From: an uncultured Planctomycetota bacterium
GTDB taxonomy: Bacteria; Planctomycetota; Planctomycetia; Gemmatales; Gemmataceae
Assembly: GCA_963784995.1 (NCBI GenBank)
Contig: CAWATZ010000006.1
Coordinates: forward strand, 264,853-328,852
Length of the DNA stretch: 64,000 nt
Reading direction: 5' to 3'
Positions 1 to 64,000 of this stretch are shown one piece after another. The notes beneath the pieces were generated by a model. The model searched no databases and was not told the DNA's origin. It was given only the letters and a program-made list of their open reading frames with translations. Each line of letters begins with the position of its first letter. Position 1 is the first letter of the stretch. The position numbers and the translations under genes are program-made.

Positions 1-1494
1 ACGCTCAGCAGCAGCGGCCAGGCCAAGGTGCTGACCCTGATCGAAAAACTGGGAGCTGACGCCTTCGAGGTGCGCCAGACCGCCTCCAGGGCGTTGACCG
101 AGTTTGGCACGCTGGCCGTGCCGCTGCTGCGCGAGGCCACCCGCGGCACGGATGCGGAACGGGCCCGGCGGGCCGAAACGTGTCTGCAGGAGATTGCCGA
201 CAAGGGCAGCAAACCCTTGCCGGAACCTGTGTTGCGGCTGCTCAGCCTGCAGAAGCCGGCTGGTGCCGTGGAGGCCTTGCTGGACTATCTGCCCTTTGCC
301 GAAATCGAAGAGCGCAGCGCCGAGGTCCGCACCGCGCTGGCCTCCCTTGGGGTGCGTGCCGGCCGATTGGAGCCGGCCCTGGTGCGGGCGCTGGCAGATC
401 CAAAGCCGCTGCGCCGGCTGGCCGCGGCCGAGGCCATCCTGGCAGCGGGCGCCCTGGAGCAACGCGACAACGTGCGCAAGCTGCTGCGGGACAATGACCC
501 GCGCGTCCGGCTGCGCACCGCCCTGGCCCTGGCAATGAAGCGCGACCCCGAAGCGATCCCGGTCCTGATCGAGGCGGTGGCCGAAAAGCCCTCCCCCGAC
601 AACGGCGAAGCGGAGGAAATGCTGTACCGGCTGGCCGGCGACCGCGTTCCGAAGCTGGAGCTGGCTTCGGACGCTGCCGGCCGCCGCCAGCGCCGCGATG
701 CCTGGGCCGGCTGGTGGAAGGAGAACGCTTCCTCGGTCGATCTGGCCGTGCTCGAGGACCACACACGCCTGCTGGGGTACACGCTCCTGGTCGAGGGAAA
801 CAACCCCGGCAGGGTGATGGAACTGGGACGAGATGGGAAGCCACGCTGGGTCATTTCCGGTTTGCTCTTTCCCGTGGACGCCTACGTCCTTCCCGGCAAC
901 CGTGTGCTGATTGCCGAGTGCCAGGGCAAGCGTGTGACCGAACGCGATTTCAAGGGCAACATCCTGTGGCAAAAGGAGGGGCTGGGAAGCAAAACGTGCA
1001 ACGCCCAGCGGTTGAGCAATGGCAACACCTTCATCGCCACGGATAACGAATTGCTGGAAGTTGATCGCAGTGGCCGGACCCTCTGGAGTCGGCCTTTTCC
1101 GAACCTGCACGCGGCGTACAAATCTCCCGATGGCGTCATCACCTGTCTGGACGGTGCCGGCCAGTGCATCCGGCTCTCCTCCGACGGCAGGGAACTGAAG
1201 CGGTTTCCTTCGGGGCGCTCCCAGACCAACTGGCATTATTCCGGCATCGACGTGACGGCCAACGGCCGGATCTTGATCTCCCAGGTCGGCGTGGACAGAC
1301 TCTTGGAAGTGGATACCGAAGGCAAATCTCTCTGGCACGCTCCGGCGCCGGGAATCATCACGGCCACGCGCCTGCCCAACGGCCACGTGCTGGTTGGCAG
1401 CATCAATCAGCCGTTAACCGAACTGGACCAAGCGGGCAAGGTCGTCTGGGAATACAAGGCCGGGATGGTGGTCTGGCGGGCCCGGCGGCGCTGA
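1..1494 (+). CDS. HEAT-repeat + PQQ-like beta-propeller protein, paralog copy 1 (5' partial, continues upstream of window)
   Basis: Frame open from nt 1. C-terminal 488 aa collinear with the C-terminal 60% of copies at 1572, 4065 and 6613 (HEAT motifs ...DAERARRAETCLQEIADKG...; PQQ/BamB-like propeller ...NGNTFIA...DGRILIA...). Confidence 0.8.
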   Translation, partial: TLSSSGQAKVLTLIEKLGADAFEVRQTASRALTEFGTLAVPLLREATRGTDAERARRAETCLQEIADKGSKPLPEPVLRLLSLQKPAGAVEALLDYLPFAEIEERSAEVRTALASLGVRAGRLEPALVRALADPKPLRRLAAAEAILAAGALEQRDNVRKLLRDNDPRVRLRTALALAMKRDPEAIPVLIEAVAEKPSPDNGEAEEMLYRLAGDRVPKLELASDAAGRRQRRDAWAGWWKENASSVDLAVLEDHTRLLGYTLLVEGNNPGRVMELGRDGKPRWVISGLLFPVDAYVLPGNRVLIAECQGKRVTERDFKGNILWQKEGLGSKTCNAQRLSNGNTFIATDNELLEVDRSGRTLWSRPFPNLHAAYKSPDGVITCLDGAGQCIRLSSDGRELKRFPSGRSQTNWHYSGIDVTANGRILISQVGVDRLLEVDTEGKSLWHAPAPGIITATRLPNGHVLVGSINQPLTELDQAGKVVWEYKAGMVVWRARRR

Positions 1495-1571
1495 CCGGCC
1501 TGTCCCTTCCCCCTTGTGGGGGTTACGATGATCCCTGGGAACCCCGTCTCATCCAGGCCAGGAGAGCCTCC

Positions 1572-3987
1572 ATGCGCAGCGGATCGTGGTTGGTGTTCGC
1601 CCTCCTTCTTTCTCCTGGAGCTTCCGCGGCCCCGGTTGTCGCGGATCTCGACTCCGTCAGCCAGGACGAGCAGACGCTCCGCTCGGCCGGCCTGAGTGTC
1701 GATGGCCCGTCCCTGGTGGAGTTGTTCCGGCAACGGGCCCAGCTGGAAGCCGACCCGGAAGGGCTCAACACCTGGATCAGGCGTCTGAACGACGCGGACC
1801 CTGAAGTGCGTACTCGTGCCGCAAACCGGCTGCTGGGCCGAGGCACGGTCGCCTTGCCCCTGCTGCGTCGCGCGGCCAACGACCTGGGCGAGCCGGAACT
1901 GGCCGGCCGGGCCCAGCACTGCATCGACTTGATCGAAAGGCAATCTCCGCCGACCGTGACGCCGGTCGCCGCCGTTCGCCTGCTTTTGCATCGCAAACCG
2001 GCCGGTGCGGTGGAAGCGCTGCTGGCCTATCTGCCGGCGGCCGAGACTCCCGCCCTGGTGGAGGAAGTGGCCAGTGCCCTGACAGCACTGGCTTATGCTG
2101 ACGACAAACCGCACCCTGCCTTGCTGGCAGCGCTGACCGACAACCTGCCGCTGCGTCGCGCCGTGGCCGCAAGCGCCCTGGCCGGCAAGGAGCATCCCCA
2201 GGCCCGGCAGGCCGTCCACAAGCTGCTGCGTGATCCCAGGCCGCTGGTCCGACTCCGCGTTCGCCCTGGCCCTGACCGAGGCCAACGATCTGGACGGCGT
2301 GCCCGTGCTGATTGATCTGCTGGCTGAGGTGGCCCCCCAACAGCACAAGCCCATCGAGGACCTGCTGAGCCGGCTGGCTGGCGGCTGGACGCCCACCACG
2401 CCCCTGTGTGATGAGGAGGCGGCCCGCCGCATTCGCCGCAGTGCCTGGGCTGGCTGGTGGCAGAACAGCGACGGCCCCGCTCTGCTGGCCCAGGTGCGAC
2501 GCCACGTGCTCAGCGGCAAGGACCAGGCGAAGGCGCTGGCCCTGATCGAGAAGCTGGGGGATGACTCCTTCGAGGTGCGCCAGACCGCCTCCGCGGCGTT
2601 GACCGAGTTCGGCGCCCTGGCCGTGCCGCTGCTGCGTCAGGCCAGCCGCAGCACCGATGCGGAACGGGCCCGGCGGGCCGAGACGTGTTTGCAGGAGATT
2701 GCCGACAAGGGCGGCAAACCGTTGCCGGAACCGGTCTTCCGGCTGCTGAGCCTGCGCAAGCCGGCCGGTGCCGCGGAGGCGTTGCTGGACTATCTGCCTC
2801 ATGCCGAGATCGAACAGCGCAGCGTCGAGGTGCGGCAGGCGCTGGCGGCCCTGGCGGTGCGCGAGGGTCGGCTTGAGCCAGCCCTGGTGCGGGCGCTGGC
2901 AGATCCATTGCCCTTGCGGCGACTGGCCGCTGCCGAGGCCATCCTGGCAGCAGGTGCCCTGGAGCAACGGGACGCCGTGCGCAAGCTGCTGCGGGACGCT
3001 GATCCGCTGGTGCGGCTGCGAACCGCCGTGGCCCTGGCCGTCAAGCGTGATCGGGAAGCAATCCCGGTGCTGATCGAGTCGCTGGCCGAGGAACCTTCCG
3101 ACGCCAGCGCCGAAGCGGAGGGACTGCTGTACCGTCTGGCTGGCCAAGGCGGGCCGAAACTCGAGCAGGCTGAGGGCGCGGCTGGTCGTCGCCAGCGCCG
3201 TGACGCCTGGGCTGCCTGGTGGAAGGAGGCCGGTTCGTTGGTCGATCTGGCCGTTCTGGAGAACCACACGCGCCTGCTGGGGTTCACGCTCCTGGCAATG
3301 GGGGTAAAGGATGGTCAGGTGCTGGAACTGGGCCGGGATGGCAAGCCACGCTGGATCATTACCGGGCTGGCAGCTCCGGTAGACGCCCACGTCCTGCCCG
3401 GAGACCGCGTTCTGATTGCGGAGTACGAGGGGAGCCGTGTGACCGAACGCGATTTCAAGGGCAACATCCTCTGGCAAAAGGATGGGTTGGCAGCCAGTCC
3501 GGTCAACGTGCAGCGTCTGGCCAACGGCAATACCTTTATCGCCACGGAGAACGAGTTGCTTGAGGTCGATCGCGCCGGCAAGACCGTCTGGAGTCAGGCT
3601 TTTCCGAACCTCGATGCGGCGTGCAAATCTCGGGATGGCAGCATCACCTGCCTGGCGTACGACCAATGCATTCGCCTCAGTTCCGCCGGGAAGGAACTGA
3701 AGCGTTTTCCATTCGGCGGCAGGCCGACGTACAAGAGCGCAATCGACGTGTCGGCCGACGGCCGGATCTTGATTGCACTGCACAACCAGGTATCGGAAGT
3801 GGACGGCGAAGGCAAGGTCCTCTGGCAGGCCTCGGCACTGGGAATCGCCACGGCCACGCACTTGCCCAACGGCCACGTGCTCGTTGCCGGCGGCTTCCGG
3901 GAGGTAATCATGGAACTGGATCGGGCGGGCAAGGTCGTCTGGGAACACAAGGCGGGGATGCGGGTCTGGCGGGCCCGGCGGCGCTGA
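1572..3987 (+). CDS. HEAT-repeat + PQQ-like beta-propeller protein, paralog copy 2; +1 frameshift near 2260 (extra C in LVRLRV|ALAL region) relative to copies 3 and 4
   Basis: ATG at 1572 preceded by AGGAG. N-terminal signal peptide MRSGSWLVFALLL. Two ORF-track pieces (1164..2315 and 2230..3987) join collinearly against copy 3. Confidence 0.7.
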
Positions 3988-4064
3988 CCGGCCTGTCCGT
4001 TCCCCCTTGTGGGGGTTACGATAATCCCTGGAAACGCCGTCTCATCCAGTCCAGGAGAGCCTCC

Positions 4065-6536
4065 ATGCGCAGCGGATCGTGGCTGGTGTTCACCCTCATT
4101 CTTGTCTGCGTGACCTCCCTGGCGCTCGGCCGCCAGCCTGGCAATTCTCCCCGAGGCCCAACTGCTGGGGGAGCTTCGGCATCCGCCCCAGCTGCCAGGA
4201 AGCCTCCCACGGTCAGCGAGGACGAAGAGGAACTCCGGTTGGTAGGCCTGCAAGTCGATGGTCCGTCCCTGGTGGAGTTCTTTCGGCAACGGGCCGCGGT
4301 CCCCGCCGACCCCAAAGGGCTCCAGCCCTGGATCAGGCGTCTGAACGATGTGGACCCCGAAGTGCGGACTCGTGCCGCACACCGGCTGCTGGGCCGAGGC
4401 ACGGTCGCCTTGCCCCTGCTGCGTCGCGTCGCCAATGACCTGGGCGACCCTGAACTCGCTGACCGAGCCCAGCACTGCATCGACTTGATCGAAAGGCGCT
4501 CTCCGACGAACGTGACGCCGGTCGCCGCCGTTCGCTTGCTTCTGCATCGCAAACCGGCCGGGGCCGTGGAAGCGCTGCTGGCCTATCTACCGACGGCTGA
4601 GTCTCCCGCCCTGGTGGAGGAAGTGAGCCGTGCCTTGACGGCAATGGCTTATGCCAACGAAAAGCCGCACGCCGCCTTGCTGGCCGCGCTCACCGACAAT
4701 ATGCCGCTGCGTCGCGCCGTGGCCGCAAGCGCCCTGGCCGGAAAGGACCATCCCGAAGCACGGCCAGCCGTCCGCAAGCTGCTGCGCGATTCCAAACCGT
4801 TGGTCCGTCTCCGCGTCGCTCTGGCGTTAGCCTCGGCCAACGACCTCGACGGTGTCCCCGTTCTGATTGAGCTGCTGGCCGAGGTCGTGCCACCGCGGGA
4901 CAAGCCCATCGAGGAACTGCTGGGCCGGCTGGCGGGCGACTGGGCACCGACCACGCCTCAGGGTGACGATGCGGTCGCACGCCGCATTCGCCGCGCCGCC
5001 TGGGCCAGCTGGTGGCGGAACAGCGATAGCCCCGCCCTGCTGGCCCAGATGCGTCGCCATACGCTCAGCAGCAGCGACCAGGCCAAGGTGCTGGCGCTGA
5101 TCGACAAACTGGGCGATGACTCCTTCGAGGTGCGGCAGACCGCCTCGGGAGCGTTGACCGAGTTCGGAACCCTGGCGATACCGCTGCTGCGCCAGGCCAC
5201 GCGCAGCACCGATGCGGAACGGGCGCGGCGGGCCGAGACGTGTTTGCAGGACATTGCCGACAGGGGCGGCAAACCCTTGCCGGAGCCAGTCTTGCGGCTG
5301 CTGAGCCTGCGTCAGCCAGCAGGGGCCGTGGAAGCCTTGCTGGACTATCTGCCCCATGCCGAAATCGAACACCACCGCGTCGAGGTCCGCAAGGCGCTGG
5401 CAGCCCTGGCGGTGCGTGCCGGCCGACTGGAGCCAGCCCTGGTGCGGGCGCTGGCAGATCCATTGCCGGGCCGCCGACTGGCCGCTGCCGAGGCCATCCT
5501 GGCAGCGGGCACCCTGGAGCAACGCGCTGCCGTGCGCAAGCTGCTGCGTGACACTGATCCGTCGGTGCGACTGCGGATCGCCGCGGCCTTGGCCGGCAAG
5601 CGCGAGCGCGAAGCGATCCCGGTGCTGATCGAGTTGGTGGCTGAAGAGTCCTCCGACGCCAGCGGCGAAGCGGAGGAAATCCTGTATCGCCTGGCCGGCG
5701 AAGGTGGACCAAAGGTCGAGCCAGACAGGAGTACGGCTGGCCGGCGCCAGCGCCGCGACGCCTGGGCCGCCTGGTGGAAGCAGGTCGCTCCCTCGGTCAA
5801 TCTGGGCGTTCTGGAGAACCACGTGCCCTTGCTCGGGTATACCCTGCTGGTGAATAACAAACAGGTGCTGGAACTGGACCAGGACGGCAAGCCGCGCTGG
5901 ATCATTAACAACCTTCCTACCCCGCTGGATGCCCACGTCCTTCCCGGCGACCGCGTGCTGATCGCGGAGTTCTACAGCAAGCGTGTGACCGAGCGCGATT
6001 TCCAGGGTGCCATCCTGTGGCAAAAAGAAGGGCTGGAAGACCATCCGGTCAACGTTCAGCGTCTGGCCAACGGCAATACCTTTATCGCAACTGTTAATGG
6101 ATTGCTCGAAGTCGATCGTGCCGGCAAGACCGTCTGGAGCAAGCCGTTTCCAAACCTCACCGCGGCGTGCAAATCTCGGGATGGCAGCATCACCTGCCTG
6201 GACGGCGACGGCCAGTGCATTCGCCTCAGTTCTGTCGGCAAGGAACTGAAGCGGTTTCCTTCCGGCGGCAGGCCGACGTACAAGAGCGCAATCGACGTGT
6301 CGGCCGATGGCCGGATCTTGATTGCGCTGCACAACCAGGTATCGGAATTGGACGCCGAGGGCAAAGTCCTCTGGCAAGCCCCGGCACCGGGAATCACCAC
6401 GGCCACGCACTTGCCCAACGGCCACGTGCTCGTTGCCGGCGGCTTCCGGGGGGTAATCATGGAGCTGGATCGGTCGAGCAAGGTTGTCTGGGAATCCAAG
6501 CCCGGGCAGGGGGGCATCCGAGCGCGGCGGCGCTGA
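4065..6536 (+). CDS. HEAT-repeat + PQQ-like beta-propeller protein, paralog copy 3 (intact, 823 aa, signal peptide)
   Basis: ATG 4065 after caggagagcctcc. Uninterrupted frame. HEAT (PBS-lyase-like) repeats followed by a PQQ-like propeller. Confidence 0.85.
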   Translation: MRSGSWLVFTLILVCVTSLALGRQPGNSPRGPTAGGASASAPAARKPPTVSEDEEELRLVGLQVDGPSLVEFFRQRAAVPADPKGLQPWIRRLNDVDPEVRTRAAHRLLGRGTVALPLLRRVANDLGDPELADRAQHCIDLIERRSPTNVTPVAAVRLLLHRKPAGAVEALLAYLPTAESPALVEEVSRALTAMAYANEKPHAALLAALTDNMPLRRAVAASALAGKDHPEARPAVRKLLRDSKPLVRLRVALALASANDLDGVPVLIELLAEVVPPRDKPIEELLGRLAGDWAPTTPQGDDAVARRIRRAAWASWWRNSDSPALLAQMRRHTLSSSDQAKVLALIDKLGDDSFEVRQTASGALTEFGTLAIPLLRQATRSTDAERARRAETCLQDIADRGGKPLPEPVLRLLSLRQPAGAVEALLDYLPHAEIEHHRVEVRKALAALAVRAGRLEPALVRALADPLPGRRLAAAEAILAAGTLEQRAAVRKLLRDTDPSVRLRIAAALAGKREREAIPVLIELVAEESSDASGEAEEILYRLAGEGGPKVEPDRSTAGRRQRRDAWAAWWKQVAPSVNLGVLENHVPLLGYTLLVNNKQVLELDQDGKPRWIINNLPTPLDAHVLPGDRVLIAEFYSKRVTERDFQGAILWQKEGLEDHPVNVQRLANGNTFIATVNGLLEVDRAGKTVWSKPFPNLTAACKSRDGSITCLDGDGQCIRLSSVGKELKRFPSGGRPTYKSAIDVSADGRILIALHNQVSELDAEGKVLWQAPAPGITTATHLPNGHVLVAGGFRGVIMELDRSSKVVWESKPGQGGIRARRR

Positions 6537-6612
6537 CCGACTTGTCCATTCCGCCGGGCAGGGTTACGATCATCCTTTAGGACCACTCACATCCAGGCCA
6601 GGAGTGCCTCCC

Positions 6613-9087
6613 ATGCGCAGCGTATCGTGGCTGGTGTTCGCCCTCGTTCTTTTCTGTGTGGCTTCCGCAGGGCAGGGCCATTCTCCCAGAGCCTCAGCTG
6701 ACCCGGTGGGGTCTTCGTCAGCCGACCCGGTTGCCGGGGACCTCAGCTCCGTCCGCGAGGACGAAGAGAAACTCCGCTCGGCGGGCCTGCCTGTCGATGG
6801 TCCGGCCCTGGTGGAGTTGTTCCGACAACGGGCCGCGGTGGCGACCGATCCGGAAGGGCTCCAGCCCTGGATCAGGCGTCTGAACGACGCGGACCCGGAA
6901 GTCCGCGTTCGTGCGGCCCGCCGGCTGGTGGGCAAAGGCACGACGGCCGTGCCTTTGCTGCGTCGGGCGGCCAACGATCTGGGCGAGCCCGACCTGGCCA
7001 GCCGGGCCCGGCACTGCCTCGCATTGATCGAAAGGCAATCTCCGCCGACCGTGACGCCGGCCGCGGCCGTTCGCCTGCTGGCCCATCGCAAACCCGCCGG
7101 GGCGGTGGAAGCCCTGCTCGCCTACCTGCCGGCTGCGGAGACTCCCGCCCTGGTGGAGGAAGTGGCCAGTGCCCTGACCGCCCTGGCTTATCCGGGCGAC
7201 AAACCGCACGCTGCCTTGCTCGCGGCCCTCACCGACAACCTGCCGCTGCGTCGTGCCGTGGCCGGCTGCGCCCTGGCCGGCAAGGACCACCCCGAAGCAC
7301 GGCTGGCCGTCCGCAAGCTGCTGCGTGATCCCAAAGCGCCGGTCCGTCTCCGCGTTGCCCTGTCCCTGACCGAAGCCAACGATCTGGAAGGGGTGCCCGT
7401 CCTGATCGATCTGCTTGCCGAGGTGGTGCCCCCGCGGGACAGGCCCATCGAGGAGCTGCTCCAGCGGCTGGCGGGCGCCTGGACGCCGGCCACGCTGCCG
7501 AGTGACGATGCGGTCGCACGCCGCATTCGCCGCGACAGCTGGGCCAGTTGGTGGCAGAACAGCGATGGTCCCGCCCTGCTGGGCCAGCTGCGCCGGCACG
7601 TACTCAGCGGCAAGGACCAGGCCCGGGTGCAGGCCCTGATTGTCAAGTTGGGCGACGACACTTTTGAGGTGCGCCAGACGGCCTCCGGGGCGTTGACCGA
7701 GTTCGGAGCATTGGCCGTGCCGCTGCTGCGGGAGGCCACGCGCAGCACCGATGCGGAACGGGCGCGGCGGGCCGAAACGTGTCTGCAGGAGATTGCCGAC
7801 AAGGGCGGCAAACCGTTGCCGGAACCTGTCTTGCGGCTGCTGAGCCTGCGCAAGCCGGCCGGTGCCGTGGAGGCCTTGCTGGATTATTTGCCCCATGCCG
7901 AGGTCGAGGAGCGCAGCGACGAGGTGCGGAAGACGCTGGCCGCCCTGGCCATGCGTGAGGGCCGGTCAGAGCCGGCCCTGGTGCGGGCGCTGGAAGATCC
8001 CCAGCCGTTGCGGCGGCTGGCCGCTGCCGAGGCCATCGCGGCCGAAGGCGCCCTGGAGCAACGCGCCGCCGTGCGCAAGCTGCTGCGTGACAGTGATCCG
8101 CGCGTCCGGCTGCGCACGGCCCTGGCCCTGGCGATGAAGCGCGACCCCGAAGCGATCCCGGTCCTGATCGAGTCGGTGGCCGAGAAGCCAGCCGACGACA
8201 ACGCCGCGGCGGAGGAAATGCTGTACCGGCTGGCCGGCGACCACGTTCCGAAGCTCGAACCGGCTTCGGACGCTGCCGGCCGCCGCCAGCGCCGCGACGC
8301 CTGGGCGGCCTGGTGGAAAGAGGCCGCGGGCTCGGTCGATCTGGCCGTCCTGGAGGACCAGCCAGCCCAGCTGGGGTACACCCTGGTGGTGCTGGGGCGC
8401 GACAACGTCGTGCTGGAGCTGGGGCGCGACAACAAGCCGCGCTGGACCATCAGGGGGCTGGCGGAACCGGTGGATGCCGTCGTTCTGCCGGGCAACCGCG
8501 TGCTGATTGCCGAGCACTCCGGCGATCGGGTCACCGAACGCGATTTCCAGGGGAACGTCCTGTGGCAAAAAGATGGGCTAGGTGGTGGTCCGTTCAACGC
8601 CCAGCGGTTGGCCAACGGCAACACCTTCATCGCCGCGGAGAACGGCTTGTTCGAGGTCGATCGCAGTGGCCAGACGGTCTGGCGCCGGCCGTTTCCGAAC
8701 CTCAAGGCCGCGTACAGATCTCGGGATGGGAGCATCGCCTGCCTGGACGCCGCCGGGCAGTGCGTGCTGCTCTCCGCGGCCGGCAAGGAACTGAAACGGT
8801 TTGCCACGGGATTTGTGCCGTCGTCTCCCGGCGGCATCGAGGTGACCGCCAACGGCCGGATCCTGATCGCCCAGCAGAGCAGGAACAGGGTGATCGAAGT
8901 GGACACGGACGGGAAAATCCTCTGGCAAGCGGCGGCGCCGGGAATCTCCCGGGCCACGCGCCTGCCCAGCGGGCACACCCTGGTCGCCAGCCTGGACGGG
9001 GAACGCCTGACCGAACTGGACCCGGCAGGCAAGGTCATCTGGGAGTACAAGCCCGGCAAGGCAGTCTCGAGAGCACGGCGGCGCTGA
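6613..9087 (+). CDS. HEAT-repeat + PQQ-like beta-propeller protein, paralog copy 4 (intact, 824 aa, signal peptide)
   Basis: ATG 6613 (MRSVSWLVFALVLF) after aggagtgcctcc. Collinear with copy 3. Confidence 0.85.
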   Translation: MRSVSWLVFALVLFCVASAGQGHSPRASADPVGSSSADPVAGDLSSVREDEEKLRSAGLPVDGPALVELFRQRAAVATDPEGLQPWIRRLNDADPEVRVRAARRLVGKGTTAVPLLRRAANDLGEPDLASRARHCLALIERQSPPTVTPAAAVRLLAHRKPAGAVEALLAYLPAAETPALVEEVASALTALAYPGDKPHAALLAALTDNLPLRRAVAGCALAGKDHPEARLAVRKLLRDPKAPVRLRVALSLTEANDLEGVPVLIDLLAEVVPPRDRPIEELLQRLAGAWTPATLPSDDAVARRIRRDSWASWWQNSDGPALLGQLRRHVLSGKDQARVQALIVKLGDDTFEVRQTASGALTEFGALAVPLLREATRSTDAERARRAETCLQEIADKGGKPLPEPVLRLLSLRKPAGAVEALLDYLPHAEVEERSDEVRKTLAALAMREGRSEPALVRALEDPQPLRRLAAAEAIAAEGALEQRAAVRKLLRDSDPRVRLRTALALAMKRDPEAIPVLIESVAEKPADDNAAAEEMLYRLAGDHVPKLEPASDAAGRRQRRDAWAAWWKEAAGSVDLAVLEDQPAQLGYTLVVLGRDNVVLELGRDNKPRWTIRGLAEPVDAVVLPGNRVLIAEHSGDRVTERDFQGNVLWQKDGLGGGPFNAQRLANGNTFIAAENGLFEVDRSGQTVWRRPFPNLKAAYRSRDGSIACLDAAGQCVLLSAAGKELKRFATGFVPSSPGGIEVTANGRILIAQQSRNRVIEVDTDGKILWQAAAPGISRATRLPSGHTLVASLDGERLTELDPAGKVIWEYKPGKAVSRARRR

Positions 9088-9088
9088 A

Positions 9089-9176
9089 GTCCCCGGGTTG
9101 CGCTGCGCTCCACCCGGGGCTTTAGTCCCGAAAGCAGGAGTAAAGCCCCGGGTGGAGCGCAGCGCAACCCGGGGAC
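9089..9176. repeat. Perfect 36-bp-arm inverted repeat (16-nt loop) immediately after the stop of HEAT/PQQ copy 4; putative terminator / member of the CGCTGCGCTC palindrome family
   Basis: gtccccgggttgcgctgcgctccacccggggcttta (9089-9124) is the exact reverse complement of 9141-9176. Confidence 0.7.
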
Positions 9177-9686
9177 TCGAAGACCCTCACCGGATCACCT
9201 TGGGCTCAACCCAGCACGGGAACCCCTGCCACTCGATTTCCGCTACCCCTGCGAACCGCCTTGTCTCCGCGAGCATCGCCGCAGCGGCGAACACCTCGCG
9301 CAGGCGTTCTAAAGAGGAGGCATCCGACGCGGTAAGGATTGCTGGAGGCCCCTCCCTCGATTCGCTTCTCGTCATGGCATGCTCGTCTTGCTGTGACCGA
9401 ACACCCCCGTTCAGCCGCCGGGGCCGCCGGGAGGGGACTGAACGTCTCGGGAAGCCCCGGTTGGCTGCAACGTCTCGTTCAGCGGCGCCAGGCTTTCATT
9501 TGGGGAATTGTATCGCCAGGATCGCCGGCCCGGCAAGCACAGGCGCCGGCTCACTCTGGCAAATGCTGTTCGCAGACGATGATCTATACTTGAGTGCTCT
9601 GGCTGCGACGACCGGCCGCGAGTGAAATCGCGCCCTGGCGGAGGGCGCGGCCCAGTTCACGCGCGGGTTCGAGCTGTGGAGGCGCA

Positions 9687-10799
9687 ATGAACATCCTGCT
9701 TGTCATCCTCGTTTCCTGGTTTGCTGTCGGCGCCGGGCTCGCCAAATTCGGCTTGTGGTGTATGAAAACGCATGAAAAGGAGATGATTGAAAAGGATCCT
9801 CTATGCCAGATATTGGGCTGTATTCCGCCCCCGATCAAATGGAGCGTTGTTGCAGTGCTGGTGCTGTTCGGCCCCCTGGTGTTGCTGTGGGCTGTTTACG
9901 ATGCGATCCAGGAAAGCCGCAAGGAAAAGGATGAAACCGACGCTCCAGGTGCAACCCCGGTTGCTGCACCGGCGCCTGAGATTGACCCGCGTGTCGGGTG
10001 CATGGTGCTGTACGGCCTGTTTGGCGCCGCCTTGATCGCCTGGGTCTGGGCAAACGAGCATCCTGGGAAGTCCTTTAGCACGTTCCTGGAGAAACAAGCC
10101 CGCACGATGGGATTCTGGCTCGTCGCCTTCGTCTTGCCCGGCCTCGTGGTAAACTGGAGGAAGCCTTTGCGGAGCCTGCAATTTCCGGCGTTGCTCTTGC
10201 CACTCTACCTGGTGGGAGTGGTGGTCCCTGAGGTCGTGGCGATGACGGTGGGGTGGGAGGGTGGCTGGGCCCTCGGCATCGCCGGCGCGCTCGCAGGGGG
10301 ATTGGCGGGGGCGGCGACGGGCAGGCTCAACCCGTGGATAATGGGGGAGTCCGAAAGAGAGTATCCGAGTACACGTCAGAGGGCGGTCTTGCTGCCGATC
10401 ATGGTCGCCGTGTTGTTCGCCGTCTACGGCGCCCACAACTGGGCAAGCACGTGGCTGACGCCGGACTACGTCTGGACCCTGGGGATGTTCCCGCTCCTCT
10501 TCGCCTTCCTGGGCGGCCTGGTAGGCAGGCCTGTGCTGGGTATGCTCACGGCGTTGCCCCTGGCGCTCGTGCAACTGGTCCCGCTCGTCGCCTTGCTGAC
10601 GGTGGGCTGGGACGGCGGCTGGATCCTCGGCGTCGCCGGCGCGGCCGCGGGGGCCGTGGCGGGGGCGGTGAACGGCTTCTTGTATGACCGATGGATCATG
10701 CCGGAGTACGACAAGCGTCGTACGGGCAAGAGCGCGATCCCGCCGCCGGGCTCGACCGAGGGGCCGGGATCGAGCGGGTCGCTAGCCGAGCGCTCCTGA
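9687..10799 (+). CDS. Hypothetical polytopic membrane protein with internal duplication and glycine-zipper motifs (TVGWEGGWALGIAGALAGG / TVGWDGGWILGVAGAAAGA)
   Basis: ATG 9687 (MNILLVILVSWF). Multiple hydrophobic segments. Two repeated GxxxG-rich modules. Confidence 0.55.
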   Translation: MNILLVILVSWFAVGAGLAKFGLWCMKTHEKEMIEKDPLCQILGCIPPPIKWSVVAVLVLFGPLVLLWAVYDAIQESRKEKDETDAPGATPVAAPAPEIDPRVGCMVLYGLFGAALIAWVWANEHPGKSFSTFLEKQARTMGFWLVAFVLPGLVVNWRKPLRSLQFPALLLPLYLVGVVVPEVVAMTVGWEGGWALGIAGALAGGLAGAATGRLNPWIMGESEREYPSTRQRAVLLPIMVAVLFAVYGAHNWASTWLTPDYVWTLGMFPLLFAFLGGLVGRPVLGMLTALPLALVQLVPLVALLTVGWDGGWILGVAGAAAGAVAGAVNGFLYDRWIMPEYDKRRTGKSAIPPPGSTEGPGSSGSLAERS

Positions 10800-11186
10800 A
10801 GGCAGATGACGCTCCGGCGTCGCAGCAATTGGCAACTTCGCCTCCATCGACTGCGACGCGGCAGGTGAGTCAACTGCTCGTCGGGCGCCGACGAACGGCT
10901 ACCAGCCGGTGTCTAACCTGAACGAGATCAGCGCCCCCGGCTTCAATAGCGCCTGGCCTTTCTCGGTGAACTCGACGAGGAGCCCATCAGGTTGCCGCTC
11001 GACCCGGAACAGTGTCCTGTCCACCGGCCCCCGCGCCAGGGGATCTTCAACCAGCGCGTAGTAAGTGCCGTCCAGGCCCAGCCTATCGTCGCGTAAACCG
11101 TCCCGGACGCCAACACAGAGAGACAGCGGATCGCCCGTGCAGCCGTAGTCCGACGGGATGCCGGTCAGTCGGAACTTGACCGGTAT

Positions 11187-11602
11187 TTAACGCCGATTTC
11201 CACGGAGCGGTAATTCCTCACACGCCAACGAGAAAGCGACAAAGTAGGTCATGATTATCCGTGTACAATTCCTGGGGAAACCCCTTCTTCCGGACAGACC
11301 AGTGGTGAGATGGAGCATCCCGTGTGAGTCTTTTCACGGGAGAAACAGGGAACTTCCGGGACCCAAAATCTAGCGATCCGTTTAGTGGCTTTCTGATTCG
11401 CCTGCGCCGACGCACTGGGAATACAGCCGATTGCGGTCGTGCTACTCCAATAGCGACAATGGGGAGAGTATAAATTAACATTGCCAACTCGGCCTCCGGA
11501 TTACCGGAAATACTTCACAAGGCAATCCGTATTCCCCGAAAAACCCTGACCTCCCCCCGAAAAAGTGTGAGGAATTACCGCCCCGTGGAAATCGGCGTTC
11601 AA
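11187..11602. mobile_element. 416-bp element bounded by ~37-bp near-perfect terminal inverted repeats (TTAACGCCGATTTCCACGGAGCGGTAATTCCTCACAC ... GTGTGAGGAATTACCGCCCCGTGGAAATCGGCGTTCAA); MITE-like, lower-GC interior, no convincing ORF
   Basis: Left arm 11187-11223, right arm 11565-11602, 1-2 mismatches. Interior ORF 11218..11487 looks spurious. Confidence 0.4.
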
Positions 11603-11665
11603 GAGAAGCGGGTTGTGCCCCGCCTGCAGACGGGGCTGCCATACTCTGCTCCGGTCACAACCTGA

Positions 11666-13231
11666 TCACCACCTTGCACCCCGGCAGCGCCTCGCGCAGG
11701 CGCTGGCCCCTTCCTCGGTGATCGCCGTACCGAAGGCGTAGACAGACCGCAGTTTCTTGAGGCCGCGCAAGTGGACGAGGGCGCCGTCGCCCCGGTTCCC
11801 CACGTAGCTGAGCGTCAGGGAGCAAAGGTTCTCCAGATCCGCCAGCGCCGCCAGGCCGTCGTCTGTAACCCCGTGCAGGTTCTCCAACCGGAGTTGCTCC
11901 AGGCCGGCCAGGGCGGCGACGTGGCGGATGCCCGCGTCGGTGACGTGGTCACAGCCGTTGAGCTTCAGCTCGCGCAGCCCCTGGAGCCCGCGCAGCAAGC
12001 CCAGAGAGTCATCGGTCAGGTGGCGGCAGAACACCAGGTCGAGGGCGCGCAGGGAAGGCAGCTCTGCCAGGACAGCGAACCCGGAGGCAGAGATCCGTTC
12101 GTTGTGGCCCATCTCGAGGCGCTCCAGGACCGGGGCGGTGGTCAGGCGGGCCAGGGCAGCGTCGGAAAGGCCGCTGCACTCCGAGCAGTCGAGTTCGCGC
12201 AGGGAAGGCAGGCGTGCGATCGTCTCGAAGCCTTCAGCGCCGGGCCTGGTGCGGCGCACGTCCAGCTTGCGCAAGCTCTCCAGGCCCGCCAGGTGGGCGA
12301 CCCCAGAGTCGGATAGGCCGGTGCAGTAGGCGAGGTCCAGCACCTCGAGACGCGACATGCCGGCCACGCAGGCGAACCCTGCCGCGGTCAGGTTGGCGCA
12401 GAAGCAGAGATGGAGCTTCCGCAAATTGACCAGGGCGCGGAGGCGAGCGGCGCCGGTGTCTCCGAGGGACTTGCTGGCGCGAAGGTCGAGGTGTTGCAAG
12501 CCAGTCAGGTCGCCAACGTGAGCGAGGGCGGCGTCGGTCCGCGGGGTCTTCAGCCCCAGGGACAAGGAGCGGAGGCGGGAAAGGTCAGCCAGCGGCTCCA
12601 GACCGGCCGGGTCGAGGGCCGGGTCGTCCAGGCTCAGGTCCAGAGAGTGGAATCGGGGCAAGCGGCGCAGGTGGCGGAGCCCGGGACCGCGGACGGGCTT
12701 GAGCGAACCCAGGCTCAACTCTTGCAAGCGCTCGAGTTCACCCAGAAAGGCGAGGCCGTCGTCGCTGAGGTGGGACGAGCCCCACAACGACAGCGTCCGC
12801 ACCGCCCCGACCCGGTCTGCCGTCAAATCTCCGTTGCGGGCGGACTGGACGCTCAGGCCCTCGACCCACCCGGAGCCGAGGGCCGCTCCCGCTGCCACCG
12901 GGAAGGATTTGCCGGCCAGGGAGCGCCCCAGCAAGTTGGCGGAAAGGAGGCCGTCGCGAACGTACCAGGATCCCGAGGGCCGACCCAGCCAGGGCCCCCG
13001 GAGCGACTCGAGGATCGCGTCGGCACGGACCCGGTCGGGGCTGCGGGCATCCCAGGGAAGCCGGTCGCTGGTGGCCGAGAGGCGCACCATTTCCCCGCGT
13101 GGGTCGCCGCGTCGGTCGAGCCAGTCGGCCAGCCCCAGACGGGGTGCAAGCTCTTCGGGCGCGTCGTGGCAGGTGGCCAGCAGGGCCATTTCTTCTGCGG
13201 TGGGGACAAAGTGGGCACTGCGGCGAGCCAT
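11666..13231 (-). CDS. Leucine-rich-repeat (CC-type LRR) protein with N-terminal repeat-companion domain (TIGR02996-like, ...LADWLDRRGDPRGEMVRL...)
   Basis: Many LxxLxLxxC LRR units. N-terminus matches the ADWLEE-GDP-RAEFIRL type motif that I recall as TIGR02996 of Gemmata repeat proteins. Confidence 0.75.
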   Translation of the reverse strand: MARRSAHFVPTAEEMALLATCHDAPEELAPRLGLADWLDRRGDPRGEMVRLSATSDRLPWDARSPDRVRADAILESLRGPWLGRPSGSWYVRDGLLSANLLGRSLAGKSFPVAAGAALGSGWVEGLSVQSARNGDLTADRVGAVRTLSLWGSSHLSDDGLAFLGELERLQELSLGSLKPVRGPGLRHLRRLPRFHSLDLSLDDPALDPAGLEPLADLSRLRSLSLGLKTPRTDAALAHVGDLTGLQHLDLRASKSLGDTGAARLRALVNLRKLHLCFCANLTAAGFACVAGMSRLEVLDLAYCTGLSDSGVAHLAGLESLRKLDVRRTRPGAEGFETIARLPSLRELDCSECSGLSDAALARLTTAPVLERLEMGHNERISASGFAVLAELPSLRALDLVFCRHLTDDSLGLLRGLQGLRELKLNGCDHVTDAGIRHVAALAGLEQLRLENLHGVTDDGLAALADLENLCSLTLSYVGNRGDGALVHLRGLKKLRSVYAFGTAITEEGASACARRCRGARW

Positions 13232-13514
13232 CGTTGTGGAACCTCCAGGTCAGGCGAGCGCGGTTGGTGCGGCACGTGTTCCCCGCCACACAATGATGGC
13301 TCGTCGCGCACTCCGAGTCGCCCGAGTAAAGGATACTGTCGTGCCAGAAATGTTGCAGCACCGGGTTGGGCGATCGCACCTGGGCTGCCCTTCCCAAGGA
13401 GGCTGCGTTGTCCTGGGGCTTTCGTTCCAGGGAAGATACTGCTGGCAGAACAGCAGGTCCTGTCAACCCGCTCCGCGGATCGCAATACGGCTACATCGGC
13501 GACCTCGTGTCGCA

Positions 13515-13610
13515 CCCGAACGCCGAAATTCAGCAGCGGCGGCCGCTCCTGAGACCTGGAATTACAGGAGCCATGTTGCGGCCGCCGTCTGCTGAAATGG
13601 TTGGTTCGGC
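13515..13610 (-). other. attC-like recombination site (96 bp) of the cassette carrying the aspartic-protease gene pair
   Basis: Read on the minus strand: GCCGAAC (R'') overlapping the stop codon, imperfect inverted repeat CAGCAGACGGCGGCCGC / GCGGCCGCCGCTGCTGAA, terminal GTTCGGG (R'). Confidence 0.55.
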
Positions 13611-13984
13611 TACCTGTGCCGGAGCCGTTTGATCGTTACTTTGCCGCGGTAACGAACTTGCATCTTCAACTCGTGACCGCGCAACAGCCTCATACCGACC
13701 AGGGGATCGGTGTCTGCTTCATCGACCAGAATTTGACGTACTTTGCTGTCCCAGACCACTTTACCCACGTACACCCGGAAAACGCAGGTGCTGCCGTCGG
13801 CCAGTGTTGCCCGTTGCGTGCTTTGCCAGCGCAGGCCCAAGAGCGTAATCAGAGCCGGCGGTAAGGTGAGCGCTCCGGTATATCCCGAGTCAATGACCGC
13901 TTCAATCTCTTGCTCGCGGCCCTTGCGACCTCGAACTGTCAAGCGAATACGGGCTTCGTCGGCCTTGACCGCGCCAGTAATCAT
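13610..13984 (-). CDS. Retropepsin-like (clan AA) aspartic protease, ~124 aa (DSGYTG active-site-like motif)
   Basis: Motif ...VIDSGYTGALTLP... Overlaps the upstream partner gene by 4 bp. Confidence 0.65.
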   Translation of the reverse strand: MITGAVKADEARIRLTVRGRKGREQEIEAVIDSGYTGALTLPPALITLLGLRWQSTQRATLADGSTCVFRVYVGKVVWDSKVRQILVDEADTDPLVGMRLLRGHELKMQVRYRGKVTIKRLRHR

Positions 13985-14259
13985 GGCAAGTCCTGGCGTA
14001 GTTGTCGCCCGCCGAATCTTCGCGTCGAGCGAGAGCCGATGCGCACCATCCAGATTTGTGCCTCGGGCAGGCGACGCCGCAGTTTGTTGCCTGCCTTCAT
14101 CTCATCGGCAGCAATTTCGTACTGACCCGTTTCTATGTCGATGGCGAGAAACTTGCCTGTGTCTTGGGCCGTCAGCTTGGGAAGAATCTCCTTTTCGTAG
14201 ATGGCATCGCCACGCCTCGCGAATTCTTCTTTGCTGTAGCGCGGTTGTAAGGTTGCCAT
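13981..14259 (-). CDS. Small partner protein (92 aa, DUF5678-like?) co-transcribed with the clan AA aspartic protease
   Basis: 4-bp overlap (translational coupling). ...KFLAIDIETGQYEIAADE... No confident family assignment. Confidence 0.55.
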   Translation of the reverse strand: MATLQPRYSKEEFARRGDAIYEKEILPKLTAQDTGKFLAIDIETGQYEIAADEMKAGNKLRRRLPEAQIWMVRIGSRSTRRFGGRQLRQDLP

Positions 14260-14493
14260 GCGTTTACTCCCGGAGCCGCTCTCGTATGAGGTTGCATTGT
14301 TCCCTGTTCATTTTACTGATCGACGTCCGCAGTCGCCAGCCCTAAACCGAGGGCCCATTTGATACTCCGCTTGGAGGTAATCTACCCTGCCCCCATTTCT
14401 CTCCAACGAAAAGAAGAAAAAAACCTGCAGCATTCCGGAGTGCGCCTATTGACAAAAGAGGTCAGTGAGCGGTGCGCCCGACGTTGTTTCGCC

Positions 14494-14883
14494 CTATAGC
14501 TCGAACCACGACACGGCCTCCGACATCTGTTTAGCGCGAAAGAACTCCTTGGCGACGGAGCATGCCGTCTCGAACGGGACGATGAAATCGTTTGGCGTTT
14601 GCTCGCCGCTTGCCGGATCGCAACCTCGATACACAAGCGTCGTCCATCCGCCTTCGGGCAAGCCGTGACCGCCGAGACACCGGAAGCCGGGGTGGCCATC
14701 CCGCGGGAAATAGTGGACATCGGCCACATCCCCGCTGACGCGGAGTGCCAGGGCGGGATACTTTTCCTCGTTGGGGGTCAGCCAGAATAATCCGCCTCCG
14801 CGATCGTCGCGCCAAGCAAGAGCTGCTTCCAAGCTCTTGTCGTCCTCCGCGTGCCACGTTTGACGATACCCGTCTATTCGCAC
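14494..14883 (-). CDS. Cassette-like small protein (129 aa), possibly Imm1-family polymorphic-toxin immunity protein
   Basis: ...AWRDDRGGGLFWLTPNEEKYPALALRVSGDVADVHYFP... resembles Imm1 signatures from memory. Small, minus strand, inside the attC array. Confidence 0.5.
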   Translation of the reverse strand: MRIDGYRQTWHAEDDKSLEAALAWRDDRGGGLFWLTPNEEKYPALALRVSGDVADVHYFPRDGHPGFRCLGGHGLPEGGWTTLVYRGCDPASGEQTPNDFIVPFETACSVAKEFFRAKQMSEAVSWFEL

Positions 14884-14898
14884 TGGAATCCTCTTCGC

Positions 14899-14997
14899 TG
14901 CGAACGAAAAGGATAAGCTGCCGGGGCCGCCTGCAAGACCTCCATGCCGCGCGAAACCAGGATGGCGGCCCCGGTCAGCTTCATCCGGTGGTTCGGC
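14899..14997 (-). other. attC-like recombination site (99 bp) downstream of the lipoprotein cassette gene
   Basis: Minus strand: GCCGAAC ... inverted repeat GCTGACCGGGGCCGCC / GGCGGCCCCGGCAGC ... GTTCGCA. Same architecture as 13515-13610 and 15684-15782. Confidence 0.45.
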
Positions 14998-15040
14998 GGC
15001 CTGCCACCCTGTGTTGGCCCAAGCCGGAATTGCCCCCTGG

Positions 15041-15658
15041 CTACTTCAACCCGTCCGTGAGACCTGGCTCCTTTTCTTGCAGATGTTTCAGCAGCACTTC
15101 CGCATAGCGCTCGACGTCCGCTGTCTCCTCAAGCTTCGGCACCTCAGCGGGCAGGGCGATCTTCTTCTGCTGATAGGTAGGCGAAGCGGCTGTCAGGTCC
15201 AGCACGAAGACTCGGCCGGCGGCAGGATCAACCTCCTTACCGCCCACGGTAAGCACCTCTTTCGTGACCGCCGTGCGTTCCTTATTTAGCTCGTAATGGG
15301 CCGCCGCTTCAATGCGCTTGCCGTTGATCGTGCAGACGCTTTTGACTTCCACATCGCCCTGGCTGCGCGCGTAGCCGTCCAGGCCGAGCGAGCTTTCGTT
15401 GGATGTGGGCGGCAGCTTGAAAAGAATGATGTAGGTCAGTTGCTGGGAGGTCTTGGGCTTCGTCACCGTGCCAAACGTCACCCCAGGCTTGCCGGGGAGG
15501 ACCACGAGATGGCCGCCCGAAACCGCGAAATCGTTCGTAGCGGAGAGGAAACCGGCCGTGGTAATTTTTGGCTGAGGAGCGACACGATTGCCACAGCCGA
15601 CGGCGCCCGTCAGGGCGATAAGCAGCCCAAAACCATGCCAAGCACAACGTGTGTTCAT
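15041..15658 (-). CDS. Hypothetical lipoprotein (signal peptide + lipobox LTGAVGC), cassette-encoded
   Basis: MNTRCAWHGFGLLIALTGAVGCGN... Minus strand between two attC-like sites. Confidence 0.65.
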   Translation of the reverse strand: MNTRCAWHGFGLLIALTGAVGCGNRVAPQPKITTAGFLSATNDFAVSGGHLVVLPGKPGVTFGTVTKPKTSQQLTYIILFKLPPTSNESSLGLDGYARSQGDVEVKSVCTINGKRIEAAAHYELNKERTAVTKEVLTVGGKEVDPAAGRVFVLDLTAASPTYQQKKIALPAEVPKLEETADVERYAEVLLKHLQEKEPGLTDGLK

Positions 15659-15683
15659 CCGGAATTGTCTCCCAGTGCTGCGA

Positions 15684-15782
15684 GTCGAACGCCCCGCTCA
15701 GCAGCCGGCTCACGCGGGCCAGACAGCGAAGCTCGACAAGACTCACTCGCGTGGCCGGTCTGCTGCAGCTTTTGGTTCGGCG
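15684..15782 (-). other. attC-like recombination site (99 bp) 8 nt downstream of the stop of ORF 15791..16348
   Basis: + strand: GTCGAACGCC-ccg-CTCAGCAGCCGGCTCACGCG ... CGCGTGGCCGGTCTGCTGCAGC-TTTTGGTTCGGC. Nearly identical ends to site 13515-13610 (GAACGCC...CAGCAGC / TCTGCTG...TTGGTTCGGC). Confidence 0.55.
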
Positions 15783-15790
15783 TTCCTTTG

Positions 15791-16348
<558 letters not shown>

Positions 16349-17048
16349 CCACGCTACTCCAAGAGGGCAGACCAGACGAGAGGTCTTTGTGTCTCAGGGA
16401 CGCACCAAGGTAGCCGCATTACGCGGCCCTCGACATCTGCATTTCCCTGTGAGGTCTGTTGGCTCTTGTTTGGAGATAACGGCGGGCAGTCCATTCGCCA
16501 TCCGCTCCGTTACGTCGTTGTTGTCACCCTGGCGGACCTTCACCCTGTCTGACCCATTACAGCTCAGCGTTCGGCTACTACGCCGCCTCCGCCATCCTGC
16601 CCGCTCGCTGGCATTGTCGCGTCTGTTGGCCCGGTTGGACTCCAGGTACAGATGCAGCGGTTTAGGATTTCCCACCTTCCGTAAGCACAGACTGTAGAAC
16701 CCTTAGCTGCCTGCTCCACGCCGGGTGGCTGGGTGACAACACGTTTGGCGTTCGGAAACCAAACGTCCCTCCACCATACCTTTTGGTCCAGGTGATGCAG
16801 CCGTTGCACCTGTTATCACTTACGACGCTCACTCGCAGGTTTCTCGCGTCAGCATCGGTTCAGGGTTCGACACGCAGCCACTTTCGGCTGGCAGCCGGTG
16901 TTCTTTGTCAGCAGGCTTCCCACCTTACCCTTTGCCAAAGGGGAACGCAGGCTGCTCAACCCTTACACCGTTGTCATGGTATAGCTCCTTCAGAGCAATC
17001 TGTACATACGTTAAGTGGCGCACCCGAACTTGTGATTAGGCTGACCGG

Positions 17049-17206
17049 CCGGTCAGCATATTTCTCCCGGTCAGCATATTTCGCCTGGTCTCGCTATCAA
17101 GGCTCCGGTCAGCCTATTTCCGCTTCCCGGTCCGCCTAGCAAGGCGTCGGTCAGCCTATTTCCAGCTGCCCGGTCAGCGTATTTTTCCCCGGTCAGCCTA
17201 TCACGG
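17049..17206. repeat. Array of seven direct repeats CCGGTCAGC[A/C]TATTTC (16-18 bp, spacing 0-22 bp), preceded by perfect palindrome CTGACCGGCCGGTCAG (17041-17056), about 120 bp upstream of intI
   Basis: Units at 17049, 17067, 17105, 17127, 17147, 17170 and 17189. Non-coding. Could be IntI accessory sites in attI or regulator binding sites. Confidence 0.6.
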
Positions 17207-17242
17207 TTTGTCCCCCAGTTCAATTTTTTTCTTTTTTTCTTC

Positions 17243-17272
17243 TTGACATCGTGACAGAGAAAAGTTAATGAT
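17243..17272 (+). promoter_or_regulatory. Sigma70-like promoter (TTGACA-N18-TAATGA) for intI in an AT-rich island
   Basis: TTGACA at 17243-17248, TAATGA at 17267-17272. The only AT-rich stretch in the region. RBS AGGAGG at 17312-17317. Confidence 0.35.
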
Positions 17273-17276
17273 CTCG

Positions 17277-17291
17277 TGTTCATATTGAACA
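17277..17291. promoter_or_regulatory. Perfect 15-bp palindrome TGTTCAtatTGAACA between the -10 element and the intI RBS; candidate operator (LexA-type?)
   Basis: Perfect 6-3-6 palindrome overlapping the predicted transcription start. I recall integron integrases being commonly SOS-regulated. Confidence 0.35.
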
Positions 17292-17323
17292 AAGAGTCAC
17301 ATTCCCTGTTCAGGAGGAAAGCC

Positions 17324-18142
17324 ATGTCTGATGATCGCGGTCCGTCCCCAGAGTCGTCCGCCCAGCCATCGCCGCCGCGCTTGCTCGACCAGTTGTGTCA
17401 AGTCGCACGGAAGCGTGGCCATGCCGAATGGACTGTGGCCGACTACGTCAAGTGGGTCCGCCGCCTGGTCCGCTTCCACGGCCAGCGCCATCCCCGGGAG
17501 CTGGGTCTTGCGGAAGTGTCCCAGTTCCTGGAGTCGGTTGCCCAGACGGAGAAAAACCCAGTCCGGGCCATCGCCGCCAGCCGGGAGGCCCTCGATTTCC
17601 TGTATCGCGAGGTGCTGTGCCTGGACCTGGGAGAGCTGCCCTGGCCGAGGCCGCCCCGGCTGCTCGACCAGGTCCGCCAGGTGCTGCGCGTCCGCCACTA
17701 TGCCCGCCGTACCGAGGACTGTTACCTCGGCTGGATCCTCCGCTTCATCTTCTTTCACAAGAAACGTCACCCCCGCGACATGGGCGCTGCCGAGGTGGAG
17801 CAGTTCCTCACCGACCTGGCGGTCCGCGGCCACGTCTCGGCCAGCACGCAAAACCAGGCGCTGAACGCCCTGGTGTTCCTGTATCAGCAAGTATTGGAGA
17901 TCGACCTGGGCCGGCTGGACGCGGTGCGGGCGCGGCGGCCGAAACGGCTGCCCGTGGTGCTGGCTCCCGAGGAAGTCGCGGCGGTGCTGCAACGCATCGA
18001 GGGAGGGGACGGCGTCTTCCAGTTGATGGCCCGGCTGCTCTACGGCTGCGGTCTGCGGCTGCTGGAATGCTGTCAGCTGCGTGTCAAGGACGTCCAGCTG
18101 GCCCGTGGGCAGATCGTCGTGCGCGGCGGCAAGGGGAACAAG
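17324..18142 (+). pseudogene. intI: Integron integrase intI remnant: IntI1-like N-terminal half with a tandemly duplicated, diverged N-terminal domain, truncated after GKGNK (no catalytic R-H-R-Y domain)
   Basis: ...HYARRTEDCYLGWILRFIFFHKKRHPRDMGAAEVEQFLTDLA...VSASTQNQALNALVFLYQQVL...RRLPVVLAPEEVAAVLQRIEGGDGVFQLMARLLYGCGLRLLECCQLRVKDVQLARGQIVVRGGKGNK aligns closely with IntI1 residues ~20-175. No frame downstream encodes a tyrosine-recombinase catalytic domain. Confidence 0.8.
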
Positions 18143-18228
18143 GAAGTAGCTGCCGTTGGGCAGGGTGCAACAGGAACAAGACCCAGGGATGGTAGCCGGG
18201 CACCGTCTGCCTGCCCGACAGCTCCTGG

Positions 18229-18305
18229 TCGTTGCAGCGTTGCAGTCCTTGCACGCATTGCACTGCAATGCAGGGCGGCTGGGCTGGCTGCAACGCTGCA
18301 ACGAC
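18229..18305. repeat. Inverted repeat (17-bp perfect arms TCGTTGCAGCGTTGCAG / CTGCAACGCTGCAACGA with an internally palindromic 43-nt loop) just downstream of the intI truncation point
   Basis: Left arm 18229-18245, right arm 18289-18305. Lies between convergent intI remnant and pentapeptide gene. Confidence 0.5.
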
Positions 18306-18517
18306 GCCTGGTTGCCCCTCGGAACCAGCGCAGCAAGCACCTCGAAGTGTCAAGTGGTCGCCCGCCCCAATCGTCCCGGAGGAGACCAAGCCGGAGGGGA
18401 GCCAGCGTGCCATCTCGCTGTGTGTGTGCCGCAGCGCCATGCAATCCATCCGCGCTCTGGCTTCCCTCCTTGCTTGTGCCGTCCGGGGTGTGGAACACGG
18501 CGCACCCCGGACGGCCC

Positions 18518-19825
18518 TTACCGAATCACCTTCCGGCTGAAGGCGACGATGAACAGGCCCCAGAGCAGGGTGCCCAGCAGCGATTCCACGATCAGCGGCA
18601 CGTTCATCCAGTCCTTGGCCATGTCGCTGACGCTGCTCAATCCCGACGTGAACACCGCCACGCTCTTGAACAGCCCGATCAGGATGCGGTTGTTCAGCTG
18701 CGTCTTCTCCGGGCCAAAGGGCAGCTTGTCCGGCTCGATCGTGAAGCAATCGATGCCCACGGCATAAATCGCGGCGAACACGACAATGATCAGCACGGCC
18801 GCCCGCACCGCCCGGAAGGGGTTGGTGCAGTAGCCGCAGCCGTGGTCCAGCAGCAACCAGTCGGCGAACTGGCCCAGCTTGGTCCAGGGACGCAGCCAGG
18901 AACGCCGGCTGCCGCGGCGCTGGTTGACCTTGAAGCGATAGAACGCCCAGTCCTCCTGCTCGTAGCGGTGCAGGTTCTCGAAGACCCGCTTTAAGAATGC
19001 GTACTCGTGCATCGCCGTCTCGTAGTCGCCCTTCTCCTCGCTGGCCAGCCGGCCCTGGATTTGCTCCGGATTGATGCGCAGCCGATCGCCGATGACGTTG
19101 CTGAAGGCGAACTGCTGCTTCGGCCCCTGCTGGATCGACTCCAGGTAGGTGTAGTCGTTCAGCTTGGCCTTGCTCAGATCGAGCAAGCCCTCGAAGCGCG
19201 AGGTGGTGAAGTCCAGCTTCTTGGCCACCGCCGAGCCGCGCATCAGGAAGTGGCCGTTGAAGACGCACCCCTGCAGTACGAAGCCCTCCTCGGCGTGGAA
19301 ACTGCGGAAGTCCACGTCGATCAGGAACCGGCAATCCTTGAAGTCCACCCAGCCCTCGAAGCGCGTCTCCCACAGCCGGACCGTTCCCTCAAAGGTCGAG
19401 GCGCCAACGACGAACTTGCCCTTGCAGGTCGCGTTCTCCAGGTTGAAGCCCTCCTTGACCTTGAAGCGATAAAACTGCGCCCGGATCAGCGTCGAGCCGG
19501 ACAGGATGAGCCCCTTGCGGAACTCATTGTCCTTGTTGGACTCCGGCCGCTCGATCGTGCAGGCGGTCATCTTGACTTCGTCCTGGAAGATGACGCCGTC
19601 AAACCGAGGCCGAACCAGGATACAGTGCCGCAGGCGAACTGGGGCGGTGAACTCGCCCCGGAAGACCAGCCGCTCCACGCGAACGTTCTCCAGCGTCTCG
19701 CCCTTGCGGAGGCGTTCCAGCGCCTCCTTGGCCGACATTTCGGTCCGCGCAGCGCCCTCCGGGGCTTCCGGCTGCAGAGTCGTTGTTCCCTCGAAATCGT
19801 CGCTGTCCGATTCGGGCAAGCTCAT
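18518..19825 (-). CDS. Pentapeptide-repeat protein fused to a C-terminal two-TM ion-channel-like domain
   Basis: Tandem A(D/N)LxX-type pentapeptide repeats. C-terminal hydrophobic helices with a pore-like segment. Confidence 0.65.
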   Translation of the reverse strand: MSLPESDSDDFEGTTTLQPEAPEGAARTEMSAKEALERLRKGETLENVRVERLVFRGEFTAPVRLRHCILVRPRFDGVIFQDEVKMTACTIERPESNKDNEFRKGLILSGSTLIRAQFYRFKVKEGFNLENATCKGKFVVGASTFEGTVRLWETRFEGWVDFKDCRFLIDVDFRSFHAEEGFVLQGCVFNGHFLMRGSAVAKKLDFTTSRFEGLLDLSKAKLNDYTYLESIQQGPKQQFAFSNVIGDRLRINPEQIQGRLASEEKGDYETAMHEYAFLKRVFENLHRYEQEDWAFYRFKVNQRRGSRRSWLRPWTKLGQFADWLLLDHGCGYCTNPFRAVRAAVLIIVVFAAIYAVGIDCFTIEPDKLPFGPEKTQLNNRILIGLFKSVAVFTSGLSSVSDMAKDWMNVPLIVESLLGTLLWGLFIVAFSRKVIR

Positions 19826-19834
19826 GCTGTCTCC

Positions 19835-20837
19835 TTAAAGGATGGCGGACACCCGGGGAAAGATCGTCCGGGCTTCCTCGACAAGGTTCGGGTAACAGCC
19901 CGCATAGCGGGGGCCGAAGTGCATCAGGATCAACTTCTCCACCCGTGCTGCCTTGGCGAACTCGGCCGCGTGGGTCGCCGTCATGTGCCGATGCTGGGCG
20001 GCCTGCTTGGCCTGGGCCTGGGCATAGTAGCTGTCACAGTAGAGCCGCTGGGCCTTCTGGGCCAGGCGGAGCAGACCCGGCTTGACCGCCTCGCTCCAGG
20101 CCGTGTCGGTCACGAAGGCGGTCCGGGCCCCCTTGTGCTGCACGAAATAGTTCTCGGCCAGCACACCCAGCGGGAAGCGGCCGCCGCCGATCTCCAGGAC
20201 CGTGTCTGGCGGCGCATCCTCTCGGAGCAACCGCAGCGCCTCGCTCACCCATTTGCCCGGCCGCAGGTCGCCCTTTTCCAGCCGTTCACCGTCCGGATGC
20301 CAGCCGCCGCGCTCCACCAAAGCATACGCCAGACAGGGAACCGTGTGGTCGCTCGGGGCCGTTTCCACGGTCAGGTCGGCGCTCTCGTAGATCGTCGGAC
20401 CATTCCAGGCCATCTCGGTCACCTCGGGCACCGGGAATTTGCGGCTGCACTCCAGCAAGGCCCACCGCTGCCGATCCGGCGGCAGGACCTCGTGGATCCG
20501 GAAGACGATCTTCTGGAACGGAAAATGCTGGATCTCATAGCTCTTGATCCGCTGATAAATCCGCTCGATGGTCCCGGGAGGTCCGAAAATGTGGAGGGTC
20601 TTGTCCTTGTCAAGGTTCGCGCAGGATGCGGTCGAAGCCGACGAAGTGATCGATGTGGTGATGCGTCAGGAACAGCGCCTGGAGGTCGCCGAGGCGCTGC
20701 GGATCGAGCCGACCGTTCTCGCCGGCGTCGAACAGGAAGGCATCGTCCTTGCCGGGGTAATCGATGAACAGGACCGGATCGCCCGTGGAGCCATTGACCA
20801 GACGGATTTCGGAAATGACGTGAGCCGGGCGGGCCAT
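19835..20837 (-). CDS. MBL-fold metallo-hydrolase (RNase Z-like); 1-nt frameshift near 20605 separates the HxHxDH N-terminus from the C-terminal part
   Basis: N-term ...LFLTHHHIDHFVGFDRILREP; the +1 frame continues ...DKDKTLHIFGPPGTIERIYQRIKSYEIQHFPFQ... into ORF 19835..20458. Confidence 0.55.
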
Positions 20838-20939
20838 GAGGCGATTCTCCAGCAGCGCAGGAGGGACGAGCCTGCTTTTGATTGTAGGAAGGCGTCCCGT
20901 TGGTATCAGAGTATTCGATTGACGGCTCCTCTCCTTTGA

Positions 20940-21012
20940 AAGTAGGGTGGGCCGAGCGCAGCGAGGCCCACCGCTTGGCGTGGTGGGCCTCGCTGCGCTC
21001 GGCCCACCCTAC
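20940..21012. repeat. Perfect 32-bp-arm inverted repeat (7-nt loop) overlapping the MFS stop codon; CGCTGCGCTC palindrome family
   Basis: AGTAGGGTGGGCCGAGCGCAGCGAGGCCCACC gcttggc GTGGGCCTCGCTGCGCTCGGCCCACCCTACT. Confidence 0.65.
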
Positions 21013-22419
21013 TCCCCCTGCTCCGCGGGAAAGCGCACGGCCAGCGCCAGCAGCAGCCCCCCAATGACCAGGCTGCCCGCCCCCTGGATCACCAGCACCA
21101 CGGGCGCGCCCCACAGGTCGGCCCAGCGGCCGGCGACCAGCGAGCCCAGCTGCTGGGCGCCGCTGAGCACCATCGACCAGATGCCCATGATCACGCCGCG
21201 GTTGTGGTGCCGGGCCGACAACTGCATCAGCGACTGCCCGGTGGCGAACACCAGCACCAGGCCGCTTCCGACCAGGACGCAGCAGCTCTGGGCCTGGCTC
21301 AGCGTTCGCGACTGGCTCAGTCCCAGTTCGCCCAGCCCCGCCAGGGCCACGCCCACGACCAGAAAGCGCCAGCTCCGCGAGCGGCTCCCCGACGAGGCCA
21401 CCACCAGGGCCGACAGCAAGGCGCCGACGCCAACGGCGCTGAGCAAGAAGCCGTAGTCCGCGGCCCCTCCATCCATCGTCTTGCCGCCGCCGAGGTCCTC
21501 GTGGCTCAGGGCCGGCAGCAGTGTCAGCACCGGCCAGCCAAACAGGGCCAGGAACCCGACCAGGGTCAGCAGCAGGCTGCAAGCCGGGCCGGGAACCCAG
21601 GTAGTGAAAGCCCTCCCGCAGAGGGGCGGCGATCCGCCAGGCGAGGCTACGCGGGCCCTCCAGTCGCTTCGTATAATCCGGAACGGTAATTGATACCGCA
21701 TCAGGCCCAGGCTGGTCCTGCGGTGGCCCCGACAAGGGAGCGTTCAGCGGGGGTAACTCGGGCACCTGCCCGGGTCGGGAAAACCGGGTCCGGTCCATCA
21801 AAGCCAGGGCGATCAGGACGGCGACGTAGCTGACGGCGTTGCTGAGAAAGCACAGGCCCGCTCCCATGGTGGGCAGGGCCAGCGCTCCCAGCGCGGGACC
21901 GAGGGCCCGGGCGGAGTTGAACAGCAGCGAGTTGAGGCCCACGGCGTTGATCAGGTCCTCCGGGCCGACCATGTCATGGACGAACGCCAGCCGGGCCGGC
22001 AGGTCCAGGGCGGTCACCAGGCCGTTGCCCAGCGCCACCAGCAGCAAGTGCCAGGGTTTAACCCAGCCTCCCAGCGTCAGGACGGCCAGGATCAGGGCGA
22101 GGATCAGGAGGATGGCCTGGGAGATGAAGATCACCCACTGCCGCGGCCAGCGGTCGGCCAGGCTGCCGCCCCAGATGCCGAGCAGGAAGGTCGGCAGCAC
22201 CTGGGCCGCCAGCACAGCCCCCGCCCAGAAGGACTTTCCCGTCAGCCGGTAGGCCAGCCAGGTCATGGCCGTGGCCTGCATCCACGTCCCCAAGAGCGAG
22301 ATCAGCTGGCCCAGGAAGTAGAGCCGATAGTTGGAATGCCGCAGGGCGCGAAAGGGACGCCACCACCGGGAGGCCGGCGGACCGGGAGGGGATTCAGGGG
22401 AAGCCGGTGTGTCGGACAC
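21009..22419 (-). CDS. MFS transporter (12-TM, EntS-like); frameshift near 21640
   Basis: N-terminal half is in the 20419..22419 frame, C-terminal half in the 21009..21701 frame. Both halves are MFS-like. Confidence 0.6.
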
Positions 22420-22455
22420 AAGCGGAGGCGAGGCCTCGCTCCGGGGGCGTTTGCT

Positions 22456-23034
22456 TCACTCGCGGTTGGGCCTGACCTTATCGTAAATCAAATCGATCAG
22501 TTGCTCCAGCAATTCCAGATACTCGGTGCCGGAGATGGTGTTGATCTTGCGCACCAGCTCGCGTCGCCTCTCCAGGCGTCTGACAAAGGTTTCGACACCC
22601 ACCGCGACCAGCGGGCCATCGTCTCCCTGGCCGGCCAGCAGTTCCTCGACCTCGCTGGCACTTAGCTTGCGGGCCCGCTCCGAGTTGCGCTCCAGCCAGG
22701 CGAGCAGCTCGGGCTGGCTGGCCTGGTCGTAAAGGCGGCGAAAGGTATCGCTCTGGCTGGTCAGTTCCTGAACCTGCCGGGTCATCCGTGGCAGCAGCCG
22801 TTCCAGCGGTAGGGTGAGCAGATCGTTGACCGACAGTCCCAGGGCCCTGGCGCAGGCACTGACGGTGGCGTTGCGGAGCCGGCGCGTACCGCCCTCGACC
22901 AGGATCTGCCGGACCGTGTGCCGGTTCAGGTCGGCAATCCGGGCAAAGTCTTCCTGGTTCCAGCCGCGCTCCCGGACCAGCCGGGCGATCTTGGAAGCCA
23001 GCTCCACGCTGTCATTCAGCGTTTGTTCGTCCAT
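22456..23034 (-). CDS. XRE-family helix-turn-helix transcriptional regulator
   Basis: N-terminal HTH (...NQEDFARIADLNRHTVRQIL...). Confidence 0.65.
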   Translation of the reverse strand: MDEQTLNDSVELASKIARLVRERGWNQEDFARIADLNRHTVRQILVEGGTRRLRNATVSACARALGLSVNDLLTLPLERLLPRMTRQVQELTSQSDTFRRLYDQASQPELLAWLERNSERARKLSASEVEELLAGQGDDGPLVAVGVETFVRRLERRRELVRKINTISGTEYLELLEQLIDLIYDKVRPNRE

Positions 23035-23126
23035 GCAGCGATCCTACTCGCCGAACGTGGGTGGGAAAAGGCCTGTTGGCGTGACGCCGTTGAGGTCCCA
23101 GGGCTGCCGCCAATGCACCCAGGGCG

Positions 23127-24062
23127 TCAACCCTGCTCGGTCCCTCGCGGATGGAAGCGCTGGTGAATGGCCTTGAGCCGGTCGCGGTCCACGTGGGTGT
23201 AGCGCTGGGTGGTCTGGATGCTGCTGTGGCCGAGCAGCTCCTGGACGGTGCGCAGGTCGGCGCCGCCGGCCAGCAGGTGCGTGGCGAAGCTGTGTCGCAG
23301 CGTGTGCGGACTGACGCGGGCGTTCAGGCCGGTGCGGCGGACGTACTTCTTGACCACCACCCAGAGCATCTCGCGCGTCAGTTGCCGGCCGCCCCGGCTG
23401 ACGAAGACCCATTCCGTCTCGGGTGCGGTCTGGACCAGCGAGGGCCGTTGCTGTTCCAGGTAGGTGCGCAGGGCGTGGATGGCGGGCTTACCGATCGGCA
23501 CGATGCGCTGCTTGCTGCCCTTGCCGAAGCATTTGAGGAAGGACGAGTCCAGATGCAGGTCGGTCAGCTTGAGCCCGACCACCTCCGAGGCCCGCGCGCC
23601 GGTGGCGTACAGCGTCTCCAGGATGGCCCGGTCGCGCAGGTAAAAGCGATCCTGCGACAGGGGGGCTTCCAGCAGCCGGGTCACCGCCTCCGGGCTGAGC
23701 ACCTGCGGAATGCGGGCCCACAGGCTCGGGGAGCTGAGCAGATCGACCGTGCCGGTGGTGGTGCGCTCCTCCAGGCGCAGGAAGCGGTAGAACATCTTGA
23801 GCGAGACCAGGTGCCGGGCCTGGCTGGCCGGCGCCAGCCCTTCGGTGCGGAGGAACTCGACGTAGTCGGTCAGCTCGCGGAGGTTGGGCAGCAGGTAATT
23901 GGCAACGCCGCCGCCGGCCACCCAGTGGAGGAACCGATCCAGGTCGCGCGTGTAGGCCAGGTAGGTGTTGTTCGCCAGGCCGCGCTCGCCCTGGACGTAG
24001 TGGCGAAAGGCCTGGATGTCGTCGTTGAGAGCGGTAAAGCGGGCGGTCTCGTCGGTGGGCAT
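23127..24062 (-). CDS. xerD: Tyrosine recombinase XerC/XerD family
   Basis: Full catalytic domain ...ARASEVVGLKLTDL...GKGSKQRIVP...HTLRHSFATHLLAGGADLRTVQELLGHSSIQTTQRYTHV. Confidence 0.85.
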   Translation of the reverse strand: MPTDETARFTALNDDIQAFRHYVQGERGLANNTYLAYTRDLDRFLHWVAGGGVANYLLPNLRELTDYVEFLRTEGLAPASQARHLVSLKMFYRFLRLEERTTTGTVDLLSSPSLWARIPQVLSPEAVTRLLEAPLSQDRFYLRDRAILETLYATGARASEVVGLKLTDLHLDSSFLKCFGKGSKQRIVPIGKPAIHALRTYLEQQRPSLVQTAPETEWVFVSRGGRQLTREMLWVVVKKYVRRTGLNARVSPHTLRHSFATHLLAGGADLRTVQELLGHSSIQTTQRYTHVDRDRLKAIHQRFHPRGTEQG

Positions 24063-24080
24063 GGGGCCTCCCGCATCATG

Positions 24081-24176
24081 CTCCCCTCTCCCCTTGTGGG
24101 AGAGGGGTTGGGGGTGAGGGGCTTTTTCCGATTTATCGTTTCGCGCTCGCTAACCCAGCGCGAAACGATAAATCAA
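24081..24176. repeat. REP-like composite palindromic element copy 1: CCCCTCTCCCC-N4-GGGAGAGGGG hairpin, TTGGGGGTGAGGGG, and GATTTATCGTTTCGCGCT-loop-AGCGCGAAACGATAAATC hairpin
   Basis: Same composite element recurs at 44741-44890 and 60010-60106. Confidence 0.7.
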
Positions 24177-24302
24177 CAGCCTTTCCCTTGTTATCGGACG
24201 CCCGCCCGAAAAACAATCAGCCCGCAGCGCTCCCGGGGCGAACTCCGCGCTCCCGGACAGCGTTGCGGGCTGATTGTAGCAATCCGACGCCCTGGCCTGC
24301 GC

Positions 24303-25349
24303 TCACTTCTCCGGCTTGGCAGCCGGCAGGAAGGTCTTGTCGCTGGTCTCGACGCTGCTTTTCTGGGTCTGGGTCAGGGTGACCTTGGTGGTCTGGCCGC
24401 CGATCTCGATGTCCAGGTCGCCGGACAGGTCCAGGTCCATGTTCGACCTCTCGATCCAGCCCTTGTCGGGATTGAACAGGATCGTGCCGCTGGCCTTGCT
24501 GCTCTTGAGGTTGGCGTTCTTGATCTTGAACGGCAGGCCCCCGGTGCCGCCGCCGGCACCCTCGGCCTTGGGCTCGCTGTACTTCAGCGTGGACTCGACC
24601 GTGATCTTGGCCAGCTTGTTATCCATGCCGACGTATTTGTAGGTGTACGAGTTGTCGTACTTGCCGATGGGGCCCATGTCGAGGGTGCTTTTGCGTTCCC
24701 AGGTGTCGTCTTTCTTCACTTCCTTGTTGGGGATGGCGCCGAAGGTGGGCTCGGCCATCTCGATCAGGGCCTTCTTGCTGAGGATCTGCTCCAGCAGCGG
24801 CTTCATCTGCGGGTTGGCCTTGACCAGCTTGGCGAGGAACTCTTCCCGGCCCTCGACCTCGGTCACCTCGTAGGGCTTACCCGCCTTGGCCTTGAGGGTG
24901 ATCTTGAATTCGGAGTCCTTCAGGGCGTTGAAGAACTCGGCCAGCGGGTTGCTGCCCGCTTCTTTCTTGGTCGAATCGTAAGAGATCTTCTGCGCGCCGA
25001 TGTCGATGTCCATGGCCACGCCTTCGATCTTCTGGACGATGATCCAGGTATCGTCTGTCTGCTTGGTCGGCGTCCAGCTGAAGTAGAAGGTCTGGCTCTG
25101 GTTCTGTTTGACGTCCTGGTTCTGGACCTTCATGGACTGCTCGGTCTTGGTGACCATCTTCTGATAGAACGGCGTATTGGCTTTGAACGTCCACTTGAGG
25201 AGGACCTTCTCATCGCCCTTCTTCTCGTCCGGCTTCTTGTCTTCTTTCTTCGTGTCCGGCTTCTTGTCGTCCGGCTTCTTCTCCTGTCCGATTGTGGGCA
25301 GCACGCCCACGCCAAGGATCAGGGCCATGACCAGCAAACGACGCAACAT
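24303..25349 (-). CDS. Secreted hypothetical protein with K/E/D-rich N-terminal linker
   Basis: Signal peptide MLRRLLVMALILGVGVL. Lower-GC, coding-like. Confidence 0.6.
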   Translation of the reverse strand: MLRRLLVMALILGVGVLPTIGQEKKPDDKKPDTKKEDKKPDEKKGDEKVLLKWTFKANTPFYQKMVTKTEQSMKVQNQDVKQNQSQTFYFSWTPTKQTDDTWIIVQKIEGVAMDIDIGAQKISYDSTKKEAGSNPLAEFFNALKDSEFKITLKAKAGKPYEVTEVEGREEFLAKLVKANPQMKPLLEQILSKKALIEMAEPTFGAIPNKEVKKDDTWERKSTLDMGPIGKYDNSYTYKYVGMDNKLAKITVESTLKYSEPKAEGAGGGTGGLPFKIKNANLKSSKASGTILFNPDKGWIERSNMDLDLSGDLDIEIGGQTTKVTLTQTQKSSVETSDKTFLPAAKPEK

Positions 25350-25506
25350 GGAAATTCGAGCCTCCTGAAACGAGGGATTCTGGCAATCCTGGACCCAAAG
25401 CTGACGTAACCCTTCCTTTTTACCGATTTCGGCCAGAGAAACAAGACAGACCGGCAAAATTCAGTTGACGGGGCGCTGCCGGCCCGCCTAGACAAGCCCG
25501 GAGCAT

Positions 25507-25568
25507 CGTGGCCGCAGGCGGCTCGCCTGCGTGCCGGACGGCCAGCAGGCGAGCCGCCTGCGGCCACG
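25507..25568. promoter_or_regulatory. Perfect 24-bp-arm hairpin in the divergent promoter / 5'-leader region upstream of the nagB-like gene
   Basis: CGTGGCCGCAGGCGGCTCGCCTGC ... GCAGGCGAGCCGCCTGCGGCCACG, followed by AAGGAG and GTG at 25591. Confidence 0.4.
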
Positions 25569-25590
25569 ACAACGAACGAAGGAGACGCAC

Positions 25591-26541
25591 GTGGACCTGA
25601 TCAGCACCCTTTCCGGCTCGATGATGGAAGGTTTCCTGCCCCGGGGCTGGGACCTGAAGCGAATGGACCAGCTGGCCGAGCAAGGCCCGGAGCAGGTCAC
25701 GAAACGGCAAGGCTGGTGGCACCCCCAGTTCGAGCCGGTGCCCTGTGCCACCGTCGAGGACTTCGACACCTTCATGGGTCACGAGATCGCCCGGGAGATT
25801 CAGCTGGCCCGCCTGTCCGGCCGGACCATTGTCTTCATCCTCCCCGTCGGTCCGATGGGCATGTACCGCTGGACCGTCTTCTTCCTCAAGGAGTGGGGCG
25901 TCTCCTGCGATCACGTCCACGGCTTCAACATGGACGAATGGTCGGACGCCCAGGGCAACACCCTGCCCGGCAACGCCACCGGCTCCTTTCAGCACGCGAT
26001 GGAGCAGGCGTTCTACGGCCCACTCGGCGGGCTGACCGTCCCGGCGAAGCAGCGCCATTTCGCGGTCAAGACGGAACTGCCGGCCTACGCCCAGAAGATC
26101 GGCGAGCTGAAAAAGCAGGGAGCGAAGCTGGTGACGGTGTTCGGCATTGGCCGGGTGTGTCACATTGCCTTCTGGGAGCCGCACTTCGCCTCCGAGTTTG
26201 CCAATGAGGCGGACTGGAAGGCCCAGACACACCGGCTGGGGGCCCGGCTGCACCCGCTGACCATCGAGCAGAACGCCCTGACCAGCTTCCGCAGCCGGAC
26301 CACCCTGGTCCCGGCCTGGGCCAACACCATCGGGCCGGGCCTGTTCCTGGCCGCCGACCGGATCATCGGCGGGGCCGACGGCATCCTGGGCCGGGGCATG
26401 CAGTGGCAAGGGCTGTCGCTGCGCATGACCTTGCAGACAGAGCCGACCCCGTGGATTCCCAGCAGTTTCATGCCCACCCTGGCGGGCCGGCTGTTCTTCC
26501 TGCGCGAACTGGCGGAGCCGTTGCTGGCCGAGTGCCATTAA
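25591..26541 (+). CDS. Glucosamine-6-phosphate deaminase / 6-phosphogluconolactonase family (NagB-like) protein
   Basis: ...[15 protein letters not shown]... resembles the NagB GIGxNGHIAFNEP motif. GTG start 7 nt after AAGGAG. Confidence 0.6.
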
Positions 26542-26891
26542 CTGTTGCACTCAACCGGCCCGTTTGATTATGATGCCGCGAAATCGGTTCCTGGAAGGGC
26601 GCCGACAACTGATTACCCGCTGGCCGTTGAAAGGATTCCAATGACCAGGCCGAGGTCTGGCCTGGGAATGGGCGCTCCCCGTTCCCCGGGCTTTGTGCTT
26701 GTCCCCCAACGACCGCAAGAAGCGCCGCTCCGTCTGGGTCTTGCCTCCATTTCGGCAGGGTGTGAGTTCGTCCCCACCTGCTCCGCTGCGCCTTCTGCTT
26801 TCCGGGTCCATCCCCAATCCGGCCGCTCTCTCCGGGCTTCCTTCGGGACCGTCCGGTGTCGGCCGACGTGGGGGATTGACCGCCGTCAAGG

Positions 26892-29332
26892 TTGTTTGTT
26901 GCCGGAAATGCGCAAGATCCGAAATGGAGAAACGGTGATGGGCCCCACACTCTGCCACGACAAGCCGCGAACGCTGACCAGTGCCTGCGCCGCTGGCGGA
27001 AGAACGCCACGCCAGCGGTGTCTCCAGGGCCCGTTCCCCAATCCCGGGCCGTGCTGACCCGGTCCGTATTCGTCGGCCTGTACCTGGCCGTGCTGGCCTG
27101 GTTTGGTCTGGTGGACGTCTACCGCACCAGCTTCTCCGAGGCCAGCCCGCTCTATTACGGCTACTTCCTGGCCCGCATCCTGTACGTGACCTACCTGGGC
27201 TGGTGTCAGTTCTTCCTGGGCAAACAGCTGCTCTCGTTCTGGCAGCGGCGGCAGGCCGGCCTGAAACTGACCGTGCTGGACGAGTACCTGCTCTGTTTCT
27301 ACAGCGGGGGCGCCCTCCTGGCCGGGGTGACCTTTGTTCTGGGGTTCCTCAACCTGTACTGGTACTGGCTCTTTGTCTGCGGCAGTGTCGGGCTGGTGGT
27401 GCTGTCCTCGGCCGAGTTCGTCCGCACAGGCCGGGTCTGGTGGCAGACGGCCCGGACCGCTCTGCTGGATCGGCGGAGCTGGATCCGGCTGGGGGCCACC
27501 TGGCTGGTCTTTGGCTGCATCCTGATCCTGATGGGGGCCCTGGTCGCTTTCAAGGGACTGTACCCGGGAGGGGGCGGCGATTACTACACGCACTACTTCC
27601 CCTACTTCCGTCACGTGCTGCTTTCTCATGGGTTGTGGCCCAACGACGTCTGGTATCATTTTTTCGTCTCCAAGGGGGCCACGATCACCATCACCAGCAT
27701 GCTGCTGACCGACCCCCTCGCTCCCGAGATGGTCACCTACCTCTACTTCCTGGTCGGCACCATGGCCGTCTGGTCGCTGCTGCGCCGCTGGGCCAACAAC
27801 CGCATCATTCCCGGTCTGGGCATGGCGGCTTGCCTGGGGGCCTTGCTCTGGACGCCGAACCGGATGTTTGGTGAATGGGGTCTGTTCCAGAAACATCACG
27901 AGTTCACGGCCAGCTTGCTGCTGTCGCTGGTGTGGCTGGTGGTGGTCTGCCCGGATGCCCGGGGCCCGCGCGGAAGGCGTGGGCGTGCTTCCTGGCCCTG
28001 TTCGTGCTGCACTGTGTGCTGCTGGCGCCGACCGTGTTTCCCCTGGTCTTTGCCCTGCTCGGGCTGGCCGCGCTGCTGGCCGTCCGCAAGCGGATCTGGG
28101 GCCTCTTCGCGGCCTCGGCGGCCGGGCTGGCCTGCGCCACGGCGGTCTGCGCCGGGCTGCTGACGCTCAATTACTGCTGCACCGGGCTGGCCGAGGTCAC
28201 GCCCATGCGCCTGTTCTGGAAATACGCCGACCAGGAACGCTTCAGCAAGTGGGTGAGCCCCTACTTGATGGTGCTGCTCCTGGAAGGTTCCTCGCCCAAC
28301 ATGGGAGACATTCAGCTTGTCGAGCACGAGACGCTGTCGCGGTGGGACTATCTGCGGATGCTGACCCGGATGCACGTGATTCACTCCGTGTTCCCGGACG
28401 CCGCCGAGGAGGTCCCCTGGTGTCTCTTGCTGGTGCTGGGCCTGGTCGCCTTGCAGTTCTGGTCCGGAAAAACAGTCGCCCTCGATCTGGATCGGCCGGG
28501 CGTTCCCATCGTCGGCCTGTTTGCCGCGGCCATCCTCCTCAGTCAGCTGGTGACCCAGCCGGTCTCGGTCTTCCGGTACTTCTCCTTCATGGTCTTCCTG
28601 GTTGTGCTGCTGGGCCTTGGAGTGTGGCTCGTGTTCTTCCATCTCCTCCCCAGCCGGAAACTGGTCTGGCTCACCTCGTACGTGATGCCGGCCCTGCTGA
28701 CCTGCCTGGTCGCCTACCAGAGCATTGTGGCGGTGCCCAACAGGGACCGGCGCGACATGCTGCGCCTGGTCGCGGGGCAGGAGAGCCTGGAGGAGGCCTA
28801 CCGGAAACACGATGTCACCAGCGCTGCTCCCGTCGCGATCCGGGAGGTCGTGGGACGGCAGGCGCGCGTCTACTCGTTCAACGTCAACAATTACTGCATG
28901 ACGCCGGACTGCGAACTGGAGTCGTTTGTGTCGTTCGCTCTGCATCAGGACTGGCACACGGTCCTGTTTGAGCCGGCCGAGCAGGCCCGAGCCGCTCTGC
29001 AGAAGCAGGGACTCAACTATTTCCTGATCGATCTGAACAAGGACGTGATCGACGTTTTGCAGTATTCGCCTTTGTTCCAGCCCGAGAACGTCGGCAAGTA
29101 CCTGGAGGTCCGCTGGCACAGGGGCAGCACCTACCTGCTGACCTGGCCCGGACCTGACACCCAGCCTCTTTCCGAAGAGTTCCTGACGATTTGGGCGCAC
29201 GTGGAGTTCTGGAACCCTTGTGATCTTGGCCCCCTCTATGAGGTGGTTCGCACGATCTACGAGCAGAACAAGGGCAAACCGTTCCCGATTGTCCGTGATC
29301 CCTCCTTGCCGCACCCGATTGGCTGGCAGTGA
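26892..29332 (+). CDS. Large polytopic membrane protein (paralog 1 of 2, ~800 aa; many N-terminal TM helices, GGGGDYYTHYFPYF motif, soluble C-terminal domain); frameshift near 27965, start uncertain
   Basis: Collinear with 31371..33770 across two ORF-track frames (26892..28163 and 27875..29332). Possible GT-C / YfhO-like fold (inference). Confidence 0.5.
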
Positions 29333-29409
29333 GAGGCTGTCCCGGAGGGGGAGGGCCGCACGGCCGGAATGGGTGAATCATCCCTGGCCGCACTCTGCCC
29401 CGCTCTTCC

Positions 29410-31297
29410 ATGCGAGGTGAGCCGATGGTGACAGTGTTACTGGAACGTGAAGGGAAAAGCGGAGCCGGGCAGCAGCAGCCCCCAGGTCCGCTGGGCCAGT
29501 TGCTGCGGCGGTGGCGTCTGCGGACGCTGCTCCAGAGCGGCTTCCGCGCCTTGCTGCCGTTCCTGGACCACTTGACGGCGCTGCTGCTGGCTCTGGTGCA
29601 TCTGGGGATCTGCCTGTGGTATGCTCCGTACGGCTTCAACGACTTCGGTGCCGATGGGGGGCAGTTCAAGACCGCCCTGGACATCGCCGAGGGCGGTGTC
29701 ATCTTCCGCGACACCTGGAGCCAGTACGGTGTGTTCACTCATCACCTGCATGCCCTGGCCCTGCTGCTTCTGGGCAAGACCTTGCTCAGCATCAAATACT
29801 GCACCTGTCTGACCTATCTGCTCGTCAGTTATGCCCAGTACTTCGTGCTGCGCCGGTTTCTGCCCCGAGGGCTGGCGGTGCTGACGGCGCTGGCCTGGCT
29901 GGGAGTGGCGCCGCACTACGAACACGGCATCATCCCCTGGCCGCACGTGGATGCCATGCTCTTCCAGTTGCTGAGTCTGCTGTGCCTGTTCCGCTTTGTG
30001 GACCGCAACCAGGGCCGCTACCTGGTGCTGGCTGGCGTTCTGACCGGACTGAGCTGGGCTGCCAAGCAGTCGGTGGGTGCCTTTCACTTTGTGGCCCTGC
30101 TCGGTTTTGTGTCGCTGGCCTACCTGCTGCCCGCCCGACCGGGCGACCTGCTGGGCCTGGCGTACTGGCGTAAGCTGCCGGGGACGTTCTTGACCAGGGT
30201 GGTGCCTCTGGTGCTGGGTTTCGCGGTCGTGCTGGGACTGATTCTGCTGGGGCTCAAATGCGCGGGGGCCTTGAGGCACTGGCACAAGCAGACCATTTTC
30301 TTCCCAAGGGTCTATTACCTCGACTACTATCTGAGGAACATGCCTTCGAGTGGGCCGATCATCCAATGGCTTGGCGACCCGGAAGACCATGGCGTGGTGA
30401 AGCAGGTGCTGGTGCTGCTGCTGACGTGGTATCGGGAGTCGGTGAACGCGACGCTGCCGGCGGCCTGCGGCCGGCAGTGGATCGTGCTGTGGCTGGCGGC
30501 CATCGTGGTCGGCTGGCGTGGTCTGGGTCGGGCCGACAACGACAGCCGGCTGGGCGTGCTGATGGGACTGGTGGCGGCCACGTCCTGGCTGGGGACGGTC
30601 CCCTCGATGCTCCCCATGCACCAGTGGTGGACCCTCACTCCCGTCTTCGGCATGCTCAGTTACTTGCTCTGGACTTTCCTCAAGGACTCCGCCGGGGTCG
30701 TCCGCTGGGCTGGCACCGTCACGGTGCTGGCCTTTCTGTTCGCCTATCCGATTTGTTCCAACCTGAGTTCCACAGCGCATGCCGAGCGGACGCGGACCAT
30801 CACCCAGATCCCGGCCCTGAAAGGGATGAAGACGACTCCGGCGACGGCGGAGACCTTGGAGACGCTTTACCAGGCCATCACCCTCTATCGCCAGCGGTAT
30901 CCCTCCTGCAAGCTGACCACCGTGGACGATCAACCGCAAACACTCTTGTTCCTGACCTTTGTCGAGAACAACCGCAATTTCCACCCGATCTACTGGTCCT
31001 GCCCGATCCTGACCTGGGAGAAGGTGTACCCCGAGTACTATCTACCGAACCATCACGTATCTCTGCCAGCAGCAACCACTGGTCGTGGCCTACCGTCGGC
31101 CCCTGTGGGCGAGGCAAGTCCCCGAAATGGGCGACGTCGGCTACCGGTGCGTCTTCGAGGTCCAGGAGGAGCCGGGCGTCTCCGGGATGTGCCTGTACGC
31201 CCCGGCGTCCGCGACGGTCCCGGAGGAATGGGCGCGGGGGCCTCACGCTCCCTGTTTGAACGTGACTCGGTTGGAGCGAGATGCGGCGCCGAGGTGA
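29410..31297 (+). CDS. GT-C family (GT39 / ArnT-PMT-like) membrane glycosyltransferase; apparent frameshift near 31040 (C-terminus continues in the 31085..31297 frame)
   Basis: ...WYAPYGFNDFGADGGQFKTALDIAEGGVIFRDTWSQYGVFTHHLHALALLLLG... is typical of the ArnT/PMT N-terminal loop. Tail of the 29410..31404 ORF is R/G/P junk, whereas the +1 frame reads protein-like. Confidence 0.45.
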
Positions 31298-31370
31298 CTG
31301 GTGTCCGGCCCGGTCGTTCCGGACCTCGGGTTCCCTTCCCGAGAACCGAGCAAGCGCAAGAGGTGAGCCA

Positions 31371-33770
31371 ATGGTGGCATTGTTTCTGGGACATCAGGGG
31401 ATGACGCCGGCCGGCCAGCGGCTGGGGAGCTGGCGGCAGTCCCTGACCCGGTGGATCGGAACGAAGGAACCCCGGACCGTAACAACCACGCTGCTGCAAT
31501 GCGGCTTTGTCCTGCTCTACCTGGGGGTCCTCCTCTGGTTCGCCAGGGTCGATGTCTATCACATGCACTTCTTCGGCACCGGCTACCGCAACCTTGGCTA
31601 TGCCCTGGCGCGCGTCCTGTTCGTGGCCTACGTGGGTTGGTGTCAGTTCTACCTCGGCAAACAGCTGCTGTCCTTCTGGCAGCGCCGCCAGGCCGGCCTG
31701 AAACTGAGCGTCCTGGACGAATACCTGGTCTGTTTCTACGTGGGCGGGGCCATCCTCGCGGGGATCACCTTTGTTCTGGGCATGCTCCACCTGTACTACT
31801 ACCGGCCGCTTGCCGTTGCCAGTGTGATCCTGGTGGCCCTGTCCTCGGCGGAGTTCGTCCGCACCGGCGGCGTCTGGTGGCGGACGGCCCGCAAGGTCCT
31901 GCTGGACCGTCGCGACCTGGTGCGGCTGGGCTCTACCTGGCTGGCGCTGGGCTGTGTCCTGTTCCTGGTCGTGGTCCTGGCGGAATTCAAGGGCATGTAT
32001 CCGGGGGGCGGCGGCGATTACTACACGCACTACTTCCCTTATTTTCGGCACGTCTTGCAGTCGCGCGGCCTCTGGCCCAACGACGTCTGGTATCATTTTT
32101 TCGTCTCCAAGGGCGCCACGATCACCATCACCAGCATGCTGCTGACCGACCCCCTCGCTCCCGAGATGGTCACCTACCTCTACTTCCTGGTCGGGACGCT
32201 GTGCGTCTGGTCGCTGCTGCGCCGCTGTGCCAACAACCGCATCGTTCCCTGTCTGGGCATGGCCGTCTGTCTGGGTGCCTTTCTCTGGACGCCCAACAAG
32301 CAGCTCGGCGACTGGGGCATGTTCCAGAAGCATCACGAGTTCACGGCCAGTTTGCTGCTCTCGGTGGTGTGGATGACGGTCGTCATGCCCAACGCGGGCG
32401 GCGTGGCCCGGAAGGCGTGGATGAGCTTCCTGGCCCTGGCCGTGATGCATTGCATCCTGCTGTCGCCCACCGTGTTTCCCCTGGTGTTCGCCCTGCTCGG
32501 ACTGGTCCTGCTGGCGGCCTTGCTCAAGCGGGCCTGGGGAGTGTTCGCCAGCACGGCTGTGGCCATGACCTGTGCCGGTCTCGTGTTCGGCGGGCTGCTG
32601 ACGCTCAACTACCTCTGGACCGGCCTGGCCGAGGTCACGCCCATGCGTTTGTTCTGGAAGCACGCCAACCAGGAGCGCTTCAGCCGCTGGGTCAGCCCCT
32701 ATCTGATGGTCCTGCTGCTGGAGGGCTCGTCGCCGGACATGGGTGACGTTCGGCTGGTCGAGCACAAGGAGGGATCGCGTGCTGAATACCTCCGCACGCT
32801 GGTCCGGACGCAGACGGTGCGGTGCTTCTTTCCCGACATCGATGAGGACGTGCCGGCCAGCGTGCTGCTGGTGCTGCTGGGAGTCACGGTCCCGCTGGCC
32901 TTCGGGAAGAAAGTCCGTTTTGAGCTGTGGCGGCTTGCCGTTCCCGTGGCCGGGCTGTTCGTCCTGGCCCTGGTCCTCAGCCAGCTGGTGACCCAGCCGG
33001 TCTCCGTTTATCGGTACTTTTCCTTCATGGTTTTCCTGATCGTGCTGCTGGCCCTGGGATTGTGGGTGCTGCTCTTCCGGCTCCATCCCAACCGCAAGCT
33101 GGTTCGGCTCACTTCCTGCGTGGTGCCGGCCCTGCTGACCTGCCTGGTCACCTATCAGTCCGTCCTGGCCATCCCGGAACAGGAACGGGAGGACCTGTGG
33201 CGCTTCGCCACCGGCAAGGAAAGTTTGGGGGAAGCGTTCCTCAAGCGCGGCATCACCAGCTGGGTGCCGCTCACCATCCGCGACCTGACCGGGCCTGGGA
33301 AGCGCGTTTACTCGTTCAACATCAACAATTACTGCATGGCGCCGGACTGCGAACTGGAGTCGTTTGTCTCGTTCGCCCTGCATCAGGACTGGCATGAGGT
33401 CCTCTTTGAAGAGCCCGAGCAGGCCCGAGCCGCTCTGCAGAAGCAGGGTCTCAACTATTTCCTGATCGATCTGAACCGGGACATGGTCGATGTTTTGCAG
33501 TATTCGCCTTTGTTCCGGCCCGAGAACGTCGGCAAGTACCTGGAAGTCCGCTGGCACAGGGGCAGCACCTACCTGCTGACCTGGCCAGGCCCAGATACCG
33601 AGCCTCTTCCCGAGGAGTTCCTGACGATCTGGTCGCTCATGGAGTTCTGGAACCCCTGTGATCTTGGCCCCCTCTACGAGGTGGTTCGCACGATCTACAA
33701 GCAGAACAAGGGCAAACCGTTCCCGATTGTCCGTGATCCCTCCTTGCCTCACCCTCCGGGCTGGCAGTGA
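31371..33770 (+). CDS. Large polytopic membrane protein (paralog 2 of 2, intact, 800 aa)
   Basis: ATG 31371 after gcaagaggtgagcca. Uninterrupted frame. 60-70% identical to the 26892..29332 product. Confidence 0.75.
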   Translation: MVALFLGHQGMTPAGQRLGSWRQSLTRWIGTKEPRTVTTTLLQCGFVLLYLGVLLWFARVDVYHMHFFGTGYRNLGYALARVLFVAYVGWCQFYLGKQLLSFWQRRQAGLKLSVLDEYLVCFYVGGAILAGITFVLGMLHLYYYRPLAVASVILVALSSAEFVRTGGVWWRTARKVLLDRRDLVRLGSTWLALGCVLFLVVVLAEFKGMYPGGGGDYYTHYFPYFRHVLQSRGLWPNDVWYHFFVSKGATITITSMLLTDPLAPEMVTYLYFLVGTLCVWSLLRRCANNRIVPCLGMAVCLGAFLWTPNKQLGDWGMFQKHHEFTASLLLSVVWMTVVMPNAGGVARKAWMSFLALAVMHCILLSPTVFPLVFALLGLVLLAALLKRAWGVFASTAVAMTCAGLVFGGLLTLNYLWTGLAEVTPMRLFWKHANQERFSRWVSPYLMVLLLEGSSPDMGDVRLVEHKEGSRAEYLRTLVRTQTVRCFFPDIDEDVPASVLLVLLGVTVPLAFGKKVRFELWRLAVPVAGLFVLALVLSQLVTQPVSVYRYFSFMVFLIVLLALGLWVLLFRLHPNRKLVRLTSCVVPALLTCLVTYQSVLAIPEQEREDLWRFATGKESLGEAFLKRGITSWVPLTIRDLTGPGKRVYSFNINNYCMAPDCELESFVSFALHQDWHEVLFEEPEQARAALQKQGLNYFLIDLNRDMVDVLQYSPLFRPENVGKYLEVRWHRGSTYLLTWPGPDTEPLPEEFLTIWSLMEFWNPCDLGPLYEVVRTIYKQNKGKPFPIVRDPSLPHPPGWQ

Positions 33771-33849
33771 GCCGTTCGCGCCGTTACTTGCTGCTGGGCT
33801 TCCCTTTTGGCTTCGAGTCGCGCATGATGCTGTTAAGGGAGGTCGCATC

Positions 33850-36174
33850 ATGCCTGTGTCCGCCAGCCCAACGATCGATCAGCTGCGTCAGGTCGTTGCC
33901 CAGCACTGGGGCTACGGCGAGCTGCGCCCCTTGCAGCAAGAAGCAATGCAGGCCGTGCTGGATCGTCAGGACTCGCTGGTCGTGCTCCCGACCGGCGGCG
34001 GCAAGTCGCTCTGCTACCAGGCCCCGGCCGTGCTGCTGGGCGGCACCACCGTGGTCATCTCGCCGCTGATCGCCCTGATGAAGGACCAGGTGGACAGCCT
34101 GCTCGCTTGCGGCATCCCCGCCGTGGCCCTCAACAGCACCCTTTCCGCCGTCGAGCGCAGCGCCTATGAGGCTGACCTGCTCCAGGGAGCGGTCCGGTTG
34201 CTGTTTGTCTCGCCCGAACGGCTGATCCAGTCCGACCTGTACCGCATCCTGCAACAAATCCCGGTCCACGCCTTCGCCATCGACGAGGCCCACTGCATCA
34301 GCCACTGGGGCCACGATTTCCGCAAGGAATATCGGATGCTGGATCGGCTGCGCGACTACTTCCCCAACGTCTCGGTCCACGCCTACACGGCCACCGCCAC
34401 CGAGCAGGTCCGGCGCGACATCTGCACCAACCTCGGCCTGCGCGACCCGGTCGTTCTGGTCGGCGACTTCGATCGCGCCAACCTGACCTATCGCGTCCTG
34501 CCCCGCCACGATCGCCTGAAGCAGGTCCTGGAGGTGCTGGACCGCCACTCCGGCGAGGCCGGCATCATTTACTGTCTGCGGCAGAAGGACGTCGATGAGC
34601 TGGCCGAGGCCCTGAAAACGCGGGGCTTCCGCGCTCTGCCGTACCACGCGGGCAAGGAGAAGGACGAACGGCACCGGGTCCAGGAAGAGTTCATCGCCGA
34701 GCGCTGCGACATCGTGGTGGCCACGGTCGCCTTTGGCATGGGCATCGATCGCTCCAACGTGCGTTTTGTGCTGCACGTGGCCATGCCCAAGTCGCAGGAG
34801 CATTACCAGCAGGAGGCAGGCCGGGCCGGCCGGGACGGGCTGCCCGCCGAGTGCGTCCTGCTCTATTCCGGCGCCGACGTCTTCACCATGAAGTCGATCC
34901 TCGAGAAGTCCGCCGAGGAGAACCAGGTCGAACCGGACGCGCTGGCCGCCAGCTTGCGGCACCTCGATGAGATCGATCGCTATTGCCGCGGTGCCTGCTG
35001 CCGGCACAAGGCCCTGGTCGAGCACTTCGGCCAGCAGTACGCCAGGCCCTCCTGTGATGCCTGCGACATCTGCCTGGGCGACACCGTCGAGGTGGCCGGC
35101 AGCACCGTCATCGCCCAGAAGATCCTGTCGTGCGTGGCCCGGGTCAAGGAGTGCTTCGGCATCAACCACGTCGTCGGCATCCTCCGCGGCGAGACCTCCG
35201 AGGGCATCCTCAAACGCGGCCACGACAAGCTCACCACCTATCGTTTGCTCGAGCAGCACAGCAAGCCCGACCTGCGCGACTGGATTTACCAGCTGATCGG
35301 CCAGGGCGTGCTGATCCAGACGGCGGACGAGTATCCGAAACTGCGGCTCAACGAGGGCTCGTGGGAAGTGATGCGCGGCCAGAGACAGGTCCGGCTGATC
35401 CAGATGGTGCGCCGCAAGAAGGGCGAGAAGGTCCGGCGCTCCGTGGTCGAAGAGGTGTCGTGGGAGGGCGTGGACCGGCAGCTGTTCGAGGTGCTGAAGG
35501 GGGTGCGGCGCGTCCTGGCCGGCGAGCGGCAGGTGGCAGCCGCGTACCTGATCTTCAGCGACAACGTGCTGCGCGACCTGGCCCGGGTTCGGCCCTCGAC
35601 GCCGGCCCGGATGCGGCAAATCTCCGGCGTCGGCGACGTCAAGCTGCGCGAGTTCGGCCAGCGCTTCCTCGACGCCATCAAGGAGTATTGCCAGAAACAG
35701 GGCCTGACAATGGACGTGTCCGGGCCGGCGGCCCGGACGCTGTTCCCCGCACCCGCTCTGCCTCCACTGACACCGCCCGTTGCAAAGGCTCCCGTTGCGC
35801 CGGCACCACCTCCCGCCCCGGCGAAAGTCGCTCCTCCGTCACCGCTGGCACCGCCTCCCGCGCCGGCGAAACCGCCGACGCTGGCTCAGGAGTTCGAGCT
35901 GTTCCGGCAGGAGGTGTCGATTCCGGACGCGATGCGGCACCTGGGCAAGGTGCGCGGCCTGGTGGTCGAGTCGCTCTGCGAGTACATCCGGCGCGAAAAG
36001 CCGGCGTCCATCGCGGCCTGGATCCCGGACCTGACCTACCGGCGGATCGTCAACGCGGTCCGCACCGTGGGAGTGGAGAAGCCGACACCGATCTTGCTGG
36101 CGCTGGGCGGGTCGGTGAGCGCCGAGGAGGTCCGGCTGGTGCTGGCGCACCTGGGGGCGAAGAAAGGGCTGTGA
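33850..36174 (+). CDS. recQ: ATP-dependent DNA helicase RecQ (with proline-rich linker and extra C-terminal domain)
   Basis: DEAH box (FAIDEAHCISHWGHDFR), RecQ zinc-binding CxxC motifs, HRDC-like region. RBS AAGGGAGG before ATG 33850. Confidence 0.9.
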   Translation: MPVSASPTIDQLRQVVAQHWGYGELRPLQQEAMQAVLDRQDSLVVLPTGGGKSLCYQAPAVLLGGTTVVISPLIALMKDQVDSLLACGIPAVALNSTLSAVERSAYEADLLQGAVRLLFVSPERLIQSDLYRILQQIPVHAFAIDEAHCISHWGHDFRKEYRMLDRLRDYFPNVSVHAYTATATEQVRRDICTNLGLRDPVVLVGDFDRANLTYRVLPRHDRLKQVLEVLDRHSGEAGIIYCLRQKDVDELAEALKTRGFRALPYHAGKEKDERHRVQEEFIAERCDIVVATVAFGMGIDRSNVRFVLHVAMPKSQEHYQQEAGRAGRDGLPAECVLLYSGADVFTMKSILEKSAEENQVEPDALAASLRHLDEIDRYCRGACCRHKALVEHFGQQYARPSCDACDICLGDTVEVAGSTVIAQKILSCVARVKECFGINHVVGILRGETSEGILKRGHDKLTTYRLLEQHSKPDLRDWIYQLIGQGVLIQTADEYPKLRLNEGSWEVMRGQRQVRLIQMVRRKKGEKVRRSVVEEVSWEGVDRQLFEVLKGVRRVLAGERQVAAAYLIFSDNVLRDLARVRPSTPARMRQISGVGDVKLREFGQRFLDAIKEYCQKQGLTMDVSGPAARTLFPAPALPPLTPPVAKAPVAPAPPPAPAKVAPPSPLAPPPAPAKPPTLAQEFELFRQEVSIPDAMRHLGKVRGLVVESLCEYIRREKPASIAAWIPDLTYRRIVNAVRTVGVEKPTPILLALGGSVSAEEVRLVLAHLGAKKGL

Positions 36175-36238
36175 GAGTCCGTTCTTCAAGCCGCAAGCGG
36201 CTTCGGCGGTTGGAGGGAAAAGGTTGGTCCGCCCTCCT

Positions 36239-36370
36239 GTCCCGTGGGTGCGCTGCGCGACCCACGGCTGGGCTAGGCAACCCCTTCGGGGTTGGTGGAC
36301 AACGCTCGCCCTGTCTTCAACCGCGAAGCGGTTGCATAACTCAGCCGTGGGTCGCGCAGCGCACCCACGA
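36239..36370. repeat. Nested palindromic element downstream of recQ (30-bp arms GTCCCGTGGGTGCGCTGCGCGACCCACGGCTG / reverse complement, central CAACCCCTTCGGGGTTG hairpin)
   Basis: Arms at 36239-36270 and 36343-36370. Contains the GCGCTGCGCG core shared with the other long palindromes. Confidence 0.55.
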
Positions 36371-36420
36371 GGCGGGAGAGTGGACAAACGTTTTCCCTCA
36401 AACTGCCGCCTCAACAATGC

Positions 36421-37815
36421 TCATTCGGCGAACCCCGTCACGGAGCTGGCGCCCTTGATCTCGCTGCTGGTCGGCGGACTCTGTGTCGGAGCGTTCCCTT
36501 TGGCCAGAGGCTCCTTTTCCACGTCGGGGACAGTGGCCTTCTTCGGTGGGTAGAAGAACACCGCCAAGATCAGGGCCGCCAGCACGCCCATCCCCGCGGG
36601 GACCAGGAACACGGAGCGATAGTCCGTCACGCCAGCCGTGGTGAAGTGGTCCTTCAGGAACGGTGCCAGGAAGCCACCCGCGGCCACACCCAATCCCAAA
36701 ATCTGCAAGTTGAACAGGCCCTGGGCGCTGGAGCGTGCATCCTTGGGGAAGAACTCATCGACGAAGATGTAGACCGTGGCAAAGTAGAAGGCGTAGCAGA
36801 TCCCGTGCAGCACGTTGACGCTGATCACCAGCCAGGGCATCGGCGCCAGGGCAAAGATGGCGAAGCGCAGGACGTGGCCAAGCACACCGATGATCATGGT
36901 CGTCTTCCAGCCAAGCCGTTTCAGGACATTCCCCAGAAAGGCCAAGGTCACGATCTCGGCGAACTGGCCAATGCTCATGACTGGCATGGTCCAGTTGGCC
37001 GGGATACCCACTTTCGGACTTTGCAGGAACTCGTCGGTCAGCACAAAGTAGCACTGGTGAATGGTTGAGTCCAGGAAGGTCACAAGCCACAGGACCAGCA
37101 GGAAGGGGAGCGCGAGCAACTTCATGGCTTCCAGCCAGGCCAGCGATTCCCGGTGTTCCGTCGCGCTGGCCGGTTTCGGAGGCGTGTGTGGTAAGGTTAG
37201 GCTGAACAATGCCAGCACCAGAGAGGCGATGCCGGCTGTCGCGAAGGTATAAGCGGTTCCCTGGCGCAAGGCCTCGCCCTCCAGCGGGGAGCCCAAGGCT
37301 TTGCCAAGCCAGTCTCGGAACGGCACCGAGCCAAAGGCCGGCACCTTGGCCCAGTCGGTCAAGAGGAAGATGAACGGCCAGCTGGCCGCGATCCAACCAA
37401 TGGTGCCCCACAAACGCACCCGGCCGAAGTCTTTCTGAGCGTCCTTGAGATGCGTGAAGGCAATCGAGTTGGTGATCGAGATCGTGGGCACGTAGAACAG
37501 CGAGTGCAGCAGCAGCAGCAGGAAGAAGGGCCAGAAGGTATCGACCCAGACCAGTCCCAGCAGGGCCAGGCCGCCAACCAGGTGGCTGAAGGCCACGAAG
37601 CGCTCGGCCGAGAAGTTGCGGTCCGCGAACTGGACGCTGAAGAACATCGCGGTGAGTGACGCGATGGGGAAGGCGTTGAGGATCAGTGCCTTTTCCCAGG
37701 AGCCGAAATGGTGCATGCCCAGGTAGGCGAAGATCTTGATGAACCAGGCCCCCCAGATGAAGAATTCCAGGAACATCATCACGGAGAGGCGGGTGCGCAG
37801 CAGGGGGGTGGTCAT
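36421..37815 (-). CDS. MFS transporter, nucleoside:H+ symporter (NHS / NupG-XapB-like) family
   Basis: 12 TM. ...TLPHTPP... motif and overall similarity to the NHS family. Confidence 0.7.
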   Translation of the reverse strand: MTTPLLRTRLSVMMFLEFFIWGAWFIKIFAYLGMHHFGSWEKALILNAFPIASLTAMFFSVQFADRNFSAERFVAFSHLVGGLALLGLVWVDTFWPFFLLLLLHSLFYVPTISITNSIAFTHLKDAQKDFGRVRLWGTIGWIAASWPFIFLLTDWAKVPAFGSVPFRDWLGKALGSPLEGEALRQGTAYTFATAGIASLVLALFSLTLPHTPPKPASATEHRESLAWLEAMKLLALPFLLVLWLVTFLDSTIHQCYFVLTDEFLQSPKVGIPANWTMPVMSIGQFAEIVTLAFLGNVLKRLGWKTTMIIGVLGHVLRFAIFALAPMPWLVISVNVLHGICYAFYFATVYIFVDEFFPKDARSSAQGLFNLQILGLGVAAGGFLAPFLKDHFTTAGVTDYRSVFLVPAGMGVLAALILAVFFYPPKKATVPDVEKEPLAKGNAPTQSPPTSSEIKGASSVTGFAE

Positions 37816-38004
37816 GAGTCAGGTCCACGTTCAGGAAAGCTCGGATTACCTGACTCCCTTTGTACCATGCCGCCGATTCGTGTCAATCGTCTGGCCGCAA
37901 CCCCGTCAGAATCGCTTCTCCCGGCACAATCGGCAAAGTTTCTCCGCTCTGCCAGCCGATGATTGATCCTGTCGAGAAGTTTCCTGAACGGGGAGGAAGG
38001 CACC

Positions 38005-39645
38005 ATGCCTGGCGGCGGCTGGCACACCGAAAGCGGCTGGACAGCCACGAAGTGGCTCCGGACTCGCTGGCTCCGCTGGGGCCTGTGGGCGGTGGGCGGC
38101 CCCTTGCTCAGCCTGGGCTGCCAGACCACGCCGACCGCCCAGATCGCCCCGGCCACGCCGCCTGTCACGGTCCCGGTCCTGGGCCGGTCGCTCCAGCCGG
38201 CTTCCCAGCCCGCCGCGGCCGTGCCGCCTGCCACGGTCCCGGTCCTGAACCAATCGCTGGGGTCGCGGCCTCAGACTACCCCGTCACCGGAAGTGCAGCA
38301 GACCGCCTATCATCCGGATGGACCGGTCCAATTGCCTCCGCCTGCTACGGCGCCAGCGCCCCTGGTGGAACCGGGGAAGCCTTTGCCGATTGACCTCGAC
38401 ACGGTGATGCACCTGGCGGAGGACCAGAACCCGAAGATCGGCCTGGCCCGCGCCAAGCTCCACGAGAGCCAGATGCAGGGGGCGGCCGGAATGGCCGGGT
38501 GGATGCCGCGCATGACCGCCGGCATGGCCTACTATCGCCACGAGGGCGGCATCCAGAACCCCAATGGCACTTTTGTCAATTCCAGCACCGGGGCCTTCTA
38601 TCCCGGCATGGACCTGCGCTCCGAGCTGGACGTCAAGGACAAGATCTATCAGCGCATCAACGCCGAGCGCAACCAGTGGCAGCAGAAGGGCGAGCTGAGC
38701 AAGATCACCAGCGACATCCTGCTGAAGGCGGCCACGACTTACATCGACCTGCTGACGGCCCGGCGTGCCGAGGCCATCTCCCGCGAGATGGAGAAGCTGT
38801 CCGAGCCAATGCTCAAGCGGGCCGAGGACCTCATGAAAACCGACTCCAGCACGCGGGTGCTGTACGAGAGCATCCGCACGGGAGTCACCCTGCGCAAGCA
38901 AGCGATCGTCAAGCTGAAGCAGCAAGGCGACGCGGCCGCGATCCAGCTGGCGAACCTCCTGAACCTGCCTTGCGACGTGCCGCTGGTGCCGGTCGATCTG
39001 GAGCCGGCGCCGATCAGCCTGGTGGACGTGGCGGTGCCGACGTGCCAGCTGGTGTCCCAGGCGCTGGCCACCGGCCCGGGAGTCCAGGAACTGCAAGGGA
39101 TGCTGGCCACCATCCAGGCGGGCCAGGCCAAGCTGGAGAGCCCGATCAGCCTGCTGCCGATCCTCCAGATGAACATGTTCGAGGGGGCGTTCGGCGCCGG
39201 CCCCGGCGACCAGATGACCTGGGCCAATCGCTTTGACCTCGGCATCCAGGCCCGCTGGGACATCACCGCCCTGCTGGGTGCCAGCCAGCAGCGGGCCCTG
39301 GCCAAGAACCGGCAAACTCAGCTGCAGCTGAACCAGCAGGAGCTGGCCAACGACCTGACCGCCGGCGTGCAGGAAGCCGTCACCACCATTGCCGGCAGCC
39401 GGGAACAGATGACCCTGGGACAGGGCGCGATTGAGCAGGCCAGCAAGACGTACCGGCTCCAGGACCTGCGCGTCAAGGAGAACGTGGAAGGGGCGAAACC
39501 GACCGACGTGATCGGGGCCATCCGCTCCCTGGAGCAGGCCCACCAGGAGTTCCTGTCGGCCCTCAGCTCCCACAACAAGGCGCAGATCCGACTGCTGCTG
39601 CTGCTGGGACCGCAGGGCAAGGGACCGCCGCCACCGGCGCACTGA
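38005..39645 (+). CDS. TolC-like outer-membrane efflux protein (OEP family)
   Basis: RBS GGGAGGAAGG before ATG 38005. Signal peptide, then two OEP repeats. Confidence 0.75.
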   Translation: MPGGGWHTESGWTATKWLRTRWLRWGLWAVGGPLLSLGCQTTPTAQIAPATPPVTVPVLGRSLQPASQPAAAVPPATVPVLNQSLGSRPQTTPSPEVQQTAYHPDGPVQLPPPATAPAPLVEPGKPLPIDLDTVMHLAEDQNPKIGLARAKLHESQMQGAAGMAGWMPRMTAGMAYYRHEGGIQNPNGTFVNSSTGAFYPGMDLRSELDVKDKIYQRINAERNQWQQKGELSKITSDILLKAATTYIDLLTARRAEAISREMEKLSEPMLKRAEDLMKTDSSTRVLYESIRTGVTLRKQAIVKLKQQGDAAAIQLANLLNLPCDVPLVPVDLEPAPISLVDVAVPTCQLVSQALATGPGVQELQGMLATIQAGQAKLESPISLLPILQMNMFEGAFGAGPGDQMTWANRFDLGIQARWDITALLGASQQRALAKNRQTQLQLNQQELANDLTAGVQEAVTTIAGSREQMTLGQGAIEQASKTYRLQDLRVKENVEGAKPTDVIGAIRSLEQAHQEFLSALSSHNKAQIRLLLLLGPQGKGPPPPAH

Positions 39646-39795
39646 GCAGGGCAATCCCGAAATCTCACCAGAAACTGCTTGCATCCGCGCCGCGCATTTG
39701 CAAAGATAGTCCTTGACCCGAAATCCTGCCCGCCCACCCACCCAGGAGCCGCCAGGCTCCTGACTCGCTCTCTTCAGCCGACGAGGTTTTGCTTC

Positions 39796-41268
39796 ATGCG
39801 TCCGCTGCTTCTGCTGCTCGCTGTTCTTGGCCTGACTCTCCCCGGCCTCGTTTGCGCTGCCGAGCCGGCCGAGAAACCGGTCCCCGAGACGGTCAGCTAT
39901 TACCGCGACGTTCGACCGATCTTTCAGCAGCACTGCCAGGGCTGCCATCAGCCGGCCAAGCCGCAGGGCGGCTACGTCATGACCAGTCACGCCGACCTGC
40001 TCAAGAACACCGAACGCGACACCCCCGGCATCGTCCCCGGCAAGGCCGCGAAAAGCTCGGTCATCGAGGTCATGCTCCCCGGCAAGGACGGCAAGGCGAG
40101 AATGCCCAAGGGCAAAGATCCCCTGGCCAGGCGCGACATCGAGGTGATCCGCAAGTGGATCGCCCAGGGGGCCAAGGACGACACGCCGGTCAGCGCCCTG
40201 GACCTGGTCGATGCCGAGCATCCGCCGATCTATCATCTGCCGCCGGTGATCAGCTCGCTGGCGTGGTCGCCCGACGGCAGCCTGCTGGCCATCACCGGCT
40301 ATCACGAGGTGCTGCTGCACAAGGGCGACGGCAGCGGCCTGGTCGGCCGGCTGGTCGGCCTGGCGGAGCGCATCCAGTCGGTGGCTTTCTCCCCCGACGG
40401 CAAGCTCCTGGCGGCCGCCGGCGGCTCCCCCGGCCGCTTTGGCGAAGTGCAGATCTGGGACGTGGAAAGACGCAAGCTCAAGCTCTCGGTGTCGGTGACC
40501 TACGATACCCTGTACGGTGTCAGCTGGTCGCACGACAGCACCAAGGTCGCTTTTGGCTGTGCCGACAACACCCTGCGGGCCATCGACGCCAGTACAGGCA
40601 AACAAGTCCTGTTCGGAGGGGCGCACAACGACTGGGTGCTGGGCACGGTCTTCTCGCGCGATTCGCGCTTCCTGATCTCGATCAGCCGGGATCGCTCGGT
40701 CAAGCTGACCGAGGTGGAAACGCAGCGCTTCATCGACAACATCACCAGCATCACGCCCGGGGCCCTCAAGGGCGGCCTGATGGCCGTGGCCCGCAACCCC
40801 AACAAGAAGGACGTCAAGGTCGTCAACACGGCCAAGGGCACCGACCAGACCGAGAAGCTCTACGACGAGATTGTCATTGCCGGCTCCGACGGCACGCCCC
40901 GGCTGTACAAGGTCCATCGCACCCAGAAACGGGTCATCGGCGACGATTTCAACAAGGTCCGCGAGTACCAGGCGCTGGCTGGCCGGATTCATTCGCTGAA
41001 CTTCAACCCGGACGGCACTCTCTTCGCCGCGGGCAGCAGCCTCGACGGCACCGGCGAGGTGCGCGTTTACCAAACTGCCGACGCCAAGGTGGTGTCGCAG
41101 CTGGCGACGCCGACCAGCGGCGTTTTCTCCCTGGCCTTCGATCCCCAGGGCAAGGTGATCGCCTCGGGCGGCTCCGATGGCAGCATCCGCCTGAGCGATC
41201 CGATGACCGGCAAGATCATCAAGGAATTTGTTCCCGTGCCGTTGACCACGACCACGGCGGGCAAGTAA
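39796..41268 (+). CDS. Planctomycete cytochrome c (PSCyt1, CxxCH) domain + WD40 beta-propeller protein
   Basis: Signal peptide MRPLLLLLAVLG. ...FQQHCQGCHQP... then WD40-like repeats. Confidence 0.75.
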   Translation: MRPLLLLLAVLGLTLPGLVCAAEPAEKPVPETVSYYRDVRPIFQQHCQGCHQPAKPQGGYVMTSHADLLKNTERDTPGIVPGKAAKSSVIEVMLPGKDGKARMPKGKDPLARRDIEVIRKWIAQGAKDDTPVSALDLVDAEHPPIYHLPPVISSLAWSPDGSLLAITGYHEVLLHKGDGSGLVGRLVGLAERIQSVAFSPDGKLLAAAGGSPGRFGEVQIWDVERRKLKLSVSVTYDTLYGVSWSHDSTKVAFGCADNTLRAIDASTGKQVLFGGAHNDWVLGTVFSRDSRFLISISRDRSVKLTEVETQRFIDNITSITPGALKGGLMAVARNPNKKDVKVVNTAKGTDQTEKLYDEIVIAGSDGTPRLYKVHRTQKRVIGDDFNKVREYQALAGRIHSLNFNPDGTLFAAGSSLDGTGEVRVYQTADAKVVSQLATPTSGVFSLAFDPQGKVIASGGSDGSIRLSDPMTGKIIKEFVPVPLTTTTAGK

Positions 41269-41385
41269 GTTTTTATCCCCTCGCCCCGAACGAGCCGCCA
41301 GGTTTATCCCGGCGGTCCTGTCCGCCGGGATAAACCCGGCGGCTCGTCAGGCGTAAGGAAAAGTACCCTCAACGAGACAGCTACC

Positions 41386-44300
41386 ATGCCGACCGCATCC
41401 CTCCTTCGCAGCCACCGTTTTCCGCTCGCCCTGCTGCTGGTCGTCCTGACCACTGCGATTCCCGCCGCTGCCCAGGAGAAACTGCCGCCGAACGTCCGGG
41501 TGATTCGCCTGGAAGTGCAGCCGACCACGATCACTCTCACCACGCCGTTCCAGTACAGCCAGCTGCTGGTGACCGGCGTGCTGCCATCCGGTGAGCGCAT
41601 CGACCTGACGCGGCTGGCGAAGATCCAGCCGCCCGCGAAGGTGGCCAGGGTCACTCCCACCGGCCAGGTCCGGCCCATCGCCGACGGCAAGGGCGCCCTC
41701 AGCGTCACCTGGGAGGACAAGATTGCCATCGTGGACGTCAAGGTGGAGGGACTGAAGCAGAAGCCGGAGGTCAGCTTTGTCCGGGACGTGATGCCGGCCC
41801 TGTCGCGCATGGGCTGCAATGCCGGCACCTGCCACGGGGCGGCCGAGGGCAAGAACGGCTTCAAGCTGTCGCTGCGCGGCTACGATCCGCTGGGCGATCA
41901 CCGCAGCCTGACCGACGACCTGGAAGGCCGGCGCTTCAACCGCGTCGCTCCGGAAAAGAGCCTGATGCTGCTCAAGACCTCCGGTGCCATTCCCCACGTC
42001 GGCGGCGTCGTCACCCAGCCGGGCGAGCCTTACTACGAGCTGCTCCAGCTCTGGATCGCCCAGGGCGTCAAGCTGGACGTGAACAGCACCCGCGTCAGCA
42101 AGATCGACAATCCAGCCGCGCTCGGTCAGCATCCCGCTGCCGGGGATGAAGCAGCAGATGGCCGTGGTCGCCACCTTCGCCAACGGCAGCGTCCGCGACG
42201 TGACCTCCGAGGCCTTCATCGACAGCAGCAACACCGAGGTGGCCACGGTGGACCGCAGCGGCACCGTGACGGCCGTCCGCCGCGGCGAGGCCACCATCAT
42301 GGTCCGCTACGAGGGGAACTACGCGGCCAGCACCCTCTTTGTGATGGGCGACCGCAGCGGCTTTGTCTGGAAGCCGGTCGAGGGCCAAGGCGTCATCGAC
42401 TCGCTGGTCTACGACAAGCTGAAACAGGTCAAGGTGCTGCCCAGCGACCTCTGCACCGACGCCGAGTTCGTCCGCCGGGTCTATCTCGACCTGACCGGTC
42501 TGCCGCCGCAGCCCGAACAGGTCCGGGCCTTCCTGCACGACACCCGCCCGAGCCGGTTCAAGCGCGACGAACTGATCGACAAGCTGATCGGCAGCCCCGA
42601 TTTCATCGAGCACTGGACCAACAAGTGGGCCGACCTGCTTCAGGTGAATCGCAAGTTCCTGGGCGACAAGGGCGCGACCGCTTTTCGCGGCTGGATTCGC
42701 AAGTCCGTCGCCGAGAACATGCCCTACGACAAGTTCGCCCGCGCCATCCTGACGGCCAGCGGCTCCAACGTGGACAATCCACCGGCCAGCTATTTCAAGG
42801 TGCTGCGCGAGCCCGACGCGGTCATGGAGAACACCACCCAGCTGTTCCTGGCGGTGCGCTTCAACTGCAACAAGTGCCACGATCATCCCTTCGAGCGCTG
42901 GACCCAGGACCAGTATTACCACCTGGCCGCCTTCTTCGCCCAGGTCGGCCGGGCCGAGGACCCGCGCTACAAGGGCCAGAAGCTCGGCGGCACCGCGGTC
43001 GAGGGGGCCAAGCCGCTGGTGGAGGTGATTTCCGACCTCAAGGGCGGCGACGTGAAGCACGCCCGCACCGGGGCCGTCTCGGCACCGGTCTTCCCCTACA
43101 AGCACAACGACCTGGCCCCCGCCACCGCGACCCGGCGCGAGCAGGTCGCCCACTGGATCACCAGCACGGAGAACGTCTACTTCGCTCGCAGTTACGTCAA
43201 CCGCCTCTGGAGCTACCTGCTGGGCGTCGGCCTGATCGAGCCGGTCGATGACATCCGGGCGGGCAACCCGCCGAGCAACCCGAAACTGCTCGACTTCCTC
43301 ACCGACGAGTTCGTCAAGAACGGCTTCAACACCCGGCACGTGATCCAGATGATCTGCAAGTCGCGCGTCTACCAGCATTCGGTGGTGGCCAACGACTGGA
43401 ACAAGGACGACGACATCAACTACGCCCGCGCCCTGCCGCGCCGGCTGTCGGCCGAGGTGCTTTTCGATTCGATCCACAGCGTCACCGGCTCGGTAAGCCG
43501 GCTTCCTGGCCTGCCGGCCGGCAGCCGGGCCGCCCAGATGCTCGACTCCACTGTCGATGCCCCCGGCGGCTTCTTCAACCTGTTCGGCAAGCCGCCGCGC
43601 GAGAGCGCCTGTGAATGCGAACGCAGCACCAGCCTGATGCTGGGGCCGGTGCTGAACCTGGTCAATGGCCCCATCCTGGCCGATGCGGTCCGCGATCCGA
43701 GCAACCGCATTGCCAGGGTGCTGGCCGCCGAGAAGAACGACACCAGGGTGGTCGAGGAACTGTACCTGGCCGCCCTGTGCCGGCCGCCGACCCCCGGCGA
43801 GCTGAAAGCCGCCCTGGAGACGCTGAAGGCGGGTGAGGCCGACTTCGATGAGATGCTGGCGGAAGGCAAACGGCGTCAGGAGGCGCTGAATGCCTACGAG
43901 AAGCAGCTCAACGAACGGCAGGCCAAGTGGGAGACCGCCATGAAGCAGGCACCGGTGTGGGTCCCGGTTGGGATTACCAAGGCCGTTGCCAAGGGGGCTG
44001 GCGTGACCCTGAAAACGCAGCCGGACGGCTCCGTGCTGGCCAGCGGCGCCAACCCCGCTAACGACACCTATACCGTGACGGCGACCACTCCGCTGAAGGG
44101 AATCACCGCCATTCGCCTGGAGGCGCTGCCCGACCCGAGCCTGCCCGCCAAGGGCCCAGGCCGGTCCGGCGGCGGTAACTTCGTGCTGAATTATTTCAAG
44201 GTGGACGCCAGGGAGGCAGGGGCGGCGGGAGCGGGCCGGCCGCTGGCCCTGTTCAACGCCTCGGCGACCTTTGCCCAGGACAAATTCCCGGCCGCCAACG

Positions 44301-44731
44301 CTCTGCTCAACCAGCCCACGACCGGCTGGGCCATCTTCCCGCAGGTCGGCAAGGCCCACTCGATCTTTTTCCAGCTGCGCGAGCCGCTGACCACGACCAA
44401 GGACGCGGAATTGACCTTCACCCTGCAATCGCGCTTCGGCACGCAGCACGTCCTCGGCAAGTTCAGGCTGTACGTGACCACCACCAGGCCGCCGCTGGCC
44501 CTGCCGCCGCTGCCGGAGAACGTGGCCCGCATCCTGAACACCGAGCCGGCCAAGCGGACGGCCCAGCAGAAGGCGGAGCTGACCCGGGTGTTCCGGGGCC
44601 AGGATCAGGAACTGACCCGGCTGCAGCGGGCGGTGGCGGAACACGGCATGCCGGTGGACCGCCGCCAGCCGGGGGCGCAGGACCTGATGTGGGCGCTGCT
44701 GAACTCCAAGGCGTTCCTGTTCAATCGGTGA
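41386..44731 (+). CDS. DUF1549/DUF1553 (PSCyt2/PSD1) protein with Big_2 domain; frameshift near 42130
   Basis: ...MGCNAGTCHGAAEGKNGFKLSLRGYDP...; Big_2 ...MKQQMAVVATFANGSVRDVTSEAF...; ...CNKCHDHPFERWTQDQYY...; DUF1553 ...SYVNRLWSYLLGVGLIEPVDD... Confidence 0.7.
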
Positions 44732-44740
44732 CCCGACTCT

Positions 44741-44890
44741 TCCTCCCCTCTCCCCGCTGGGGAGAGGGGTTGGGGGTGAGGGGTGGATTGTGTCGATTTA
44801 TCGTTTCGCGCTGGGCCGAGTGAGCGCGAAACGATAAATCAAATGCAACCCCTCACCCCCAACCCCTCTCCCCAGCGGGGAGAGGGGAGG
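44741..44890. repeat. REP-like composite palindromic element copy 2 (complete 150-bp nested palindrome)
   Basis: Both halves present: CCTCCCCTCTCCCCGCTGGGGAGAGGGGTTGGGGGTGAGGGG ... GATTTATCGTTTCGCGCT...AGCGCGAAACGATAAATC ... CCCCTCACCCCCAACCCCTCTCCCCAGCGGGGAGAGGGGAGG. Confidence 0.75.
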
Positions 44891-44904
44891 AAAATGCACC
44901 ACGG

Positions 44905-47156
44905 ATGGTGTCTCCCGTGATCTGTCTCGTTGCCAACGACCTGGCCCATCTGATCCGCAACGGCGGCGTTGGCACGTACTTCTGGCTGCTGGCGCATCTC
45001 CTGGCCCGCAAGGGCCTTCCCGTCTTCCTCCTCTACGCCAACGACCCCATCGAGAACCCCTCGGCCCTTCCGGACGTCCGCCGGCGACTGGAGAAAGCGG
45101 GCATCGGCTTCGCCACCCTGGCGGACTTTCCCGTTCCGCCGCACTGGCATCTTCCCACCCACGGCAGCAACCCGCTCCTGCAGCGCAGTGAGCGGGTCCG
45201 CTTCGTGCTGGAGCATCTGCAGCAGCGTCATCGCTTTGACCTGATCGAGTTTGCCGACTGGGGCGCGTGTGGTTTTCGCTCCGTCCAGGCCCGGCGGACC
45301 GGGCTGGCGTTCGCGGACGCTGCGCATCCTGGTCCGGCTGCACGGCTCCAGCCAGTGGGGACGGGCCGGCAACCTCCAGGGACTCACCAGCAAGGAGGAC
45401 CTGCGCCTCGATTTCGCCGAGCAGCACGCCTTCGATCACGCCGACGTTCAGCGCAGCCCCACCCGCTACGTGCTTGAGCAGGCCCGCGCCAGTGGCTGGG
45501 TGGTCCGAGCCGACGCCCAGGTGGATGGCTATCCCTTTCCCGACCGGCCTGACAGGCCGGGCGACTCCTCGGGAGAAGTCCGGGAGATCGTGTTCTTCGG
45601 CCGGCTGGAAGTGCGCAAGGGACTGCTGCTGTTCCTGGAGGCGTGCCGGCACCTGACACCGCTGCCGCTCGCTTTTGTCGGCAAGGACACCGTGTTGCCG
45701 GACGGCCGACGTGCTTCGGCCGTGATCCGGCAAGCGCTGCCGGGCCGGCGCGTTTCCCTTCACACCAATCTCGACCACGCGCAGGCCCTGGCCTATCTGC
45801 GGCAGCCCGGCCGGCTGGCCGTGCTGCCCTCGCTGGCCGACAACCTCCCCTTCGCCTTGATCGAGTGCGGCACCCAGGGCATCCCGTTCCTCGCATCTCA
45901 CGTTGGCGGCATTCCCGAACTGCTGGCCGATCCGGACTTGCAGCGGCAGTTGCTTTTCCAGCCGACTGCACCGGACCTGCTGCGCTGTCTGCGCTCCTAC
46001 CTCGACACCAGCGCGAGCCAGCGCCGATGCGGGACGGAGGAACTGTACCAGCGCCTTGACCCGGGATGGAACAACGACCGGCTGGTTGAGGGATACGCGA
46101 TGGTTAGCCGCGACGCGGAGCGCAGCGCAGCGGAGCGCGGAGAGGCCCCACCGAACGGAGCCTCTCCGCGCTCCGCTGCGCTGCGCTCCGCGTCGCGGCT
46201 AACGAACGGTGTTCCCGAACGGATTGGGCGAACCCACACACTGGTGAGCGTCGTCGTCCCCCACTTCAACCTGCCTGATTACCTCCCGGAGGCGTTGGCG
46301 TCGCTGGCCTGCCAGTCTTACCCTCATCTGGAGATCCTCGTCGTCGATGACGGCTCCACCTGTCCGCGGGCCTTGCAAGTCGTGGCCGAGCAGGAACGCC
46401 TTTATCCGCACTTCCGCTTTCTGCGAACCGGCAACGCCGGTCCGGGAGCCGCCCGCAACGCCGGCCTGGCCGAGGCCCGGGGCGATTTTGTGCTGATGTT
46501 CGACGCGGACAACGTCGCCCTGCCACACTTGGTCGAAACCCTGGTGCGCGGGCTGGAGCGTCTGCCCGAGGTGGCGGCCCTGACCTGTCCGGTCCTGGGC
46601 GTCTCCGATTCTCCCAACCCGGCCGGCCGGCGACCGGTCCTGGTCAATGCCTTCGCGGGCGGCCCGGTCTTGCTCGCCTGCCTGGAGAACGTCTTCGGCG
46701 ACAGCACCGCCCTGTTCCGGGCCGATGCCCTGCGTGCCGTCGGCGGCTTTGACACGGATCGCTCCACTCCCTGGGAGGACTGGCTGACCTACCTCCGACT
46801 TGATCCAGGCCGGTTTCCAGATCGAAACGGTCCCGACCTTCCTGTTCCATTACCGCGTTCGCCGGGGTAGCTACACGGCCGGGCTGATCCAGGGACCGGC
46901 GGACCGAGATCGGCTCCTGCAAATCCTGCTGCAACGCGGCTTCTCCGGCCCGGACTTGCCGCCGGGGGTCCGCCCGGCCAGCCTCTGGGCCATCGCGGTC
47001 CAGTTCGGGCTGCTCAGCGACCGCCAGAACACACTCCGCCATCGCCTGCTGGAGCAGATCAACAAACGACTGCGGCGAATGCCCCGGTTGCACGCCGGAC
47101 TTAAACGGTTGCTCCAGCTGCTGCTCGGGCTGGTGCGCTGGTCGGTGCGCGGATAA
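44905..47156 (+). CDS. Bifunctional glycosyltransferase (N-terminal GT4 / GT1-fold, C-terminal GT2); two apparent frameshifts (~45305, ~46795) and an in-frame 99-bp palindrome in the interdomain linker
   Basis: GT4 N-domain GGVGTYFWLLAHLLARKG and C-domain EIVFFGRLEVRKG. GT2 ...VSVVVPHFNLPDYLPEALASLACQSYPHLEILVVDDGS... Confidence 0.55.
46104..46202. repeat. 99-bp perfect palindrome (43-bp arms, 13-nt loop CCCACCGAACGGA) inside the GT4-GT2 coding sequence, translated in-frame as 33 aa (...SRDAERSAAERGEAPPNGASPRSAALRSASRLT...)
   Basis: TTAGCCGCGACGCGGAGCGCAGCGCAGCGGAGCGCGGAGAGGC (46104-46146) is the exact reverse complement of 46160-46202. Length is divisible by 3. Confidence 0.7.
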
Positions 47157-47166
47157 CGAGGACTCC

Positions 47167-48615
47167 GTGGAGAATTGCTCCGGGACGTGGTATAGTGAAT
47201 CCTTGCACGCGCTTCCCGTGAGACAGGTGACACCCGTGGAACCCTCCGCATCTCTGGAAAAACGCCTGCTGGGACAGACCCTGGCCGGCAAGTACGAGCT
47301 GGTCGAGGTCCAGGCCAGCGGCGCCTTCGGCACCGTGTTCCGGGCCAGGCAGTATTTCTGCAAGCAGCTGATGCGTCCGGTGGCCGTCAAGGTGTCCCGC
47401 CAGAGCGGCCTGACCGAGGAGACCGCTCCCTATCTCTTCAGCGACGCCCTCGTCCTGGCCCAGCTGCTGGCCAGCAGCGATCATCACGAGGGCAGCCGGC
47501 ACCTGGTGCAGATTTACGACATGGGTCTGCTGCCCGAGCACGAGGACCGCGCTTACCTGGCGATGGAGTACGTCAACGGCCTGCCGCTGCTGTCGCACAT
47601 GCGGGCGGCGGGTCGGTTCAGCGTGATGACGGGGCTGCGCTTCATCAAGCAGATCTGCCGGGCCCTGGCCCTGGTCCACAAGCAAGGGGCGGTCCACCGC
47701 GACCTGAAGTCCGACAACATCCTGATCGACCGCAAGGGCGTGGTGCGCGTGGTCGATTTCGGCATCGCCGCGTATACCGACAGTCGGCTGGGCTTCGTCC
47801 CCGGAGCGATGGGCACCTTCACCTACATGGCCCCCGAAACCGTGCTGGGCCGATCGACGCCGGCCTCCGACATTTACAGTCTCGGCCTGCTGACGTACGA
47901 GCTGTTCACCGGCGGCGGGCCGCACCTGCACGCTCCCTGGAAGACCGACGAGGGCGACCACCGCGACGAGCATTACCGGATCAAGAAGGAGTTCGCGTTT
48001 CCGCCGCCGTCGCAGGTCCAGAACGAGATCCGCAACGACTATCGCTGGCTGGACGAGCTGGTGCGCCGCTGCCTGGATGTCGAGCCGGAACGGCGCTTTG
48101 CCGATGCCGGCCAGCTGCTCGCCGCCATCGAAACCTGCGAGGCCGGCGGCGAGCTGCCGCCGGTGCAGGCGCCGCCTCGGGAGGGCGAGGCTCCTGCCGA
48201 GCCGGGAAGGCCTTGGGCTCGGCAGCACGCTGAACCTGGCGCTAAAGCCACTCCCAGTTCCGAGATCGACGCGGAAACGGAGAAGCTGTTCCGCGAGGTG
48301 CGCCGGCTGCTGGCCAGCAAGGCGTTCGATCAGGCCATTGACCGGCTTGACGTTCACCGCCCGCCGGAATGGGCCGTGGCCAACCTGATGGGAGCGCGGA
48401 CCCTGCGGTTGCTGGCCCAGGCGTACCTGGGCCGCGGCGACCTGCCGGCGGCGCGGGAGTGCCTGGAGCAGCTGCAGACCATCCAGAAGGAGCAGCAACT
48501 GCTGCCGCGAGCCGACTATGCGGCCGCGCTCTCGGACCTGTTCCGGTGCTACCGGAGCATGGGGTTGACGGAGCTGGCCCAGGCGTGCCAGGAAGAGGCG
48601 CGGAAATTGATGTGA
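47167..48615 (+). CDS. Serine/threonine protein kinase with C-terminal TPR-like helical region
   Basis: Hanks motifs GxGxxG-like, VAVK, HRDLKSDNIL, DFG, APE. Confidence 0.8.
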   Translation: MENCSGTWYSESLHALPVRQVTPVEPSASLEKRLLGQTLAGKYELVEVQASGAFGTVFRARQYFCKQLMRPVAVKVSRQSGLTEETAPYLFSDALVLAQLLASSDHHEGSRHLVQIYDMGLLPEHEDRAYLAMEYVNGLPLLSHMRAAGRFSVMTGLRFIKQICRALALVHKQGAVHRDLKSDNILIDRKGVVRVVDFGIAAYTDSRLGFVPGAMGTFTYMAPETVLGRSTPASDIYSLGLLTYELFTGGGPHLHAPWKTDEGDHRDEHYRIKKEFAFPPPSQVQNEIRNDYRWLDELVRRCLDVEPERRFADAGQLLAAIETCEAGGELPPVQAPPREGEAPAEPGRPWARQHAEPGAKATPSSEIDAETEKLFREVRRLLASKAFDQAIDRLDVHRPPEWAVANLMGARTLRLLAQAYLGRGDLPAARECLEQLQTIQKEQQLLPRADYAAALSDLFRCYRSMGLTELAQACQEEARKLM

Positions 48616-48660
48616 GCCCAAGCCTGGCCTTCGGCGGCCGAGAGCGCACTGATTCAGGGA

Positions 48661-49212
48661 GTGACCATGCCGTTGCGACTGCCCCACGGACGACAGATCC
48701 CTGTGCCCGCCCCGACGTTCGGCGCGAAGATGCTGAACGTGCCCTGGATCAAACAGGAGCAGTCCAACTGGTGCTGGGCAGCCTGCCAGCAGATGGCCTT
48801 CCGGTACTACGGCAATCTGACGGCCCGACAGTGCGATTTCGCCAGCTATTTGTTCGGCGTGCCAGGCAACGGGTGCTGTTCTGCTCCTTCGAGCGCCCTT
48901 TGTAACAAGGGTGCCAACGCCAACCAGATCGTCCAGGGTTACAATGTTTTTGGCTTGCGCTGCACCGCTTCTGCCGGCGCCCTGCCGTTCGGGGCCGTTC
49001 AAGTTGAGATCGACATGGGCAACCTGGTGGAGTGCGGCATCAAGTGGATCGGCCCGGGAGGGCACGTGGTTCTCATCGTCGGCTGGTATGACCAGCAGAA
49101 GGTCCATGTCAATGACCCTTTCTCCGGCCACGGTGTCGTTGCCTACAATGACGTTGTGACCGGTTACGGGCAAGGGAGCTGGATCGTTTCCTTCACCGGA
49201 ATTCGGAGGTAA
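48661..49212 (+). CDS. Peptidase C39-like papain-fold cysteine peptidase domain protein (start may be M at 48730)
   Basis: ...QEQSNWCWAACQQMAFRYYG... (Q..C..A.L.M....G catalytic-Cys motif) and ...GGHVVLIVGW (His motif). Confidence 0.6.
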   Translation: MTMPLRLPHGRQIPVPAPTFGAKMLNVPWIKQEQSNWCWAACQQMAFRYYGNLTARQCDFASYLFGVPGNGCCSAPSSALCNKGANANQIVQGYNVFGLRCTASAGALPFGAVQVEIDMGNLVECGIKWIGPGGHVVLIVGWYDQQKVHVNDPFSGHGVVAYNDVVTGYGQGSWIVSFTGIRR

Positions 49213-49214
49213 GC

Positions 49215-49781
49215 ATGGCTCACGCGGATGTCTTGCCGGACGCTGTCCTCGATGCCCTGGCCGCCAAGGTCGGAGTTCCGCTGGCGGAGTTCGGCTCCTA
49301 TGCTCAGCAACCGCAACCGGCGGCTGAATTGAGCGAGACGTTTGCCGTCTGGTCCCTGAATCCGACGGCCGTCTTGACACCCGACGTGGACTTCGCGAAA
49401 CTCGTCACCCAGACCGGCCGATGGCACCACCAGATCAAGGTTGGCGGCCAGGCGACTGCTTTCGCTCGCTCGATGCCCCTCGGAACGGACGCCGCGAGTT
49501 GGGAGGTCACTCAGCTCTTCCAGTCCGACATCCCGCCGAAGATCGACCGGGCAATCGATTGGGTGGACAGCAACGTCAAAGGCGATCCGGTGGTTCGCCT
49601 CTTGATTGTGCCGTCGTACTACCTCACTGCCTTCTGGCTGTCGGACGGCAACAACAATCAAGTTTACGTCATTGACGCGCCTTCCAGCTTGACGCAGGTC
49701 CATGCCGGGACGCTGTACTCTGCCAGGGAGTTTCTCCAGAAACTGGCGCAAGAACAACCTGCTTCTGGCTTCCTGGCCTGA
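49215..49781 (+). CDS. Hypothetical protein, operonic partner of the C39-like peptidase (starts 3 nt after its stop)
   Basis: Coding-like. No homology recognised. Confidence 0.5.
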   Translation: MAHADVLPDAVLDALAAKVGVPLAEFGSYAQQPQPAAELSETFAVWSLNPTAVLTPDVDFAKLVTQTGRWHHQIKVGGQATAFARSMPLGTDAASWEVTQLFQSDIPPKIDRAIDWVDSNVKGDPVVRLLIVPSYYLTAFWLSDGNNNQVYVIDAPSSLTQVHAGTLYSAREFLQKLAQEQPASGFLA

Positions 49782-49852
49782 CAGAGGAGAAAAGCGTCAG
49801 GCCCGCGTGAGCCAGCTGCTGAACCTGGTCGATTCCAAACCTCCTGATTGCC

Positions 49853-52800
49853 ATGTTTCAAACCAACTTCGAGATGCGAATGGCCGGCCGGGTGCGTGAG
49901 CTGCTGACCGCACACACGCCGGAAGAAGCGGCCCGGCTAGCTTTGGGCCGGGTGCGCAAGGCGTTGACCGACTGGAAGCCGGGGCTGGTCTTCGACCCGG
50001 CCCGGCTGCGCACCGTGCTGGCCACGCCGCTGAATGGTCCTGTCCTGGAGATTGAGCGCGCATTTCTCCCTGGGCTGGCTGGCCTGGCTGGCCGACGATC
50101 TGTCCGAGGCCGCGACCCTGCTCACCGAGGCGTTCAACCGCTGTCCCAGGGACAGCAACAATGATTGGTTGCCGCTGACCGCCTACTGGCGTGCCCGGGT
50201 CCGCCTGCTGCTGCAACAGCCCGAAGCGCTCGCCGACTACGAGGCGGTGCTGCGCACGCTCAAGGGGTCGCCGCAGGGCACGGCCTGGTTTGTCGATCTG
50301 CTCTGGCGGGCGGGCCGGGTCGATCGGGCCGAGCAGGTCTGGAAGTCGGTGCGGACCAACAAGAAGGTGACCGCCTGCGAAGAGGGACCGCTGCTGGAGG
50401 CTCGCTCCATGCTGCGCCGCGGCGAGCTGGGACCGGCCGAGAAGGCGCTGACCGAGGCCGCTCCGACCAGCGGCGTCCTTCAGGTGGAGCGGTGCCTGCT
50501 CCTGGCCTGGATCAGTACAGCCCAGAAACAGCCGCAGAAGGTCGCCGAGTGGCTGGAACAGGCCGGCCAGGGCCCTTACCCGGTCCGGGCCCGGGAACGC
50601 TGGGCCCGACTGCTCCAGTGGCGCGGCCAGGCGACGGGAGTCGCCGACCTTGCCGAGCTGCAATCTCCGCTGCTGCGCGACCTGACCCGGGGACAGCAGC
50701 TGCGCCTGGAAGGTAAGCCGGACGAGGCGGTCGCCGCCCTGCAGCAGGCCCGGGGCAATCCGCTGATCGAGCCGTTCGCGCGCTATGCCCTGACCTGCCT
50801 GGGCAAGGACGATCCGGCCGCGGTCCTGGCCAGCCAGCCGGGGCTGTTCCTGGCCCAGCGCTGCCGGGCTCGGCAGACGCTGGAGCGCTTCCGGACCCGG
50901 CAAGCCAGTCCGACTGAGCTGCTCGATACGCTGCACAGCGCCAGCGCCAGCAAGTTCAGCGACAGCGGCGTCGAGCATTTCCGCCAGCTGGCCCTGCTGC
51001 TCCAGCGCCGCGAACCGCCCGTGGACGAACTCCACAGCATCCGGGAGTCTGCCGCCGAGGATCCGGTCCGGCGACGCAACCTGTTCCGGGCCGCCCTGGA
51101 GACGGCCGTGCGCCGATTGCCGGCACCGGCCCTGCGGCAATTGCTTCAGGAATGGGCCCGGTTGCCCTGGCTGGAAGGCGAGCCCGAGCTGCGCGCCCTG
51201 CTGGCGCGTCCCTTGCTCCGGCTGATCTTGCAGCAGGGATCGGCCGAGGAATCGGAACGAGCCCTCCTGGAACGATTGCATCCGGAGGAACCGTTGCTCG
51301 CCCTGCTCCCGGACACAAGCCCGGAGCGCAAGCGACGGGACAGCCCCGAACGTCCCAGCGCCGGCGCTTTGGGCTTGTTGCAGGCCGCTCACTCCCTGGC
51401 CGCAAAGCCCGATCTCGATGGGGTGGAAGCGGAAGCCTGGCGCGAGCAGGTGCGTCAGCTCCGCGAATCCGGTCGCTGGAAGGGATTGGGCCAGGCCCTG
51501 CTCTTGCAGGAGGCCGCCCGCCGTGGCGACGTGCCGGCCGTGGCCGGCCTGCTGGAAGAGGTCGATCCCTGGCGTGCGTTCCGTCAGGGGCCGCCCCGGT
51601 TCGTGCTGCGCTCCCTGGTCGCGCTCGTTTCCCGCCAGCCGGGGCAGGGGGCCTGGAAGCGATCCCTGCCGCAGTGGCTGCAATTGTGGAACCTGGCCGC
51701 CCTCGGAGCGGAGGGACAGACCCTGGCGGCCCAGGCGGGCCTGTCCTCCGCGGCGACCGCTTCCTCGGAGCCGCCCGCCGGAGTGCCGGCCGTGCCCTGG
51801 TTCCTCCATCTGGCCGCTCGCGCCCTGGCACCGAAGAGCGATAACCCCACCGAGGCCCTCGCCTTTGTCCGCCGCGCCCTGGCTGCCGATCCGGAACTGG
51901 CCAGCGTGTCCGATGCGACCGTCGTCCGGGAAGCTCTGCCGGAGCTGGAACGTCGTGCGCTGGCTCGGTCCCTGACAGCGCTGACCCAACCCGAGGGGCA
52001 ATCAGCTCTCCCGGCCGGTCTGCTGGTCGATGCCGTCGATCTGCTGCGCTCCCTCTCCGAGGGACAGACCCTGCTGGACGCCCTCCAGCAAGGGAACCCC
52101 GAACAAGCTCGCGCGCTGCTGCAAGGCTTGCTCCAGAAGCCGGAGCTTCCGACCCGGCTGCTGCATCACCTGGCATTGCTGGAACTGCGTGCTGCCCAGG
52201 CACTGGAAGAGAAAGACCAGACCGACCAGGCCGATCCGCACTGGCGGCTGTCGTGGCAGGGCTGGTTGCGTTTCCTGGGCGAGCCCGGCCCGGAGGAAGA
52301 TCGCTCCGGGCTGCTGGACTTCTTGCTGGGTCTGCACCGCAGCCGGGTCAACGCCCTGCTGGCTCGCGGCGAGGTGGACCGCGCCCGCCGGCACTGGAAC
52401 ATTGTGCAGGAATTGCCGGGACTGCGCCGCCGCGATCAGCGAGGCCCTCGGTGCCGACCTGGGTCAGCGTCTGGCCCGCTTCCGGGACGACCTGGCCGGC
52501 GAGTACCTGGTCACCACGCGGGAGGCGATGCGCTATGGCAACGTCGCCGAGGGGATGCACGCCGACTACGACAAGGGCCTGTCCTACCTGCGCCGGCTGC
52601 TGAGCCTGGACAAGGACAACGTCCGGCTGCTGACCGCCCTGATGGAGGTGTGCGGCGAGTATTTCCTCGACCTGTACCACGCCGGCAGTCCGCCCGCGCT
52701 GATCGAGCAGGTGGAGCGCTTCTTACCCTTTGCCCTGCAGCTGGCCCGGCTGATTGAGGACCAGCCCAGCGCTCTGGCGGCCCGCGCCGCCCTGGCCGAG

Positions 52801-52941
52801 TATTGCAAGTTCCGCGGCTTCATCACCCGCGATCGGGAGCAGAAGAAGGCCCTGTACCGCGATGCCCTGCGCTTCAACCCGGCCAACGAGAACGTGCGTG
52901 ACCTGCTGGCCGCCCTGGAAGCCCCCGCCGAGGAGGAGTGA
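49853..52941 (+). CDS. Large (~1000 aa) alpha-helical TPR-like / hypothetical protein; two apparent frameshifts (~50060, ~52430)
   Basis: Three ORF-track pieces (49853..50164, 50034..52757, 52030..52941) read collinearly. Leu/Ala/Arg-rich helical repeats. Confidence 0.45.
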
Positions 52942-53396
52942 CCATGACCGCACCCAATCCCTACGAGGTGCTGCGCCTCGACCCCACCGCCAGCGAGGAA
53001 GAGATCGTCCGCCATGCCGGCCGGCTGCGGCAGCGCGTCACCGACGAGGAGACCCTGACCGCGATCCGCCAGGCCGTACAGGCCCTCACGGCGCGTCCCG
53101 AGGACCGTCGCCGGCTGGCCCTGCTGACGCATCCGCGACCCGAATACGCGCATCCGGCCCTGGACCGGCTGGCCGGCGCCTTTCGCCGGCCTCCCGCCGC
53201 CACCGAATCGGCCGGCCCCTTCCCCGAGCTGGACGAGCAGGAGTTCCGGACTCTGCTGATGGGTCAGGCACTGGAGGAGCTGGACCTGCCGCCGATGGTG
53301 TTCGAGCCCGTCGCCTCGGCCGAGGACGCCGCCGAGATTCAGCGGCAACTGGCCGAGGCGCTGTGGCAGAGCTTGCTGGCGGACCTACGGGCCTGA
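52938..53396 (+). CDS. J-domain-like hypothetical protein (NPYEVLRLDPTASEEEI...; no canonical HPD)
   Basis: Start overlaps the upstream stop (ATGA), implying translational coupling. Confidence 0.45.
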   Translation: MTMTAPNPYEVLRLDPTASEEEIVRHAGRLRQRVTDEETLTAIRQAVQALTARPEDRRRLALLTHPRPEYAHPALDRLAGAFRRPPAATESAGPFPELDEQEFRTLLMGQALEELDLPPMVFEPVASAEDAAEIQRQLAEALWQSLLADLRA

Positions 53397-53642
53397 GGGA
53401 GGCCGAGCCGGTTCGTTGAGCGCTTCCAGGGTACTTTCAATGCGCTGCCGGGCCCGGGCCAGGATCACGCGCGCAGACTCCACGGCCGCCAGCGCATCCT
53501 GGACCGCGTTCAGGTACGCCCGCCGCTCCAGGTACAGCAGCGGATCGTCGGCCTGCGCGCAGAGCAACACTTCTTTCGCCAATCCTCGCGTCAGTTCGTC
53601 CAGACGCTGAATCCGTGCGATCACGTCTGTCAGGGTGAGCAC
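53385..53642 (-). CDS. Small hypothetical protein (85 aa)
   Basis: ORF only. Helical, Leu/Ala-rich. Confidence 0.3.
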   Translation of the reverse strand: MLTLTDVIARIQRLDELTRGLAKEVLLCAQADDPLLYLERRAYLNAVQDALAAVESARVILARARQRIESTLEALNEPARPPSGP

Positions 53643-53768
53643 GTTTGCCGTCCTCCGACGGCTGGGACATAAACAAGTGTATACTTCAACCGGCGAGGAA
53701 GGGAAGGGCTTCTTTGGGATCGTCCGGTCCCGTCGCTAGCGCCTCCGGGCTTGTGTGCCATCGCCTTC

Positions 53769-55160
53769 TCAGGCGTAAACCTCAATCGCCCTGATGATCT
53801 CGTCCAGATCGTTGGGCACCTGCACGGCCCGGTTGGCGAAGCTGGCCCGCTTCACGCCCCGATGGCCCAGCACCTCCTCGAACACCTTCGGATCGGTGCT
53901 GTGGTACGCCACCGTCGCGGTCGGGTCCTTGAGCTGATGGCCGGTCAGGATGCACACCACGCGCTCGCCCGGCTCGATGATCCCCTCCTGCCGCAGTTTG
54001 CGTGCCCCGGCCACGCTGGCCGCAGAGGCCGGCTCGCAGCCCAGACCGCCGGCGCCGACCTTGGCCTTGGCGTCCAGGATCTCCTGATCGGTCGCCTCGC
54101 GCACCACGCCGCCGCAGCGCTCCAGGGCACGCAGCGCCTTGGGAAGGTTCACCGGCCGATTGATCTCGATGGCGCTGGCAATGGTCGAGGCCCGAATCCC
54201 TTCCGCGTCCAGGCCGACGTAGTAGCTCTCGACCATCCCTGTCTCCGGCCGGCCCGCATTCCAGACCAGGCGAAAGCGCTCACAGAGCTGGTAGAACGTG
54301 TTGGCCCCGGTGGCGTTGATCACCGCCAACCTGGGGATGCGCTGGATCAGTCCCAGCTGGTGCAGCTCGACAAACGCCTTGCCGAAGGCGCTGCAATTGC
54401 CCAGGTTGCCGCCGGGCACCACGATCCAGTCGGGCGTCTCCCAGCGCAGCGCCTCCAGCACCCGGTACATGATGGTTTTCTGGCCTTCCAGCCGGAAGGG
54501 GTTGACGCTGTTGACCAGGTAGATGCCCAGTTTGCGCGACACCTGCTGCACGCGCTGCATGGCGTCGTCGAAGTCGCCAGCGATCTGCACGGTCAGGGCG
54601 CCGTGATCCAGGGCCTGGGCCAGCTTGCCGTAGGAGATCTTGCCGCTGCCGATGAAGATGACCGCACGCATCAGCCCGGTGGCGGAGCAGAAGACGGCCA
54701 GCGAGGCGCTGGTGTTGCCGGTGCTGGCGCAGGCGGCCCGGCGGGCCCCGGTCATGCGGGCGTGCGTGAACGCCGCTGTCATGCCGTTGTCCTTGAACGA
54801 GCCCGACGGGTTCAGCCCCTCGTATTGCAGAAACAGCTTGCCCGGCTGCATGCCGACGTAGCCGGCCACGCCGTCGGCCTGCTGCAGGATCGTCTGGCCC
54901 TCGCCGATGGTCATGACCTTCTCGGGCGGAGCAAAGGGCAGCAGCTCGCGGAAACGCCAGACGCCGCTGAAGCTGAGCGGGTTGCTGCGCTCCGACCAGC
55001 GGGCCTCGAACTCGCGCAGGGAGCGGGGCGGCCGGAGACGGTCCCAGTCGTAGGAAACGTCGAGCAGGCCGCCGCAGCGGGGACAGACAAACGAGGTTTC
55101 TTCCACGCCGCAGGTGGTGCCGCAGTCGGGGTTGATACAGCGCTGGCAGACAGCGTCCAT
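53769..55160 (-). CDS. thrC: Threonine synthase (archaeal-type N-terminal zinc-ribbon)
   Basis: PLP-lysine motif ...GSFKDNG... N-terminal CQRC...CPRCGG. Overall ThrC collinearity. Confidence 0.85.
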
Positions 55161-55174
55161 GAAATAGTCCGTGG

Positions 55175-56754
55175 TCAGTAGTCCTGTGCGGAGAAGCGCC
55201 AGCAGGCGAGACCCAGGAAGAGGAGGATGTACAGCGAGGTGACCAGACAACTTTCGGCCCAGTTGAACATGCTGTACCGCTTCTCCAGCCCACTCCGCTC
55301 CGCGTCCGGCAGCGTTCGCTCCTGCAGGGCCCTGTCGCCCAGCCAGTCCAGGTCCAGGTAGTGCGGCAAGGCGGCGTGGGCGACAGTGGCCGTGTTGTAG
55401 ATCCATTCGGGAGCGAGTTTCCCCTTGGCCTCCGAGGTGCTGCTGGCGAAGTAGTAGCCCCAGCCCATGCCAAACAGCAGACCCCACATCAGCACACAGC
55501 CGACGATGCAAACGATCGGGCTGCGCGTCAGCACTGCCAGGAGGGTGGACAGGGCGTAGAACAGGGCAAACTCGAACGTCAAGATCGGCAGCGCATACAG
55601 GAAGGCCGGTTCCCAGACGCTTGTCCGCAACCCCAGGACCACCCACAGGCCCACAACCAGCACAGCCGTGTTGAGGAACATGAAGGTCAGACCACCGACG
55701 TATTTGTAGATGAGCAGGCCCGGCCGAGTCAGTGGCTTGGACAGCAGCAGGTCGATGGTCCCCTTGCGGAGCATGTTCGGTACGTAGAAGGCGGTGATGA
55801 TGCAGCCGAGCAACATGATCGCGGGCGCCCCAAGCCTGGAGATGATCCATCTGCTGATGTTCGTGACCATGTCGCCCGGCAAGACCGAACTGCCCAGCGG
55901 AATCCCGCCAAAGAGAAGGCTCGCCTTGTGAGGCCAGGCCAGGTAGGTGGCCCCCCGAGGAGTAACCTTGACCAGGAATTTGTGAACCTCGCCTTCAACT
56001 TCCTTGGTAGTGATCCGGACATCCTGGCCTTCCTTGACCGGCACCCGGGTCGTGATCTTGATGGTGCGCTCGTTGGGCGGCAGATCAAGCATTCGCACCT
56101 CCGTGACGCGCCAGTTGCCCTGGCTTTCCAGCTGTTGCTTGATGAATCGCTCCTGGTCGTCCTTGCTGAGCGATTGCGTCTCCTGGGCCAATCGCTTGAC
56201 CAGGTAGGCCTGGAACTCCTCCAGGAGCTGATTCTGCTGCGCCACCGCAGGGTATTTCTGTTTGAGACGCTGGATTTCCTGTTCCAGGTCTCCCTGGAGC
56301 TGGCGGTGCGCGTCTTCCGGCCAGTCTTGCTGCGCTTTTCCCGCTCTTCCTCGTCCTTGAAGTCCTGCATCAGGACGACGATCCAGCTGCCCTGGGGCAC
56401 CAGGTCGCGCGACTCGATGACGAACTGATACTCGGCCGACCAGGGCCGAGACTGGTCTTCTGGCTCCTTGACGTCCTCGACGGTGTAATGGGTGAACGAG
56501 GGGGTGGCCTTGGTCCGGCCAACGATTGGCAAATCGATGGTCTCCGAGCCGTCGAAAAAGCGGGTGGTGATGTTCTGGAAGCCCTCGTCCGACGGGTTGG
56601 GCGTCAACGTCACGGTCGCCATGAGCAAGATGGCCAGCAAGGAAATGCCGGCGACGACAAAGAAGACCATGTTGTCGATGGTCTCGCGCAGCGAATCTCG
56701 AAGGATGGCCAGGAACTTCATGAGCAGATGCCCTTTTGCACTGGGGAGCCTCAC
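55175..56754 (-). CDS. ABC-2-type transporter permease; frameshift near 56340
   Basis: N-terminal TM in the 55729..56754 frame, large extracytoplasmic loop and C-terminal TMs in the 55175..56791 frame. ATGA overlap with the upstream ATPase gene. Confidence 0.6.
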
Positions 56755-57734
56755 TCGACCGGTTCGACGTTCGCGATGTCCTCGCTGGCATCCCGGCGGC
56801 GCTTGCGGCGGGGCTTGCGGTCCACGCCTGGCTCGACTGCCTCCACCGTCGCGATGAACAGGTCTTCCAGCGATTGCCGTTTCTCGACCAGATGGCGCAA
56901 GTGCAAGCCCTGCTGCAGGATCAACTGCACCACCGGATCGATCGACTGACCGTCCAGCAAGGTGATTTCCCAGTTATCCCCGTCCCGGCTTACCTGGTGT
57001 CCCAGGGCCTTGACCGCGTTCACCGGCAGCAGTTCCTCCTTGGCCAAACCGATCTCGTACAGCCCGGACTGGCGCGTCAGCGTGTTGACGTCGCCCTGGC
57101 GGATCAGTTCGCCCTGCTGGAGGATCGCGACCTGATCGCAGATCAGCTCGACCTCGCCCAGCAGGTGGGAATTGATGAAGACCGTCTTGTTCTCCTGCTT
57201 GAGCGTTTCCAGCAGGTCGCGGATCTCGCGCCGGCCGACCGGATCGACGCCATCGGTCGGCTCATCGAGGAAGATCACCTCCGGCTCGTGCATCAGCGCC
57301 TGGGCAATGCCCAGCCGCTGCTTCATCCCCTTGGAGTAAGTACGGATCTTGGAGTGCATCCGCTTCTTCAGCCCCACCAGCTCCAGAATGGGCGGAATGC
57401 GCTTGAGCCGTTCCCGGCGCGGCACCTCCAGCAAGGTGCCGTAAAAGTCGAGCAGGCTGGCCCCGCTGTGGTAGTCGGGAAAGCGATGGTCCTCGGGCAA
57501 GTAGCCCACCCGCTTGCGGACGCTGCTGGTGCCGGCGGGGTGGCCGAGCAGCTCGGCGCTGCCCTGGGTCAGCCGGGTGATGCCCAGCAGGATCTTGATG
57601 AGCGTGGTCTTGCCGGCGCCGTTCTGGCCCAGCAAGCCGAAGACCTGGCCGCGCTCGACCGTCAGGGACAGGCCCTTGAGGGCCTCGATCCGGCCATAGT
57701 GCTTGACCAGGTTGTTGGTGACGACAACGGACAC
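56751..57734 (-). CDS. ABC transporter ATP-binding protein
   Basis: Walker A GQNGAGKTT, signature SKGMKQRLGIA, Walker B IFLDEPT. Confidence 0.85.
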   Translation of the reverse strand: MSVVVTNNLVKHYGRIEALKGLSLTVERGQVFGLLGQNGAGKTTLIKILLGITRLTQGSAELLGHPAGTSSVRKRVGYLPEDHRFPDYHSGASLLDFYGTLLEVPRRERLKRIPPILELVGLKKRMHSKIRTYSKGMKQRLGIAQALMHEPEVIFLDEPTDGVDPVGRREIRDLLETLKQENKTVFINSHLLGEVELICDQVAILQQGELIRQGDVNTLTRQSGLYEIGLAKEELLPVNAVKALGHQVSRDGDNWEITLLDGQSIDPVVQLILQQGLHLRHLVEKRQSLEDLFIATVEAVEPGVDRKPRRKRRRDASEDIANVEPVE

Positions 57735-57930
57735 GATGCTTCTCCCCGGTACGGAACCTGCAAGACGGAGTTAGAGTAGCGAGAAGGAGGCCCAAAGGAT
57801 AGGGGAGCCGTCTCCTGCACTGACCTGGCATCGCTTCCCGCCAACCAGGCGGACATTGATTCCCTCAGCTGCTAAAACGAATGGTGTGTCCACCCAGGCT
57901 GTTGCACGGGCTGAGGGAGGATGGTAAGCC

Positions 57931-60000
57931 ATGTTCGTCGGCAAACGGCACGTCTGCATCTCCGGGCTGTTCGGGACATTCCTTTGGGTTTCCGCGGGGT
58001 TGCTTGCCGCGGATGAGCCGGTCCCCAAAACAGAAGTGACCGGCAAGGAACGCATCGACCGTTACGGCGATCCATTGCCGGCCGGGGCGCTGATGCGCCT
58101 GGGGACAGTCCGCTACCGCTTCAGCGAGCACGCGGTCGCCTTCCTGCCGGACAGCAGGTCCGTCGTCTCCATCGGCGCTGGTCGGGCCATCGCCTTCTGG
58201 GACGCGCGGACCGGCCGGCTGCTTCGTGAGATCAACACTACCCAGTTCTCTCCGGGCCAGGCCGTCGCTTTTTCGCCCGATGCCAAATACGTTGCCGTCA
58301 GCGGCACGGTCCCCGACAAGGAGACCGGCTGGCGGAGTCTTGTCCGCGTTTACGACACGGGCTCGGGCAGGATCGTTCGGACCTTCGAGGAGAAGCCCCG
58401 CGATGGCGCTCATGCCCTGGCCCTGAGCCCCAACGGGGACCTGCTGTTCTCCATCGGTCGTGAAGGTATCGTCCGCATCGAGGAGGTGGCGACGGGCGCC
58501 GAGCTGCTGCGGCAGAAATTCCCGGGCGACGTTCTGGCCTCCCTCGCCCTGTCTCCGGATGGCACAATGCTGGCGCTGTCGTCGGGGCCGAACACGCGCA
58601 AGCTCTTTGTCTGGAGATGGCAGGCAGCGGAAGGGCCGCGCGAGCTGAAGGACCCAAACTACCGCGGCCGGGCTTTGACGTTCTCCCCGGATGGCCGGTT
58701 CCTGGCGGCTTGCAGCGATGACAGCCCAACCGTGTTCCTCTGGGACGTCCTCGTGGGCCGATTGCAGCGCAAGCTGGAACTGCCCGACCATGAGACCTAC
58801 TACCACTACCACGCGGCCTTTTCCCCGGACGGCAAGGTCCTGGCCGCATCCGCCATCCACAACGAGCGGCAGGCGGTCCACCTGTGGGACCCGGCGACGG
58901 GGAAGTTTCTCCGGCGGCTGGACCTGGGCAGCGGGCCCCTGGCGTTTTCACCGGACGGCAAGCTGCTTGCTGCCGGCAACCGCATCTGGGACTTCACCGC
59001 CGGCAAGGAGCTGTCGGCCAACGACAAGGCTCATCGGGGCACCGTGGAGGAGGTCGTGACCGGCCCGAACAACCTGGTGGTGACGGTCGGCTCCGACAAC
59101 ACCATCCGCATCTGGCAGGCGATCACCGGACAGCAGCAGCACTGCCTGGTTCACGGCGGCTGGGTTCGCGACATTGCCCTGTCGCCCGATGGCAGCCGGC
59201 TCGTTTCCAACAGCCTGGACAATACCGTGTGCCTCTGGGACGTCGGCACCGGCCGGAAGATTTACCGGCTTCCTGGACATGGCCGGCTGGGCGGCCGACG
59301 GGCCGTCGCCTTCACGGCGGACGGCAAGTCGTTCCTGGCCTGGGGCGACGATGCGTACCTGCGCCGGTGGGACGTTCGCAACGGCAAGGCCATCGCTGAA
59401 CACGCCATTCGCCCCACCGGGATCAAGGTACTTGGCGAGGATGCGGAGCCGTTCGAGCGCGACTTCATGGACTTTGGCAAGGGCCGGCTCACACCGGATG
59501 GGAAGCACCTGATCCAGCAGGCGGCGGACAGCTTTTTCCTGTTCGATTCGGCCACGGGAAAAGAAGTGCGGAAGTTCCCCATCGACAGTGGCCTCGTCCT
59601 CAATCTGGCCCTCTCGCCCGACAGCAAGCTGCTGCTGGCCAGTGCCTGGGGCAAGCCGGTGAAGACGAAGTTGCCCGACGGCAGGACCCGGATCTCTTCC
59701 GCGAAGAACCATACGGTGACCTGGTGGGACCTGGCGACAGGCAAGCGTCTTGGGCAGATCGTCCTCCCCGAAGGCGGGGTCGGACCGGTCGCCTTTGCGC
59801 CCGATGGCAAGTCCTTTGCCCTGGCGTCCACGGAGCTGGCCGGGGCCATCCGCGTGGTGGAACTGGCCACCGGTCGAGAGGTCCGGAAGATCGAGCGCAT
59901 TGGGGGCGTGGTGCGGTCGCTGGCGTTCCTGCCTGACGGCAAGCGGTTGGTCTCGGGCATGGCGGATAGCACCGCCCTGATCTGGGACCTGACGCGCTAA
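57931..60000 (+). CDS. Secreted WD40-repeat (two propellers) protein
   Basis: Signal peptide. Many ...FSPDGK...LWD... WD40 units. Confidence 0.8.
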   Translation: MFVGKRHVCISGLFGTFLWVSAGLLAADEPVPKTEVTGKERIDRYGDPLPAGALMRLGTVRYRFSEHAVAFLPDSRSVVSIGAGRAIAFWDARTGRLLREINTTQFSPGQAVAFSPDAKYVAVSGTVPDKETGWRSLVRVYDTGSGRIVRTFEEKPRDGAHALALSPNGDLLFSIGREGIVRIEEVATGAELLRQKFPGDVLASLALSPDGTMLALSSGPNTRKLFVWRWQAAEGPRELKDPNYRGRALTFSPDGRFLAACSDDSPTVFLWDVLVGRLQRKLELPDHETYYHYHAAFSPDGKVLAASAIHNERQAVHLWDPATGKFLRRLDLGSGPLAFSPDGKLLAAGNRIWDFTAGKELSANDKAHRGTVEEVVTGPNNLVVTVGSDNTIRIWQAITGQQQHCLVHGGWVRDIALSPDGSRLVSNSLDNTVCLWDVGTGRKIYRLPGHGRLGGRRAVAFTADGKSFLAWGDDAYLRRWDVRNGKAIAEHAIRPTGIKVLGEDAEPFERDFMDFGKGRLTPDGKHLIQQAADSFFLFDSATGKEVRKFPIDSGLVLNLALSPDSKLLLASAWGKPVKTKLPDGRTRISSAKNHTVTWWDLATGKRLGQIVLPEGGVGPVAFAPDGKSFALASTELAGAIRVVELATGREVRKIERIGGVVRSLAFLPDGKRLVSGMADSTALIWDLTR

Positions 60001-60009
60001 TGAGCATTC

Positions 60010-60106
60010 TCCCCTCTCCCCAGTGGGGAGAGGGGTTGGGGGTAAGGGGTTTTGTCTTGATTTATCGTTTCGCGCTCGGTCGGCCCAGCGCGAAACGATA
60101 AATCAA
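60010..60106. repeat. REP-like composite palindromic element copy 3
   Basis: CCCCTCTCCCCAGTGGGGAGAGGGGTTGGGGGTAAGGGG ... GATTTATCGTTTCGCGCTCGGTCGGCCCAGCGCGAAACGATAAATC. Confidence 0.7.
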
Positions 60107-60136
60107 TTAGCCCGTACCCCTCTGAGAGGAATTGCC

Positions 60137-61309
60137 ATGATCCGAAAAGCTCGGTCCACTCCGCTCGGTGCTGTTGTGGCGACGTTGCTGCTGTCGGCCA
60201 TGCCGGCTGCTGCCGAGGAACTGCCGGTCGTGCGCGGCATCGCCTTCGCGCCGGATGGCAAACACCTGGCGGTCAGCACCGGCAATGCCAAGGACCCGGG
60301 CACGGTCTCACTCTGGGACGTTGCCACCCGGCAGCGCCTCTGGGTGTACGAGGAAAAGGCCGGCGTCCCGGCGGTCACGTTCTCCCCCGACGGCAAGACC
60401 CTGGCCATCGCCGCCTATGGGAAGGCGGCCCGGCTGCTCGACCCCGCCACCGGCAAGGTCAAGGCGACGCTGGAACATCCCAAGGAAGTACGGACGGTCG
60501 CTTTCTCGCCGGACGGCAAGCGGCTGGCGACCGCGTGCTGGGACAAGGTGGTGCGCGTCTGGGACCTGGCCACGGCGACCGAGGTCGTCCGCTGCGTCGG
60601 CCATCGGGATTCGATCTTCGTCACGGAGTTCTCGCCGGACGGCAAGCTCCTCCTTTCCGTGGGCGGCGACGATGGCGCCAGGCTCTGGGACGTGGCGACC
60701 GGCAAAGAGAAACACACTCTGAAACACTATTACATGCCTTGCGGCGGCTTCTCCGCGGACGGCCGCTGGGTCATCACCGGCAGCTACGACGGCACCACCC
60801 GCATCTGGAACAGCGCAACCGGCGCGGTGCGGGCCCGCCTCGACGGCACGGGCGGCGTGCATCAGCTGGCCGTTTCCGGGCCGGCGCGAATGGTAGCGGT
60901 CTGCGGTTACGGCCGGGACATCAGCCTGTATGAGCTGAACCTGAGCGAGCCGACCGACAAGGAGCGAGAACGCATCCGCGAACTGCTGGTCCAGCTCGAC
61001 GATGATTCCTATGACGTGCGGGAGGCGACCGGGCAGAAGCTCCTGGAGTTGGGCTTTGTCGCCGAGCCGGAGCTGCTCCGGGCGTCGCGGGAGGCATCGT
61101 CGGTGGAGGTGCGCATCCGGGCCCGCCGGCTGCGGCAAGAGATGCTCTCCCGGCCCCGTGCAACCCTGCGAGGGCACACCGATGAGATCCAGGCAGTGGC
61201 TTTTTCGCCGGATGGCAAACTGCTGGCGAGCGGAGGCAAGGATGGCACGCTGCGGCTGTGGGACGTGGCATCCCGGAAGGAGACCGCCCGTCTCGTGCCG
61301 GGGCGATAA
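60137..61309 (+). CDS. Secreted WD40-repeat protein with C-terminal HEAT-like segment
   Basis: ATG 60137 (MIRKARSTPLGAVVATLLLSAMPAAA). WD40 units, then ...DDSYDVREATGQKLLELG... Confidence 0.75.
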   Translation: MIRKARSTPLGAVVATLLLSAMPAAAEELPVVRGIAFAPDGKHLAVSTGNAKDPGTVSLWDVATRQRLWVYEEKAGVPAVTFSPDGKTLAIAAYGKAARLLDPATGKVKATLEHPKEVRTVAFSPDGKRLATACWDKVVRVWDLATATEVVRCVGHRDSIFVTEFSPDGKLLLSVGGDDGARLWDVATGKEKHTLKHYYMPCGGFSADGRWVITGSYDGTTRIWNSATGAVRARLDGTGGVHQLAVSGPARMVAVCGYGRDISLYELNLSEPTDKERERIRELLVQLDDDSYDVREATGQKLLELGFVAEPELLRASREASSVEVRIRARRLRQEMLSRPRATLRGHTDEIQAVAFSPDGKLLASGGKDGTLRLWDVASRKETARLVPGR

Positions 61310-61598
61310 TACGGATTCTGGGGAAGTGCCCCAAGAGGACCAGACGAGAAGGCGTGTGCTGCTGGCGTGGTGGCGGTGTCGCTTTTTTGTCATCCGTGGG
61401 GCAAGCACAGTCACGCAGCGGCATTTCCTGGGACACCGCCAGGCAAAAAGCGCCGTTGGCGGTGTGGCATCCTCAGCGGTGGTGTCTCGGCGGCCCCTCC
61501 CTCCCCAAAATCCGTGACCGTCAGCTTTCTTGCAATGTGCTGCAGCCCAGGCTGCAACAGATCGCCGAGCAACTGGCCCATTTGTCCAGCGGGTGCGG

Positions 61599-64000
61599 TC
61601 ACGGCAGCGGGACGTCGTGCAGCTCGAACGGCACTTCGACCCGCACGCGCTCGAACCGATAGAGGCGGAGCTGGACCGGTCCCTCCAAAGGGGTCGGGAG
61701 CGACAACGGCAAGATGCCGCGCCACTCCAATCGTTCCGAAGCGGGGCGCAGCCGGGCGAGGGCCGGCCAGGGCACCTGGAGCAGCGAGGTCGCCTGGGGA
61801 GTCGTTGCCAGCCAGGCCAGATCCTCCGGCAGTGGCTCACTCAGCAGCGATGCTACTGGGGGAGGGAGGACGTAGTACTGCGAGTGACCTCGGCTGTCAA
61901 TGACTTCCACGCCCTCCTGGTTTCCGGGACGCCAGCCCGGCGGGCCGCTCAACCGGTACTGCACCACCGGCCGCCCAGCGCGAGGCGTTGACATGGCTAC
62001 CACGGTCAGCCGATGCCCTTGCGGGCCGTGGAAGGTCTGTCCGCGGGCAGCGGTGAGGTCCGGCACCGTCACCAGGTCCTGCCGCCAGGCCATCACTTCC
62101 ACCGGCAAGACACCCTTGAGGACCTTGATCCGATCGTTACGCCGGTTGGGTCCATTTAACTGGAGATTGGTCCATCCCATCAGGGAGATCCCGCTCGTCC
62201 CGGGATAGAACACAGGAGGAACGGCACGATGGAGCGACACTCCGTCCAGGCCGCGCACGTCCAGCACCTGCCCCACGGTGGAGGTGGAAAGGATCCCCCG
62301 GTGGGGTTCCAGGAGCAAACCCAGGCCCAGTTGCAGGTTCTCGACAGTCCGCGGCGTCCGCTCGGTGAGGGTGAGGAACCGATTGAGGTTGGCCATCTCC
62401 AGGTGGACACCAAAGGGGCCCGCATAATAACGGATGCTTGCGAGGCCGGGGCCCCTGGTGGCCCACCCGCAGGAGGGGCGTCTGCCGCTCGGGGCGGGTA
62501 GCTCAGGTCGCCGGCCTCGCAGATGCGGTCCAGGGCCTCCCACACCGAGACGTCCTCCAGCTCCAGGCTGATGCGCTTCGGCACCATGCCAGCCACCGGG
62601 GGCACGTAGGTCATGGGAATCCGCGACTGCTCGGCCAGGGCCCGGATGGCGTCGGCGGGGAAAGCCTCCTTCAGTTGCAGGCGGACTCGCGTCGGGACGA
62701 GCAGCTCCTGGGCCGTGATCCGGTCCAGCACGGTTTCGGCCTGGGAGCGTCCTTTCCCCTGTGCCTCGCCACCGCCGTCCTCAGGGCCGGGACCGCCGGG
62801 GGGCCCACCGCCACCAGGGCGTCGGCGGCCGCTTTGCGCACCCTGGCGTCGGTCACGCTCAGCTGCCGGACCCAGCCGGCGATTTCCGCGGCGGTCGCGG
62901 TGCGGCGCTTCGGGGCCGGCGAGAGCTTGATGACCGGGGGAGTCGCAGGGCCCGGTCGAACCGGGGAGGGCTCGACCGGCATCGGCTTGCGCGGCGCCTG
63001 GACGATGGTCACGGGCGCGGGCGGCCGGCTATCGAGCAGCGTGCTGGCAAGGAGGTCGGCCTTCGGCAAGGTTGCGTCCCAATCCAGGCCGATCGCTGCC
63101 AGCTCGCGGTGGACCAGATCCAGGTCCCAGAGCGTGATCAGATGTTCGCTGCCGGCGATGGAAAGGTGCCGGCCGGACGGGTCGAAGGCCAGACTGTGGA
63201 CGTCGGTGTTTTGCGGCAGGGTGGCCAGCGGTTGGAGCGTGCCGCTGTCCCAGAGAACGACCCGGCGGTCCCGGCCTCCGGAAGCCAGCAGCCGGCCATC
63301 CGGACTGAACGCCACCGTCGTGACCGTATTGGTGTGGGCCTTCTCCCGCACGTGCCTGGTTTCCAGTTCCGGCAGGGTCAGGATGCTCAGCGCTCCGTTC
63401 CGCCCTCCCACCGCCAGGCTGCTCTCTCCTGGAGCGACGGCCAGGGAGCCGACGCCACCCGGGACCACGGCCTCCTGGACGGTCTGGCTAGAAGCCAGGT
63501 TGCGGAGGAGGATTCGGCCTCCCCGGCTCAAACCTAATTCGATTCCCACAAGCAGCTGCTCGCCCTCGCCCAGGAAGGCAAGGCCCTCAACCGGGGCGGG
63601 CTCCTTCCACTGCTGCACGGGTTGCCCGGTGCTGGTGTTCCACAGGAAGGTGGAACCGTTACCGGTTGCCGCGGCCAGCAGCTTGCCCTTCTTGTCAAAG
63701 GCCAGCGCGCTCACCTGGTTTTGCGGACCAACCAGCTGGCGGCTGCCGGCCAGCGTGACCGCCTGGTTGGCGGCGGTCTTCACTTCGCGCAACTCGACGG
63801 CATAATCGCGACCGGAGGAGTTCGTAAAGGAGCCCACTCCCACGGCCAGCAGATCGCCGGTCGGAGCAAACGCCACCCGGGTGATGGGATTGTTCCGCGC
63901 TCCGTCCCAGCGAAACAGGGATCGGCCGGTCTGGAGGTCCCACAGCAGGACGCTCCTGTCTGAGGACCCGGAAGCCAGCAGGGGCCGGGACGGATGGGAG
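61599..64000 (-). CDS. Large WD40 + HEAT-like multidomain protein (5' end beyond the window); two apparent frameshifts (~62440, ~62750)
   Basis: Pieces 62671..63876, 62180..62731 and 61599..62543 are collinear. WD40 repeats continue to the window edge. Confidence 0.5.

What the first reader, a model, noticed from the sequence alone, without database searches (positions are those of the whole stretch)
46104..46202. 99-bp perfect palindrome inserted in-frame into the linker of a GT4-GT2 glycosyltransferase gene; member of a CGCTGCGCTC long-palindrome family
43-bp perfectly complementary arms plus a 13-nt loop sit inside a coding sequence and are translated as a 33-aa Ala/Arg/Ser-rich linker. 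The reverse strand encodes an almost mirror-image peptide. Its arms share the GAGCGCAGCG / CGCTGCGCTC core with other exceptionally long perfect hairpins at 9089-9176 (36-bp arms), 20940-21012 (32-bp arms) and 36239-36370. Such long perfect stems are improbable by chance and point to a mobile or copy-paste palindromic element family that can land in ORFs when the length is a multiple of 3. The loop contains CCGAACG, the same core as the cassette attC sites.
Basis: seen in the sequence. Interest (0 to 1): 0.7.

Follow-up and report, generated by a model that had tools for sequence, protein, structure and literature searches.

The report
Mobile palindromic repeat inside glycosyltransferase gene
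A 101-base perfect DNA hairpin sitting in frame inside a sugar-transferase gene is a copy of a widespread planctomycete repeat that elsewhere flanks a single-strand-DNA transposase gene, so it is a new example of a known phenomenon (selfish palindromes that survive inside genes), not a new kind of element.

Summary
The palindrome is real. It has 44-bp perfect arms (46103-46146 / 46160-46203) and a 13-nt loop, and no shuffle folds as well. It lies in the poorly conserved linker between the GT4 and GT2 halves of a fused glycosyltransferase gene and is read in frame as about 33 extra residues. Two syntenic orthologs (72% and 71% identical) lack it.

It is not defined by the CGCTGCGCTC core. Its ends, G[G/T]TTAGCCGCGACGCGGAGCG..., match over 120 metagenomic stretches and two Planctomycetota MAGs, as hairpin doublets of 29-110 bp and as single arms. 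In 5 of 5 loci examined, including Humisphaera borealis, these arms directly flank a RayT-like HUH/Y1 transposase gene. This is the REPtron/TIRtron arrangement described by Di Nocera 2013.

Other family copies sit in frame inside a kinase, an SMC and a dehydrogenase gene, always read as SRDAERSA or ALRSASRL. TAG and TAA at the element ends close the other frames.

The other long palindromes in the window have a different architecture. The attC idea is unsupported.

Caveats: the window holds one copy and no transposase gene, and the host gene shows two +1 frameshifts (assembly error or pseudogene).

Verdict: a new member of a known kind, of moderate interest.

The parts
46103..46146 (+). Left arm of the palindrome (44 nt). 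It begins with the family-defining end G-TTAGCCGCGACGCGGAGCG and continues with 5-nt units GCGCA-GCGCA-GCGGA-GCGCG and GAGAGGC.
   Evidence: Perfect complement of 46160-46203. The 14-mer TTAGCCGCGACGCG occurs in the window only here and in the right arm. The same end occurs in L041-L122 and L163-L166.
46147..46159 (+). Loop, CCCACCGAACGGA. It is copy-specific, since loops differ in every family member.
   Evidence: CCGAACGGA recurs once, 64 nt downstream at 46215, and nowhere else in the window. This is unexplained.
46160..46203 (+). Right arm of the palindrome (44 nt), ending ...CGCGTCGCGGCTAA-C.
44905..47156 (+). Host gene, a fused GT4-GT2 glycosyltransferase. It is read in three frames in this assembly: 44905-45321 (frame 1), 45323-46834 (frame 2, which holds the palindrome) and 46800-47138/47156 (frame 3).
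   Evidence: Pfam Glyco_transf_4, Glycos_transf_1 and Glycos_transf_2. tblastn of the intact 719-aa ortholog P0002 gives three collinear pieces with +1 shifts at about 45322 and 46800-46834. Alignment A1.
45575..46033 (+). GT4 C-terminal (Glycos_transf_1) domain, upstream of the insert.
   Evidence: Pfam residues 109-261 of ORF 45251-46870. AlphaFold pLDDT is 80-96.
46247..46732 (+). GT2 (Glycos_transf_2) domain, downstream of the insert and in the same frame.
   Evidence: Pfam residues 333-494, E = 6.7e-27. pLDDT is 82-95.
46099..46240 (+). Interdomain linker with no DNA similarity to the orthologs. It is 142 bp here against 52 bp (L001) and 45 bp (L002). The difference of 90-97 bp is accounted for by the element.
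   Evidence: blastn break points, DNA alignment A2, protein alignment A1 columns 401-500. pLDDT is below 50 for residues 298-326.

Best explanation
The palindrome is a hairpin 'doublet' of a repeat family of Planctomycetota. It consists of two inverted arms, G[G/T]TTAGCCGCGACGCGGAGCG..., around a copy-specific loop.

In relatives the same arms lie directly on both sides of a RayT-like HUH/Y1 (IS200-superfamily) transposase gene. That is the REPtron/TIRtron arrangement. The most likely history is as follows. A non-autonomous copy was mobilised in trans by such an enzyme, which acts on single-stranded DNA hairpins and leaves no target duplication. It landed in the variable linker between the GT4 and GT2 halves of the glycosyltransferase gene, after this lineage split from its 71-72%-identical orthologs.

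The copy is 3n long and lies in the only phase not closed by the element's terminal TAG and TAA. The gene therefore reads through and gains about 33 residues in a low-confidence interdomain linker, leaving both catalytic domains untouched.

Shown: the palindrome, its family, its absence from orthologs, the transposase association in other genomes, the frame logic and the linker position. Inferred: mobilisation by the transposase, recent origin (perfect 44-bp stem) and tolerance by the protein.
For: 1. Insertion. The syntenic orthologous loci (WD40 - PSCyt2/PSD1 - GT) L001 and L002 lack about 90-97 bp exactly here.
2. Family. The 22-mer of the arm end hits two Planctomycetota MAGs. I found 54 doublets and 41 single arms with the same ends and unrelated loops. 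Flank position 1 covaries (G..C 23, T..A 16; 40 of 46 complementary against 21 expected) and there is no direct repeat.
3. Transposase. In L092 an ORF matching NCBIfam REP_Tyr_transpos (E = 3.7e-11) and Pfam Y1_Tnp is preceded by a doublet, and its TAG stop lies in a single arm. Its homologs number 4180 at E < 1e-5, are named RayT by JGI, and occur in Tepidisphaeraceae, Phycisphaeraceae and Humisphaera borealis. Four loci were fetched by protein identity alone. All four have the arms within about 110 nt of both gene ends, at 0 mismatches in L163 and L166, 1 in L164 and 2 in L165. Only one further copy lies in the remaining roughly 70 kb. HUH (LPDHVHL) and Y..NP are invariant.
4. Other in-frame copies lie in real genes, read in the same frames: L055 kinase-MG2 protein, L113 SMC, L122, and L069 quinone oxidoreductase (an 11-residue insertion relative to 1yb5).
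5. Only one frame per strand is open through the element, and the gene uses it.
6. The insert falls in a segment with pLDDT below 50, between confident domains.
7. Precedent: REP dimers inside genes encoding 20-30 aa, and tyrosine-transposase genes flanked by long inverted repeats that form dispersed single and dimer families (PMC3733652).
Against: - The window holds a single copy and no Y1 transposase ORF. The orthologous loci hold none. A resident transposase in this genome is therefore unproven.
- The window's genome was not in the genome collection searched.
- The RayT-like proteins score below the curated cut-offs of both HMMs (43 against 80 bits; 21 against 23 bits).
- No experiment shows that any RAYT moves its repeats in vivo.
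- The arms lack the GT[AG]G foot of canonical REPs, and a single arm is not a hairpin.
- The host gene carries two +1 frameshifts in this assembly. If they are real it is a pseudogene, and 'tolerated in frame' would then be a 1-in-9 accident without meaning.
- An exhaustive protein search found no second protein with this full insert.
Confidence: 0.8

Rival explanations
1. The host gene is a pseudogene, and the element is neutral junk that happens to be 3n long. Nothing is 'tolerated' because no full-length enzyme is made.
For: There are two +1 frameshifts in the gene, at about 45322 and 46800-46834. Neither is in a homopolymer run. NCBI's own product (P0001, 533 aa) is the truncated ORF. About 1 in 9 random genic insertions of this family would stay open.
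Against: The neighbouring PSCyt2/PSD1 gene has a +1 shift too (42101-42108), making three in 5 kb. The related long contig L002 also has split genes. This looks like an indel-prone assembly. Apart from the shifts the gene is 72-77% identical to the ortholog over its whole length, with no stops and confident domain folds.
Confidence: 0.25
2. It is a classical MITE: a deletion derivative of a DDE-type insertion sequence, recognised through its terminal inverted repeats and inserted with a target-site duplication.
For: It has long terminal inverted repeats, a small size, a variable centre, and both dispersed and nested copies.
Against: There is no direct repeat at the ends. The flanks are complementary, not identical (G..C or T..A). 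The only gene found associated with the arms, in 5 of 5 loci, is a Y1/HUH transposase, not a DDE enzyme.
Confidence: 0.06
3. It arose locally. An inverted duplication (template switch or fold-back synthesis) of a pre-existing linker created the palindrome in place, without any mobile element.
For: The 44-bp arms are perfect. Indels are symmetric in both arms across the family, and arms within a doublet are more alike than arms between doublets (0.65 against 0.41). The loop 9-mer CCGAACGGA recurs 64 nt downstream.
Against: The outer 25 nt of the arm are identical to those of unrelated loci in other genomes, which a local duplication cannot produce. Without the 99 bp the linker has the length seen in the orthologs. 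Fold-back copying could still be the way a single inserted arm becomes a doublet, which would be a step within the main explanation.
Confidence: 0.05
4. It is a selected functional hairpin. Acting as RNA inside the message, it would serve as a pause, cleavage or decay signal that uncouples or tunes the two enzyme halves.
For: The RNA stem is extremely stable (-125 kcal/mol) and lies exactly between the two domains. REPs are known to affect mRNA stability (PMC3733652).
Against: It is absent from both orthologs. It has no T-tail and so is not terminator-like. No Rfam family matches beyond generic hairpin models far below threshold. The sequence is that of a dispersed repeat found mainly between genes.
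Confidence: 0.07
5. It is an assembly artefact of a long-read assembly.
For: The assembly seems indel-prone. One metagenomic contig with this family (L047) looks like a fold-back contig.
Against: Errors would break a perfect 44-bp stem, not make one. The same arms occur in more than 120 independent assemblies, including a finished genome. The reading frame is kept across the element.
Confidence: 0.02

Closest known systems
TIRtrons / TIRYT-associated inverted-repeat families and REPtrons (Di Nocera et al. 2013, PMC3733652; Quentin et al. 2018, PMC6006769)
   Same: A single Y1/HUH transposase gene is bracketed by inverted copies of a repeat, sometimes overlapping the 3' end of the gene. The repeat is also dispersed through genomes as singles and dimers. 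Such systems are already reported in the PVC group, including Planctomycetes.
   Different: This arm sequence was not found in any paper searched. The arms carry no GT[AG]G or CGTC tag and none of the GGGGWSAS motif described for several TIRs. The transposases fall below the curated RAYT cut-off.
REPINs (REP doublets forming hairpins) mobilised by RAYTs (Bertels & Rainey 2011, PMC3116915)
   Same: Two inverted units around a short spacer form a long hairpin. Doublets coexist with single units. The arms of a doublet evolve together. A cognate tyrosine transposase is flanked by the repeats.
   Different: In a REPIN each REP unit is itself a small palindrome with a GTAG foot. Here a single arm does not fold, so the doublet is the only hairpin. 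REPINs are extragenic, whereas this copy is inside a gene.
Rickettsia palindromic elements, RPE (Ogata et al. 2000, 2002, as summarised in PMC10969869)
   Same: Palindromic repeats of about 100-150 bp are inserted in frame in unrelated protein-coding genes. They add a family-specific peptide at positions compatible with the fold.
   Different: The host phylum and the sequence are different. No transposase is known for RPEs, whereas this family has an associated Y1 transposase. Most copies of this family are intergenic, so genic copies are the exception rather than the rule.
Intragenic REPs (Di Nocera et al. 2013, PMC3733652)
   Same: REP singles and dimers occur inside known genes, and dimers encode 20-30 amino acids. 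The window copy is a dimer encoding 33.
   Different: Those cases are GTAG- or CGTC-tagged REPs, mainly in Proteobacteria and Opitutus. This is a longer, untagged inverted-repeat type.

Membership tests
REPtron / TIRtron repeat (repeat family cognate to a Y1 tyrosine transposase) | A Y1/HUH transposase gene is directly flanked by inverted copies of the repeat. | tested here: met
   Met in other genomes: L092, L163 (H. borealis CP063458.1), L164, L165 and L166, i.e. 5 of 5 loci, with arms within about 110 nt of both gene ends. It could not be tested in the window's own genome, and the window holds no such ORF.
REPtron / TIRtron repeat (repeat family cognate to a Y1 tyrosine transposase) | The repeat is dispersed in many copies as singles and inverted dimers. 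| tested here: met
   More than 120 metagenomic stretches plus 2 MAGs, giving 54 doublets and 41 single arms. Copy number in the window's genome is unknown (1 copy in 64 kb).
REPtron / TIRtron repeat (repeat family cognate to a Y1 tyrosine transposase) | The associated protein has the HUH motif, the catalytic Tyr and a RAYT-type signature. | tested here: inconclusive
   LPDHVHL and Y..NP are invariant in 10 homologs. However, NCBIfam REP_Tyr_transpos scores 43 bits against a cut-off of 80, and Pfam Y1_Tnp scores 21 against 23.
Canonical REP / REPIN | Each unit is a 20-40-nt imperfect palindrome with a 5' GT[AG]G foot. | tested here: not met
   A single arm folds no better than shuffles (z = +0.25 and +0.39). 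The end is G[G/T]TTAG, not GTAG. The neighbouring palindrome 20941-21013 does meet this feature (AGTAG + hairpin, z = -3.9).
Canonical REP / REPIN | Extragenic location. | tested here: not met
   This copy lies inside a CDS. Of the 54 family doublets, only this one sits in an ORF with Pfam support, and one more (L047) is doubtful.
Rickettsia palindromic elements (RPE) | A palindromic repeat is inserted in frame in unrelated genes and adds a conserved peptide. | tested here: met
   Window GT gene; L055, L113, L069 and L122 carry SRDAERSA or ALRSASRL segments inside Pfam-supported proteins. This shows a shared behaviour, not common descent.
Rickettsia palindromic elements (RPE) | Sequence similarity to RPE-1 to RPE-10, in Rickettsiales hosts. 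| not tested
   No RPE sequences were available to compare. The host is a planctomycete (PSCyt2/PSD1 genes; MAG titles).
DDE-type MITE | Target-site duplication (direct repeat) at both ends. | tested here: not met
   The flanks are complementary, not direct. The window flanks are ...GATGG | CGAACG....
Integron attC site | An imperfect hairpin with R''/L''-L'/R' cores and extrahelical bases, at cassette boundaries. | tested here: not met
   The stem is a perfect 44 bp with no bulges. It lies inside a gene. The proposed core CCGAACG occurs at chance frequency (19 against 14.2). No search for an integrase was made.

The most novel reading that the evidence does not exclude
The TTAGCCGCGACGCG family may be an undescribed planctomycete system with two features beyond known REP and TIR families.
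1. Doublets would be made or kept perfect by hairpin-templated copying of one arm onto the other. The evidence is symmetric 5-22-nt indels in both arms, covarying flank bases, and perfect stems of up to 48 bp.
2. Through its single open frame the family would repeatedly donate SRDAERSA...ALRSASRL linker modules to proteins. That would be a second, transposase-linked counterpart of the protein-coding palindromes so far considered a peculiarity of Rickettsia.
Probability: 0.25. Interest if true: 0.6.

Novelty: new member of a known kind. Interest (0 to 1): 0.4.

Why it matters
The finding gives a clean before-and-after case of a hairpin repeat entering a gene without breaking it: an empty site in two orthologs and a filled site here. 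It also ties that repeat to a candidate single-strand-DNA transposase in a phylum where such systems are barely described.

The rule that decides which genic insertions survive can be read from the sequence. TAG and TAA at the element ends leave one open frame, and the length must be 3n. This makes the family a convenient test bed for how selfish palindromes become protein linkers.

For annotation, it explains recurrent SRDAERSA, ALRSASRL and LAATRSGA 'peptides' in planctomycete gene calls.

Tried and rejected
- Peptide search for other proteins carrying the insert. The exhaustive HMMER search of 1.84 billion representatives found only the window's own protein. Genic copies therefore had to be found from the DNA loci.
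- Identifying the organism. P0001 is not on record for contig look-up, the clusters carry no names, and the window's genome is absent from the species-representative collection. Only the phylum can be inferred.
- Rfam. There is nothing at gathering threshold except a group II intron elsewhere. Below threshold there are only eukaryotic miRNA-precursor models far under their cut-offs, which are generic hairpin matches.
- Terminator reading rejected, because there is no T-tail.
- attC reading rejected.
- Idea that doublet loops are captured flank DNA or remnants of the transposase-gene flanks. Loop and flank share 8-mers in 9 of 45 doublets, mostly through arm-like sequence. blastn of the loops against the RayT flanks matched only inner-arm motifs, apart from L054 and L104, which belong to the same subfamily as the doublet next to the L092 gene. 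This is not conclusive.
- L047 (a 75-bp doublet in an ORF) is discounted. The contig contains the same segment twice in inverted orientation, which may be a fold-back assembly, and the ORF has no Pfam support.
- An IS200 TnpA probe sequence written from memory was used only to fish for candidates. The hit was then checked with Pfam and NCBIfam.
Full report
THE OBSERVATION

The window holds a perfect inverted repeat with 44-bp arms, 46103-46146 and 46160-46203, around a 13-nt loop (46147-46159). Allowing mismatches, complementarity continues to 46098-46208.

As RNA the segment folds at -125.1 kcal/mol, against -59.3 +/- 3.6 for 200 dinucleotide-preserving shuffles (z = -18.6). As DNA the figures are -73 against -30 kcal/mol (z = -17.0). 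No shuffle reaches either value. The structure is not a chance feature.

THE HOST GENE AND THE EMPTY SITE

The palindrome lies in ORF 45251-46870(+). Upstream, that ORF matches Pfam Glycos_transf_1 (ORF residues 109-261). Downstream, in the same frame, it matches Glycos_transf_2 (residues 333-494). The element is translated as residues about 285-318, VSRDAERSAAERGEAPPNGASPRSAALRSASRL.

The closest homologs are P0002 (72% identical, an intact 719-aa GT4-GT2 protein) and P0003 (71%). Both come from loci with the same gene order, WD40 - PSCyt2/PSD1 - GT, so they are orthologs.

DNA similarity to both loci stops at 46098 and resumes at 46241. The unaligned stretch is 142 bp in the window, 52 bp in L001 and 45 bp in L002. 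In the protein alignment the linker varies in length and sequence in all 13 homologs, and the window has about 30 residues more than its two nearest relatives. The 99-101 bp are therefore an insertion into a variable interdomain linker.

An AlphaFold model built on that alignment has confident GT4-C and GT2 domains (pLDDT 80-96). It has a low-confidence segment (below 50) at residues 298-326, inside the insert.

WHAT FAMILY IT BELONGS TO

The 22-mer at the arm end (TTAGCCGCGACGCGGAGCGCAG) occurs in two Planctomycetota MAGs in the species-representative genome collection. The window's own genome is not in that collection. In both MAGs the 22-mer is part of a shorter, imperfect hairpin with the same ends.

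Because the probe was an exact 18-mer, this sample is biased towards well-conserved arms.

Across the window and the loci L041-L122 I found 54 doublets and 41 single arms. A doublet is a left arm followed within 200 nt by the inverted arm. Doublet lengths run from 29 to 110 bp.

The consensus is G[G/T]TTAGCCGCGACGCGGAGCGGAGCGCG - variable centre - CGCGCTCCGCTCCGCGTCGCGGCTAA[C/A]C. Centres differ in every copy. Several copies carry the same 5-22-nt insertion in both arms, for example L097 (with a 48-bp perfect stem), L092 and L054.

The window copy differs from the consensus by two extra 5-nt units in each arm (GCGGA-GCGCA-GCGCA-GCGGA-GCGCG). The closest variants are L046 and L048.

- The first flanking base covaries (G..C in 23 copies, T..A in 16; 40 of 46 complementary against 21 expected).
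- There is no direct repeat at the ends.
- Arms within a doublet are more alike than arms of different doublets (0.65 against 0.41).
- The window copy has the second-longest perfect stem of the 45 distinct doublets compared.
- Length mod 3 is 15/20/19 for remainders 0/1/2, so the family as a whole has no preference for multiples of three.

THE TRANSPOSASE LINK

One metagenomic locus, L092, carries an ORF next to a doublet. The ORF matches NCBIfam REP_Tyr_transpos (E = 3.7e-11, 43 bits, below the cut-off of 80) and Pfam Y1_Tnp (21 bits, cut-off 23). Its TAG stop codon is the TAG of a single arm (GGTTAGCCGCGACGC).

This protein has 4180 homologs at E < 1e-5. Many are named 'REP element-mobilizing transposase RayT' by JGI. 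The named sources are Tepidisphaeraceae, Phycisphaeraceae and Humisphaera borealis.

I fetched four homolog loci by protein identity alone. All four have the arms within about 110 nt of both ends of the gene.
- L163 (H. borealis CP063458.1): R 9803, L 9887 - gene 10001-10591 - R 10685, L 10804, all with 0 mismatches.
- L164: L 9916 - gene - R 10635.
- L165: doublet 261-318 - gene - R 936.
- L166: doublet 9909-9988 - gene - doublet 10588-10665, which again supplies the stop codon.

Only one further copy lies in the remaining roughly 70 kb of these loci. The proteins have an invariant LPDHVHL (the HUH motif) and an invariant Y..NP motif.

This is the arrangement described as a REPtron. Where the flanking repeats are long inverted repeats instead of GTAG-tagged REPs, Di Nocera et al. 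2013 call it a TIRtron (PMC3733652; see also PMC6006769). Those authors also report dispersed single and dimer copies of such repeats, and flanking repeats that overlap the 3' end of the gene.

COPIES INSIDE GENES, AND WHY THE FRAME IS ALWAYS THE SAME

Through the window element only one of the three frames on each strand is free of stops. TAG in TTAGCC and TAA in GGCTAA close the other two. The glycosyltransferase gene uses the open frame.

Among the metagenomic loci, arms lie inside long ORFs with Pfam support on both sides, always in frames that read SRDAERSA or ALRSASRL:
- L055: a Ser/Thr kinase-MG2 protein, with the arm in the linker after the kinase domain.
- L113: an SMC protein, with the arm in the coiled coil.
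- L069: a quinone oxidoreductase, with an 11-residue insertion SRDAERPRSGS relative to the solved structure 1yb5.
- L122: an RNase HII-like protein.

They are single arms, or doublets whose second arm is no longer recognisable.

Of the 54 doublets, only the window copy sits in an ORF with domain support. L047 is doubtful. An exhaustive HMMER search of 1.84 billion representative proteins found no second protein with this full 43-residue segment. Genic copies are thus a small minority. That fits either selection against disruptive insertions or a preference for intergenic targets.

RELATION TO THE OTHER PALINDROMES IN THE WINDOW

GAGCGCAGCG is over-represented in the window (9 occurrences against 0.68 expected), but it plays different roles in the different palindromes.

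At 9088-9177, at 20941-21013 and, as the 9-mer GCGCAGCGC, at 36204-36408, each arm is itself a small hairpin. An 8-bp stem closes on this motif:
- CCCCGGGT-G-GAGCGCAGCGC-A-ACCCGGGG
- GGTGGGCC-GAGCGCAGCGA-GGCCCACC
- CCGTGGGT-CGCGCAGCGC-ACCCACGG

These single arms fold better than shuffles (z = -3.0, -3.9, -2.4). The 20941 element also begins with GTAG, as canonical REP dimers do.

The same mini-hairpin, with other stems, is found in 38 viral contigs and in several planctomycete loci. In L059 and L081 it lies nested inside an arm of the TTAGCC family.

A single arm of the 46104 element does not fold on its own (z = +0.25 to +0.39).

All the other long palindromes lie between ORFs. The attC comparison rests on a 7-mer present at chance frequency.

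HOW IT MOST LIKELY WORKS

HUH/Y1 transposases of the IS200 superfamily act on single-stranded DNA, recognise hairpins and leave no target duplication. This is established knowledge, summarised in PMC6006769. The E. coli RAYT binds and cleaves its REP in vitro (cited in PMC3733652).

By analogy, the doublet was mobilised in trans by the RayT-like enzyme and inserted into the linker. This step is inferred. The window shows one copy and no transposase gene, and in vivo mobilisation by any RAYT has not been demonstrated.

The perfect 44-bp stem suggests a recent event, or copying of one arm from the other. The symmetric indels across the family favour some templated process. Fold-back completion of a single inserted arm cannot be excluded.

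Possible consequences are a very stable stem in the message and an extra, probably flexible, linker. Neither has been tested. The element has no T-tail and does not look like an intrinsic terminator.

CAVEAT ON THE HOST GENE

Relative to the intact ortholog, the gene has two +1 shifts:
- about 45322, in GACGCT[G]CGCATC
- about 46800-46834, in CGACTT[G]ATCCAG

The neighbouring PSCyt2/PSD1 gene has one as well, at 42101-42108. Three shifts in 5 kb point to an indel-prone assembly, as do the split genes in the related long contig L002. None of the shifts lies in a homopolymer run, however, so real pseudogenes cannot be excluded.

The frame is kept across the palindrome itself: the GT4-C half and the GT2 domain are in the same frame.

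COMPARISON WITH WHAT IS KNOWN, AND NOVELTY

The element behaves like a dimer of a transposase-associated inverted-repeat family (REPtron/TIRtron; REPIN-like). In this copy it also behaves like the in-frame palindromic elements of Rickettsia and the intragenic REP dimers that encode 20-30 residues (PMC3733652, PMC10969869).

It fails two defining features of canonical REPs: the self-folding unit with a GT[AG]G foot, and extragenic location. It also fails the target-duplication test for DDE-type MITEs. No paper in the searchable library contains the arm sequence, and a search for planctomycete palindromic repeats found nothing relevant.

I rate it a new member of a known kind. It is moderately interesting as a clean filled-versus-empty example and as an entry point to an undescribed planctomycete repeat-transposase pair.

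Noticed in passing
window 24130-24174, 44795-44840, 60057-60106; also L098 2051-2113 and L103 1724-1740: A second hairpin family, (TT)GATTTATCGTTTCGCGCT - 9-10 nt - AGCGCGAAACGATAAATC(AA), has three copies in 64 kb, all between ORFs. One copy sits in the centre of another palindrome. A related TTTATCGTTTCGCGC...GAAACGTAAA hairpin lies nested inside a TTAGCC-family doublet in L098.
   Followed up: partly
window 44740-44892 and 60011-60035: A 45-nt-arm, 100% complementary palindrome lies between the PSD1 and GT genes. Each arm contains CCCCTCTCCCC-GCT-GGGGAGAGGGG, and the GATTTATCG hairpin sits in its centre. The same CCCCTCTCCCC/GGGGAGAGGGG mini-hairpin recurs next to the 60057 copy. GGGGAGAG fits the GGGGWSAS motif reported for inverted repeats flanking some tyrosine-transposase genes (PMC3733652). 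This is a lead only.
   Followed up: no
window 9088-9177, 20941-21013, 36204-36408; L003-L040; L050, L059, L063, L074, L081: Small hairpins have a constant tip GAGCGCAGCG(A) and freely varying 5-8-bp stems, usually as inverted pairs. The window copy at 20941 is GTAG-tagged. The pattern GAGCGCAGCG-N25-55-CGCTGCGCTC hits 38 viral contigs with stems such as ATTGC/GCAAT, ATCCT/AGGAT and GGTGGG/CCCACC. This looks like a very widespread REP class with a conserved loop.
   Followed up: partly
window 42101-42108, about 45322, 46800-46834: Three +1 frameshifts occur within 5 kb in two adjacent genes, relative to intact orthologs. None is in a homopolymer run. The explanation is either an indel-prone assembly or two pseudogenes.
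   Followed up: partly
window 46151-46159 and 46215-46223 (also CGAACGG at 46203-46209): The loop 9-mer CCGAACGGA occurs only twice in the window, the second time 64 nt downstream in the native linker. CGAACGG also abuts the right end of the element. This may be chance (rough estimate of a few percent) or a trace of how the loop arose.
   Followed up: partly
window 16264-16338 (- strand): A group II intron catalytic domain matches Rfam RF00029 at 70.1 bits against a gathering score of 40. Long ORFs lie on the same strand just upstream in intron orientation (15041-16348).
   Followed up: no
window about 24000-34000: The + strand shows a sustained, strongly negative AT skew (-0.19 to -0.22), unlike the rest of the window, across a run of + strand ORFs.
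   Followed up: no
L092 486-1257, L166 10588-10601, L163-L165: The stop codon of the RayT-like gene is supplied by the TAG of the flanking repeat arm (...TTT GGT TAG CCGCGACG) in at least two unrelated loci. The gene end and the repeat end are therefore fused.
   Followed up: partly
L047 1707-1781 and 2495-2569: The same 75-bp doublet, with its flanks, appears twice in inverted orientation about 790 bp apart. This is either a large inverted repeat or a fold-back assembly artefact. I did not use this contig as evidence.
   Followed up: no
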